From: an uncultured Clostridia bacterium
Lineage (GTDB): Bacteria > Bacillota > Clostridia > TANB77 > RGIG9151
Direction: 5' to 3'
DNA length: 32,000 bases
Assembly (NCBI GenBank): GCA_934500865.1
Contig: CAKSUD010000004.1
Span: forward strand, 191 to 32,190
The position numbers were made by a program, and so were the translations under genes. The notes under the pieces were generated by a model that made no database searches, had not been told where the DNA came from, and saw only the letters and a list, made by a program, of their open reading frames with translations. This document shows positions 1 to 32,000 of this stretch, piece by piece (the stretch's first letter is position 1; every line of letters starts with the position of its first letter).

Positions 1-644
1 TTATTCATGATGACTTGCCGGCAATAGATAATGACGACTTAAGGCGTGGAAAACCTACAAATCATAAGGTATTTGGCGAAAGTACGGCGATTTTGGCGGG
101 AGACGGATTGCTTGATTATGCTTATAAGGTTATTGCGAGTGATTTACAAAATCTTGATAATATTGAGAACAAAGTAAAAGCTTTTAAGATTTTTTCAGAT
201 AATGTGTTTGATATGATTAAAGGTGAATATGTTGATATAGAGAATGAAGGCAAAGACATTTTAATTAGTGAACTTATGTATATGCATGATAATAAGACTG
301 CGGCTTTAATTAGAGCATCACTTACGATGGGAGCAACTCTTGCGGGAGCTACTAATGATGAAATAAAAGTTTTAACTGAATATGCTAATATTATAGGTCT
401 TACTTTCCAAATTCGAGACGATATTTTGGGCGAAGTTGGAGATGAAAAGGTACTTGGTAAACCGATAGGTCATGATAAAACAAAAGGAAAACGTACTTTT
501 GTTACTGTTTTAGGACTTGATGAAGCTAAAAAGCAATTAGAACAAAAAACTGAGGAAGCACAAAATGCACTTGTAAAGTTTTCTAAGTATAATACCGATT
601 TCTTTAATGAATTGGCAATATTTATAAAGGAAAGAAACAACTAA
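1..644 (+). CDS. ispA: Polyprenyl (farnesyl/geranylgeranyl) diphosphate synthase, 5' end cut by window edge
   Basis: The frame is open from nt 3. Translation reads IHDDLPAIDNDDLRRGKPTNHKVFGE, typical of trans-prenyltransferases, and the second Asp-rich motif FQIRDDILG is present. The TTG at 15 in the ORF track is internal, not the true start. Confidence 0.85.
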   Translation, partial: IHDDLPAIDNDDLRRGKPTNHKVFGESTAILAGDGLLDYAYKVIASDLQNLDNIENKVKAFKIFSDNVFDMIKGEYVDIENEGKDILISELMYMHDNKTAALIRASLTMGATLAGATNDEIKVLTEYANIIGLTFQIRDDILGEVGDEKVLGKPIGHDKTKGKRTFVTVLGLDEAKKQLEQKTEEAQNALVKFSKYNTDFFNELAIFIKERNN

Positions 645-658
645 AAGGGGTAGAATAT

Positions 659-1090
659 ATGAATATAAGAGATTACAAGTTTTTAATAATACCGATTATA
701 GCGTGGGCAACAGTGCAAGTTTTTAAATTTTTGGCTGATGCAGTAAAAAATAAAAAACTTAATTTTAAACGACTTGTGGAAACTGGTGGTATGCCGAGTT
801 CACATTCGGCGACAGTTACTTCTCTTATGACAGCAGTGGGAATATCCGAAGGTCTATCGTCTCCTATTTTTGCTGTTGCGTTTGTTTTTTCGATTATTGT
901 TATGTATGATGCAGCAGGAGTTAGAAGAGCTGCAGGGAAGCAAGCGAGTATACTAAATCAACTTATTAATTCAAATCAAGTTCACATTGATACTAATGTT
1001 AAACTGAAGGAATTATTAGGTCATACGCCTGTTCAAGTAATTGTTGGCGGTGTTTATGGTGTTATTGTTGGCATAATATTTATGCTATAA
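659..1090 (+). CDS. Divergent PAP2 / acid-phosphatase-like membrane protein (YuiD / DUF212 type)
   Basis: Motifs GGMPSSHSATV, MYDAAGVRRAAGKQA and LLGHTPVQV. Several hydrophobic segments. AAGGGG Shine-Dalgarno upstream of the ATG. Confidence 0.65.
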   Translation: MNIRDYKFLIIPIIAWATVQVFKFLADAVKNKKLNFKRLVETGGMPSSHSATVTSLMTAVGISEGLSSPIFAVAFVFSIIVMYDAAGVRRAAGKQASILNQLINSNQVHIDTNVKLKELLGHTPVQVIVGGVYGVIVGIIFML

Positions 1091-1116
1091 AATGAATATT
1101 TAGTGTAAAAATAGAT

Positions 1117-1150
1117 AAACTACTCATTAAGTGAGTAGTTTTTGTTTTTA
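1117..1150 (+). terminator. Rho-independent terminator after the PAP2-like gene
   Basis: 10-bp perfect stem AAACTACTCA (1117-1126) / TGAGTAGTTT (1132-1141) with a 5-nt loop, followed by TTTGTTTTT. Confidence 0.75.
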
Positions 1151-1166
1151 AAGGGAGGAAGAAGAA

Positions 1167-1607
1167 ATGAAAATAAAAGAAATTATGAATACAAATTTAA
1201 AATGGGTAACACCTAATACTGATTTGAAAAAAGCAGCAGAAATAATGCAAAAGTATGATGTTGGAGTTGTGCCTGTTTGCAATGATAATCAGACACTTTT
1301 GGGGTTAGTTACAGACAGAGATATTGTTGTTAGAAATATTGCAGAGGGTAAGGATCCTGAAACTACAATGGTAAAAGATATAATGACATCAGGAGTTAAA
1401 ACAGGAAGACCAGACATGTCATTAGATGAAGCTTGTGAAATTATGTCTGATTGGCAAGTAAGAAGATTACCGATAGTTGAGAATGATAAATTAGTAGGGT
1501 TAGTATCTCTAGGTGATATTGCACTTGATTGTGATTTCGATATAGAGGTATCTCAATGTTTATGCGATATTTGTAAGGATAGAGAAATAGATAAGTGGAA
1601 TGAATAA
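1167..1607 (+). CDS. CBS-pair domain protein
   Basis: Two CBS-like units (VGVVPV...LLGLVTDRDIV and VRRLPIVENDKLVGLVSLGDI). GGGAGGAAG Shine-Dalgarno upstream. Confidence 0.8.
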   Translation: MKIKEIMNTNLKWVTPNTDLKKAAEIMQKYDVGVVPVCNDNQTLLGLVTDRDIVVRNIAEGKDPETTMVKDIMTSGVKTGRPDMSLDEACEIMSDWQVRRLPIVENDKLVGLVSLGDIALDCDFDIEVSQCLCDICKDREIDKWNE

Positions 1608-1610
1608 AGA

Positions 1611-1638
1611 AAAAGGATGTCCAATCGGACACCCTTTT
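1611..1638. terminator. Bidirectional terminator between convergent genes
   Basis: AAAAGGATGTCC / GGACACCCTTTT hairpin (one A-C mismatch, loop AATC). It is flanked by an A-run on one side and a T-run on the other and lies between the stops of the CBS and WG-repeat genes. Confidence 0.7.
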
Positions 1639-2531
1639 TAGTATATTTCTGCATGAATTTCGATATCTTTTTTGGCACTTCTTTTTAATCTTTCTCCGGT
1701 TAGCCCGATACAAGCAATTTTTACTTTCCCTATTTCTTCAGAAGGAATTTCAACTTGGGCAAATGGTACATCACCAGTAGGTACATATACTTTTTTAAAC
1801 ATACTATAAATGTAATTCAAAATTATATTGTGACTAGGACGTTTTAACTCCATTTTTACAAGAGATTGAGAAGGTTTCATAAAAGAAGTACAGTCTGCGT
1901 ATTGAGGCTTTACAACAAATCTTCCGGCTTTATCTATGAATCCCCATTTGCCGTTTTGACAAACAGCAGATATTCCATAAGAGAAAGGTTTTACATAATC
2001 AAATCTGGATTTTATAACTATGTTTCCTTCTGTATCAATAAATCCCCACTTTTTTCTAAGCTTAATAGGGGCAAGTCCTTCGCTAAAACCTTGAATTCTA
2101 TTATATAGAATAGGAGGGTTTTTTTTACGATTTTCCTTGTACCATTCAGTAAGTTTAGTAAGGTCATTTGTGATTTGAGAATTACCGACACAATGAATTA
2201 TACCTAGTTGAAAATTACCATTATCAAGTCCGAATGCATCTAAATACTTAGGTGAAACAACTTCAACTAAATTTTTATTTATGAAACCCCATTTATTTTT
2301 AGCTTTTACCCAAGCAAAACCATCTTTAAAATCACATATTTTTTGGTATCTATAAGGAACAACAAGCTTTTCGGTTTCAACGTCAAGTATTCCGTAAAGT
2401 CCTTGTTTATATACTGCAAGATATTTTTTTGAATTTATATCGTGAAATTTTTTATAGTATTTCTTTATGTTTTTGAAGTCTTTATCTGCAAATTTTAGCA
2501 TTGCAAACTGTTCAGGCGAAACAACTGACAT
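1638..2531 (-). CDS. WG-repeat (KWG-type) protein
   Basis: Repeated KWGFI(N/D)xxG units (KWGFINKNL, KWGFIDTEGN, KWGFIDKAGR). Start moved to the ATG at 2531, which follows AAAGGTGG. The ORF-track ATG at 2549 lies upstream of that SD. Confidence 0.7.
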   Translation of the reverse strand: MSVVSPEQFAMLKFADKDFKNIKKYYKKFHDINSKKYLAVYKQGLYGILDVETEKLVVPYRYQKICDFKDGFAWVKAKNKWGFINKNLVEVVSPKYLDAFGLDNGNFQLGIIHCVGNSQITNDLTKLTEWYKENRKKNPPILYNRIQGFSEGLAPIKLRKKWGFIDTEGNIVIKSRFDYVKPFSYGISAVCQNGKWGFIDKAGRFVVKPQYADCTSFMKPSQSLVKMELKRPSHNIILNYIYSMFKKVYVPTGDVPFAQVEIPSEEIGKVKIACIGLTGERLKRSAKKDIEIHAEIY

Positions 2532-2699
2532 AAACAAACCACCTTTCATAAAATCATACCACTAAATAATTCTACACAAAAAAAATAGAATATACAAGTG
2601 ATTTTTACGATAATTTTTTTGAACTCTCTAAAAATGTGAAAAATATGTGAATTTAACCAATTAAGGAAGGAATTTAATAAAATGTGAAGAAAAAGTAAA

Positions 2700-2764
2700 T
2701 GTCGATATATTACTAATTTATGCCCTGTTTCGACAGAGGATAACCTTACCCGTAGAGAGAATTA
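2700..2764 (+). promoter_or_regulatory. spoIIA operon control region: two inverted Spo0A-type boxes plus a sigma-H-type promoter
   Basis: TGTCGAT (2700-2706) and TTCGACA (2729-2735, reverse complement of the TGTCGAA 0A box). AGAGGATAA (2735-2743) fits RNAGGAWWW. After a 12-nt spacer, AGAGAATTA (2756-2764) fits RNNGAATWW. GGGAGGAGG SD at 2772-2780, ATG at 2787. Confidence 0.55.
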
Positions 2765-2786
2765 GAGCTTCGGGAGGAGGATAAAA

Positions 2787-3137
2787 ATGGTAAGTATAGA
2801 CTTTATAAATGAAAGTAGGACTATAATTGTAAAAATAAATGAAGAAATAGATCACCACACTTGTGAAAAGATAAGGGACAAGTTAGATTTAGCAATTGAA
2901 TTTAGAGGAGCGAAAAGACTTATTTTTGACTTCGATGGAGTTAATTTTATGGATAGCTCAGGACTTGGACTTATTATGGGAAGATATAAAGCGATTACGA
3001 AAAAAGGTGGAATTGTTAGTGTGGTAAAATTAAAGCCGACGGTAAGAAAGATATTTCAAATGTCCGGGATATTTAAGATATTGGATGAATATGAGAATAC
3101 AGAGACAGCATTACAAAAGATGAAAGTGAGGGTATAG
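2787..3137 (+). CDS. spoIIAA: Anti-sigma-F factor antagonist (STAS domain)
   Basis: STAS-type sequence with [22 protein letters not shown], containing the phosphorylatable Ser context DSSGLG. First gene of the spoIIAA-AB-sigF arrangement. Confidence 0.9.
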
Positions 3138-3138
3138 G

Positions 3139-3606
3139 ATGGGATACGATAATATTATGAAGTTGGAATTTTTAAGTAAGTCTACTAATGAAGGGTTTGC
3201 AAGAGTAGCAGTTGCTTCTTTTGTTTCACAGTTAGACCCTACAATAGAAGAATTATCTGAAATAAAAACAGCAATATCAGAAGCAGTTACTAATTCTATT
3301 GTACATGCTTATGATGACGAGCTTGGAATGATAAGCATTTCGGCACAAATAAAAGGAGATATGGTAACTATTCAAATAAAAGATAAAGGCAAAGGAATAG
3401 CAGATATAAATAAGGCGAAAGAGCCACTTTATACGACTAAACCTGATTTAGAGCGTTCCGGAATGGGATTTACTATTATGGAAAGCTTTATGGATAAACT
3501 TGTAGTAAAATCAGAGCTAAATAAAGGTACAAGTGTTACTATGAGTAAAAGGATAAAGAAAAACATACAAGGTTTAATACATAAAGAAAAAGAAAGAGTT
3601 ATGTAA
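3139..3606 (+). CDS. spoIIAB: Anti-sigma-F factor / serine protein kinase
   Basis: HATPase-type N-box ([11 protein letters not shown]) and G-boxes ([14 protein letters not shown]). The start lies 1 nt after the spoIIAA stop. Confidence 0.9.
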
Positions 3607-3673
3607 GAAGTAGAATGGCAGAGGATGTTGTGGATATTAGTTCCGCGTGGTTACGAAAGAGAAAGGAATAATT

Positions 3674-4396
3674 ATGGAATTTACAAATGAAGAATTAATT
3701 TTGGAGGCACAAAATAACTCCAGAGATGCAATGAATTTATTAGTGGAAAAAAATTCGGGTCTTGTTTGGAGCATAGTTAAAAGATTTATGAATAGGGGGT
3801 ACGAAAAAGAGGATTTATATCAAATAGGTTGTATAGGGCTTATTAAAGCTATCCGTAAATTTGATACTTCTTTTAACACTCAGTTTTCTACATATGCTGT
3901 GCCACTTATTATGGGAGAAATTAGAAGATTCTTAAGAGATGACGGCTTGGTTAAGGTGAGTCGTTCATTAAAGGAAACGGCGGGAAAAATAAGACTTGCA
4001 ATAGATTTCTTTTTTGCGAAAAACGGCGTAGAACCTACTGTTGCAGAATTGTCTGAACGCTTAAAAATTTCAGAAGACGAAATAATTATGGCATTAGAAA
4101 CGATGCACCCAACAGAATCATTAAATGCGATTGTTAATGAGAATGATAAAAATCCTATTTATTTAATAGACAAATTGTGTGCGGATGTAGATTCTAGTAA
4201 TAAGGAATTTGAGAAAATCGTATTAAAGCAATTAGTGTCTGAGTTAAAGCCTAAAGAACAGCAACTTATAACTATGAGATATTTTAAGGGGGCTACTCAG
4301 ATGAAAGTAGCGGATATGCTAGGAATTTCTCAAGTGCAAGTTTCACGAATGGAAAAGCGAATTTTAGATGATATGAGAACAAAAATGGCAGAGTAA
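3674..4396 (+). CDS. sigF: Sporulation sigma factor F
   Basis: Close match by eye to SigF regions 2-4 (LVWSIVKRFMNRGYEKEDLYQIGCIGLIKAIRKFD, FSTYAVPLIMGEIRRFLRDDGLVKVSRSLKE, LGISQVQVSRMEKRIL). The ATG at 3674 follows AGAAAGGA. The GTG at 3647 in the track lacks an SD. Confidence 0.9.
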   Translation: MEFTNEELILEAQNNSRDAMNLLVEKNSGLVWSIVKRFMNRGYEKEDLYQIGCIGLIKAIRKFDTSFNTQFSTYAVPLIMGEIRRFLRDDGLVKVSRSLKETAGKIRLAIDFFFAKNGVEPTVAELSERLKISEDEIIMALETMHPTESLNAIVNENDKNPIYLIDKLCADVDSSNKEFEKIVLKQLVSELKPKEQQLITMRYFKGATQMKVADMLGISQVQVSRMEKRILDDMRTKMAE

Positions 4397-4397
4397 A

Positions 4398-4425
4398 AGG
4401 TGGCATAAGCCACCTCTTTTCTTTT
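4398..4425. terminator. Bidirectional terminator between sigF and tmk
   Basis: AGGTGGC (4398-4404) / GCCACCT (4409-4415) with loop ATAA. Followed by CTTTTCTTTTT and preceded by AAAA. Confidence 0.7.
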
Positions 4426-5099
4426 TATTTCAATATTTCTTTTGCTTTTTTATAGATTTCTTCGTTTATGTCTTCAATTGTTCTTAATTTGCCGTCTTCT
4501 GTACAATTAATCTCGTCCCAATTATATTTATTTATTAAGTAACAAGCATTGTCGTAGGCTTTATTTAAATAAGATTCGTTTGATTCATGTATGTCTTTTT
4601 CTTTTTCGTGAGAGAACTTGTTTTCCCGATTTTTCATTAACATTTGACTAACCTTTGGAGGTATGTTTAAGAAAAACACTTTGTCCGGCTTGGGTATTCC
4701 AAATAGTCCGTATTCAAAGTCGGAAAGCCAGGTTAAAAACTTTTCTTTTTCGTTTGGGTCATCTATTTTCCCGGATTGATGTACCATATTGGCTGTTACA
4801 TATCTGTCTAGTATAAGAATTCCGCCATTTTTATAAAATTCTTCGTAGTCTTGCTTATATGAGGCATATCTGTCTACTGCAAAAAAAGTAGAGGAGATAT
4901 AAGGACTTATTTCGTTTGCGTCTTTACCGAATTCGCCTGACAAATACATTTTTACTAGAGATGATGATGGATTTTCATATCTAGGATAAGCTATTTTTTT
5001 TACATTATATCCTTCGGCAATTAATCTATTATATAATCTTTCAGATTGGGTCTGTTTTCCGGAGCCGTCTAACCCCTCTATGACTATGATTTTTCCCAT
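4425..5099 (-). CDS. tmk: Thymidylate (dTMP) kinase
   Basis: P-loop IVIEGLDGSGKQTQ and DRY motif (LDRYVTANM). Start set to the ATG at 5099, 9 nt after GGAAAGGA. The ATG at 5144 in the track would place the SD inside the gene. Confidence 0.8.
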   Translation of the reverse strand: MGKIIVIEGLDGSGKQTQSERLYNRLIAEGYNVKKIAYPRYENPSSSLVKMYLSGEFGKDANEISPYISSTFFAVDRYASYKQDYEEFYKNGGILILDRYVTANMVHQSGKIDDPNEKEKFLTWLSDFEYGLFGIPKPDKVFFLNIPPKVSQMLMKNRENKFSHEKEKDIHESNESYLNKAYDNACYLINKYNWDEINCTEDGKLRTIEDINEEIYKKAKEILK

Positions 5100-5129
5100 A
5101 TTTTCATATCCTTTCCAAAATATTTTTCC

Positions 5130-5158
5130 TTGTTTATATTTCATATGTATGATACAAT
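5130..5158 (+). promoter_or_regulatory. Sigma-A-type promoter for the yaaR-holB-ricT unit, divergent from tmk
   Basis: TTGTTT (5130-5135), 17-nt spacer, TG-extended -10 TGATACAAT (5150-5158). The TTG used as start by the ORF track is this -35 box. Confidence 0.5.
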
Positions 5159-5204
5159 ATCAATGTCGATTTGTAAAGAAATTAATTGTGAGGAGGAGTT
5201 AAAT

Positions 5205-5654
5205 TTGAAAATAAATGGTGTAGGTTTGACGTCTTCTACGATTAGTCATACAGGAACTGGAAGTGGCAAAGTAAGAAAGTCTACCGGTGGAAGTTTTTCT
5301 GATAATCTTGGCGGTTTTGAAAGGGATAATGAAAGAGAACAACTGGAAAAGAAATTAAAAGATATTGCCGAAAAGGGCAAGTTTGTTAAAGAAAAAATGG
5401 AGTTGCGGGATTTAATAGAGTATAAAACTATGATAAAAGATTTTTTGGAACATACTGTTAGGTTTTCTTATAAATATTCTAAAGAAAGCAAGTTTGGCAG
5501 GGATGGTTCTTATAAGGTGATGGGAATTGTTAAAAAAGTTGATGAAGAGTTAGAAAGCTTGACACAGGAAATGATGAATTCGGAAAAAGATAGATTGAAG
5601 ATTGTTGAAAAAATTAGTGGTCTTCAAGGAATGTTGGTTGATTTACTGATGTAG
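5205..5654 (+). CDS. yaaR: YaaR / DUF327 family protein
   Basis: The N-terminus (L/M)KING and the central/C-terminal pattern (LIEYKTMIKDFLEHTV, YKVMGIVKKVDEELESL, ISGLQGMLVDLL) align by eye with B. subtilis YaaR. The TTG at 5205 lies 6 nt after AGGAGGAG. Conserved position upstream of holB. Confidence 0.75.
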   Translation: MKINGVGLTSSTISHTGTGSGKVRKSTGGSFSDNLGGFERDNEREQLEKKLKDIAEKGKFVKEKMELRDLIEYKTMIKDFLEHTVRFSYKYSKESKFGRDGSYKVMGIVKKVDEELESLTQEMMNSEKDRLKIVEKISGLQGMLVDLLM

Positions 5655-5668
5655 CAAAGGTGAGGAAA

Positions 5669-6403
5669 ATGATAAATGAGTTGAAGAATGATATAAATAA
5701 CGGAAGCATTAATCATGCATATTTTTTAGAATGTAATGATGAAAAAAAAGGCATAGAAGAGGCAAGGTCATTTGCAAGTGAAATTCTAGGGAAGTCTATC
5801 GATAACAATCCTGATTGTACTATTTTCTTAACTGAGGAGAAAACTATAAAGGTGGAGAGTATAAGGGATTTACAGAAAGATGTTGCGATAAAGCCTCTTA
5901 TGTGCCAAAAAAAGGTCTATATTATACCTTATGCGGAGAAGCTAAATATTTCTGCTCAAAATTGTTTGCTAAAAACTTTAGAAGAACCGCCTAGTTATGC
6001 GATTATTATACTTATTTCGTCTTCGATATATAGTGTTATAAATACAATACGTTCTAGAGTTAAGAGAATTAGGATAAAGTCAGAAGATGGAATACACATT
6101 GATTCTGATGTTAAAAATATAATTGACTCAATTGGAAGTAAGAGCGTAATTGATGTTCTAAAGTTTTCTGAGTATTTTGAAAAGAATAAGGATAATATTA
6201 TTGAGATTTTACATGAAATGATGAAATATTGTGATGAGAAAATAATGAGTGATAAAAATGTGTTGCGAGATAGTGGAAACAGTGATATAATTTCTGTTGC
6301 AAAATATGTTCCGATAATAGATTTGGCGGAACGTAGAATAAGCGGAAATTGTAATTTCTCAATGGCTATTGATGAAATGCTGTTGTCTTTTAAAGATTGT
6401 TAA
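5669..6403 (+). CDS. holB: DNA polymerase III delta-prime subunit (short form)
   Basis: Motifs INHAYFL, KKVYIIPYAEKLNISAQNCLLKTLEEPP and NTIRSRVKRI (clamp-loader sensor motifs). Synteny between yaaR and ricT. The choice of ATG 5669 over GTG 5660 is uncertain. Confidence 0.75.
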   Translation: MINELKNDINNGSINHAYFLECNDEKKGIEEARSFASEILGKSIDNNPDCTIFLTEEKTIKVESIRDLQKDVAIKPLMCQKKVYIIPYAEKLNISAQNCLLKTLEEPPSYAIIILISSSIYSVINTIRSRVKRIRIKSEDGIHIDSDVKNIIDSIGSKSVIDVLKFSEYFEKNKDNIIEILHEMMKYCDEKIMSDKNVLRDSGNSDIISVAKYVPIIDLAERRISGNCNFSMAIDEMLLSFKDC

Positions 6404-6439
6404 GTCAGAAGTTTAATGGCTAGAAAGGAAATTTAATAT

Positions 6440-7306
6440 ATGAATATTGTTGGTGTTAAGTTTAAAGAAAAAGGGAAAACATATTATTTTAATCCTAATG
6501 GACTTCAAATAGAAAAAGGGACTGCTGTAATTGTTGAGACAGTAAGAGGATTGGAATTTGGATATGTAAGCCTAGCTAATAAAGAGGTTGCAGAAGAGAA
6601 TTTGCAAAATCCTTTAAAAAATGTTATCAGAGTAGCGACTGATGAAGATTGCAAGAAGAATGAAGAGAATAAGAAAAAGGAAAAAGAAGCTTTTGAAATA
6701 TGTGTTAAAAAAGCTCAAGAACATAAGCTAAACATGAAATTTATTGAAGCTGAATATACATTTGATAATAGTAAAGTTATATTCTATTTTTCGGCGGACG
6801 GAAGAATTGATTTTAGAGAGTTAGTTAAAGACTTGGCTGCCATTTTTAAGACTCGTATAGAACTTAGACAAATTGGTGTTAGAGATGAGGCTAAGATGAT
6901 TGGAGGCTTGGGACACTGTGGCAGAGAATTTTGTTGCCATAAGTTCTTAAATGATTTCCAACCTGTTTCGATAAAAATGGCAAAAGACCAGTCGTTATCA
7001 TTAAATCCTACTAAGATTTCCGGTTTTTGCGGAAGACTTATGTGTTGCTTGGCTTATGAGCAATGCGGATACGAGGAAAAGATTAAAAGAGTGCCTAAAG
7101 TTGGTTCGATTGTTTCTACGCCGATGGGAGATGGAACTGTTGTTTCTTCAAATATTTTGAAGGAAGAAATAAAAGTTAAGTTAAATGATAAAAATGATGA
7201 TGTAGATTTAGAAACTTTTAAAGCTAGTGATGTTAAAGTTATAAAAGCTGTTTATGAAAAAAATGTGGCAGAAGATACGGAAGAGTTGAAGAAATTAGAA
7301 GATTAG
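6440..7306 (+). CDS. ricT: PSP1-domain regulator RicT (YaaT, stage 0 sporulation protein)
   Basis: PSP1 C-terminal domain with the Cys cluster GHCGREFCCHKF ... FCGRLMCCLAYE. Synteny after holB. Confidence 0.85.
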   Translation: MNIVGVKFKEKGKTYYFNPNGLQIEKGTAVIVETVRGLEFGYVSLANKEVAEENLQNPLKNVIRVATDEDCKKNEENKKKEKEAFEICVKKAQEHKLNMKFIEAEYTFDNSKVIFYFSADGRIDFRELVKDLAAIFKTRIELRQIGVRDEAKMIGGLGHCGREFCCHKFLNDFQPVSIKMAKDQSLSLNPTKISGFCGRLMCCLAYEQCGYEEKIKRVPKVGSIVSTPMGDGTVVSSNILKEEIKVKLNDKNDDVDLETFKASDVKVIKAVYEKNVAEDTEELKKLED

Positions 7307-7327
7307 TGGATTTTGGAGGGATAGTAG

Positions 7328-9007
7328 ATGATTATTGAAAGAATAATCTATAACATTTTAGCTGTTTTGTTTTTTGTATACACAATTAAGTCCTATATAA
7401 CCAAACGTAAAGAGGCGTATTTAGTTGTTGCCGGCGGAGAAGTTGTGGCTGTGACTTTTAATGTGCTAAACTTATTTAATGGAGTTTATTATGGGAATTA
7501 TTTGTTCGAAATTATTTCGGCTGTTTTGGGAATAGTGATTCCGAGTGTTGTATTTTTTAATGATTATTTTGGAATGATAAGAAATAATATTATGGGATTA
7601 CTTGGACCTGGGGGAAATATATTTGAAAAGGGTATGGTTAATGAATATTACAATAAAATTCCTATGTTAGATCCGAAAGACCCTGCTGATATTGTTAAGT
7701 GGAATAAGCTAAATGAAGAAGATATTTTTGTTCAATTAAAAGATAGATTTGCTAAGGCCGAAAGTTTAGCGGAAAAAGGAGAATACAAAGAGGCATTGGA
7801 TATATATAATGGTGCTGAAGCATTATTTAATGAAAATCCGATTATATTGTTTAATGCCGGTGTTATATATATGAAAAATGCAAATTACGAGCAAGCTACC
7901 GTAAGGTTTTTAAGAGCAGCGGAATTACTTGAAAATCAAGAAATCGATGGGGATTCAAGTGCTTCTATTGCTTTTGATAGAGCTAAAGTTATTATTCAAG
8001 GAATTGAAAAATTTGATGTTTATTATAACTTGGCGTTGGCTTTTGCTTGTTGGAATAAACCTGAACTTGCAGTTGAGAACTTCAAAAAAGCCGGTGAGGC
8101 TAAGTCTAACTGGATTCTAGTTTATAAGCCTCTTGCGATAATTTTAGAGAACTTAAAGAGATACGAAGAAGCTGCTAAGATGTATGAAAAATTATCTGAG
8201 TATGAGCCGGAAGATTTTGCAAGTTACGGAAAAATTGGTACATTACTTGCATTTAAGAAAGAGTATGACAAGGCTATTATTAATTACAGAAAGGCTATAA
8301 GACTAGATCCTAATAATGCATTATTGTATTACAATATGGGAATACTTTTATATGAAACAGATAAGACTACTGAATCTATAAATACATTTAGAAATGCTAT
8401 CGAAATTAATCCGAATGATTATAGGTTCCACTATAATTTAGCGCTTTCTTTGGAAAAAGCTGACGAAAAGGCTTTGGCTATTGATGAACTTAACAGAACG
8501 CTTGAATTAAAGCCGGATTATACATCTGCTTCTAATATGCTAGCTATATTATATTGTGGAAACGGAAACAGAAATGCTGCTGTAAATGTTTGTGAAAATG
8601 CTATTAAGTATGACCCGGACAATTATGAATTATACTTTAATGCAGCTATTGCTTATATGGAAATGAAGGACTACGAAAATGCAAAGAAGTATTTTACAAT
8701 TGCAACATTAAAGAATTCAGAACTTGCGGAAGCATATTTCGGATTAGGTCAAATTGCTGTTATAAAAGAAGAGTATTCTGTTGCTGAGGAGAACTATATA
8801 AAGGCTATAAGAGTAAATCCTGAATATCCAAACCCATATTACAATATTTCCAGAATATACGCATATAGGAAGGAATACGCTAAGGTTATGGAGAATTTAA
8901 CACAGGCTGTGAAATTAAATCCTGCATATAAACAAAGAATTAGAAATGATGGAGCCTTTGACTTTATGAAAAATATGAATGATTTTAAGGCTTTAATTTC
9001 AGACTAA
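7328..9007 (+). CDS. Membrane-anchored tetratricopeptide (TPR) repeat protein
   Basis: N-terminal hydrophobic segments followed by many 34-aa TPR-like units (e.g. YYNMGILLYETDKTTESINTFRNAIEINPND, YFGLGQIAVIKEEYSVAEENYIKAIRVNPEY). Confidence 0.75.
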   Translation: MIIERIIYNILAVLFFVYTIKSYITKRKEAYLVVAGGEVVAVTFNVLNLFNGVYYGNYLFEIISAVLGIVIPSVVFFNDYFGMIRNNIMGLLGPGGNIFEKGMVNEYYNKIPMLDPKDPADIVKWNKLNEEDIFVQLKDRFAKAESLAEKGEYKEALDIYNGAEALFNENPIILFNAGVIYMKNANYEQATVRFLRAAELLENQEIDGDSSASIAFDRAKVIIQGIEKFDVYYNLALAFACWNKPELAVENFKKAGEAKSNWILVYKPLAIILENLKRYEEAAKMYEKLSEYEPEDFASYGKIGTLLAFKKEYDKAIINYRKAIRLDPNNALLYYNMGILLYETDKTTESINTFRNAIEINPNDYRFHYNLALSLEKADEKALAIDELNRTLELKPDYTSASNMLAILYCGNGNRNAAVNVCENAIKYDPDNYELYFNAAIAYMEMKDYENAKKYFTIATLKNSELAEAYFGLGQIAVIKEEYSVAEENYIKAIRVNPEYPNPYYNISRIYAYRKEYAKVMENLTQAVKLNPAYKQRIRNDGAFDFMKNMNDFKALISD

Positions 9008-9040
9008 ATTTTAGATACAAAAGAAAGGATTGATGTTTTA

Positions 9041-9364
9041 ATGGGAGATAAAGTTATTAATTTGACAAATGAAAATTACGAGAGCTTTATTAACACAGAC
9101 AAACCGGTTGTGGTTGACTTTTGGGCTACTTGGTGTGGACCTTGCAGAATGGTTAGTCCGGTTATTGAGTCACTTGCTGATGAATTTGATGGTCAAATGC
9201 CAATTTGCAAGTTAAATGTTGATGAAGTGCCTGATGTGGCTACACAATATAAAATTATGAGTATACCTACTGTTATGATAGTGAAAAATGGTGAGGTTAT
9301 TGACAAGGCTGTTGGAGTTAGAACTAAAGAAGAATATCAAAATATGATAAAGAATGTATTATAG
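9041..9364 (+). CDS. trxA: Thioredoxin
   Basis: WATWCGPCRM active site, 107 aa, typical thioredoxin length. Confidence 0.9.
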   Translation: MGDKVINLTNENYESFINTDKPVVVDFWATWCGPCRMVSPVIESLADEFDGQMPICKLNVDEVPDVATQYKIMSIPTVMIVKNGEVIDKAVGVRTKEEYQNMIKNVL

Positions 9365-9376
9365 TTTGTAAATGGC

Positions 9377-9421
9377 AAAAAACGCATTAGCTTTTGAGAT
9401 ACACAAAACTAATGCGTTTTG
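9377..9421 (+). terminator. Rho-independent terminator after trxA
   Basis: 12-bp perfect stem AAAACGCATTAG (9379-9390) / CTAATGCGTTTT (9409-9420) ending in a T-run. Confidence 0.8.
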
Positions 9422-9446
9422 AGGTATTTAAAGGAGAATTAATTAT

Positions 9447-10481
9447 ATGAATATTGTTATTGCAGCCGGAGGAACTGCCGGTCATATAAATCCCGGAATT
9501 TCTATTGCTAATATAATAAAAAAATATTATCCTGATGCAAAAATCACTTTTATAGGTACTGAGTATGGCTTAGAAGGAAAATTGGTTCCAAAAGCCGGAT
9601 ATGATATTAAATTTATCCATTCTAAAGGCTTATCCAAAAATCCAATAAAACTAGCAAAGTCCATATTCGCTAATACCAGAGGAATATGCGAAGCGCATAA
9701 GTTACTAAAGGAATTAAATCCTAAAGTTGTAATTGGAATGGGTGGATATGTTTGTGCACCAGTTTTATTTGTAGCTAAAAAGATGCTTGGAATACCGGTA
9801 TTTATTCATGAAAGCAATTCTATTGCAGGTAAAACAAACAAGTTTATAGGGAAATTTGCTGATGGAATTGCTTTAGGTTTTGAAGGAACTAAGCAAGAGT
9901 TTAAAAGCAAGTTCGTCTTTGTAACAGGTAATCCTGTAAACCAAGATTTTTTCGATGTGAAGAAAACTGATGAGAATGATACAGTGTTAGTCTTTGGTGG
10001 AAGTCAAGGCGCGAAAGCTATAAATGATACGATAATTGACTTGGTTAATAATTATAAGTTTGAATATAAGTTAATTTATGCAACCGGTGAAAAGAATTTT
10101 GAATCTGTTAAAAGTCAAATAAAAGATTTGAGTAAAGTTGAACTACTTCCGTACATAAATAATATGCCATATATGTATTCTAGAGTTTCACTTGTAGTGG
10201 CTAGGGCAGGAGCACTTACGATAAGTGAATTGGAGGCTGCCGGAATGCCCGGAATTTTAATTCCACTTCCGACTGCTGCTGAAAACCATCAAGAGTACAA
10301 TGCAAGGGCTTTTGAAAAAAATGGTGGCGGAGTTATGCTACTTGAAAAAGATTTGAATGCGAAAAAGTTGAATTCTTTAATAGTAAAAATGCTTAAAGAC
10401 AAAAAGAAGACAATTGATATTAAAAGGGAAAATGCTGACGAGAAAATCTTTAGAATGATAAGACCATATTTAGAAAAATGA
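9447..10481 (+). CDS. murG: Undecaprenyl-PP-MurNAc-pentapeptide N-acetylglucosamine transferase
   Basis: N-terminal IVIAAGGTAGHINPG. C-terminal GGSQGA and RAGALTISELEAAGMPGILIP with the NHQEYNA motif. Confidence 0.9.
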   Translation: MNIVIAAGGTAGHINPGISIANIIKKYYPDAKITFIGTEYGLEGKLVPKAGYDIKFIHSKGLSKNPIKLAKSIFANTRGICEAHKLLKELNPKVVIGMGGYVCAPVLFVAKKMLGIPVFIHESNSIAGKTNKFIGKFADGIALGFEGTKQEFKSKFVFVTGNPVNQDFFDVKKTDENDTVLVFGGSQGAKAINDTIIDLVNNYKFEYKLIYATGEKNFESVKSQIKDLSKVELLPYINNMPYMYSRVSLVVARAGALTISELEAAGMPGILIPLPTAAENHQEYNARAFEKNGGGVMLLEKDLNAKKLNSLIVKMLKDKKKTIDIKRENADEKIFRMIRPYLEK

Positions 10482-10548
10482 TATACATATTTTTGGTAAA
10501 TAGTCCGATATAATTGACAGAAAAAATATATAGTTTAGGGGTGGTAAT

Positions 10549-11664
10549 GTGGAAGGAGAATTTAAAATAAATTACAGAAAAATGTTTAAGTTTTTACTTA
10601 CAATAGTTCTAGTCTTAGCTGGTGTAGTCTTGGGATTAGAACTTGCAATATTCTTTTTGCCGTTTGTGATTGCATACATAATTTCTAAGATAATTGAAAA
10701 ACCGGTAGAGGTTTTGACGAAAAAGTTTAAGTTCCCTAGAATAGCAGCGGTAATTATGTGCATATTAGCTTTCATAGGAGCGGTTGGGGCTATTTGCTAT
10801 TGGTTTGTTGCGGCAGTTATAAGAGAAGTAATTGCATTGTCTGCACAGACGAATTATATTTTCCCAACATTATATAATGCGATTTCTACTCAGGTAGGAA
10901 GATTTACTTTCTTTTATCAAAACTTAGATTTGTCTCCGGAATTGATCGCCGGAATACAAAGCACAGTTTTAAGTATTGTTAATACTCTTTTAACTTCATT
11001 GTCTGAGCTAATTAATTCGGCTGGCAATTTTGCTGTTAGTTTTGTTGTTAACTTGCCAAATGCATTGATTTATACGATTATTACATTGCTTTCAACGTTT
11101 TTCATAAGCTCAGATACAAAGTTTATTTCGGATTCATTAGAGAAACACTTGCCATTAAAGTGGTTGGCTAAGGTTGAGGGAATAGTAAACGATTTATTTA
11201 GTGCTTTAGGTGGATACTTAAAGGCACAGGGAATTTTGATTACAATAACTTTTTGTGAGTTGTTTATAGGTCTTAGTATTTTTAGAATAAATTATGCATT
11301 GATTTTAGCAATTGTTATTGCGATTATTGATGCTTTGCCAATACTCGGTACCGGTACAGTCTTAATTCCTTGGGGAGTAATATTACTAATAATGGGAAAT
11401 TATCCACTAGCATTTGGAATTCTAGGTTTGTATTTATTTATAACAATAGTAAGACAATTAATTGAACCAAAAATTGTTGGTACACAAATTGGTATATATC
11501 CGTTACTTACGTTAATAGCTATGTATACCGGTGTTCAGCTAATCGGTGTCTTAGGATTAATTGCAGGTCCAATCGTACTAATTATTTTGAAGAATGTTTT
11601 GGGTGGAATTTACAACAAGGGAATTTTGAAAGAAATATTTGATGGAAGAGTACAATCTAATTAA
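10549..11664 (+). CDS. AI-2E family (PerM/YtvI-like) integral membrane protein
   Basis: About 8 hydrophobic segments. Conserved C-terminal block IDALPILGTGTVLIPW ... RQLIEPKIVG typical of the family. GTG start 4 nt after AGGGGTGG. Confidence 0.7.
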   Translation: MEGEFKINYRKMFKFLLTIVLVLAGVVLGLELAIFFLPFVIAYIISKIIEKPVEVLTKKFKFPRIAAVIMCILAFIGAVGAICYWFVAAVIREVIALSAQTNYIFPTLYNAISTQVGRFTFFYQNLDLSPELIAGIQSTVLSIVNTLLTSLSELINSAGNFAVSFVVNLPNALIYTIITLLSTFFISSDTKFISDSLEKHLPLKWLAKVEGIVNDLFSALGGYLKAQGILITITFCELFIGLSIFRINYALILAIVIAIIDALPILGTGTVLIPWGVILLIMGNYPLAFGILGLYLFITIVRQLIEPKIVGTQIGIYPLLTLIAMYTGVQLIGVLGLIAGPIVLIILKNVLGGIYNKGILKEIFDGRVQSN

Positions 11665-11668
11665 ATGA

Positions 11669-11710
11669 CAAAAACACAAGTGATTTGTTTATAAATTACT
11701 TGTGTTTTTT
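11669..11710 (+). terminator. Rho-independent terminator after the permease gene
   Basis: AAAACACAAGT (11671-11681) / ACTTGTGTTTT (11698-11708) followed by more T. Confidence 0.75.
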
Positions 11711-11737
11711 AGTCCCTAAGAGAGTTTGGAAAAAGAG

Positions 11738-11766
11738 TTGCATTTTACATAATTATGTGATATATT
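11738..11766 (+). promoter_or_regulatory. Sigma-A-type promoter of the orphan gene
   Basis: TTGCAT (11738-11743), 17-nt spacer, TG-extended -10 TGATATATT (11758-11766). GGAGGA SD at 11819-11824. Confidence 0.5.
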
Positions 11767-11830
11767 GGTCAAGTATGAATATAAACTTATATCCACTTAA
11801 TGTGGAGGATGTATTTTTGGAGGACATATT

Positions 11831-12484
11831 ATGTGTAACCAGAAAAAGCTCGAACACTTTTACCTCGTTGGCGAAAAAGAAAGGGACGTTGTTAAGGAAT
11901 GGCTGTTAGTGCAAAAAGCTAAAAATGACATGGAAGCAGCTTTTGTGGACGGCATTAGTAAGACATTGGTGGAAATCGATTATGACTATATGATTTCAGG
12001 GCTTGAACCTACCGTTGAAAGTGATGGAGAAATTCATTACAAACCGGGCGGAAAAGTTTGCAATTGGTTGGCAGGTCATTGGTGGATTGACTTGGCAAAG
12101 GATTTTGCTCCGGAGTATGATTCTAGACTGGCAACGCTTAGCGAATTGTGGCTTTGGTATGCATATAGAGTTGCAATGGGTTGGTGGAGCCTCGAGTATA
12201 TCTGCAATGTAAGCAGATACTATTGCAAACCGCAAACTTTTGTCGACCGTTATTCAGCCTATGAAGCTAAGTCAGGCATGGTTTCAATTGGCGGTGCAAG
12301 AGATGGTACCAATAACACTTACAAAATTACTTGGCATAACGGTAAATTTGCTTTGGTTGGCGGTTGGAGAAATCCGGTTGCCTTTTATGAACTTGTTCCT
12401 AATGCTGAATACCATGGACATTCACTTTGCAGTGGCGAAGGTGGAACCGGTGTGGTGACTTTGCACAAAATACCCAAGTTCTAA
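11831..12484 (+). CDS. Hypothetical Trp-rich soluble protein (217 aa), no family recognised; compositionally foreign
   Basis: Uninterrupted ORF with a good SD and its own promoter and terminator. Hand-counted GC is 26/60 (12001-12060) and 28/60 (12061-12120), against 15/60 (11581-11640) and 16/60 (12601-12660) in the flanks. Confidence 0.65.
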   Translation: MCNQKKLEHFYLVGEKERDVVKEWLLVQKAKNDMEAAFVDGISKTLVEIDYDYMISGLEPTVESDGEIHYKPGGKVCNWLAGHWWIDLAKDFAPEYDSRLATLSELWLWYAYRVAMGWWSLEYICNVSRYYCKPQTFVDRYSAYEAKSGMVSIGGARDGTNNTYKITWHNGKFALVGGWRNPVAFYELVPNAEYHGHSLCSGEGGTGVVTLHKIPKF

Positions 12485-12530
12485 TTAAGTATAACCATTA
12501 AAATGTAGTGATTATGCCATAATATTAAAA

Positions 12531-12565
12531 ATAAGAGCAATCCGTAAGGAAGGCTCTTATTTTTC
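12531..12565 (+). terminator. Rho-independent terminator of the orphan gene
   Basis: ATAAGAGC (12531-12538) / GCTCTTAT (12553-12560) followed by TTTTC. Confidence 0.65.
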
Positions 12566-12614
12566 TTTACACTAACTCGAAAATTTTATATAATACATTC
12601 TAAGGAGATACGAT

Positions 12615-14669
12615 ATGAAATTATCATTAAACGATTCAATAAGATATATAAAAGGCGTTGGACCTTCTCGTGAAAAACTTTTTAATAATTTGAATATATA
12701 TACAATAAAGGATTTACTGTTTCATTTTCCTAGGGATTATGAGGATAGAACTGAAAAAAAGAAGATTTTTGAACTGATGGATGGGGAAAAAACTTCTTTT
12801 TGTGCTACTATAAGCGGAAAAGTCACTGTAGCTCGTCCGAGAGGAAATATGGTTATGATAAAGGCTAATGCAGTAGATGAAACCGGTTCGGTAAGTCTTG
12901 TTTGGTTTAATGCGACATATGTTAAAAATATTCTTAAAACCGGTGCCACATATACTTTTTATGGTCAAATTAAACGGACTGCTAATAGAATTGAAGTTGT
13001 TAATCCGATTTTTGACGATAAGGGTAACAAGAATACAGGTAAAATACTAGGAATATATCCTTCAACTAATGGTCTTTCTCAAACAGCTATTAGAACTGCA
13101 ATAGAAAATATAATAGATGAGGGGAATGGAAAGACAGAGGAATATATGCCGGAGAGTATAAGGCTTAATAACGATTTAGAAGAGATAAATAGTGCACTTT
13201 ATTCAATTCATTTTCCAACCGGTAAAGAGGACTATATAAAGGCAAGGCGTAGGCTTGTGTTTGATGAACTTTTACTGCTTGAATTAGGACTTATGCAATT
13301 AAAAAATAGTAATAATTCAAGTAAAAAAGGCATTAAGTTTAATATATGTGATGAAGTAACAGAATTTATAGATAATCTAAGCTTTAAGCTTACAAATGCT
13401 CAAAGCCGAGTAATAAAGGACATCTTTTCTGATATGAATAGTGATAAAGCCATGAATAGATTACTTCAAGGAGATGTTGGAAGCGGAAAAACAATTGTTG
13501 CGGCGATATCTATATTTAATGCTGTAAAAAATGGATATCAGGCTGTTATGATGGCGCCTACCGGAATTCTTGCTGAACAGCATTTTAATGAGTTTACAAG
13601 ACTTTTTGGAAAATACGGTATAAGTGTGGAATTATTGTCCGGTTCGCTTACGGCAAAACAAAAAAAGATAGTAAAAGAGAAAATTGAGAATGGAGAAGTG
13701 GACATTGTTGTTGGAACACATGCACTTTTGGAAGATGATGTTGTGTTTAACAAGCTTGGGTTAATTGTTACTGATGAACAGCATAGATTTGGAGTAAATC
13801 AGCGGAGCAAACTTACGCAAAAAGGGCAGAATCCTGATGTGCTAATTATGACTGCCACACCAATTCCACGAACACTTGCATTAATTCTTTATGGGGACTT
13901 AGACATTTCAGTAATAGACGAGTTGCCACCTAATAGAAAGGTTATCGAAACATTTTTGATAGGAGAAACTCTCGAAGAAAGACTTAATGGTTTTATAAAG
14001 AAGGAAATAGATGAGGGTAGGCAGGCTTATGTCGTATGTCCACTAATTGAGGAACAAGAAGAAAGTTTAGATGATGAAGAAGAAGTAAAATTAAAGAATG
14101 TTGCTGAGGTTTATGAATGCTATAAAAAGATTTTTCCAAACTACAACATTGAAATTTTGCATGGAAAAATGCGCCCAAAAGACAAAGATGAGATTATGCT
14201 TAGGTTTAAAAACGGAGAAGTGGATATACTTATCTCTACTACTGTTATAGAGGTGGGGGTAAATGTTCCTAATGCAACACTTATGATTATAGAGAATGCT
14301 GAGAGGTTTGGACTTGCAGCGTTACATCAGCTAAGAGGAAGAGTGGGCAGAGGTAGTGAAAAATCGTATTGTATATTAAAATGTTATAAGCTTTCTAAAA
14401 ATACTAAAGAACGTATGGAGATAATGACCAAAACAAATGATGGATTTAAAATTGCTGAAAAGGATTTGGAACTTAGAGGCCCGGGTGAGTTTTTCGGAGT
14501 AAGGCAGCATGGAATACCGGAATTCAAAATTGCAAATATCTTCGCTGATAAAATGATTTTAGAGGAATCAAACAGGGTGGCTAAGGAAATTATTAAAGAG
14601 GCAAGTAAACCTGAGTTTGAACCACTTTTTGAAAAGGTGGAAGAAAAGTTTAGTGGAATTGTGTTATAA
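12615..14669 (+). CDS. recG: ATP-dependent DNA helicase RecG
   Basis: N-terminal wedge/OB region. Helicase motifs GDVGSGKT, DEQHRFGV, MTATPIPRT and LHQLRGRVGRG. TRG-like C-terminus GPGEFFGVRQHG. Confidence 0.95.
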   Translation: MKLSLNDSIRYIKGVGPSREKLFNNLNIYTIKDLLFHFPRDYEDRTEKKKIFELMDGEKTSFCATISGKVTVARPRGNMVMIKANAVDETGSVSLVWFNATYVKNILKTGATYTFYGQIKRTANRIEVVNPIFDDKGNKNTGKILGIYPSTNGLSQTAIRTAIENIIDEGNGKTEEYMPESIRLNNDLEEINSALYSIHFPTGKEDYIKARRRLVFDELLLLELGLMQLKNSNNSSKKGIKFNICDEVTEFIDNLSFKLTNAQSRVIKDIFSDMNSDKAMNRLLQGDVGSGKTIVAAISIFNAVKNGYQAVMMAPTGILAEQHFNEFTRLFGKYGISVELLSGSLTAKQKKIVKEKIENGEVDIVVGTHALLEDDVVFNKLGLIVTDEQHRFGVNQRSKLTQKGQNPDVLIMTATPIPRTLALILYGDLDISVIDELPPNRKVIETFLIGETLEERLNGFIKKEIDEGRQAYVVCPLIEEQEESLDDEEEVKLKNVAEVYECYKKIFPNYNIEILHGKMRPKDKDEIMLRFKNGEVDILISTTVIEVGVNVPNATLMIIENAERFGLAALHQLRGRVGRGSEKSYCILKCYKLSKNTKERMEIMTKTNDGFKIAEKDLELRGPGEFFGVRQHGIPEFKIANIFADKMILEESNRVAKEIIKEASKPEFEPLFEKVEEKFSGIVL

Positions 14670-14721
14670 AAACTATAAAAAAATGCAAAAAATAAACCGA
14701 TATTTAAACGAATGAGTATTT

Positions 14722-14750
14722 TTGACATAAGATAAAAGTATAAATATATA
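14722..14750 (+). promoter_or_regulatory. Sigma-A-type promoter upstream of glgA
   Basis: TTGACA (14722-14727), 17-nt spacer, TATATA (14745-14750). Confidence 0.45.
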
Positions 14751-14768
14751 AAAAAGGATTTGATAAAA

Positions 14769-16226
14769 ATGGAACAACTCAAAATTTTGATGGTTTCAGC
14801 GGAAGTAGAACCTTTCGCAAAAACAGGAGGACTTGCAGATGTTGCGGGTGCTTTACCTATGGCTCTAAAGGCTATGGGACATGATGTTAGAATTATTATG
14901 CCGAGATACCAATGTATCTCTACAAAAATGAGTTATCTTACTGATTTTCCTGTTGAAATGTTAGGAAAACAGGAAACAGCAATTGTACGAGAAGGTTCTT
15001 TGAATTTTGAAGAAGATTCGGAGCATTATTCCATACCGGTGTATTTTGTAGACAGCTATCATTATTTCGATAGACCGGGAATATATTGCTATGGAGATGA
15101 TGCAGATAGATTTTGCTTTTTCGATAAAGCAGTGTTAAAAATGCTGCCAAAGATAGGATTTAAGCCTGATATAATTCATTGCAATGACTGGCAAACAGGT
15201 CCCATACCGCTTTATTTAAAAGAAAAGTATGCAGATGATGTGTTTTATAATCAGATAGGATCTCTATTTACAATTCACAATCTCCAATACCAAGGAAATT
15301 TTGGCAAGGGTGTACTTCCGGTTATGGGGCTTGATGATAGTTTTTACACATCAGATAAACTTGAATTCTATGGTGAAGTTAATTTTATGAAAGCCGGAAT
15401 TTTATATGCTGACCTTATAAACACAGTAAGTGAAACATATGTAAAGGAAATAAAAACTGCTGAATATGGAGAAAGGTTGAATGGACTTTTAAAGAGTAAG
15501 GAAGAGGATTTATACGGAATTGTAAACGGAATAGATACAAGGCATTATGATCCGGAAACTGACACAAGGATATATAAGAATTTTGATTCTACAACGCTTC
15601 ATAATAAGGCTATAAATAAAAGAGAGTTACAAGACGAACTTGGACTTCAAAAAACTAATGCACCATTAATTGGTATGGTTACGAGAATTTGCGACCAAAA
15701 AGGTTTTGAACTAATAGAACAGATTTTACCGGATTTAATTAATCTTGATGTTCAGTTTGTTGTGCTAGGTCTTGGTGATCTACATTATGAAGATTTATTT
15801 AGAGAATATGCAAAAAAATATCCGAATAAGTTTTCAGCAAATATTGAATTTAACGATACATTGGCACATAAAATTTATGCTGGGTCGGATATGTTCTTGA
15901 TGCCTTCTAAATTTGAACCTTGCGGACTGGGTCAATTAATTGCTTTTAGATATGGAAGTGTGCCGGTTGTAAGACAAACCGGTGGACTTAATGACACAGT
16001 CAAAGATTTTAAAATAGAAGAAGAAGAAGGAAATGGATTTTCATTTAAAGAATATAGTGCTAGAATGCTTATGAAAACTTTAGTTAGAGCTATTTCTGTT
16101 TATAAAAATATGCCTGATGTTTGGGAGAAAATAGTAGTTTCAGGAATGGAAGGAGATTTCTCTTGGCGTAAAGTATCAGATAAGTATATAAGTTTGTATA
16201 AAAAGATAATAGATAAGATTTTTTAG
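14769..16226 (+). CDS. glgA: Glycogen (starch) synthase
   Basis: KILMVSAEVEPFAKTGGLADV N-terminal signature. C-terminal SDMFLMPSKFEPCGLGQL. The ATG at 14769 lies 10 nt after AAAAGGA; the TTG at 14760 in the track overlaps the SD. Confidence 0.9.
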   Translation: MEQLKILMVSAEVEPFAKTGGLADVAGALPMALKAMGHDVRIIMPRYQCISTKMSYLTDFPVEMLGKQETAIVREGSLNFEEDSEHYSIPVYFVDSYHYFDRPGIYCYGDDADRFCFFDKAVLKMLPKIGFKPDIIHCNDWQTGPIPLYLKEKYADDVFYNQIGSLFTIHNLQYQGNFGKGVLPVMGLDDSFYTSDKLEFYGEVNFMKAGILYADLINTVSETYVKEIKTAEYGERLNGLLKSKEEDLYGIVNGIDTRHYDPETDTRIYKNFDSTTLHNKAINKRELQDELGLQKTNAPLIGMVTRICDQKGFELIEQILPDLINLDVQFVVLGLGDLHYEDLFREYAKKYPNKFSANIEFNDTLAHKIYAGSDMFLMPSKFEPCGLGQLIAFRYGSVPVVRQTGGLNDTVKDFKIEEEEGNGFSFKEYSARMLMKTLVRAISVYKNMPDVWEKIVVSGMEGDFSWRKVSDKYISLYKKIIDKIF

Positions 16227-16240
16227 TCGATATTTTCCAA

Positions 16241-16269
16241 TTGAAAAACTACTAAAAATATGATAAAAT
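16241..16269 (+). promoter_or_regulatory. Sigma-A-type promoter of the structured RNA
   Basis: TTGAAA (16241-16246), 17-nt spacer, TG-extended -10 TGATAAAAT (16261-16269). Confidence 0.45.
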
Positions 16270-16275
16270 AATAGT

Positions 16276-16480
16276 ATAGAAAGAGAAAATTCCTGCGATG
16301 TACGAGGATAAGGATTATTTCAAACCAACACATTTTATATGGGATTCTGAAACTTTATGTATCGATTGTAGGCCCTCGCAATTTTGCGGAACGGGAAACG
16401 TGAGATACATAGGAGGAGACCCACCTGCACATGCAGGTTCCGAAATATCCTTGATAAACGGCATAGGCGGGAATTTTTTT
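16276..16480 (+). ncRNA. Rod-shaped structured small RNA of about 200 nt; 6S RNA (ssrS)-like candidate
   Basis: Nested long-range helices. P1 is 16288-16296/16467-16475 (9 bp including a U-G wobble that only works on the + strand). P2 is 16310-16321/16442-16452 (11 bp, one bulge). P3 is 16356-16363/16404-16411 (8 bp). The apical hairpin is CGCA-AUUU-UGCG (16377-16388). A large internal bubble has its own 3'-side hairpin CCTGCA/TGCAGG (16424-16437). P1 runs into T7 (16474-16480). The region is locally GC-richer than the flanks and has no credible ORF. Confidence 0.45.
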
Positions 16481-16520
16481 GTGTGACCATTAGGGACGGT
16501 TCTTTTTGGTCAAGATAAAA

Positions 16521-16568
16521 AATAGCCACAATTCGCTAAGTAAGTGAGTTGGGGCTATTCGTATTTTC
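16521..16568 (+). terminator. Second hairpin plus T-tract downstream of the RNA (possible back-up terminator or 3' extension)
   Basis: AATAGCCACAA (16521-16531) / TTGGGGCTATT (16549-16559) with one mismatch, followed by CGTATTTT. Confidence 0.4.
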
Positions 16569-16722
16569 AGACCTGTCCCAAATGGTCAATGCGGTTAACC
16601 AAATGAATAGAGATGAAAAATTAATTTTAAATCTTGCTACAAATTAATATTTTTGTGTATACATCACATAAAATAATGTGATAAAATGTTTATGCAAAAA
16701 TAATTATTTGTGGAGGTGGAAG

Positions 16723-17055
16723 ATGGAGTATTTAGAATTGATTTTTTTGTTTATAGTGGCACATGTGTTTGGTGATTATGTTTTCCAAGGTGAGTATATT
16801 GCAACTACAAAATCAAAGAACTATTACCATTTATTTGTGCATTGTATAATATACACATTTTGTTTTTGGTGTGTATTTTTTTATTTGAATAAAATAAGCT
16901 TTGCATTACTTATGCTAATCTTTGCGTCTCATTTTATTATAGACCTAGCCAAGGGAATATTAAACACAAAAAAACCAAGCAATTCAAAACTATATTATGC
17001 CATTGACCAATTGTTGCATTATGCAGTAATTTTGCTAATAATATTTGTTGTTTAG
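16723..17055 (+). CDS. Small polytopic membrane protein, DUF3307-like
   Basis: AHVFGDYVFQ (HxxxDxxxQ) near the N-terminus and a second SHFIIDLAKG motif. 3-4 hydrophobic helices. The ATG at 16723 follows GGAGGTGGAAG; the GTG at 16678 in the track has no SD. Confidence 0.55.
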   Translation: MEYLELIFLFIVAHVFGDYVFQGEYIATTKSKNYYHLFVHCIIYTFCFWCVFFYLNKISFALLMLIFASHFIIDLAKGILNTKKPSNSKLYYAIDQLLHYAVILLIIFVV

Positions 17056-17099
17056 TGAGCTAGTGATCAAAGTGTAACGTATATATGAAAGGTGAGAAT

Positions 17100-18266
17100 A
17101 TGGAATTTAACGATTTAATAAATAATGTTTCTGTACAGAAATTTTTTGGAATAGCGGATATTTCAAAAATTCCTAATGAAACAATGGAACTAATTAGACT
17201 GCTTGAATATTGTAAGTTTAATAAAGACGAGAACATAGTTACATATGGTGCTGAAGCTGAAGACGGAATGTATATAATTATAAGCGGAAGTGCAACTGTG
17301 CTAAGTAGCAGTAATAAAATAATTGGGAAGATGAAAAGCGGTGGGTTTGTCGGTGAAATGGCTCTTATTTCCGGTAAAAAGCGCTCAGCTACAGTAAGAG
17401 CGGATGAACCACTTCAAGCCGTAAGGATTTCCAGAGCTTTATTTAATGATGTTTTAAAAAAGAATCCGGATTGTTATGCGGTTTTTATGGAGACATTGTA
17501 TGCAAACTTGACTAATGTTATTTCTGAACAGCAGAGATTAAAGGCTGAGCTTGATATTGCTAAAAAAATTCAAGAAAGTTCATTACCTAAGAAATTTGAC
17601 AATTTAGGGATAGAGATATGTGCAACTATGACTCCTACAAAAGAGGTTGGTGGCGATTTTTACGATATATTTAGAGTGGATGATAAACATATTTGTATGC
17701 TTATAGCTGATGTATCCGGTAAGGGAATATCTGCCGCGTTATTTATGCTTATGGCAAAAACGGTAATTAAAAATTATGCCAAGCTAAATATTCCGGTAAA
17801 TGAGGTGTTTGAACATGCAAATAATGAATTGTGTGAAAACAATGATGCCAATATGTTTGTTACATCTTTTATGGGGATTTTAAATACCGAGACCGGAGAA
17901 TTTAGATATGTAAACGCAGGTCATAATTTACCAATTATTTTGAAAGAAGGAAGCAGTGCTGAGTTCATTCAAGCAAAGCCCGGATTCGTTCTTGCAGGTA
18001 TGGAAAACATTAAATACAAGGAAAATACAATGCAACTTGGCAAAGGTGACGCGATATTTATGTACACAGATGGGGTCACAGAGGCACAAGATAAAAATGA
18101 TGAGCTGTTTTCTGATGAAAGGTTACTAGGATTATTTGGAACTAAAGCCTATAATAAAATGGCGGTCAGAGATATTTTGGCAGATGTGCACGCTGAAATT
18201 GACAAACATAGTTTTGGCATAGAACAGTCAGACGATATTACAATGCTTATGTTTAGAAGGAGCTAA
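17100..18266 (+). CDS. Cyclic-nucleotide-binding domain fused to a PP2C (SpoIIE/RsbU-type) serine phosphatase
   Basis: CAP-type cNMP-binding signature GGFVGEMALISGKKRSATVRA. PP2C/SpoIIE motifs VGGDFYD, IADVSGKGISAALFM, MYTDGVTEA and QSDDITMLM. The ATG at 17100 follows AAAGGTGAG. Confidence 0.85.
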   Translation: MEFNDLINNVSVQKFFGIADISKIPNETMELIRLLEYCKFNKDENIVTYGAEAEDGMYIIISGSATVLSSSNKIIGKMKSGGFVGEMALISGKKRSATVRADEPLQAVRISRALFNDVLKKNPDCYAVFMETLYANLTNVISEQQRLKAELDIAKKIQESSLPKKFDNLGIEICATMTPTKEVGGDFYDIFRVDDKHICMLIADVSGKGISAALFMLMAKTVIKNYAKLNIPVNEVFEHANNELCENNDANMFVTSFMGILNTETGEFRYVNAGHNLPIILKEGSSAEFIQAKPGFVLAGMENIKYKENTMQLGKGDAIFMYTDGVTEAQDKNDELFSDERLLGLFGTKAYNKMAVRDILADVHAEIDKHSFGIEQSDDITMLMFRRS

Positions 18267-18279
18267 AGGAGGCAAAAAT

Positions 18280-18687
18280 ATGTCTAATTTGATTATTGAA
18301 GCAAACAAAACGAATTTAGACAAAGTAATTGAATTTGTCAATGGAGAATTGATGAAGTTGCCTTGTACCGATGAATTAAAAACCAAGTTAAATATTGCCG
18401 TCGAAGAAATATTTGTGAATATTTCAAGCTATGCATATAACGAACACGGCGAAGTGGAGATAAACTGTAACGTAAATAAAGATGATTTTATGTTTGAAGT
18501 TGAATTTAAGGATATGGGAAAACCTTATGACCCGCTTGAGCGAACGGATCCGGATATATCTAAGGGGATAGATGAGAGAGAAATTGGTGGCTTGGGAATT
18601 TTTATGACAAAACAATTCATGGATGATATTGAGTATAGATATGAGGGCAATAAAAATGTTTTAATTATAAGAAAGAAGATTAAATAA
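18280..18687 (+). CDS. RsbW/SpoIIAB-type anti-sigma regulatory kinase (HATPase_c_2-like)
   Basis: 135 aa. N-box-like EEIFVNISSYAY. G-box-like GGLGIFMTKQFMDDIEY. AAGGAGG SD. Starts 13 nt after the phosphatase stop. Confidence 0.7.
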   Translation: MSNLIIEANKTNLDKVIEFVNGELMKLPCTDELKTKLNIAVEEIFVNISSYAYNEHGEVEINCNVNKDDFMFEVEFKDMGKPYDPLERTDPDISKGIDEREIGGLGIFMTKQFMDDIEYRYEGNKNVLIIRKKIK

Positions 18688-18702
18688 GGGGGAAGAAATT
18701 AA

Positions 18703-20253
18703 ATGAAGAAATGGATGTGTGCGGTAGTTTTTTTAGCAATTGTGACAGGAAACGCCTTTGCAAATAGCTTTGACGTAGAATACATAAGCATAAAGGACGA
18801 AATCGAAGCTGAGAATTCTATTAAAAGAGAAGATTTTTTTGCTATGATAGGCTCTATAAGTGGCAAAAATGCAGGTGATGAATTAAACTATATTTTTGAG
18901 GATGACGATGAAATTGAACCTAGATATAAAAAGTATGTTTATTCATTGGCTAATGACAATATTATAAGCGGAGAGAATACTAACGATAAATTTTACTTAC
19001 AGCCCAAAAGAAAAATTACAAGACTAGAAGTTGCTGTAATAATAACAAAAGCTTTAGGAATATATTCTACATCGCCTTGCGAATTTGCCGATACTGATAT
19101 ACCGGCATGGGCAAACGATTATATTTATACTGCTATTAATTTTGGAATAATGAATTTAGATTCAAACGGATATTTTAATGCAAAAGCAACTGTAACATTA
19201 GAAGAAGCATCCGAAATGTTAGAAAATGTAGTAGGTAAAGGATATTTTGAAGAAAACAAGGCTACTATATATGCCGGAAATGGTATATCTTCTTTAAACG
19301 ATGGAGAATTAGGTGATTCAAGCTTTTTTGCTCCGATGGGCATTATAAAGTATAAAGATGCCATTTATGTGGCTGATACTAAAAATAATTCAATAAGAGA
19401 AATTAAGGAAAATATAGTTTCTACAGTAGCTGGAAATTTTGATGCAAGAGATGAATTTGAAGTTGCTATTGGGAGTTTTGCTGATGGAAATAAAGCTAAA
19501 TTCGATGCCCCTTCATTTTTAGCAACTCCAAAAACCGGATTACTAATTTCAGATACAAATAATAACTTGATAAGATACTTTATAAGAGGTAAGGTTTCTA
19601 CATATGCCGGAAATGTAAACGGGGGATATAAGGACGGAAAAAGAACTAAGGCTTTATTTAATAATCCTACCGGAATTGTGGCTACAAATAAAGGAATAGT
19701 TTATATTGCCGACACAGGCAATAACGTTATAAGAAAGATAGATAGAAATGATAATGTTACTACATATGCAGGAGTAGTATCGAGTGAGGGCGGATACAAA
19801 GACGGAAACGCGAGAGAAGCAATGTTTAACAGACCTATGGGACTTGTGCTAAAAGGTGATGTTTTATATGTCGCAGATTGTGGTAACCAAAGAATAAGAA
19901 AAATCGAAAACGGAAAGGTTTCTACTATTGCAGGTGTTGGAGATGAAAAATACGATGATTCAAATGAAATTATAGGAGATTACATTGACGGAACAACAGA
20001 GGATGCCAGATTTAATTTCCCACAGAACATTGCAATAGATGAGGAAGGAAACATATATGTTGCAGACACAGGAAATTCTGTAATAAGAAAAATAGATAAA
20101 GATGGGAATGTTTATACAATTGCCGGATTGTCTAAAAATGATGAGGTTGAAATTGTAAGCCCTGTTGGGTTAATGATTGACGAAAACAAGTTATATGTTA
20201 CTGATACAGTGAAAAATAATATTATTGTAATTGACATAGAGGAGGCGAAGTAG
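18703..20253 (+). CDS. Secreted cell-wall-associated protein: signal peptide, SLH-like domains, NHL-repeat beta-propeller
   Basis: Signal peptide MKKWMCAVVFLAIVTGNAFA. SLH-like units (ITRLEVAVIITKALG; FADTDIPAWANDYIYTAINFGIM...VTLEEASEML). At least six NHL-type repeats (YVADTKNNSIREI, LISDTNNNLIRYF, YIADTGNNVIRKI, YVADCGNQRIRKI, YVADTGNSVIRKI, YVTDTVKNNIIVI). Confidence 0.8.
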   Translation: MKKWMCAVVFLAIVTGNAFANSFDVEYISIKDEIEAENSIKREDFFAMIGSISGKNAGDELNYIFEDDDEIEPRYKKYVYSLANDNIISGENTNDKFYLQPKRKITRLEVAVIITKALGIYSTSPCEFADTDIPAWANDYIYTAINFGIMNLDSNGYFNAKATVTLEEASEMLENVVGKGYFEENKATIYAGNGISSLNDGELGDSSFFAPMGIIKYKDAIYVADTKNNSIREIKENIVSTVAGNFDARDEFEVAIGSFADGNKAKFDAPSFLATPKTGLLISDTNNNLIRYFIRGKVSTYAGNVNGGYKDGKRTKALFNNPTGIVATNKGIVYIADTGNNVIRKIDRNDNVTTYAGVVSSEGGYKDGNAREAMFNRPMGLVLKGDVLYVADCGNQRIRKIENGKVSTIAGVGDEKYDDSNEIIGDYIDGTTEDARFNFPQNIAIDEEGNIYVADTGNSVIRKIDKDGNVYTIAGLSKNDEVEIVSPVGLMIDENKLYVTDTVKNNIIVIDIEEAK

Positions 20254-20255
20254 AA

Positions 20256-21434
20256 ATGATATTAAAGAAGATTGCTTTATTTACTGCTTTTATAATGATA
20301 ATTACGAGTTTCTCTTTTGCAGCAGAAGTGGCAAATGGAAAAACAATAAGGCTTGAAATGTATACCGGTAGCGTAGAAGTAAAAAGTGGAAGTGGAAAAG
20401 AAATAAGTGCAACTGAAAAAATGAGGGTTTTTGACGGATATACTGTAAAAACACTAAGTGATTCAGAAGCGTATTTTTCTCTTGACGATACAAAGGCCGT
20501 AAAGCTTGGCGCGAATACGGAAATAAAGATTAAGAAAAGTTGGTTTTCTAATAAAATAGCAGTTATTTCCGGAGAATTATTTTTTAATGTTACTAAGCCT
20601 TTAGGCAGTAATGAAAGTTTAGAAATTTCTACTCCGACAATGTCAATGGGAATTAGGGGTACAAGCGGTTGTGTTATTGTAAATGATAAGGGAGCAAAGG
20701 CACAAATATATACGGGTAAGGTAGAAGGCTCTAGAGGCAATGCAAAAGTTCATATTAATGCCGGAGAACAGGCAATAGCAACTACCGGTTTGCAACTATC
20801 TAAATTGAAACAAGATGGTAGTGAAATTCCATCTATGGCACTTAGAGAGATAGTTAAAGATAGCAAGTTGGCTAATGAGATAAAGGAAAAAACAGAATTA
20901 AATGTAGATAATTTTACTGAGCAAGAAAAAGAGAATTCGGCTCGTGAACAGGAAATAAGTGAGAAAAAGGTGGAGGAGCTAGAGGAGGCTCGTGAAATAG
21001 CTAATAAAGAAAAAACAGAAAACAAGAAAAGTAGTACGGTTAACAGGTCTGTCACCGGAAAGAGTTCAGGCGGTTCAAAATCTTCACTTCCTCAATTGAC
21101 ATGGGAGATAGTAATGAATTGGATAGAAGTAAATTCTGACGTAGGGCTTGACGATTTTGTCAAATTTGCAAGTGGATATAGTTCCGGATTAAATATTAGC
21201 GGATACAATAAGTTAGATGAATACGGAAAAATGGGTGTAGAAAATGATATGATCGTGGATAGCACAGATGTTGGTACGATTAGGCACATTAATAATTTGA
21301 GATACTATGATACTGTTGAGAACTTGGCATCAGCGTTTAATGAATCAGTGGCTAACAATACAATAGCGCCAACAGAATCACCAGCGCCAACGGATTCACC
21401 GGCACCAACAGAGTCACCTGCAACTGATGTATAA
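20256..21434 (+). CDS. Secreted FecR-domain protein with coiled-coil linker and Pro/Thr/Ser-rich tail
   Basis: Signal peptide ending FAAEV. FecR-like block YTGSVEVKSGSGKEISATEKMRVFDGYTVKTLSDSEAYFSLDDTKAVKLGANTEIKI. E/K-rich segment. C-terminal (APTxSP)x3. Starts 2 nt after the upstream stop. Confidence 0.7.
   Translation: MILKKIALFTAFIMIITSFSFAAEVANGKTIRLEMYTGSVEVKSGSGKEISATEKMRVFDGYTVKTLSDSEAYFSLDDTKAVKLGANTEIKIKKSWFSNKIAVISGELFFNVTKPLGSNESLEISTPTMSMGIRGTSGCVIVNDKGAKAQIYTGKVEGSRGNAKVHINAGEQAIATTGLQLSKLKQDGSEIPSMALREIVKDSKLANEIKEKTELNVDNFTEQEKENSAREQEISEKKVEELEEAREIANKEKTENKKSSTVNRSVTGKSSGGSKSSLPQLTWEIVMNWIEVNSDVGLDDFVKFASGYSSGLNISGYNKLDEYGKMGVENDMIVDSTDVGTIRHINNLRYYDTVENLASAFNESVANNTIAPTESPAPTDSPAPTESPATDV
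21366..21419 (+). repeat. Three imperfect tandem 18-bp repeats encoding APTESP-APTDSP-APTESP
   Basis: gcgccaacagaatcacca / gcgccaacggattcaccg / gcaccaacagagtcacct, read directly from the sequence. Confidence 0.8.
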
Positions 21435-21446
21435 TTAAATTAGGAG

Positions 21447-23249
21447 ATGATACATATAAAGAAGTATATTGTTTGCACTTTATGTGCGGTTATGTCTATA
21501 ATTATTTTCTTAAGTGGTGTGCTAAGTAGAATAGAAGTCAACTTATCAGATATGTTTTTTCAGTCGGAGAGTGTCTTAGACGGAAATATTGCGCTTATTG
21601 AGATAGATTCAAAAAGCCTTTCCGAGCTCGGCCCTTTTCAGTCTTGGCCGAGAACATATATGGCGGATGTTATAAATATATTAAATTCAGATGAGAATGT
21701 AAAACCTGCTGTAATCGGCATCGACGTTATGTATTTTGGAAATACAACTAAAGAAGCAGATGATGCATTAGTAGAGGCTTGTAAAATTGGAAAGAATGTT
21801 GTTACAGGCAGTTTGGTTAACTTTGATTCTAAGTTAGTAAGCGATGAAAATGGTACTTTTTATATGGATAATAACTACGTAAAGCAAGTAGAAGAACCAT
21901 ATGACGAGCTTAGAAATGTTATTAAATATGGGCATCTTAACACAAAAGTAGATAGTGATGGTGTAGTAAGACGAAGTATAAATTCCATAAAGTTACCTAG
22001 TGGCGAAGAAATGAGAAGTTTTGCATTTGAAGTTTATAGGATGTTCTCTGAGAAAACAGGAGAAAGTGTGAATTATGATATTCCAACCGATACAAATGGC
22101 GAGTTTTATATCCCGTATTCAGCTAAGGTTGGCGGATTTTCTGATGGAATTTCATTTGTAGACGTTCTTAATGGGGAAATTAATCCGGATATTTTTGAAA
22201 ATAAGATAGTTTTAATAGGACCATATGCGGCAGGTCTTATGGATAACTATATAGCGGCAATCGATCATAACGAGCAAATGTATGGAATGGAAATACAGGC
22301 CAATATAATAAATACATTAATAAGTGGCAATTTCAAAACTTATGTTCCAAAGTGGGTTCAATGTATTTTGATTGGTGTTATTGTTTTTATTATGACAATT
22401 ATCTTTGAGAAGAGCAGTCTAAAGAAATCTTTTATAGCACTGATGATTGGAATAGTAGGATATTCAGGATACATATGTGCGCTTTATCATTTGGGTGGAA
22501 AGATATCTGATGTATTATGTGTACCATTATTCATAACACTTATTTATATTGCCTTTATTGTAAAAAAATATGTTAAAGTCATTTTAGAGAAAAGGAAGGT
22601 TGAGGGGACATTTAAGAGATATGTTGCACCTCAAGTTGTAGATAAGATTATAAAGGACGGAATTGATAATATAGAACTTGGCGGAAAGAAAACTGATATT
22701 GCGTGCCTGTTTGTAGACATTAGAGGGTTTACCCCTATGTCAGAGGCACTAGCTCCTGAAGAAGTTGTGGGGATATTGAACGAATATTTAAGTCTTACAA
22801 GTTCTAGTATATTTAATAATGAGGGAACTCTAGATAAGTTTATCGGAGATGCAACAATGGCTATATTTAATGCACCTTTACCACTAGATGATTATATATT
22901 TAAAGCGGTAAAAACTGCATGGGATATTGCAAAAGGTTCTGAAGAACTTTCAAAGAAATTACAGACTAAATTCGGTAAAACAATAAGCTTCGGAATTGGT
23001 GTTAATTGTGGACCAGCGGTTGTTGGCAATATTGGTACAGAAAAACGAATGGACTATACAGCAATCGGTGATACAGTAAATACTGCAGCACGTTTAGAAT
23101 CGAATGCGAAACCTGGGCAAATACTTATAAGTAAAGCTGTATATGATGCGCTAAGTGACAGAATAACAGCGACATCTATCGGCGAAATACCTCTAAAGGG
23201 AAAGAGCAAGGGCGTGGAAGTTTTTGTTGTTGAAAATATTGTTTGCTAA
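21447..23249 (+). CDS. CHASE2 sensor domain / transmembrane / class III nucleotide (probably adenylate) cyclase
   Basis: N-terminal TM, then the CHASE2-like block IALIEIDSKSLSELGPFQSWPRTYMADVINIL...VIGIDVMYF. Three hydrophobic helices. Cyclase motifs CLFVDIRGFTPMSE, LDKFIGDATMAIFNAP and AIGDTVNTAARLES. The SD (AGGAG) abuts the ATG, so the exact start is uncertain. Confidence 0.85.
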   Translation: MIHIKKYIVCTLCAVMSIIIFLSGVLSRIEVNLSDMFFQSESVLDGNIALIEIDSKSLSELGPFQSWPRTYMADVINILNSDENVKPAVIGIDVMYFGNTTKEADDALVEACKIGKNVVTGSLVNFDSKLVSDENGTFYMDNNYVKQVEEPYDELRNVIKYGHLNTKVDSDGVVRRSINSIKLPSGEEMRSFAFEVYRMFSEKTGESVNYDIPTDTNGEFYIPYSAKVGGFSDGISFVDVLNGEINPDIFENKIVLIGPYAAGLMDNYIAAIDHNEQMYGMEIQANIINTLISGNFKTYVPKWVQCILIGVIVFIMTIIFEKSSLKKSFIALMIGIVGYSGYICALYHLGGKISDVLCVPLFITLIYIAFIVKKYVKVILEKRKVEGTFKRYVAPQVVDKIIKDGIDNIELGGKKTDIACLFVDIRGFTPMSEALAPEEVVGILNEYLSLTSSSIFNNEGTLDKFIGDATMAIFNAPLPLDDYIFKAVKTAWDIAKGSEELSKKLQTKFGKTISFGIGVNCGPAVVGNIGTEKRMDYTAIGDTVNTAARLESNAKPGQILISKAVYDALSDRITATSIGEIPLKGKSKGVEVFVVENIVC

Positions 23250-23339
23250 AAATATGAGCTATGTTTTAGTAATTAACGTATATATTGATGTAGGCAATGG
23301 AATATATTTTTGAAGAAAAAATATAAGGGGGAAATTATA

Positions 23340-25226
23340 ATGGGAAGAATTTTGAAACTATTTAACAACATAAAGTCAAGCAAAAGATGGAGAAGAAACA
23401 GTGACTTATATCAAGATGTGGTAAATACTATGCAGTCTTATACAGAGCAAATGGATAAACCGGTTACGGAGGAAAGTGCAAAGAAATTATACAATATATC
23501 TAAGGCATTAAAAAATAAAGCAGACTTATATTTAGCTTCTAGGAAAAATCCTAGAACTTCAAAAGGGAAAGCTAGATTTAGCATGATACAAGAAATTGCT
23601 AATTTAAATTCTATGCCGGATGAATTAAGAGACCCTATAAAGGTAGAAGCTTTAAGAAAAGATGGCAAAAAACTAAGTGACATTGTTGATGAGGTTAGAA
23701 ACAATAATGCTGTGGATATAACGAACCAAGCTAATAAAAAAGTTTACGGTGCAGGTGCTAGTAAAAGAGTTAGATTCGACTATATGGGAAGAAACGGATT
23801 TTTTACAGGAAAGCAAAAAGTAGAGGATATAACAGTAGTTGTGGCTAGAGAACGTGAAAGGCTTGAGAAAGAAAAGAAAGCAATATTTGAAAGAATGAAA
23901 GCAAGTGGAATGTTACGGGCAGCAGAAACACCGAGCATTGTAGAAAATAAAAGTACTCAACAGATTATATCCTCTTTGGCTACTACAGCTGGTAAAGAAA
24001 TTAGTGATTTTAACGAAGAAGAAATTCGAGCCATTGTTGATTATCATAAAGAAATAAGCAAAGCAAATAATATGCAGGAAACCGCAATGGAAACAGCCGG
24101 TATAGTAGCTGATTCTGAGGTGAGCAAACGAAATGTTGCTACTTCAAGAATGGCACATATGCTTCAAATGGGGCAAAACGTAGCCTTTTCTGAAAATGTT
24201 ACCGTTATAGACAATGGAGTTAAGATGGAAGGTTCTTTTATGGCAGCGGCAGTAGGATATGATAGTAGAAGTGAAGCCGGAATGGAATTTATGGCTGATA
24301 AAGAGTTCGATTTTACAGCTCCAAGTTTACAAAGAGATATTAACAGAATGCAAGTGTTTGATATGCTTTGTGGTCAAATAGATAGACATGGTGGAAATTT
24401 CTTTTATCAAGTTGCACCTAACCCGGTAAATGGGAAGTATGTAATTACGGGCTTACAAGGAATTGATAATGATATGTCATTTGGTAATACTAACTTAAAC
24501 AGATGGAGAGGTCAAATGACACCGATTAGGGAACTTAATGCTATTGATGAGGATGTATTACAATCTTTAAGAGAACTTACACCTGAACAAATAGAGTATA
24601 CTATGGGCGATCTACTTAGTAAACAAGAAGTTGATGCCGTTATTGAGAGAAGAAATCAAATTTTAGAACATGTGGATGCCGGAAAGGCTAAAATTGTAAA
24701 GTCTGATGAATGGGGCGAAAAAACTATTCCATTAATGGAAGAAAGTTCATACTATAAAGAAATTAAAAAAGAAGTTTCTTTATCAAAAGTTTCGCTAGAA
24801 CAGAAGCATGATGCAATTGTAGACGACTATGATGATGCTGTTAAGAGGATAGAGGAATATAATGAGAAACATCCTGAAGATGAACAAGAACTTCCAATAA
24901 AGCCGGAACATTATGATGAATATAGGTTAGACAGAGGAAGACGCCAAATGGAAGCGCTAAAAGAAAAATATGAAAAGACTATGACAGATTTTGAAGCGGA
25001 GGCAAGACAGGCGGCTAAAGAAGGTAAACCTATGCCAAAAGTACCGGAAGGATATGAATATTATAGAAAAGATAGAGAAAATAAGGAAATGATGGAGATG
25101 GCAAAGGAAACAACTGAGCGCAAAGAAATATCATTAGATGAGCTTTCAGGAAGCCCGACACAAGTAACACGTATGACCCCAGCAACACCATCTAAAGTTA
25201 AAGAAATGGAAGGATTAAATAAATAA
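23340..25226 (+). CDS. 628-aa soluble protein with a PI3/PI4-kinase-like (type II PI4K-like) catalytic core and a charged repeat-containing C-terminus
   Basis: Catalytic-loop-like FDMLCGQIDRHGGNFFYQ (DRHGGN encoded at 24381-24398). DFG-equivalent GIDNDMSFG (24459-24485). Upstream block SKRNVATSRMAHMLQMGQNVAFSENVTV...MEGSFMAAAVG resembles the RE-AA...LG...VP-T ... GSFQ-F block of type II PI4 kinases. The ATG at 23340 lies 7 nt after AAGGGGGA. No signal peptide or TM. Confidence 0.5.
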   Translation: MGRILKLFNNIKSSKRWRRNSDLYQDVVNTMQSYTEQMDKPVTEESAKKLYNISKALKNKADLYLASRKNPRTSKGKARFSMIQEIANLNSMPDELRDPIKVEALRKDGKKLSDIVDEVRNNNAVDITNQANKKVYGAGASKRVRFDYMGRNGFFTGKQKVEDITVVVARERERLEKEKKAIFERMKASGMLRAAETPSIVENKSTQQIISSLATTAGKEISDFNEEEIRAIVDYHKEISKANNMQETAMETAGIVADSEVSKRNVATSRMAHMLQMGQNVAFSENVTVIDNGVKMEGSFMAAAVGYDSRSEAGMEFMADKEFDFTAPSLQRDINRMQVFDMLCGQIDRHGGNFFYQVAPNPVNGKYVITGLQGIDNDMSFGNTNLNRWRGQMTPIRELNAIDEDVLQSLRELTPEQIEYTMGDLLSKQEVDAVIERRNQILEHVDAGKAKIVKSDEWGEKTIPLMEESSYYKEIKKEVSLSKVSLEQKHDAIVDDYDDAVKRIEEYNEKHPEDEQELPIKPEHYDEYRLDRGRRQMEALKEKYEKTMTDFEAEARQAAKEGKPMPKVPEGYEYYRKDRENKEMMEMAKETTERKEISLDELSGSPTQVTRMTPATPSKVKEMEGLNK

Positions 25227-25233
25227 TATTAGT

Positions 25234-25269
25234 AAAAAAGTGGCGATTAATTTTAATCGCTACTTTTTA
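25234..25269 (+). terminator. Rho-independent terminator after the kinase-like gene
   Basis: AGTGGCGATTA (25239-25249) / TAATCGCTACT (25254-25264), 11 bp with one G-U, loop ATTT, followed by TTTTT. Confidence 0.75.
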
Positions 25270-25333
25270 GTTTAAATGTTGCATAACATATTAGAATGGA
25301 ATATTTAAGGCAATTTTTTAAATATTTCATATA

Positions 25334-25362
25334 TTGACAAGAAGTTTCAATTTCGGTATCAT
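25334..25362 (+). promoter_or_regulatory. Consensus-like sigma-A promoter of the element-borne sigma factor gene
   Basis: TTGACA (25334-25339), 17-nt spacer, TATCAT (25357-25362). The TTG taken as start codon in the ORF track is the -35 hexamer. Confidence 0.55.
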
Positions 25363-25372
25363 TATGTGTGGG

Positions 25373-25876
25373 ATGGTGACGATTTTGGTCGATTTTGAAA
25401 AAGTATACGAAGAGTATTTTTCGAAAATATATAACTTTATGTTTTATAAAGTGCTAAATAAGGAAATAGCAGAAGACCTTACAAGTGAGTTCTTTATAAA
25501 ACTTTTAACTAAACTTAATACCTTTGATGAATCGAAAGCCAATTTAAACACTTGGCTTTATACTGTTGCCCGAAATAGTGTTATAGACTATTTTAGATGG
25601 CACAAAATAGAAATGTCGGTAGATGACCAAGATAATCCGATTGAACTTCCTGTTGATTATGAATTAGAGAAAAACATTATAGAGAGTGAAGATAGAAAAG
25701 CTTTGTATGAAGCTTTAACTAAAGTTGAGGATAGAACAAGAAAATTATTGTCACTTAAATATTTTTTGGATATGTCAAATAAGGAAATATCTAGTGTTAC
25801 AGGTATAAATGAAAGTACTGTTTCTACTATATGTTTACGTGGAATAGAAAAAATTAAAAAACATTTACATATTTGA
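25373..25876 (+). CDS. Sigma-70 family (ECF-like, two-domain) RNA polymerase sigma factor
   Basis: Region 2 (AEDLTSEFFIKLL..., NTWLYTVARNSVIDYFR). Region 4 HTH (LSLKYFLDMSNKEISSVTGINESTVSTICLRGIEKIKKHL). The start is uncertain: ATG 25373 would be nearly leaderless from the promoter above, and TTG 25385 lies 5 nt after GGTGA. Confidence 0.8.
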   Translation: MVTILVDFEKVYEEYFSKIYNFMFYKVLNKEIAEDLTSEFFIKLLTKLNTFDESKANLNTWLYTVARNSVIDYFRWHKIEMSVDDQDNPIELPVDYELEKNIIESEDRKALYEALTKVEDRTRKLLSLKYFLDMSNKEISSVTGINESTVSTICLRGIEKIKKHLHI

Positions 25877-25925
25877 GCTTATTTATAAAATTTATCGTAT
25901 ATATCTATGAAAGGTGGTGTGCTGG

Positions 25926-26135
25926 ATGCTGAATGACAAAAAGTATGATTTTTCTGAGGAAACAAATATAAAGAAAAAATTATATGAAGAATGTATGAAT
26001 AAGAAAAAAGAACTGGAAAATCAGCAATCGGCACGCAGACCGGTTAGCTTAGATGAACTTGAGAATATAACTATTACAAGAATAGATAAGAATAAAGGTA
26101 ATGATAAAGAAATAAAAATAGATAAAGAGAAATAA
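25926..26135 (+). CDS. Small (69 aa) highly charged Lys/Glu-rich protein, function unknown
   Basis: The ATG at 25926 lies 8 nt after AAGGTGG. No TM and no recognisable motif. Position immediately after the sigma factor. Confidence 0.45.
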   Translation: MLNDKKYDFSEETNIKKKLYEECMNKKKELENQQSARRPVSLDELENITITRIDKNKGNDKEIKIDKEK

Positions 26136-26164
26136 TCTGACATATAAAGTGAGGTAAAAGAAAT

Positions 26165-28204
26165 ATGGGCGATATTTTTAAGAAAATAAGAAATTGGGGA
26201 ATAACAGTTATATTGGTATCTACAGTTTTAGGATATTCAATAAGAATGTTGCTTGAAAATTATGAGCTTACCATAAATGCTTTTAAAACTAAAGAATATG
26301 CCACACTTTTTAAGCCGGAATTATTTTTAGAATTAAATACATATGGATATGGATTGCTTTTAATTGCTTTGATGGTGGTACTATATTTTGTATTTTCAAA
26401 TGATGCGACAAGGAAATCTAAGAGAATGTTAAAAACTAAAGCGAAGGGCGTAGAGGGAGCTTTAGAAAATTCGAGATTCTTAACAGATAAAGAACGCGAT
26501 GACTTATTTAAGCCATATAAATACAGTAAACTAAACACAGTGAAGAAAGACGGCGTTCCGGTTAGAGCTGTTGTGAGCGGAAAGGATATGGAAGTTAATT
26601 TATCTGCTCCAATGCATGGGCTTATAATTGGTGCTACCGGAAGTGGTAAAACAACTACATTTATAAATCCGATGATACAGATTTTAGGTGAATCATCTGC
26701 CGGTTCTTCAATGATTATGACAGACCCTAAGGGCGAACTTTTCCAAATGCATAGTCAAAAGCTTAAGGAAAAAGGCTATAAAGTTATGGTATTGGATTTA
26801 AGAGATCCATATTCTTCATATAGATGGAATCCGCTTGAAGACATTTACGACAGGTATCAAGAATATGTTTCTTACGGTAAAGGAATTTTTAGCCGTGGAG
26901 ACAGTCCTGTTGACTCTGGATTAGAACTTACAGCTCCTGCTGATAGTTTTGAAGCCTTTTGGTTTGAGTATGAAGGGAAGGCATATCCTAATAAAAAATC
27001 AGTTTTAGCAGTTGTAAAAAGTAAAAGACAAAAGATATATGATGAGATATATGAGGATTTAAATGATTTGGTAAGTGTACTTTGCCCGATTGAGTCAAAG
27101 GATGACCCTGTTTGGGAGAAGGGTGCTAAATCCATAATAATGTCTACATTACTTGCGATGCTAGAGGATTCAGAAGACCCTGAACTTGGTATGACAAAAG
27201 AGAAGTTTAATTTCTTTAATGTCAATAAGGCAATTTCTAATTCAGAAGATAATTTTGCTGCTTTAAAAAGATATTTCCAAGGCAGAAATAAGTTATCAAA
27301 GGCAGTAACTTTAAGCCGTCAGGTTCTAAGTGCTGCAGATAATACATTATCAAGTTATATGTCAATTGCATTTGACAAAATGTCTATGTTTAATGACGAA
27401 GGAATTTGTGCACTAACTTCCGCAACAGATATTAATCCGGATGATTTTGCTGATCAACCGACAGCATTATTTATGAAAATACCTGATGAAAAGGATACAA
27501 GACACGGTCTCGCAGCGGTATTTATATTATGCATATATAAGGCACTAATTAAAAAGGCATCTGCTCGTGAAGATTTATCACTACCTAGAAATGTTTATTT
27601 CATACTAGATGAATTCGGAAATATGCCTAAAATTGAAAAGTTCGATAAGATGATTACAGTAGGACGTAGCAGAAAAATTTGGTTTAATATGGTAGTTCAG
27701 TCTTATGCACAACTTAATAATGTTTATGGTGATACTGTTGCAGATATTGTAAAGAGTAACTGTGGTATAAAGATGTTTATTGGTTCTAATGATATAGGAA
27801 CTTGTAAAGAGTTCTCTGAACTTTGCGGAAATATGACAGTTACAACTAACAGTATTTCAGGCTCAACAGGAGATAAGAGTGGGCAGGTAAATTATTCTAC
27901 TCAAGTTCAGACAAGACCACTTATTTATCCTTCTGACTTGCAAAAGCTTAATAATTCTAAAGAAATGGGAAATGCAATTATTGTAACTTTTGGTAATTAT
28001 CCGTTAAAAACAAAATTTACACCTAGCTTTAAATGTCCTATGTATAAAATGGGATGCATGGACTTAGCTGAAGCAAGAAGTAATGTTTTCTTCTCTGATG
28101 AAGTGTTTTATGATTTAGAAGCAAGAAACCAGATTATCTTAAAAAGGCAAGAAGAAGCCGAAAAGCAAAGTGAGGAAGTAGAAGAAAGTTTAGACGAGGA
28201 ATAA
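26165..28204 (+). CDS. Type IV secretion coupling protein (VirD4/TraG family ATPase)
   Basis: Two N-terminal TM helices. Walker A GATGSGKT. Walker B and family block FILDEFGNMPKIEKFDKMITVGRSRKIWFNMVVQSYAQLNNVYG. Acidic C-terminal tail. Confidence 0.85.
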   Translation: MGDIFKKIRNWGITVILVSTVLGYSIRMLLENYELTINAFKTKEYATLFKPELFLELNTYGYGLLLIALMVVLYFVFSNDATRKSKRMLKTKAKGVEGALENSRFLTDKERDDLFKPYKYSKLNTVKKDGVPVRAVVSGKDMEVNLSAPMHGLIIGATGSGKTTTFINPMIQILGESSAGSSMIMTDPKGELFQMHSQKLKEKGYKVMVLDLRDPYSSYRWNPLEDIYDRYQEYVSYGKGIFSRGDSPVDSGLELTAPADSFEAFWFEYEGKAYPNKKSVLAVVKSKRQKIYDEIYEDLNDLVSVLCPIESKDDPVWEKGAKSIIMSTLLAMLEDSEDPELGMTKEKFNFFNVNKAISNSEDNFAALKRYFQGRNKLSKAVTLSRQVLSAADNTLSSYMSIAFDKMSMFNDEGICALTSATDINPDDFADQPTALFMKIPDEKDTRHGLAAVFILCIYKALIKKASAREDLSLPRNVYFILDEFGNMPKIEKFDKMITVGRSRKIWFNMVVQSYAQLNNVYGDTVADIVKSNCGIKMFIGSNDIGTCKEFSELCGNMTVTTNSISGSTGDKSGQVNYSTQVQTRPLIYPSDLQKLNNSKEMGNAIIVTFGNYPLKTKFTPSFKCPMYKMGCMDLAEARSNVFFSDEVFYDLEARNQIILKRQEEAEKQSEEVEESLDEE

Positions 28205-28271
28205 ATAAAATTCGATAATATAATAAATTTATATTATATACTTTTAATACAAATGAAAGGAGGAATAATAG

Positions 28272-28589
28272 ATGAATAACTTTTTAACAATGTTATTACC
28301 TTTAACTAAAGTAAATCCTTTTGAAGGAGTTTCTAAACCAATAATAGATTTACTTAACATGGTTATGGGACCATTAATCGCAGTAGTTGGTGCTGTAGGT
28401 GCTATTTATTGCGTTATTTTAGGAGTTAAACTTGCTAAGGCAGAAGAACAGCAAGATAGAGAAAAGGCTAAGACAGCATTAAAAAATGCAATAATTGGAT
28501 TTGTTCTAATTTTCGTTTTAGTAGTGGCATTAAAAGTAAGCTTACCATTATTTGAACAATGGATGGCTTCAGCTGCATCTGGTAATTAA
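28272..28589 (+). CDS. Small two-TM membrane protein, pilin-like (VirB2/TrbC-like architecture) conjugation component candidate
   Basis: 105 aa. Hydrophobic helix, charged loop (KLAKAEEQQDREKAKTALK), second hydrophobic helix. Strongest SD in the cluster (AAAGGAGG). Immediately followed by a strong terminator. Confidence 0.45.
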   Translation: MNNFLTMLLPLTKVNPFEGVSKPIIDLLNMVMGPLIAVVGAVGAIYCVILGVKLAKAEEQQDREKAKTALKNAIIGFVLIFVLVVALKVSLPLFEQWMASAASGN

Positions 28590-28620
28590 TTTGTTGTGGA
28601 TATATGAAAAAACGACAATG

Positions 28621-28667
28621 CTGCAAAAGATAATTTAATCAACTTTTAAAATCTTTTGCAGTTTTTG
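28621..28667 (+). terminator. Strong hairpin plus T5 after the pilin-like gene (terminator/attenuator inside the cluster)
   Basis: 11-bp perfect stem CTGCAAAAGAT (28621-28631) / ATCTTTTGCAG (28651-28661), extendable by TTTAA/TTAAA, followed by TTTTT. Confidence 0.75.
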
Positions 28668-28693
28668 TTGTAAAACAGAAAGTAGATGAGTAA

Positions 28694-29782
28694 ATGAAAA
28701 AATACTATTGGGTTAATAAATTTATTGTTATACTTTTAATTTATGGAATTTTTATGGGATACAGCATTTCGTATGCTGAAAATGAAACTGAAAATGTCAT
28801 GGTGGAGGAAGAAGTAAGTACGCCACCTGTTACAGATAAATCTATTGAGCGTACATATGACGCTCAAAAAGGAATGTATAGGTATGCACTTTCGAAAAAT
28901 ACCGTTTTTTCATCTAGTGTGCCAAATGGAATAATAACTAATGGTGAAGTATATATTGATATTTCCGACAAAGTTGCATACAGCTTTACAAGAAACGGAG
29001 AGAAGTACAATTATTCACGTGGTGAAGCTATTGATGAAGATGGTGTATATAGACTTACGGTTACTGTAAATAATACTTCTGACCTTAAATTTGATTTTTC
29101 AAATTTAAATTTTTCTCTTGATTCACTAGATGGTATGCAAGGCGGAGAAAATGAGACAGAGCAAATAACAGAAACTAAAAATTCAGAGGTTACTGTTACG
29201 GACGAAGCTTGGGGCTTGGCCAATGGTACAGTGTTTGAATTTAAGTTTAGAATTATAAATAAAGCTTGTAACAATATAAATATATTCAACTTACCTCAAG
29301 ATTATGCATTTGAATCAATAATTTTTGATGAAAATAATATTGAAAACGTAAAAAAACTAAATAGTTTTTCATTAAATGATGATGGTAAGTATGTTTTTTC
29401 TATATATGATACAAAAAATCCAAAGAAAAAATTTACTACTGAAATAATTCTAAAAACTAACCTTCCAATATTAAAAATTCAGGGAGTGGTAAATGGGCTT
29501 ACAACGTATGACTCGGTGGTAATAGATACATATGAAAGTGATGTTACTTATACAGCCACTTGTAATGGCGAAACAATAAGACCGTATGGCGGTGCTTTTT
29601 CAGAGGCAGGACTTTATTCGGTTAAGGCTAAAGACGAAGCGGGGAATACGAATGAATACACTTTTAGAATACTTTACACAATGAATTTGTCTAGCGGAAC
29701 AGTTATTGCTATTGTTGTGATTATTATAATTTCATTGGTTGGATATGTAGTATATCTAAAGAAACATATGAGAGTATATTAA
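28694..29782 (+). CDS. Exported protein with N-terminal signal peptide and C-terminal TM anchor, unknown family
   Basis: Signal-like MKKYYWVNKFIVILLIYGIFMGYSISYA. C-terminal hydrophobic VIAIVVIIIISLVGYVVYL followed by KKHMRVY. Beta-rich, Asn/Thr-rich middle. No LPXTG motif. Confidence 0.55.
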   Translation: MKKYYWVNKFIVILLIYGIFMGYSISYAENETENVMVEEEVSTPPVTDKSIERTYDAQKGMYRYALSKNTVFSSSVPNGIITNGEVYIDISDKVAYSFTRNGEKYNYSRGEAIDEDGVYRLTVTVNNTSDLKFDFSNLNFSLDSLDGMQGGENETEQITETKNSEVTVTDEAWGLANGTVFEFKFRIINKACNNINIFNLPQDYAFESIIFDENNIENVKKLNSFSLNDDGKYVFSIYDTKNPKKKFTTEIILKTNLPILKIQGVVNGLTTYDSVVIDTYESDVTYTATCNGETIRPYGGAFSEAGLYSVKAKDEAGNTNEYTFRILYTMNLSSGTVIAIVVIIIISLVGYVVYLKKHMRVY

Positions 29783-29794
29783 ATCTGTTAAAGG

Positions 29795-31456
29795 ATGGGG
29801 GATACATTGACTAAATTCCTTATTTATCTTTGCTTTTTCTGCAAAATAGGTAACTGGATAAAAAATGCGTGGAATAAAATCGTAGATGCATTAAAAGAAG
29901 TTGCTAACTTTGTTACAGACCTAGCGGAGAAAGTAATAACATTTATATTTGATAAAGTGTTAGGACCGGTTATTGAGGCGGTTATCGAGCCTGTAATAGA
30001 GGCTGTACTGACAAAATTTAGTGAGTTGCTAAAAACTGCTGTAAGTACGATTATACCCCTTATAGAAAAGTTCCTTATAGACATAGCAGAACCGATATTT
30101 AACTTAGCCATATCTGTGCTTAATGCTATATGGACCCCCATAAATTTTGCAATTTTTACTGGAGCATTGAAGTTTATGGATTTGCTTGAAAATGTTTTTG
30201 ACATTTTCGCCGGAATTTCTGATGTTACATATAACGGAAGTAAAGATTTTTTACTTAATGTATTCTTTAAAAATAATGTAATAAATAGAGTGTTTTGGTC
30301 GGTAACATTAATTGCATTAGCTATTCTAGTTATTTTTACAATCATTGCAATAATTAAAAATATGAGCAATTTAGATGCAAAGCAAACAACCGGTCAAATA
30401 CTTGGTATGTCATGTAAAGCAATGATTATTTTATTCCTAATACCGTTTATGTCTTTAATTTTGCTTAATCTTTCATCTACGGTACTACGGAAAACAAGTG
30501 AAATTATTACACTTACACAAAGTGGTGAAAACAGTGCTAGTTTAGGTACATTGACATTTTTAACATTTACTATGGATGCGGCTCGAGATGATGAGTATAA
30601 CGGAAATGCTCCTCTTACTGATGAACTTAGAGCACCATATATGTCTGGCAAAAAAGATTATGCTATAAATGGTATGAACGATTTTGCAATTGAAAAAATA
30701 AATTACCTGTTAGCGTTTACAGTTTGCATTGTTATGATATTCATTATTGTTTTATGTGCAATTGTGTTCGTCGTTAAAATATTTGAAGTTTTGATTTTGT
30801 ATATAACTTCACCATTTTTTGTTGCGACCACCGTATTAGACGGTGGAGCTAAGTTCAAAGAATGGGCTAAGATGTTTATTGCAAAATTACTTGGTGGATT
30901 TGGAATGGTTATTGTTATGAAACTATTCTTTATAATTTCACCAATTGTTATGTCAGATAAGGTTGTATTTTCGCAAAATCCGCTTGCAAATTTACTGACA
31001 AAAACTTTGTTTATGATTGGTGGCTTATGGGCTGCTTATAAGTCCGGAAACCTTATTATACAAATTGTAAATATAAATGCAGCTTATCAAGAAGCTGGAC
31101 TTTCTAGCGAAATAGCCACAAGGGCAGTAAGAGCCGGAATAAAGTATGGCACAATTGCAGTAAAAGCAGTTGCTTCCGGTGGTGCTACGTTGGCAATGGA
31201 TGCAAAAAATATCGCCATAGATGTAGCAAAATCAGCTGGAAGCATGGTAATGAATGGCGAAGATAGTGGTGCTGAGAAAAAAGAAAAAAAGGAAAGTAAT
31301 GCGTTTAGAGGCGGAGGGGAAAATAAAGCTTCTAACCAACTGCAAAATCGTATTCAGCTAGGTGCACACAGAGACGGTGGAATGGCAGGAAAATTAGGAA
31401 ATAAAGATGGAATGACCGGTAAAGCTTCCGGTGCTAGCAAACTTTTGAAGAAATAA
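29795..31456 (+). CDS. Large polytopic membrane protein (VirB6/TrbL-like role candidate) with a Gly/Lys-rich tail
   Basis: An amphipathic N-terminal region with the short repeat PVIEAVIEPVIEAV. At least 6 hydrophobic helices. C-terminal low-complexity GGGENK...GKLGNKDGMTGKASGASK. An alternative TTG start at 29807 has better SD spacing (GGGGGA plus 4 nt). Confidence 0.55.
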   Translation: MGDTLTKFLIYLCFFCKIGNWIKNAWNKIVDALKEVANFVTDLAEKVITFIFDKVLGPVIEAVIEPVIEAVLTKFSELLKTAVSTIIPLIEKFLIDIAEPIFNLAISVLNAIWTPINFAIFTGALKFMDLLENVFDIFAGISDVTYNGSKDFLLNVFFKNNVINRVFWSVTLIALAILVIFTIIAIIKNMSNLDAKQTTGQILGMSCKAMIILFLIPFMSLILLNLSSTVLRKTSEIITLTQSGENSASLGTLTFLTFTMDAARDDEYNGNAPLTDELRAPYMSGKKDYAINGMNDFAIEKINYLLAFTVCIVMIFIIVLCAIVFVVKIFEVLILYITSPFFVATTVLDGGAKFKEWAKMFIAKLLGGFGMVIVMKLFFIISPIVMSDKVVFSQNPLANLLTKTLFMIGGLWAAYKSGNLIIQIVNINAAYQEAGLSSEIATRAVRAGIKYGTIAVKAVASGGATLAMDAKNIAIDVAKSAGSMVMNGEDSGAEKKEKKESNAFRGGGENKASNQLQNRIQLGAHRDGGMAGKLGNKDGMTGKASGASKLLKK

Positions 31457-31478
31457 ATTTTGTAAAGAGGTGAGATAG

Positions 31479-32000
31479 ATGTTTAGATTTTTACCACTCA
31501 TAAGCATTAAGGACATTACAGGCGCAATTTTTGATGCAGTTGTAACGCCTGTCACAAATGCAGTTGGTAAAGTTATATCTACGGTACTTAATACTATTAT
31601 AAATGATGTATTAATGCCTATACTTGGACCATTTTTCAAGTCATTGGTTGAACCGATATTAGGAATTATCGGCGATTTGTTTATGGCTTGGATACATATA
31701 AAGTCATATTATTTATATGTAGCTGTTTTGAAAGTTATAGATGTATTAGAATATGCGTTTAACATCTTTGGTGGAGTAAGCGATGTTACAGTAGTGAAAA
31801 ACGGTCAAAAAAGCACAGACTTTTTACTTAATGTATTTTTTACAAACTCAGGTATTTCAAAGATTTTCTGGTCAATTACATTATTAGCATTTGCTGTGTC
31901 ATTAGTGTTTGGAATTATCGCGGTTATGAAATCTACTACCGACCTAGACGGTAAAAGGCCGGTAGGCAAAGTAATAGGTGCAATTGCAAAGACAGGACTT
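31479..32000 (+). CDS. Paralog of the preceding polytopic membrane protein, 3' end cut by window edge (absent from the ORF track)
   Basis: The ATG at 31479 follows AAAGAGGTGAG, and my own translation is open to nt 32000 (174 codons). LEYAFNIFGGVSDVTVVKNGQKSTDFLLNVFFTNSGISKIFWSITLLAFAVSLVFGIIAVMKSTTDLDGKRPVGKVIG aligns with LENVFDIFAGISDVTYNGSKDFLLNVFFKNNVINRVFWSVTLIALAILVIFTIIAIIKNMSNLDAKQTTGQILG in the 29795 gene. Confidence 0.65.
   Translation, partial: MFRFLPLISIKDITGAIFDAVVTPVTNAVGKVISTVLNTIINDVLMPILGPFFKSLVEPILGIIGDLFMAWIHIKSYYLYVAVLKVIDVLEYAFNIFGGVSDVTVVKNGQKSTDFLLNVFFTNSGISKIFWSITLLAFAVSLVFGIIAVMKSTTDLDGKRPVGKVIGAIAKTGL

Follow-up and report, generated by a model that had tools for sequence, protein, structure and literature searches.

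The SiaABCD system of Pseudomonas aeruginosa consists of the PP2C phosphatase SiaA, the kinase SiaB, the switch protein SiaC, and the diguanylate cyclase SiaD (PMC7647112, PMC8457831). The RsbU-RsbV-RsbW and SpoIIE-SpoIIAA-SpoIIAB systems of Bacillus are built from a SpoIIE-type PP2C phosphatase, a HATPase_c_2 kinase, and a STAS protein that can be phosphorylated on a serine, and in the HptB-HsbR-HsbA-HsbD pathway of P. aeruginosa a STAS (anti-anti-sigma) protein contacts a diguanylate cyclase, which ties c-di-GMP, pili, and motility to a phospho-switch (PMC5085249). On the cyclase side, the pairing of a FecR protein with a CHASE2 cyclase has been noted as a conserved cluster in Campylobacterota (PMC9239204) and in the S. 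meliloti cyaD1 region (PMC5498481), and the architecture joining a cNMP-binding (CNB) domain to a PP2C domain has been recorded, but not studied functionally, in a census of domains (PMC12088040).

Here, we analyzed a 32,000-nt stretch of DNA (the window) in which the locus at 17100-23249, comprising genes g1 to g5, was examined together with g6 and its neighbors (Table 1). The host is a spore-forming Clostridia bacterium, and a genuine spoIIAA-spoIIAB-sigF operon is separately present at 2787-4396 in the window. Based on domain identities, intact catalytic and ligand-binding residues, and co-occurrence across relatives, we consider it probable that this locus encodes a cAMP relay feeding a partner-switching phospho-switch.

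As in SiaABCD, the phosphorylation of a STAS-fold protein would be set by a small kinase working against a PP2C phosphatase, the output would be an enzyme and not a sigma factor, and relatives of the gut type share the four-part logic of PP2C, kinase, STAS, and GGDEF. The model of the g1 PP2C domain fits SiaA-PP2C (6k4e) with a TM score of 0.85; g1 is not a SiaA ortholog, as it scores 49.6 bits with NF038263, whose cut-off is 700. In contrast to SiaABCD, the input here comes through a cNMP-binding domain of g1 located in the cytoplasm, and the locus carries its own dedicated CHASE2 cyclase and a FecR protein. The switch role falls here to a classical STAS protein (PF01740), whereas SiaC is a member of another Pfam family, DUF1987, and no GGDEF gene was found in the window's own cluster. 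All three protein families of the Bacillus systems recur here. Compared with those systems, the cluster lacks a group 3 sigma factor, and a cNMP-binding domain takes the place of the RsbT-binding or membrane domains as input. The Hpt/Hsb pathway parallels the STAS-GGDEF-PilT arrangement of the gut-type relatives, but it is fed by a phosphorelay that leads to a receiver domain instead of by cAMP, and it has no cyclase/FecR pair. The FecR-CHASE2 clusters share with this locus a CHASE2-class III cyclase beside an extracytoplasmic FecR-domain protein; however, they carry a phosphodiesterase and a TPR protein, or signal to the CRP-like Clr, and none has a cNMP-PP2C protein, an RsbW-like kinase, STAS, or a type IV secretion system (T4SS). 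Pat, the mycobacterial cNMP-binding protein acetyltransferase, is an enzyme-coupled bacterial cAMP receptor. In Pat, to whose type NF058543 a weak NCBIfam match was obtained, and in eukaryotic PKA, a cNMP domain controls a protein-modifying enzyme and not a DNA-binding domain, whereas the predicted output here is serine dephosphorylation in a partner switch.

The initial annotation had described five co-directional genes, 2-15 nt apart, as apparently one transcript. Our ORF check bore out the spacing, with gaps of 13, 15, 2, and 12 nt, and found a Shine-Dalgarno sequence before each of g1 to g5. The likely start of g1 is ATG 17100, preferred over the alternative at 17085 because the resulting 388 aa match the length of its closest homologs. 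Scanning 17.1-23.25 kb for terminators returned a single plus-strand site, a weak 6-bp hairpin within g5, and the site count was not above shuffle expectation; in the g5-g6 interval, the scan found no terminator. The hairpin beyond g6, which the scan flagged on the minus strand as well, folds better than all 200 shuffles and is likely a bidirectional intrinsic terminator closing the g1-g6 unit. The tight co-directional arrangement thus stands, but its five-gene extent probably does not, since g6 follows without a terminator; the transcription unit probably comprises six or seven genes, with g6 probably the last. The transcript may begin with the gene for a DUF3307 membrane protein. This gene is found upstream of g1 only in close relatives (94% in locus L168, 66% in L001) and is absent in L003, and is lineage-specific and outside the conserved system.

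Table 1. Features of the locus and its surroundings (window coordinates)
Feature	Coordinates	Strand	Matches and remarks
DUF3307 membrane protein	16724-17055	+	Pfam DUF3307 70.1 bits; 44-nt gap before g1
g1, cNMP-binding domain + helical linker + SpoIIE/RsbU-type PP2C	17100-18266	+	Pfam cNMP_binding 60.3 bits, SpoIIE 161.6 bits
g2, RsbW/SpoIIAB-like GHKL serine kinase, g1 counterpart	18280-18687	+	HATPase_c_2 81.2 bits
g3, secreted, wall-anchored SLH + NHL beta-propeller	18703-20253	+	Pfam SLH 41.4, NHL 87.5 bits
g4, secreted FecR-domain protein	20256-21434	+	Pfam FecR 50.0 bits; signal-like N-terminus
g5, TM-CHASE2-3TM-class IIIb adenylate cyclase (predicted)	21447-23249	+	CHASE2 153.4, Guanylate_cyc 96.0 bits
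g6, soluble atypical kinase-like protein (PI4KII/CtkA-like)	23340-25226	+	weak Fam20C, SCO1664 matches
Hairpin with A- and U-run flanks	25235-25268	.	15-bp stem, -17.9 kcal/mol, z = -6.35
ECF-type sigma factor	25334-25876	+	Sigma70_r2, r4_2; TIGR02937 106 bits
73-aa ORF	25914-26135	+	no family match
VirD4-like coupling protein	26165-28204	+	T4SS-DNA_transf 180 bits; NCBIfam conju_CD1115 295 (cut-off 250)
VirB2-like T4SS pilin	28272-28589	+	Pfam T4SS_pilin 38.6 bits; NCBIfam Mbov_0395 57.8 (cut-off 40)
362-aa protein in T4SS block, hydrophobic TM segments at both ends	28694-29782	+	no match above curated cut-off
p553, first of three VirB6-like polytopic membrane paralogs	29795-31456	+	NCBIfam MMCAP2_0566_fam 208.6 bits (cut-off 90)
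p616, second VirB6-like paralog, 5' part	31479-32000, runs off window	+	

All eight domains initially proposed for the five proteins, including both of g1, scored above the Pfam gathering thresholds, and every motif quoted for them is present in the translations. Among 20 g1 sequences, with identity down to 41%, G85, E86, and R95 of the phosphate-binding cassette and the PP2C metal-binding residues D186, D204, D324, D378, and D379 are invariant. The invariant cassette motif is Gly-Glu...Arg-x-Ala-Thr; since the residue after the Arg varies (S, G, or A), there is no conserved Thr. Foldseek searches with the AF2 model of g1 (pLDDT 86.7) matched the PP2C half to RssB, Rv1364c, SiaA, and SpoIIE, and the CNB half to cAMP-bound PKA-R, HCN, and CAP; they found no solved structure spanning both. 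In the model, the PP2C half is structurally nearest to partner-switch phosphatases, including SiaA, and the nearest relative of the CNB domain in sequence is PKA RI-alpha. We predict that g1 is the cAMP receiver. Domains of the cNMP type in the CRP/FNR superfamily can bind other molecules, and ligands other than cAMP are possible.

In the PDB, g2 matches RsbW (6m36) and SpoIIAB best, and its N-box (E..N), DxG, and GGLG motifs align with theirs. Natural cNMP-PP2C-HATPase_c_2 fusions (P0014, P0016-18) link g1 to g2, and the pair would make up the phosphatase and kinase, two thirds of a partner switch. The third component lies outside g1 to g5 and is found in locus L166, a stretch from the same species that matches the window at 99.9% identity and continues past its end: a STAS gene lies ~21 kb downstream of g1/g2, at the far end of the co-directional cluster. 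In relatives, the STAS gene is adjacent to the switch genes. The L166 STAS protein shares 49-55% identity with in-cluster STAS proteins from other lineages but only 20% with the SpoIIAA of the window; it scores above the anti-sigma-antagonist cut-off, and the phospho-serine is invariant. We infer from these sequences that the single-domain STAS protein is the substrate of g1 and g2. The stretch from g1/g2 to the distant STAS gene is interrupted by a strong terminator and also contains a separate promoter-like site.

The catalytic residues of g5 (D424, K464, D468, T538, N545, and R549) are intact and align with those of P. aeruginosa CyaB (3r5g), whereas the guanylate cyclase Cya2 (2w01) has Glu where g5 has Lys. 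The Lys/Thr (K464/T538) purine (ATP) signature points to a class IIIb adenylate cyclase, the motifs are retained in 35-37 of 37 unique orthologs, and g5 is the predicted cAMP generator. Wherever a cyclase-bearing locus has sufficient flank, a FecR gene neighbors the cyclase, and FecR protein g4 is its constant partner. The g3 protein, which has a hydrophobic segment at its N-terminus, is a candidate extracellular co-sensor. Its gene is conserved in window-type lineages, and orthologs adjoin FecR and cyclase not only in L003 and L170/L172 but also in L171 and L130; in gut-type clusters, a different large extracellular protein replaces it.

The relay is supported by the company that these genes keep. 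Of 44 cNMP-PP2C loci flanked by at least 5 kb, 41 carry FecR plus a CHASE2 cyclase, the latter within 6 kb, whereas none of 40 PP2C loci lacking a cNMP domain do so; the loci sampled lack phylogenetic independence, and their annotation rests on single-sequence phmmer queries. After clustering at 80% identity, the cyclase is present in 10 of 15 clusters, and four of the other five have too little flank for a judgment. Cyclase and cNMP-PP2C are co-conserved at 36-57% identity with shuffled gene order, in three arrangements: that of the window and L003, that of L170/L172, and the gut type, between which orthologs share 42-57% identity. Searching from the cyclase side returned cNMP-PP2C again in L170/L172 and a standalone cNMP-binding protein in L173. 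There are exceptions, as L151 has a cNMP-PP2C gene with no cyclase within 5 kb and L171 a cyclase with no PP2C in the 16 kb covered. In the natural strain variant L001, a single 18.5-kb deletion removed FecR, cyclase, g6, sigma, and T4SS genes and left g1, g2, and STAS, so the switch can exist without this cyclase. Together, the pairing of cyclase and cNMP-PP2C and the intact residues support the cyclase-receiver relay proposed initially. All components are of known kinds, and cAMP input to a partner switch has been catalogued, although, like the pairing, it is uncharacterized. Relatives keep this pairing wired to a small T4SS or to c-di-GMP synthesis; in gut Lachnospiraceae, the same core is joined to STAS, a GGDEF cyclase, and PilT.

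The g6 family has only 38 members, of which distant ones carry PI3_PI4_kinase. D348, R349, N353, D376, N377, D378, F381, and G382 are invariant, and Foldseek matched the AF2 model (pLDDT 81) to PI4KII alpha/beta (E = 2e-4) and also to CtkA. As in the window, g6 lies downstream of the cyclase in L003 and L168.

Beyond the hairpin, a TTGACA-17-TATCAT element matching 11 of 12 consensus positions occupies 25334-25362, at the 5' end of the sigma gene; relatives of this sigma factor are called at 149-170 aa, and its true start is probably near 25364. In L003, L166, and L168, a 69-aa gene occupies the same place after sigma as the 73-aa ORF. The window ends within p616, to which p553 is paralogous, as it is to p730. 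In L166, p616 is followed by p730 (CBM_6), a VirB4-like ATPase (score 584, slightly short of the equivalog threshold of 590), a 264-aa SBP-like protein, an Rce1-like protease, and STAS. A minimal Gram-positive T4SS sits between the cyclase and STAS genes, and T4SS genes are linked to a PP2C/STAS module in other layouts (L086-L090, L170/L172, L056, and L027). The module is embedded in, and co-inherited with, this minimal T4SS, whereas gut-type clusters have none.

In the mechanism that we propose, an extracellular cue would act on the CHASE2 domain of g5, probably with FecR protein g4 and SLH/NHL protein g3, to set cyclase activity. cAMP would bind the N-terminal cNMP domain of g1 and, through the helical linker, change PP2C activity in either direction. 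The STAS protein would be dephosphorylated by g1 and phosphorylated by g2 on its conserved serine, and whether STAS and g2 are free or bound would decide the output, the least certain step. Likely targets are the intervening T4SS (VirD4, pilin, three VirB6-like proteins, and VirB4) and/or the ECF sigma factor in the window lineage, and the GGDEF diguanylate cyclase with the PilT ATPase in gut Lachnospiraceae.

One alternative is a classical anti-sigma switch, in which g2 holds a sigma factor, for example the ECF factor, and cAMP-controlled g1 frees it through STAS so that the T4SS genes are transcribed. This would be a sub-variant of the proposed mechanism with a transcriptional output, and the closest family and structural matches of g2 are indeed the anti-sigma factors RsbW and SpoIIAB; moreover, the ECF gene, with its near-consensus promoter, heads the T4SS block and is kept in L003, L166, and L168. 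However, neither the gut-type nor the L170/L172 clusters contain a sigma gene (some ECF-like matches ~3-5 kb past PilT in the gut type look unrelated), and the gut-type g2 ortholog adjoins the STAS and GGDEF genes. To our knowledge, RsbW-type anti-sigma factors act only on group 3 or housekeeping sigma factors, not on ECF factors, and we regard this alternative as possible but rather unlikely.

We find it improbable that the co-location is incidental, with FecR, cyclase, g6, sigma, and T4SS genes forming an accessory or ICE-derived block inserted between a pre-existing PP2C/RsbW pair and its STAS gene, and cAMP acting elsewhere, such as on a CRP-type regulator. The families of the T4SS proteins are known from conjugative elements of Mollicutes and C. 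difficile, and the VirD4-like, VirB2-like pilin, VirB6-like, and VirB4 proteins resemble those of minimal Gram-positive/Mollicutes ICE-type systems (Mbov_0395-0397, CD1110/CD1115). The block is also missing as a unit in L001, whereas full-length L002 has an identical g1 protein. Yet the L001 junction falls inside g3 and the VirB4 gene, which indicates a deletion and not an empty attachment site. Unlike in ICEs, the block lies inside a chromosomal signaling cluster in which profile searches found no integrase, relaxase, or DDE recombinase, and GC content is level throughout the region. The cyclase adjoins cNMP-PP2C in gut-type clusters that lack any T4SS and is absent from PP2C loci without a cNMP domain, and the full set recurs, rearranged, at ~55% identity in L170/L172.

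A Pycsar-like anti-phage role, in which infection would raise a cyclic nucleotide that acts on a cNMP-domain effector, is very improbable: the PADLOC matches of g5 to PycC (91 bits) and of the g1 cNMP domain to PycTIR (57.6 bits) span shared domains only and are no better than the Pfam matches, the effector is a PP2C with cognate kinase and STAS instead of a TIR or membrane-disrupting domain, and g5, a CHASE2 receptor spanning the membrane, has FecR as its extracellular partner and carries the CyaB-type Lys/Thr ATP signature. In addition, the cluster occupies a chromosomal position with conserved synteny (recG-glgA...) and, in relatives, is joined to GGDEF and PilT.

We found the five co-directional genes (g1 to g5, encoding a cNMP-binding PP2C phosphatase, an RsbW-like kinase, an SLH/NHL protein, a FecR protein and a CHASE2 cyclase) exactly as the initial annotation had placed them, with gaps of 13, 15, 2 and 12 nt, and all the domains it had assigned to them scored above the Pfam curated thresholds in a profile search of g1 to g5. 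Each gene is preceded by its own ribosome-binding site, and a scan of the + strand returned a single weak terminator-like site inside the block, a number not above shuffle expectation. The likely start of g1 is the ATG at 17100, which gives a predicted product of 388 aa, the length of its nearest homologues. No terminator was found between g5 and g6, the PI4KII/CtkA-like kinase-like gene on its 3' side, and the operon transcript probably runs on through g6. The hairpin that lies 3' of g6 (15 bp and a U-tract, -17.9 kcal/mol, z = -6.35) is followed by an ECF sigma gene with a near-consensus promoter-like site at its 5' side. This site (TTGACA-17-TATCAT) abuts the probable gene start, which may leave the sigma transcript with little or no leader. 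The sigma gene is followed by an ORF of 69-73 aa that is conserved but has no assigned function. Upstream of the operon, 450 nt of structured sequence proved to be a 6S RNA and not a riboswitch, and we rejected the DUF3307 gene as a member of the system because it is found in close relatives only.

Coordinates and assignments of the features described in the text (window positions unless a contig is named)
Feature	Location	Strand	Assignment or remark
spoIIAA-spoIIAB-sigF-like operon	2787-4396	+	STAS, HATPase_c_2 and sigma genes
6S (SsrS) RNA	16287-16477	+	Rfam RF00013, 86 bits (gathering score 46.4); between glgA and DUF3307/g1 operon
g1 to g5	17100-23249		
g1			Pfam: cNMP_binding, residues 44-127; SpoIIE/PP2C, 199-392
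g2			Pfam: HATPase_c_2, 81.2 bits
g3			Pfam: SLH and NHL repeats
g4			Pfam: FecR
g5			Pfam: CHASE2 and Guanylate_cyc
g6	23340-25226	+	
Hairpin 3' of g6	25235-25268		
Near-consensus sigma-70-type promoter-like site	25334-25362	+	
ECF sigma gene (probable start)	25364-25876		
T4SS block	26165-32000, continuing L166 11685-18452	+	conserved chromosomal synteny
SBP_bac_3-like and CPBP/Rce1-like genes	L166 18464-19878		
STAS gene	L166 19882-20205		
Deletion junction	L001 12514/12519		corresponds to window 19613 and L166 18315
FecR-cyclase locus with standalone cNMP-binding protein	L173 6360-13320		
FecR-cyclase locus of Anaerotignum-like contig	L171 1-13407		

The product of g1 has the features of a cyclic-nucleotide receiver with phosphatase output. 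Its N-terminal domain matches cNMP_binding (PF00027) at 60.3 bits against a threshold of 27.5. Residues G85, E86, R95, A97 and T98 of the phosphate-binding cassette, whose conservation was assessed in two family alignments (A1 and A2), do not vary among 20 family members with identities as low as 41%; in the same 20 proteins the PP2C residues D186, D204, D324, D378 and D379 are also invariant. The residue after the cassette Arg is Ser, Gly or Ala in the g1 family, with no conserved Thr; this and the ATP-type cyclase encoded next door are the indirect hints that the putative ligand is cAMP rather than cGMP. The C-terminal domain scores 161.6 bits against SpoIIE (PF07228, threshold 25), as expected of a SpoIIE/RsbU-type PPM (PP2C) phosphatase. 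In the AlphaFold model (pLDDT 86.7), a cNMP-binding β-roll is joined by a helical linker (~117-166) to a PP2C fold. Foldseek placed the N-terminal half nearest to cAMP-bound PKA-R, HCN and CAP and the PP2C half nearest to the partner-switch phosphatases RssB, Rv1364c, SiaA, SpoIIE and RsbX, and none of the solved structures among its matches to the model covered both halves.

The predicted generator g5 scores 96.0 bits against Guanylate_cyc (PF00211, threshold 21.9), and its best sequence matches in the PDB are adenylate cyclases, CyaB (3r5g) and CyaC (1wc0). In alignments to solved structures, its catalytic residues match those of P. aeruginosa CyaB: D424 and D468 for metal, K464 and T538 for substrate, and N545 and R549 for the transition state. 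They correspond to a class IIIb adenylate-cyclase signature, in which the Lys and Thr are predicted to select ATP; the guanylate cyclase Cya2 (2w01) has Glu at the position of this Lys. The signature is kept in 35-37 of the 37 unique orthologues collected. The CHASE2 domain (PF05226, 153.4 bits, residues 15-316) and the hydrophobic segments at ~1-33 and 298-380 give the order TM, CHASE2, three TM, cyclase, which is the layout of a CHASE2 receptor. Since g3 and g4 have signal-like N-termini, this topology implies that three of the five proteins face outward.

In the kinase g2, the N-box, DxG and GxG motifs line up with those of RsbW and SpoIIAB, and these motifs, the HATPase_c_2 match and the existence of gene fusions identify it as the cognate GHKL serine kinase/anti-sigma type of a partner switch. 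In four homologous proteins of 523-525 aa (P0014, P0016, P0017 and P0018), 60-64% identical to g1, the cNMP-binding, PP2C and HATPase_c_2 domains are fused into a single chain, in the order of the g1 and g2 genes. The five-gene operon contains no STAS gene. On L166, a contig of the same species that is 99.9% identical to the window and extends it, a gene for a 107-aa STAS protein lies ~21 kb downstream and closes the co-directional cluster to which the operon belongs. This protein is orthologous to the in-cluster STAS proteins of other lineages (49-55% identical) but shares only 20% identity with the SpoIIAA encoded in the window. It scores 81 bits against the anti-sigma-antagonist family TIGR00377 (cut-off 53), and S62, its predicted phosphorylatable serine, is invariant. 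We therefore assign g1 and g2, on their sequence features, as the predicted phosphatase and kinase of an RsbU/V/W-type partner switch with this STAS protein as the putative substrate. The genes, junctions and pairing described for the five-gene unit stood, but that scope had missed the STAS substrate, g6 and a type IV secretion system (T4SS) block. The window, of ~33% GC and from a spore-forming Clostridia-type organism, also carries a spoIIAA-spoIIAB-sigF-like operon, which is a genuine sporulation partner switch.

Searches for cNMP-PP2C homologues gave 6,997 matches at E <= 1e-10, and both domains were present in all of the best 120. Loci were retrieved with the N-terminal cNMP region only, so that the sample was unbiased towards any neighbour, and were annotated by local phmmer queries. 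Among the 44 loci flanked by 5 kb or more on both sides, which share ancestry, a CHASE2 cyclase gene lay within 6 kb of the cNMP-PP2C gene in 41 and a FecR gene in 42. In contrast, neither gene was found (0/40 for each) beside PP2C relatives without a cNMP domain, a control set of mostly generic PP2C loci among the matches listed of a species-representative genome scan with a full-length g1 alignment keyed on PP2C motifs; the window's own species is absent from the matches listed of that scan. When receivers were clustered at 80% identity, FecR and cyclase accompanied 10 of the 15 clusters, and four of the other five were too short-flanked to judge.

Gene order differs between these lineages, and the cyclase-receiver pairing is kept. 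The order PP2C-RsbW-SLH/NHL-FecR-cyclase is shared by the window and the loci L168 and L003. Lachnospiraceae clusters of the gut type have a large extracellular protein followed by FecR-PP2C-cyclase-RsbW-STAS-GGDEF-PilT. In two loci found in a search begun from the cyclase side (L170 and L172), the order is VirB4-PP2C-STAS-SLH/NHL-FecR-cyclase-LRR protein-RsbW, and each shared protein is 42-57% identical to its window counterpart. At another locus (L173), FecR and cyclase are paired with a standalone cNMP-binding protein. Together, the pairing counts, the rearranged orders and the single-chain fusions indicate that generator, receiver and kinase are co-inherited. This supports the earlier interpretation of a real feature as a cyclic-nucleotide relay, and the co-encoding of a predicted second-messenger generator and its predicted receiver is borne out by domains, residues and conserved linkage. 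The genes of L173 run MCP, an 80-aa protein, FecR (645 aa), CHASE2 cyclase, a 185-aa cNMP-binding protein with a canonical phosphate-binding cassette, and sortase. The Anaerotignum-like contig L171 has three very large FecR-domain proteins (>1193, 1453 and 744 aa) followed by a CHASE2 cyclase and an SLH/NHL protein, and no PP2C was seen in the 16 kb covered.

The interval from the sigma gene to STAS contains a block that encodes a VirD4-like coupling protein, a VirB2-like pilin, a VirB4 ATPase and three VirB6-like paralogues, of which one carries CBM_6. These families match those from Mollicutes and C. difficile conjugative elements (Mollicutes-ICE/CD1110-1115). In NCBIfam searches, conju_CD1115 scored 295 bits (cut-off 250), Mbov_0395 57.8 (cut-off 40) and MMCAP2_0566_fam 208, 203 and 154 for the three VirB6-like paralogues (cut-off 90), and VirB4_plasma, at 584, was marginally under its cut-off of 590. 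The components are those predicted for a Gram-positive minimal T4SS. Neither Pfam nor NCBIfam detected a relaxase or an integrase/recombinase among the genes from 23.3 kb to STAS, where proteins of 73, 362 and 173 aa are without annotation.

A natural deletion was found at L001, a locus whose g1 is 82% identical to that of the window. Everything from inside g3 to the 3' end of VirB4 is missing in a clean deletion of 18.5 kb. It cuts g3 off after ~303 codons and joins it to the 3' end of VirB4; the T4SS and the genes for FecR, cyclase, g6 and the sigma factor are lost, and g1, g2 and STAS remain. Because the junctions lie inside genes, L001 probably represents a deletion rather than an empty attachment site. 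Another locus (L002) encodes a g1 protein identical to that of L001 and has an intact g3, which indicates that the deletion is a strain-level polymorphism. The deletion strain provides a ready comparison. These intragenic junctions, together with GC that is flat across the region, the failure to find a relaxase or integrase and the existence of other T4SS-switch layouts, make it unlikely that the T4SS block, for all its likeness to conjugative elements, arrived as an ICE insertion.

As a chromosomal neighbour of the switch, the T4SS recurs elsewhere. VirB6-like genes, VirB4, cNMP-PP2C and STAS occur together in L170/L172 and L086-L090; T4SS genes lie beside an Oscillospiraceae PP2C without a cNMP domain in L056; and PP2C, T4SS pilin, STAS and RsbW are found together in L027. 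This recurrence suggests that the T4SS is probably an output or partner of the switch in the window lineage. By gene context, the candidate targets in that lineage are the T4SS and the ECF sigma factor; for the gut type the candidates are GGDEF/PilT. The soluble protein g6, which could be a T4SS cargo or regulator, belongs to a lineage-restricted family of 38 proteins in which the motifs DRHxxN and IDND..FG are invariant. The nearest folds to its predicted structure are those of type II PI4-kinases and of CtkA, a kinase secreted by H. pylori; these kinase matches come from the predicted fold only, and the g6 sequence as a query against the PDB gave no match.

In the mechanism that we propose, an extracellular cue would be sensed by CHASE2, with FecR and the wall-anchored propeller, and the cyclase would then make cAMP for the cNMP-binding domain of g1. 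The resulting shift in PP2C activity would move the phospho-STAS/STAS balance against the g2 kinase, with the T4SS and/or the ECF sigma factor as the presumptive output in the window lineage, and GGDEF (its motif intact) and PilT in gut Lachnospiraceae. This model builds on the observed domains, residues and conserved linkage, from which we infer what the ligand is, in which direction it regulates, and which substrate and target the switch has. A broader reading, which we put forward only tentatively, is that a modular cassette leading from cue to cAMP to partner switch (an SLH/NHL or other surface protein, FecR, CHASE2 cyclase, cNMP-PP2C, RsbW-like kinase and STAS) directly gates a relaxase-less chromosomal minimal T4SS, with g6 as a possible cargo or regulator, and that in gut Lachnospiraceae it was rewired to PilT and a diguanylate cyclase. 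If true, a Gram-positive type IV secretion machine would be under post-translational control by a second messenger, and abundant commensals of the gut would have a direct route from cAMP to c-di-GMP.

The closest described systems, SiaABCD (PMC7647112, PMC8457831) and HsbA-HsbD (PMC5085249), follow the same logic of a partner switch with an enzyme output. However, g1 is not a SiaA orthologue (NF038263, 49.6 bits against a cut-off of 700), the input differs, the window's cluster has no GGDEF gene, and the gut-type GGDEF protein scores 78 bits against the 290 cut-off for SiaD. FecR and CHASE2 cyclases are known to pair in Campylobacterota (PMC9239204) and S. meliloti (PMC5498481), but there the partners are a phosphodiesterase/TPR protein or CRP-type, unlike in the window locus. 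A Pycsar defence system, which pairs a standalone cytosolic pyrimidine cyclase with a cNMP-binding effector that kills through a TIR or TM domain, is unlikely: the PADLOC matches are domain-level only and non-discriminating, g5 is a predicted CHASE2 membrane receptor bearing the ATP signature, and the effector domain is a PP2C that has a kinase and a putative substrate of its own.

The cNMP_binding plus PP2C architecture is listed in a 2025 domain census (PMC12088040), the sole mention we found in the literature; we found no functional study of a cNMP-PP2C partner switch and nothing specific on a partner switch linked to a T4SS. The suggestion that the system is undescribed applies to its wiring, all components being of known kinds. 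What appears new is a dedicated cAMP input to a partner switch, with a T4SS or the synthesis of c-di-GMP as putative targets proposed from gene context.

To our knowledge, what cAMP does in Clostridia has hardly been explored, and this locus offers a concrete, testable pathway with one cyclase, receiver, kinase and STAS substrate and with catalytic residues intact. The core is very common in human-gut Lachnospiraceae, with ~7,000 receiver homologues and single variants on >100 assemblies. Its position there beside PilT and a diguanylate cyclase suggests that cAMP may feed directly into c-di-GMP signalling that controls pili or surface behaviour. In the window lineage it brackets a minimal T4SS, which, if the link is functional, would represent a new control of secretion or DNA transfer in Gram-positives. 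In the window lineage, STAS is always preceded by two further genes, whose products are an SBP_bac_3-like protein of 264 aa and an intramembrane protease resembling CPBP/Rce1; both genes survive the L001 deletion.

Follow-up and report, generated by a model that had tools for sequence, protein, structure and literature searches.

The closest described folds to the protein studied here are the type II PI4 kinases (PI4KII; PDB 4pla, 4hne, 4wtv). We analyzed a 32,000-nt stretch of an uncultured Clostridia bacterium (GCA_934500865.1 CAKSUD010000004.1:191-32190; the window) that encodes a kinase-like protein, here called KIN. In PI4KII and KIN the motifs follow one order: Gly/Ser-rich loop (GAGAS in KIN), FFK/FFT strand, R-x-x-A helix, GSF(M/Q) hinge, D-R-x-x-x-N catalytic loop, I-D-N metal loop. 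For PI4KII these strings come from an earlier reading of the DNA alone (the sequence-only reading) and from general background rather than from a residue-level alignment. Unlike PI4KII, KIN is bacterial, carries Thr156, and lacks the Cys-rich palmitoylation insert and a PF00454 match. It also has parts that PI4KII does not: ~120 aa of N-terminal helices, a helical insertion of ~90 aa and a charged tail with repeats. The best sequence-profile match is to Fam20 kinases (FAM20C and the pseudokinase FAM20A), with which the DRH(H) and DN(x)xFG motifs and an L..E..AL..RL helix align. Fam20 kinases act outside the cytoplasm that produces them, as we propose for KIN, although KIN has neither a signal peptide nor their disulfide-rich architecture. 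The next fold matches are bacterial atypical Ser/Thr kinases, namely HipA/HipT, which act as toxins, and Helicobacter pylori CtkA, a secreted pro-inflammatory factor; KIN is much larger, has other flanking domains and lacks an antitoxin partner. In the WNK kinases, an unrelated branch of the superfamily, β3 lacks the catalytic Lys and a basic residue on β2 by the Gly-rich loop takes its place. The counterpart in KIN would be R143, an Arg rather than a Lys, with a spatial match derived from predicted strand register.

Kinases are also known as secreted effectors. Legionella LepB, MavQ and LegA5 are lipid-kinase effectors translocated by Dot/Icm. They are PI3/PI4-kinase-like and rely on a T4SS whose coupling protein is of the VirD4 type, a functional analogy to the role proposed for KIN, although a close sequence relationship is absent and the Legionella system is Gram-negative, of type IVB and directed at eukaryotic hosts, whereas that beside KIN is of the monoderm conjugation type and belongs to gut or rumen Clostridia. 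To our knowledge, Gram-positive T4SSs have so far been described almost only as conjugation machines, and protein effectors of such systems are essentially undocumented. Bordetella BtrU/V/W controls a T3SS, and PpkA/PppA threonine phosphorylation gates the H1-T6SS of Pseudomonas. Both are precedents for control of a secretion machine by partner switching or by a kinase/phosphatase pair. The island around KIN likewise encodes, together with a secretion apparatus, a PP2C phosphatase, a STAS protein and an RsbW-like kinase/anti-sigma factor; it differs in its input (a CHASE2 cyclase and a cNMP-binding PP2C), its output (a dedicated sigma factor) and its T4SS-like machine, which in some relatives is a contractile injection system. 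Patescibacteria carry a conjugation-derived, chromosomal T4SS of the monoderm type that comprises VirB4, VirB6 and a pilin-like protein (PF18895), has no nearby relaxase and has been proposed to act in a non-conjugative role (bioRxiv 10.1101/2025.01.22.634366). It belongs to another phylum than the KIN island, and that study describes no kinase-like cargo, cNMP module or partner-switching module. Our literature search returned nothing specific on a described clostridial T4SS, kinase or partner-switch system, and a 2026 preprint on new kinase-like families of the oral microbiome covers families other than that of KIN.

KIN is a soluble protein of 628 aa when read from the ATG at 23340 (Table 1). 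A TTG at 23310 gives a longer form of the ORF; the ATG is preferred because a strong ribosome-binding site, AAGGGGG, stands 8–14 nt upstream of it. In line with the sequence-only reading, the terminator scan found no terminator-like site on the + strand of the 90-nt gap between the cyclase gene and KIN (23250–23339), and KIN may be co-transcribed here with the cyclase operon. Where a strong terminator had been proposed (25234–25269), a hairpin (25240–25263) and T-run are present just after the stop codon, the T-run beginning 3 nt past the stem on the + strand; the scan scored the − strand, and the element looks bidirectional. Further downstream, the public gene call starts the sigma-factor gene at about window position 25364.

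Table 1. Features of the KIN gene and its surroundings, in window coordinates.
Feature	Position	Strand	Basis and remarks
Upstream signalling operon	16678..23249	+	Pfam; order conserved in relatives whose KIN is 43% identical
Shine-Dalgarno-like AAGGGGG	23325..23331	+	8-14 nt 5' of ATG 23340; read from sequence
KIN gene	23340..25226	+	ORF, homologs, AF2 model; product 628-aa kinase-like protein
N-terminal helical region, aa 1-120	23340..23699	+	Modelled helices 2-121; conserved columns
Kinase-like core, aa 121-470	23700..24749	+	AF2 model of crop, Foldseek
Gly-rich loop GAGASKR, aa 137-143, including Arg143	23748..23768	+	Conserved columns, covariation
Thr156, canonical beta3 ATP-binding Lys position	23805..23807	+	FFT here; FFK in about 40% of family
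Catalytic loop DMLCGQIDRHGGN, aa 341-353, with D348, R349, H350, N353	24360..24398	+	Conservation; aligns with DRHH loop of FAM20A/C
Metal-binding (DFG-equivalent) loop IDNDMSFG, aa 375-382	24462..24485	+	Conservation
Charged helical C-terminal region, aa 471-593, 48% charged	24750..25118	+	Composition, model
First P-x-x-Y-x-x-Y-(K/R) repeat, PEHYDEYR, aa 522-529	24903..24926	+	Regex survey
Second P-x-x-Y-x-x-Y-(K/R) repeat, PEGYEYYR, aa 569-576	25044..25067	+	Regex survey
Disordered C-terminal tail (predicted), aa 594-628	25119..25223	+	pLDDT <50 at 594-597, 599-628
Terminator-like hairpin GTGGCGATTAA...TAATCGCTAC with T-run	25240..25269	.	Stem 25240-25263, after KIN stop codon
Best sigma-70-like promoter match of region	25334..25362	+	TTGACA-17-TATCAT, 11/12; precedes sigma-factor gene
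Downstream T4SS-like module	25334..31456	+	Pfam; runs on past window end

AlphaFold modelled full-length KIN with pLDDT 86.1 and pTM 0.78, and AF2 modelled a crop of the core (aa 112–470, window 23673–24749) with pLDDT 91.1 and pTM 0.88. The prediction is confidently that of a bilobal kinase-like core, with an N-lobe β-sheet and helix and a helical C-lobe holding both the catalytic and the metal-binding loop. A likeness to type II PI4 kinases had been noticed by eye, and the best 12 Foldseek matches in the PDB are indeed all PI4KII alpha/beta (E 2.4e-6 to 3.1e-5, probability 1.0, TM 0.39–0.47, identity 11–16%). CtkA (E 9e-4), Ron13, HipA (E 8e-3), MavQ and CotH follow, and HipT is also present. 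Among the 50 matches listed, 13 had E <= 0.001, and all were kinases, pseudokinases or HipA-type toxin kinases except the PRPK-TPRKB complex (E 0.28). As modelled, KIN has a protein-kinase-like fold of the eukaryote-style kind seen in PI4KII and Fam20.

Sequence profiles drew the borders of the family less sharply. The expected membership in a PI3/PI4-kinase family held for some longer relatives, which exceed the PF00454 threshold, but not for KIN itself, which stays below the threshold of every Pfam family. PI3_PI4_kinase (PF00454; threshold 27.1 bits) gave KIN no match even at E <= 10, whereas Fam20C (PF06702) reached 23.1 bits (E 6.7e-5, aa 331–437) against a gathering cut-off of 26.8; TIGR03843 (SCO1664 family) matched at E 3.9e-4. 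Among 38 homologs, Fam20C matched 22 and PI3_PI4_kinase nine. Because relatives P0039, P0050, P0055, P0058, P0062 and P0093 score 40–60 bits with PF00454, the family borders on it, and P0062 (37.4) and P0058 (35.0) also pass the Fam20C threshold. The HipA_C and HipA_N Pfam profiles did not match KIN; one KIN relative had a weak HipA_C match. Searched against the PDB, a 98-sequence family profile found FAM20A (E 0.007) and FAM20C (E 0.047) in an alignment that covers the C-lobe only, from the catalytic loop through the DN(G/D) loop to the helices after it. A 38-sequence profile gave spurious best matches such as CntL, with FAM20 at E ~2, and phmmer gave noise only for KIN and no match for P0039. 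Within the PKL superfamily, the KIN family most likely lies between the type II PI4 kinases and the Fam20 kinases.

The motifs on which the sequence-only reading rested are all in place: FDMLCGQIDRHGGNFFYQ (aa 340–357), GIDNDMSFG (aa 374–382), RNVATSRMAHMLQMGQNVAFSENVTV (from aa 264) and EGSFMAAAVG (aa 297–306). We counted their conservation in 333 aligned family domains, of which 327 have a residue at the motif columns and 310 at columns 137, 141 and 156. The residues picked out as catalytic or metal-binding recur in nearly all homologs (D348 in 318, R349 in 323, N353 in 318, D376 in 318 and D378 in 320 of 327), as do N377 (303) and F381 (319) of the metal-binding loop and R264 (317), N265 (319), G298 (305) and M301 (316). 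Judged from these alignments, motif conservation is far above chance, and D348, N353 and D376 are kept in 116/122 locus-encoded domains. Of the outcomes that would have refuted the sequence-only reading (no significant profile or fold match, no bilobal core, motif residues that vary among homologs), none was seen. The Gly-rich loop retains G137 in 280/310 domains and S141 in 287/310.

At the β3 Lys position, residue 156 is Thr in 147, Lys in 128, Arg in 15 and Ser in 13 of the 310 domains; KIN belongs to the R-T subtype (Arg143/Thr156). Setting R143 with T/S156 against a hydrophobic residue 143 with K/R156 gave a 2x2 table of 151/0/9/143, with counts that are not phylogenetically independent. 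In the AF2 model, strands 143–148 and 151–157 form a hairpin with a two-residue turn; since this turn pairs 143 with 156, Arg143 is predicted to stand opposite Thr156 across β2 and β3. Catalytic activity of KIN is not guaranteed, as the β3 Lys is missing. Yet every loss of Lys156 comes with a gain of Arg143, which suggests selection for a charge that binds phosphate, and Arg143 probably compensates for the missing Lys by a WNK-like relocation.

The core is organized as N-lobe strands, the helical insertion (aa 164–252), an alpha-C-like helix starting at R264-N265, and the C-lobe. It is preceded by a helical region with conserved positions Y64, R79 and R120 (90% or more in A5) and an NP.T..GKAR block; a second copy of this region (aa 1–120) occurs in some relatives. 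The N-terminus (MGRILKLFNNIKSSKRWRRNSD...) has no hydrophobic signal segment on inspection, and KIN lacks a sensor, a membrane domain and a membrane anchor. The N-lobe insertion is Cys-free, and since C344 is the only Cys of KIN, a CCPCC-type palmitoylation motif is excluded. The C-terminus is as strongly charged as first described, with 25 K+R and 34 D+E among the 123 residues of aa 471–593; it is modelled with long helices at 482–510, 525–561 and 572–592, and its length differs greatly between close homologs. A regex survey found one to six copies of P-x-x-Y-x-x-Y-(K/R) in 18 of the 19 closest homologs (P0001–P0019) and none in P0020–P0038; across all 174 proteins surveyed, 46/48 occurrences lie C-terminal to the kinase core.

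KIN sits between the cyclase operon and the T4SS module of the sequence-only reading, which the comparison of loci showed to be not independent neighbours but two parts of one conserved island. The upstream operon encodes, in order, a DUF3307 protein, a cNMP-binding PP2C (SpoIIE) phosphatase, an RsbW-like HATPase_c_2 protein, an SLH/NHL protein, a FecR-domain protein and a CHASE2 adenylate/guanylate cyclase. Downstream lie genes for a sigma-70-family factor, a 69–73-aa ORF, a VirD4/TraG coupling ATPase (940 nt downstream of KIN), a T4SS pilin-like protein, a 362-aa protein with a signal peptide and a C-terminal anchor, and a 553-aa TrbL/VirB6-like protein. Beyond the window end, the corresponding locus L089 (same strain, 99.9% identity) continues with two more VirB6-like paralogs, a VirB4-like ATPase, an SBP, a CPBP/Rce1-like protein and a STAS protein. 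KIN is thus encoded in a conserved island with a T4SS that includes its coupling protein (VirD4/TraG, pilin-like, VirB6-like and VirB4-like components). Many island proteins are envelope-associated (SLH/NHL, CBM6), with choline-binding repeats in relatives.

KIN always lies where the T4SS-like module meets the cNMP module, in both of the gene orders seen. The R-T subtype accounts for all 35 KINs from loci with the pilin gene and for all seven from CHASE2-cyclase loci without it. VirD4 homologs were found only in window-type islands and not within 10 kb in Hungatella/Enterocloster-type islands. An integrative conjugative element (ICE) inserted beside an unrelated signalling operon was considered and ruled out, as the three parts co-occur in two gene orders across genera. 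Uniform GC across the genes (0.28–0.37) speaks further against it, as does the lack of any relaxase or integrase family among the precomputed Pfam matches of the genes called between GlgA and STAS; several island proteins have no Pfam match at all, and a divergent relaxase may be among them. The island is bordered by RecG/GlgA in two or more relatives at the species level, and this flank is the same in L002.

Of all the island's genes, KIN has diverged most. Compared with locus L004, it retains 43% identity, vs 61–89% for the 14 other island genes. It also occurs in tandem arrays of up to five paralogs, four with catalytic residues and the fifth a degenerate fragment. By searching metagenomes with the pilin-like protein (the alignment of the 362-aa surface protein had no conserved stretches), we found pilin-anchored islands that hold the same partner-switching genes without any KIN. 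In L093 and four near-identical contigs with the same gene coordinates, the KIN slot is filled by a soluble protein of 1022 aa that is unrelated to KIN and has a charged tail of low complexity. Neither this gene nor a 793–826-aa gene upstream of KIN in Hungatella-type islands proved to be a divergent kinase, since both lacked a profile match with filters off and had no catalytic motifs. Relatives of KIN also accompany other machines: in L037, one follows the contractile-injection baseplate genes Phage_base_V, gp25, Baseplate_J and Tail_P2_I and a double AAA ATPase, the place where cargo genes classically sit, and in L007 Tail_P2_I and an AAA ATPase lie nearby. This genomic behaviour suggests exported cargo rather than a housekeeping enzyme. 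Of the two contexts first offered for the gene, synteny, divergence, arrays and replacement favour cargo or effector of the transfer system over a sixth member of the signalling operon.

KIN is most likely an active atypical kinase, and we hypothesize that it is translocated cargo of the adjacent T4SS-like apparatus; as a whole, we hold this reading at roughly even odds. The ATP site would lie between GAGAS of the Gly-rich loop (aa 137–141) and the GSFM hinge (aa 298–301). Chemistry and metal binding would fall to Asp348 and Asn353 in the DRHxxN loop and to Asp376 in the IDND loop, and Arg143, in place of the β3 Lys, would supply the phosphate-contacting positive charge. With the moderate confidence we hold in the cargo role, KIN would be made in the cytoplasm without a signal peptide and passed to the T4SS-like apparatus (VirD4, VirB4-like, VirB6-like and pilin-like proteins; no relaxase seen). 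Candidates for recognition by the coupling protein are the charged C-terminal region, the P-x-x-Y-x-x-Y-K/R repeats and the disordered tail. Once delivered, KIN may phosphorylate a target in the recipient cell. The regulatory half of the island would set the timing of machine building and firing: the CHASE2 cyclase may produce a cNMP that activates the PP2C phosphatase, which would act on the STAS protein, and STAS may then titrate the RsbW-like anti-sigma factor and free the sigma factor. The analysis shows the fold, the conserved motifs, the 143/156 covariation, the synteny of the island, the fast divergence, amplification and replacement of KIN, and the presence of relatives beside other injection systems; that KIN is an enzyme and is exported, whether it acts on a lipid, a protein or a small molecule, and which type of cell it targets are matters of inference.

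A different role for the same fold, which we hold to be rather unlikely, is that of a cytoplasmic regulatory kinase that opposes the cNMP-controlled PP2C and phosphorylates some part of the partner switch or the T4SS-like machine, thereby gating assembly or firing. The operon-like succession of the cyclase gene and KIN without a terminator is consistent with it, as is the presence of PP2C (SpoIIE-family) genes within 10 kb of KIN in 42/88 loci, some of them without T4SS genes (L007, L010, L037, L056, L084 and L088). KIN relatives and the same regulatory genes also stand beside two different injection machines, like a portable cassette. However, the loci already hold a complete trio of kinase, phosphatase and substrate (HATPase_c_2, SpoIIE and STAS), KIN has no sensor or membrane domain, and islands with the same machine and partner-switching genes do without it. 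Arrays of two to five paralogs and about twice the divergence of every neighbouring gene would be unexpected for a dedicated regulator with a conserved substrate. KIN could also be a dead pseudokinase serving as scaffold, adaptor or decoy, exported or not, as Thr156 replaces the β3 Lys throughout the subfamily, N265 stands where the PI4KII RE-AA block has Glu (in the motif alignment of the sequence-only reading), and the best PDB sequence-profile match is the pseudokinase FAM20A. Yet the catalytic Asp and Asn and the metal-binding Asp, seldom kept by pseudokinases, are near-invariant in both subfamilies, and loss of Lys156 is always paired with Arg143 on the partner strand; we judge this improbable.

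The HipA, HipT and CtkA fold matches, the weak HipA_C match in one relative and the phosphatases that often neighbour KIN would fit a HipA-like growth-arresting toxin kinase in a toxin-antitoxin or anti-phage module, with a neighbour such as the PP2C phosphatase as antidote. This seems very improbable: in the neighbour cluster analysis, no HipB-like or other small antitoxin partner is conserved beside KIN, and the genes constantly found near it serve secretion machinery and signalling rather than defence. The family matched none of 50,697 phage records, on which ground we also rejected a phage origin of KIN, and only one plasmid match was found. Least credible in our view is a housekeeping role, in which KIN would phosphorylate lipids or small molecules among the membrane or envelope precursors of the producer, as the bacterial equivalent of PI4KII. 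Lipid kinases do have the nearest folds (PI4KII first, MavQ at a greater distance) and many island proteins are envelope-associated, but KIN has no membrane anchor or CCPCC-type motif and is the fastest-evolving, tandemly amplified and dispensable gene of its locus. Phosphatidylinositol is, moreover, not known to be a typical clostridial lipid.

The cargo reading can be extended to a broader one that we hold only tentatively and consider doubtful as a whole: a chromosomal, conjugation-derived T4SS-like machine of gut and rumen Clostridia, in which no relaxase was seen and which is under a CHASE2-to-sigma switch, would inject proteins into other cells rather than transfer DNA, with KINs as its main effectors, which would be rapidly diversifying, carry the WNK-style residue and be common to contractile injection systems and a Proteobacterial T3SS. 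If the cargo reading is true, common members of the gut and rumen flora (Hungatella, Enterocloster, Butyrivibrio and unnamed Eubacteriales) have a regulated system for protein injection, whose kinase effectors resemble those delivered to host cells by Legionella. If the broader reading is true, no T4SS with protein effectors would have been described before in Gram-positive commensals, and this one would wield an arsenal of eukaryote-like kinases. Such an outcome would give a function to several thousand 'hypothetical proteins', provide an independent example of a catalytic basic residue relocated in the kinase fold, and tie cyclic-nucleotide sensing and partner switching to secretion control. 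Read conservatively, the KIN family still forms a new, cleanly set apart and testable branch that lies between PI4KII and the Fam20 kinases.

Such domains had been thought unusual in Firmicutes, a claim refuted by their abundance in Clostridia: an exhaustive profile search gave 4,127 cluster representatives at 50% identity, nearly all of them clostridial. A word-indexed search had returned a tiny family of 38 proteins, which was a sensitivity artefact. We found no Pfam or NCBIfam model of the family's own. In species-representative genomes, tblastn confirmed 293 relatives, and the 78 loci kept are all from Clostridia except one from Parolsenella. The single plasmid match is a Comamonas homolog annotated as a PI4-kinase; its N-terminus is disordered and rich in Ser, and a gene for a T3SS chaperone is found two genes downstream of it.

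The motifs quoted in the sequence-only reading are all present in KIN, the 628-aa kinase-like protein, at the places it named. The case for a kinase-like domain from the sequence of KIN itself is weak; the kinase-like identity is clear at the level of its family. KIN matched Pfam Fam20C over residues 331–437 (E 6.7e-5, 23.1 bits, below the cut-off of 26.8) and the NCBIfam model TIGR03843 (SCO1664 family, E 3.9e-4), and a PDB sequence search with KIN alone gave no match. Among 38 homologs from a word-indexed search, 22 matched Fam20C and nine matched PI3_PI4_kinase, and longer relatives exceeded the PF00454 gathering score of 27.1 (P0039, 60.5 bits; P0050, 55.4; P0055, 51.2; P0058, 48.2). A 98-sequence family profile run against the PDB retrieved FAM20A (E 0.007) and FAM20C (E 0.047), with alignments covering the DRH loop, the DN.xFG loop, and the helices after them, and PI4KII beta at E 0.9. 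AlphaFold2 modelled full-length KIN with pLDDT 86.1 and pTM 0.78, and its core (residues 112–470) with pLDDT 91.1 and pTM 0.88. The 12 best Foldseek matches in the PDB were all PI4KII alpha or beta (E 2.4e-6 to 3.1e-5, probability 1.0, TM 0.39–0.47), which upholds the earlier placement by eye in the type II PI4K branch; Helicobacter pylori CtkA, Toxoplasma Ron13, HipA, Legionella MavQ, and CotH followed. The relation to PI4KII is a remote resemblance rather than membership (11–16% identity, TM below 0.5), and KIN formally falls outside both Pfam families, PI3_PI4_kinase and Fam20C. KIN comes closest to PI4KII in fold and to Fam20 in sequence, but PI4KII has a palmitoylation motif and the β3 lysine, both of which KIN lacks. 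We read the profile and model evidence as suggesting that KIN works like a kinase of the PKL superfamily.

The catalytic and metal-binding loops were near-invariant in 333 aligned domains, taken from fetched loci as well as database proteins, and 327 of these domains had a residue at the C-lobe columns (D348 in 318/327, R349 in 323/327, N353 in 318/327, D376 in 318/327, and D378 in 320/327). R264/N265 and G298/M301 were likewise almost invariant. Position 156, that of the canonical ATP-binding β3 lysine, divides the family (Lys, 128 domains; Arg, 15; Thr, 147; Ser, 13). Arg143 accompanied Thr or Ser at 156 in 151 domains and Lys or Arg in none, whereas other residues at 143 accompanied Thr or Ser in nine and Lys or Arg in 143 (Fisher p ~2e-76, on sequences that are not phylogenetically independent). 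In the KIN model, strands 143–148 and 151–157 are joined into a hairpin by a turn of two residues, so positions 143 and 156 would, from the register, be cross-strand partners. We interpret this, from the model and by analogy, as a probable shift of the basic residue that binds phosphate from β3 to β2, for which WNK kinases offer the parallel.

An exhaustive profile search recovered 4127 cluster representatives (50% identity) at E ≤ 1e-3 and 1417 at E ≤ 1e-30, many of them proteins of 1300–1500 aa with two kinase-like domains. Species-representative genomes contained 293 confirmed relatives, and the 78 loci kept and listed were all from Clostridia save one Parolsenella, with carriers in Lachnospiraceae (Hungatella, Enterocloster, Butyrivibrio, [Clostridium] asparagiforme), Oscillospiraceae, and Ruminococcus. 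These numbers contradict the earlier view that such domains are unusual in Firmicutes; the domain is unannotated there, not unusual. NCBIfam holds no model for the family, and the source names of the homologs read "hypothetical protein" only. Phage genomes yielded no family matches, and plasmids yielded one.

The KIN gene is intact (table), and a scan found no terminator-like site in the 90-nt gap between the CHASE2-cyclase gene and KIN. By its sequence, KIN lacks both a signal peptide and hydrophobic segments and contains a single Cys. Residues 471–593 are 48% charged, and residues 594–628 are predicted to be disordered in the AlphaFold2 model. The P-x-x-Y-x-x-Y-(K/R) repeats of the charged region occur in 1–6 copies in 18/19 of the closest homologs and are absent from more distant members; they are loosely reminiscent of the EPIYA-type tyrosine motifs of T4SS effectors.

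Features of KIN, its island, and related loci (positions refer to the window unless a locus is named; L020, [Clostridium] asparagiforme DSM 15981; L089, scaffold of the same strain as the window; other L numbers, fetched loci)
Feature	Position	Strand	Remark
KIN ORF	23340-25226	+	intact, 628 aa; ORF reading
Shine-Dalgarno AAGGGGG	8-14 nt before ATG	+	read from sequence
PEHYDEYR repeat	24903-24926	+	P-x-x-Y-x-x-Y-(K/R), charged C-terminal region of KIN
PEGYEYYR repeat	25044-25067	+	P-x-x-Y-x-x-Y-(K/R), charged C-terminal region of KIN
Hairpin and T-run	25240-25269		directly 3' of KIN stop codon; terminator scan/sequence
Sigma-70-like promoter match	25334-25362		best of region, 11/12; overlaps TTG start listed for sigma-factor ORF
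Pilin-like gene	28272-28589
VirB6-like paralog, 553 aa	29795-31456
VirB6-like paralog, 616 aa	L089:11685-13535
VirB6-like paralog, 730 aa	L089:13570-15762		weak CBM_6
Island	16678-32000 and L089:11685-20205		L089 part = window ~31479-39999
~790-830-aa protein	L020:7505-9886; L093:10371-12851
KIN orthologue	L020:9911-11662
PP2C/HATPase_c_2 fusion	L020:12464-14083; L035:5044-6744		539-566 aa
Choline-binding-repeat and CPBP/Rce1-like proteins	L020:11675-12442, 14414-15301; L093:15920-16705, 18652-19554; L089:19291-19878
1022-aa protein	L093:12812-15880		also in L094-L097, L161
Injection and partner-switching genes with KIN relatives	L037:33-12742; L007:315-15500
Comamonas homolog locus	L171:6345-9928		NZ_CP106882.1

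The neighbours of KIN in the window are not two unrelated units but one conserved island. Its genes run DUF3307, cNMP-binding PP2C (SpoIIE), RsbW-like HATPase_c_2, SLH-NHL, FecR, CHASE2-cyclase, and KIN, followed by a sigma factor, a 69-aa ORF, VirD4, a pilin-like protein, a 362-aa surface protein, and three VirB6-TrbL-like paralogs; relatives retain this order despite only 43% KIN identity. The same-strain scaffold (99.9% identity) continues past the window with a VirB4-like ATPase, SBP, CPBP/Rce1-like, and STAS proteins, the last of which completes the partner-switching set. The island is chromosomal and spans ~23 kb with the STAS gene at its end. GC content is uniform across it, and RecG/GlgA flank it in related species. 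No relaxase or integrase families were present among the precomputed Pfam matches of its called genes; a comparable monoderm-type T4SS with no nearby relaxase has been published for Patescibacteria (bioRxiv 10.1101/2025.01.22.634366). The three VirB6-like proteins are identified as channel paralogs in a row because each of them matches the one 745-aa TrbL/VirB6-like protein that C. asparagiforme encodes. The sigma factor probably starts at the ATG near 25364, which the public gene call also uses and which gives a product of 170 aa. Across clostridial genera the island parts occur in two gene orders, with KIN at the junction in both; Hungatella, Enterocloster, and C. asparagiforme have VirB6-like and VirB4-like genes, then further genes, surface protein, pilin-like protein, an unknown of ~793 aa, KIN, cNMP-PP2C, FecR, and CHASE2-cyclase. 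Carriers that can be cultured include C. asparagiforme DSM 15981 and Enterocloster citroniae DSM 19261. The Arg143/Thr156 subtype was found in 35/35 KINs from loci with a pilin gene and in 7/7 from CHASE2-cyclase loci without one. The pilin-like protein is highly conserved; it shows 56–67% identity between genera whose KINs share only 27–38%, and 47 of its columns are invariant in 16 sequences. In islands of the Hungatella/Enterocloster type, a conserved protein of ~790–830 aa without a domain match (cluster 8, 21 loci) is always encoded between the pilin-like gene and the KIN slot; window-type islands lack it. In some islands the PP2C and RsbW-like HATPase_c_2 proteins are fused.

The sequence-only reading had offered two roles for KIN, a sixth member of the signalling operon or a cargo of the transfer system. 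We give an even chance to KIN being an exported cargo, which five points favour: divergence, tandem amplification, dispensability, association with other injection machines, and a T3SS neighbourhood in Comamonas. KIN has diverged far more than any other island gene, with 43% identity between the window and L004 against 61–89% for the 14 others compared, and 28% between the window and C. asparagiforme against 58–61% for the VirB4-like and pilin-like proteins. Many loci carry two tandem copies, L010 and L023 carry three, and two Hungatella loci carry five, four with an intact catalytic triad and one that is a fragment. The island can do without KIN: a pilin-anchored search recovered islands that lack it but share the pilin, surface-protein, VirB6-like, and SpoIIE/HATPase/STAS genes. 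In L093 and four near-identical contigs with the same gene coordinates, the place of KIN is taken by an unrelated soluble protein of 1022 aa whose charged tail is of low complexity, and L140 shows another arrangement. Other loci place KIN beside contractile machinery. L037 reads Phage_base_V, gp25, Baseplate_J, Tail_P2_I, double-AAA ATPase, and KIN, and the site after baseplate and AAA ATPase genes is where extracellular contractile injection systems (eCIS) carry their cargo; L007 has Tail_P2_I and the AAA ATPase with two KIN paralogs, and eight loci show this pairing with an AAA ATPase. The sole plasmid homolog, from Comamonas endophytica (809 aa, annotated phosphatidylinositol 4-kinase), has a Ser-rich disordered N-terminus, a K-type active site (Lys at 156), and no helical N-lobe insertion; the next two genes downstream encode a hypothetical protein and a T3SS chaperone.

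That KIN is instead a regulatory kinase seems doubtful. Three observations speak for a regulator and against cargo: PP2C phosphatases are its commonest neighbour (42/88 loci), also at loci without visible T4SS genes, KIN of the window may share a transcript with the signalling operon, and VirD4 was seen in window-type islands only (not within 10 kb in Hungatella/Enterocloster-type ones). However, loci with PP2C already have a complete RsbW-like/STAS/PP2C trio. A simpler reading puts these injection loci, cargo included, under the control of partner-switching modules. L037 and L007 also combine baseplate genes, the double-AAA ATPase, and KIN relatives with a MatE-HATPase_c_2 fusion, SpoIIE, and STAS, and partner switching may therefore also control clostridial eCIS loci. 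The relocated basic residue and the intact D/N/D triad argue for an active enzyme over a pseudokinase, which we consider improbable. A HipA-like toxin or defence module is very improbable, and a housekeeping lipid kinase least probable of all; a small remainder of the probability falls to none of these readings.

As a putative secreted atypical kinase, KIN has analogues in the Fam20 kinases, CtkA of H. pylori, and LepB and MavQ of Legionella. A literature search found no description of the KIN family, the island, or a Gram-positive T4SS with a kinase cargo. Established for the mechanism are the fold of the protein, the conservation of its catalytic residues, the covariation between positions 143 and 156, and the architecture of the island. 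Beyond these, we propose that an extracellular cue would stimulate the CHASE2 cyclase, with FecR and SLH-NHL proteins as accessories, and that the resulting cNMP would activate the cNMP-binding PP2C to dephosphorylate STAS. STAS would then sequester the RsbW-like protein and release the island sigma factor for transcription of the T4SS-like operon, for which the scan also gave a strong sigma-70-like promoter match. The VirD4 coupling ATPase would recognise KIN for export, possibly through its charged, repeat-bearing C-terminal region and disordered tail. In a recipient cell, with a bacterium, protozoan, or host cell as candidates, KIN would phosphorylate a lipid, protein, or small molecule. 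Among related kinases, PI4KII and MavQ have lipid targets, and Fam20C, CtkA, and HipA have protein targets.

The 1022-aa protein lies in human-gut islands that are otherwise equivalent; it has no Pfam match, ends in a long (E/K/A/G/P/S)-repeat tail, and is a possible alternative cargo. Proteins with choline-binding repeats and CPBP/Rce1-like intramembrane proteases, the latter from a family frequently linked to bacteriocin immunity, recur in the islands and hint at a cell-envelope or antagonism context.
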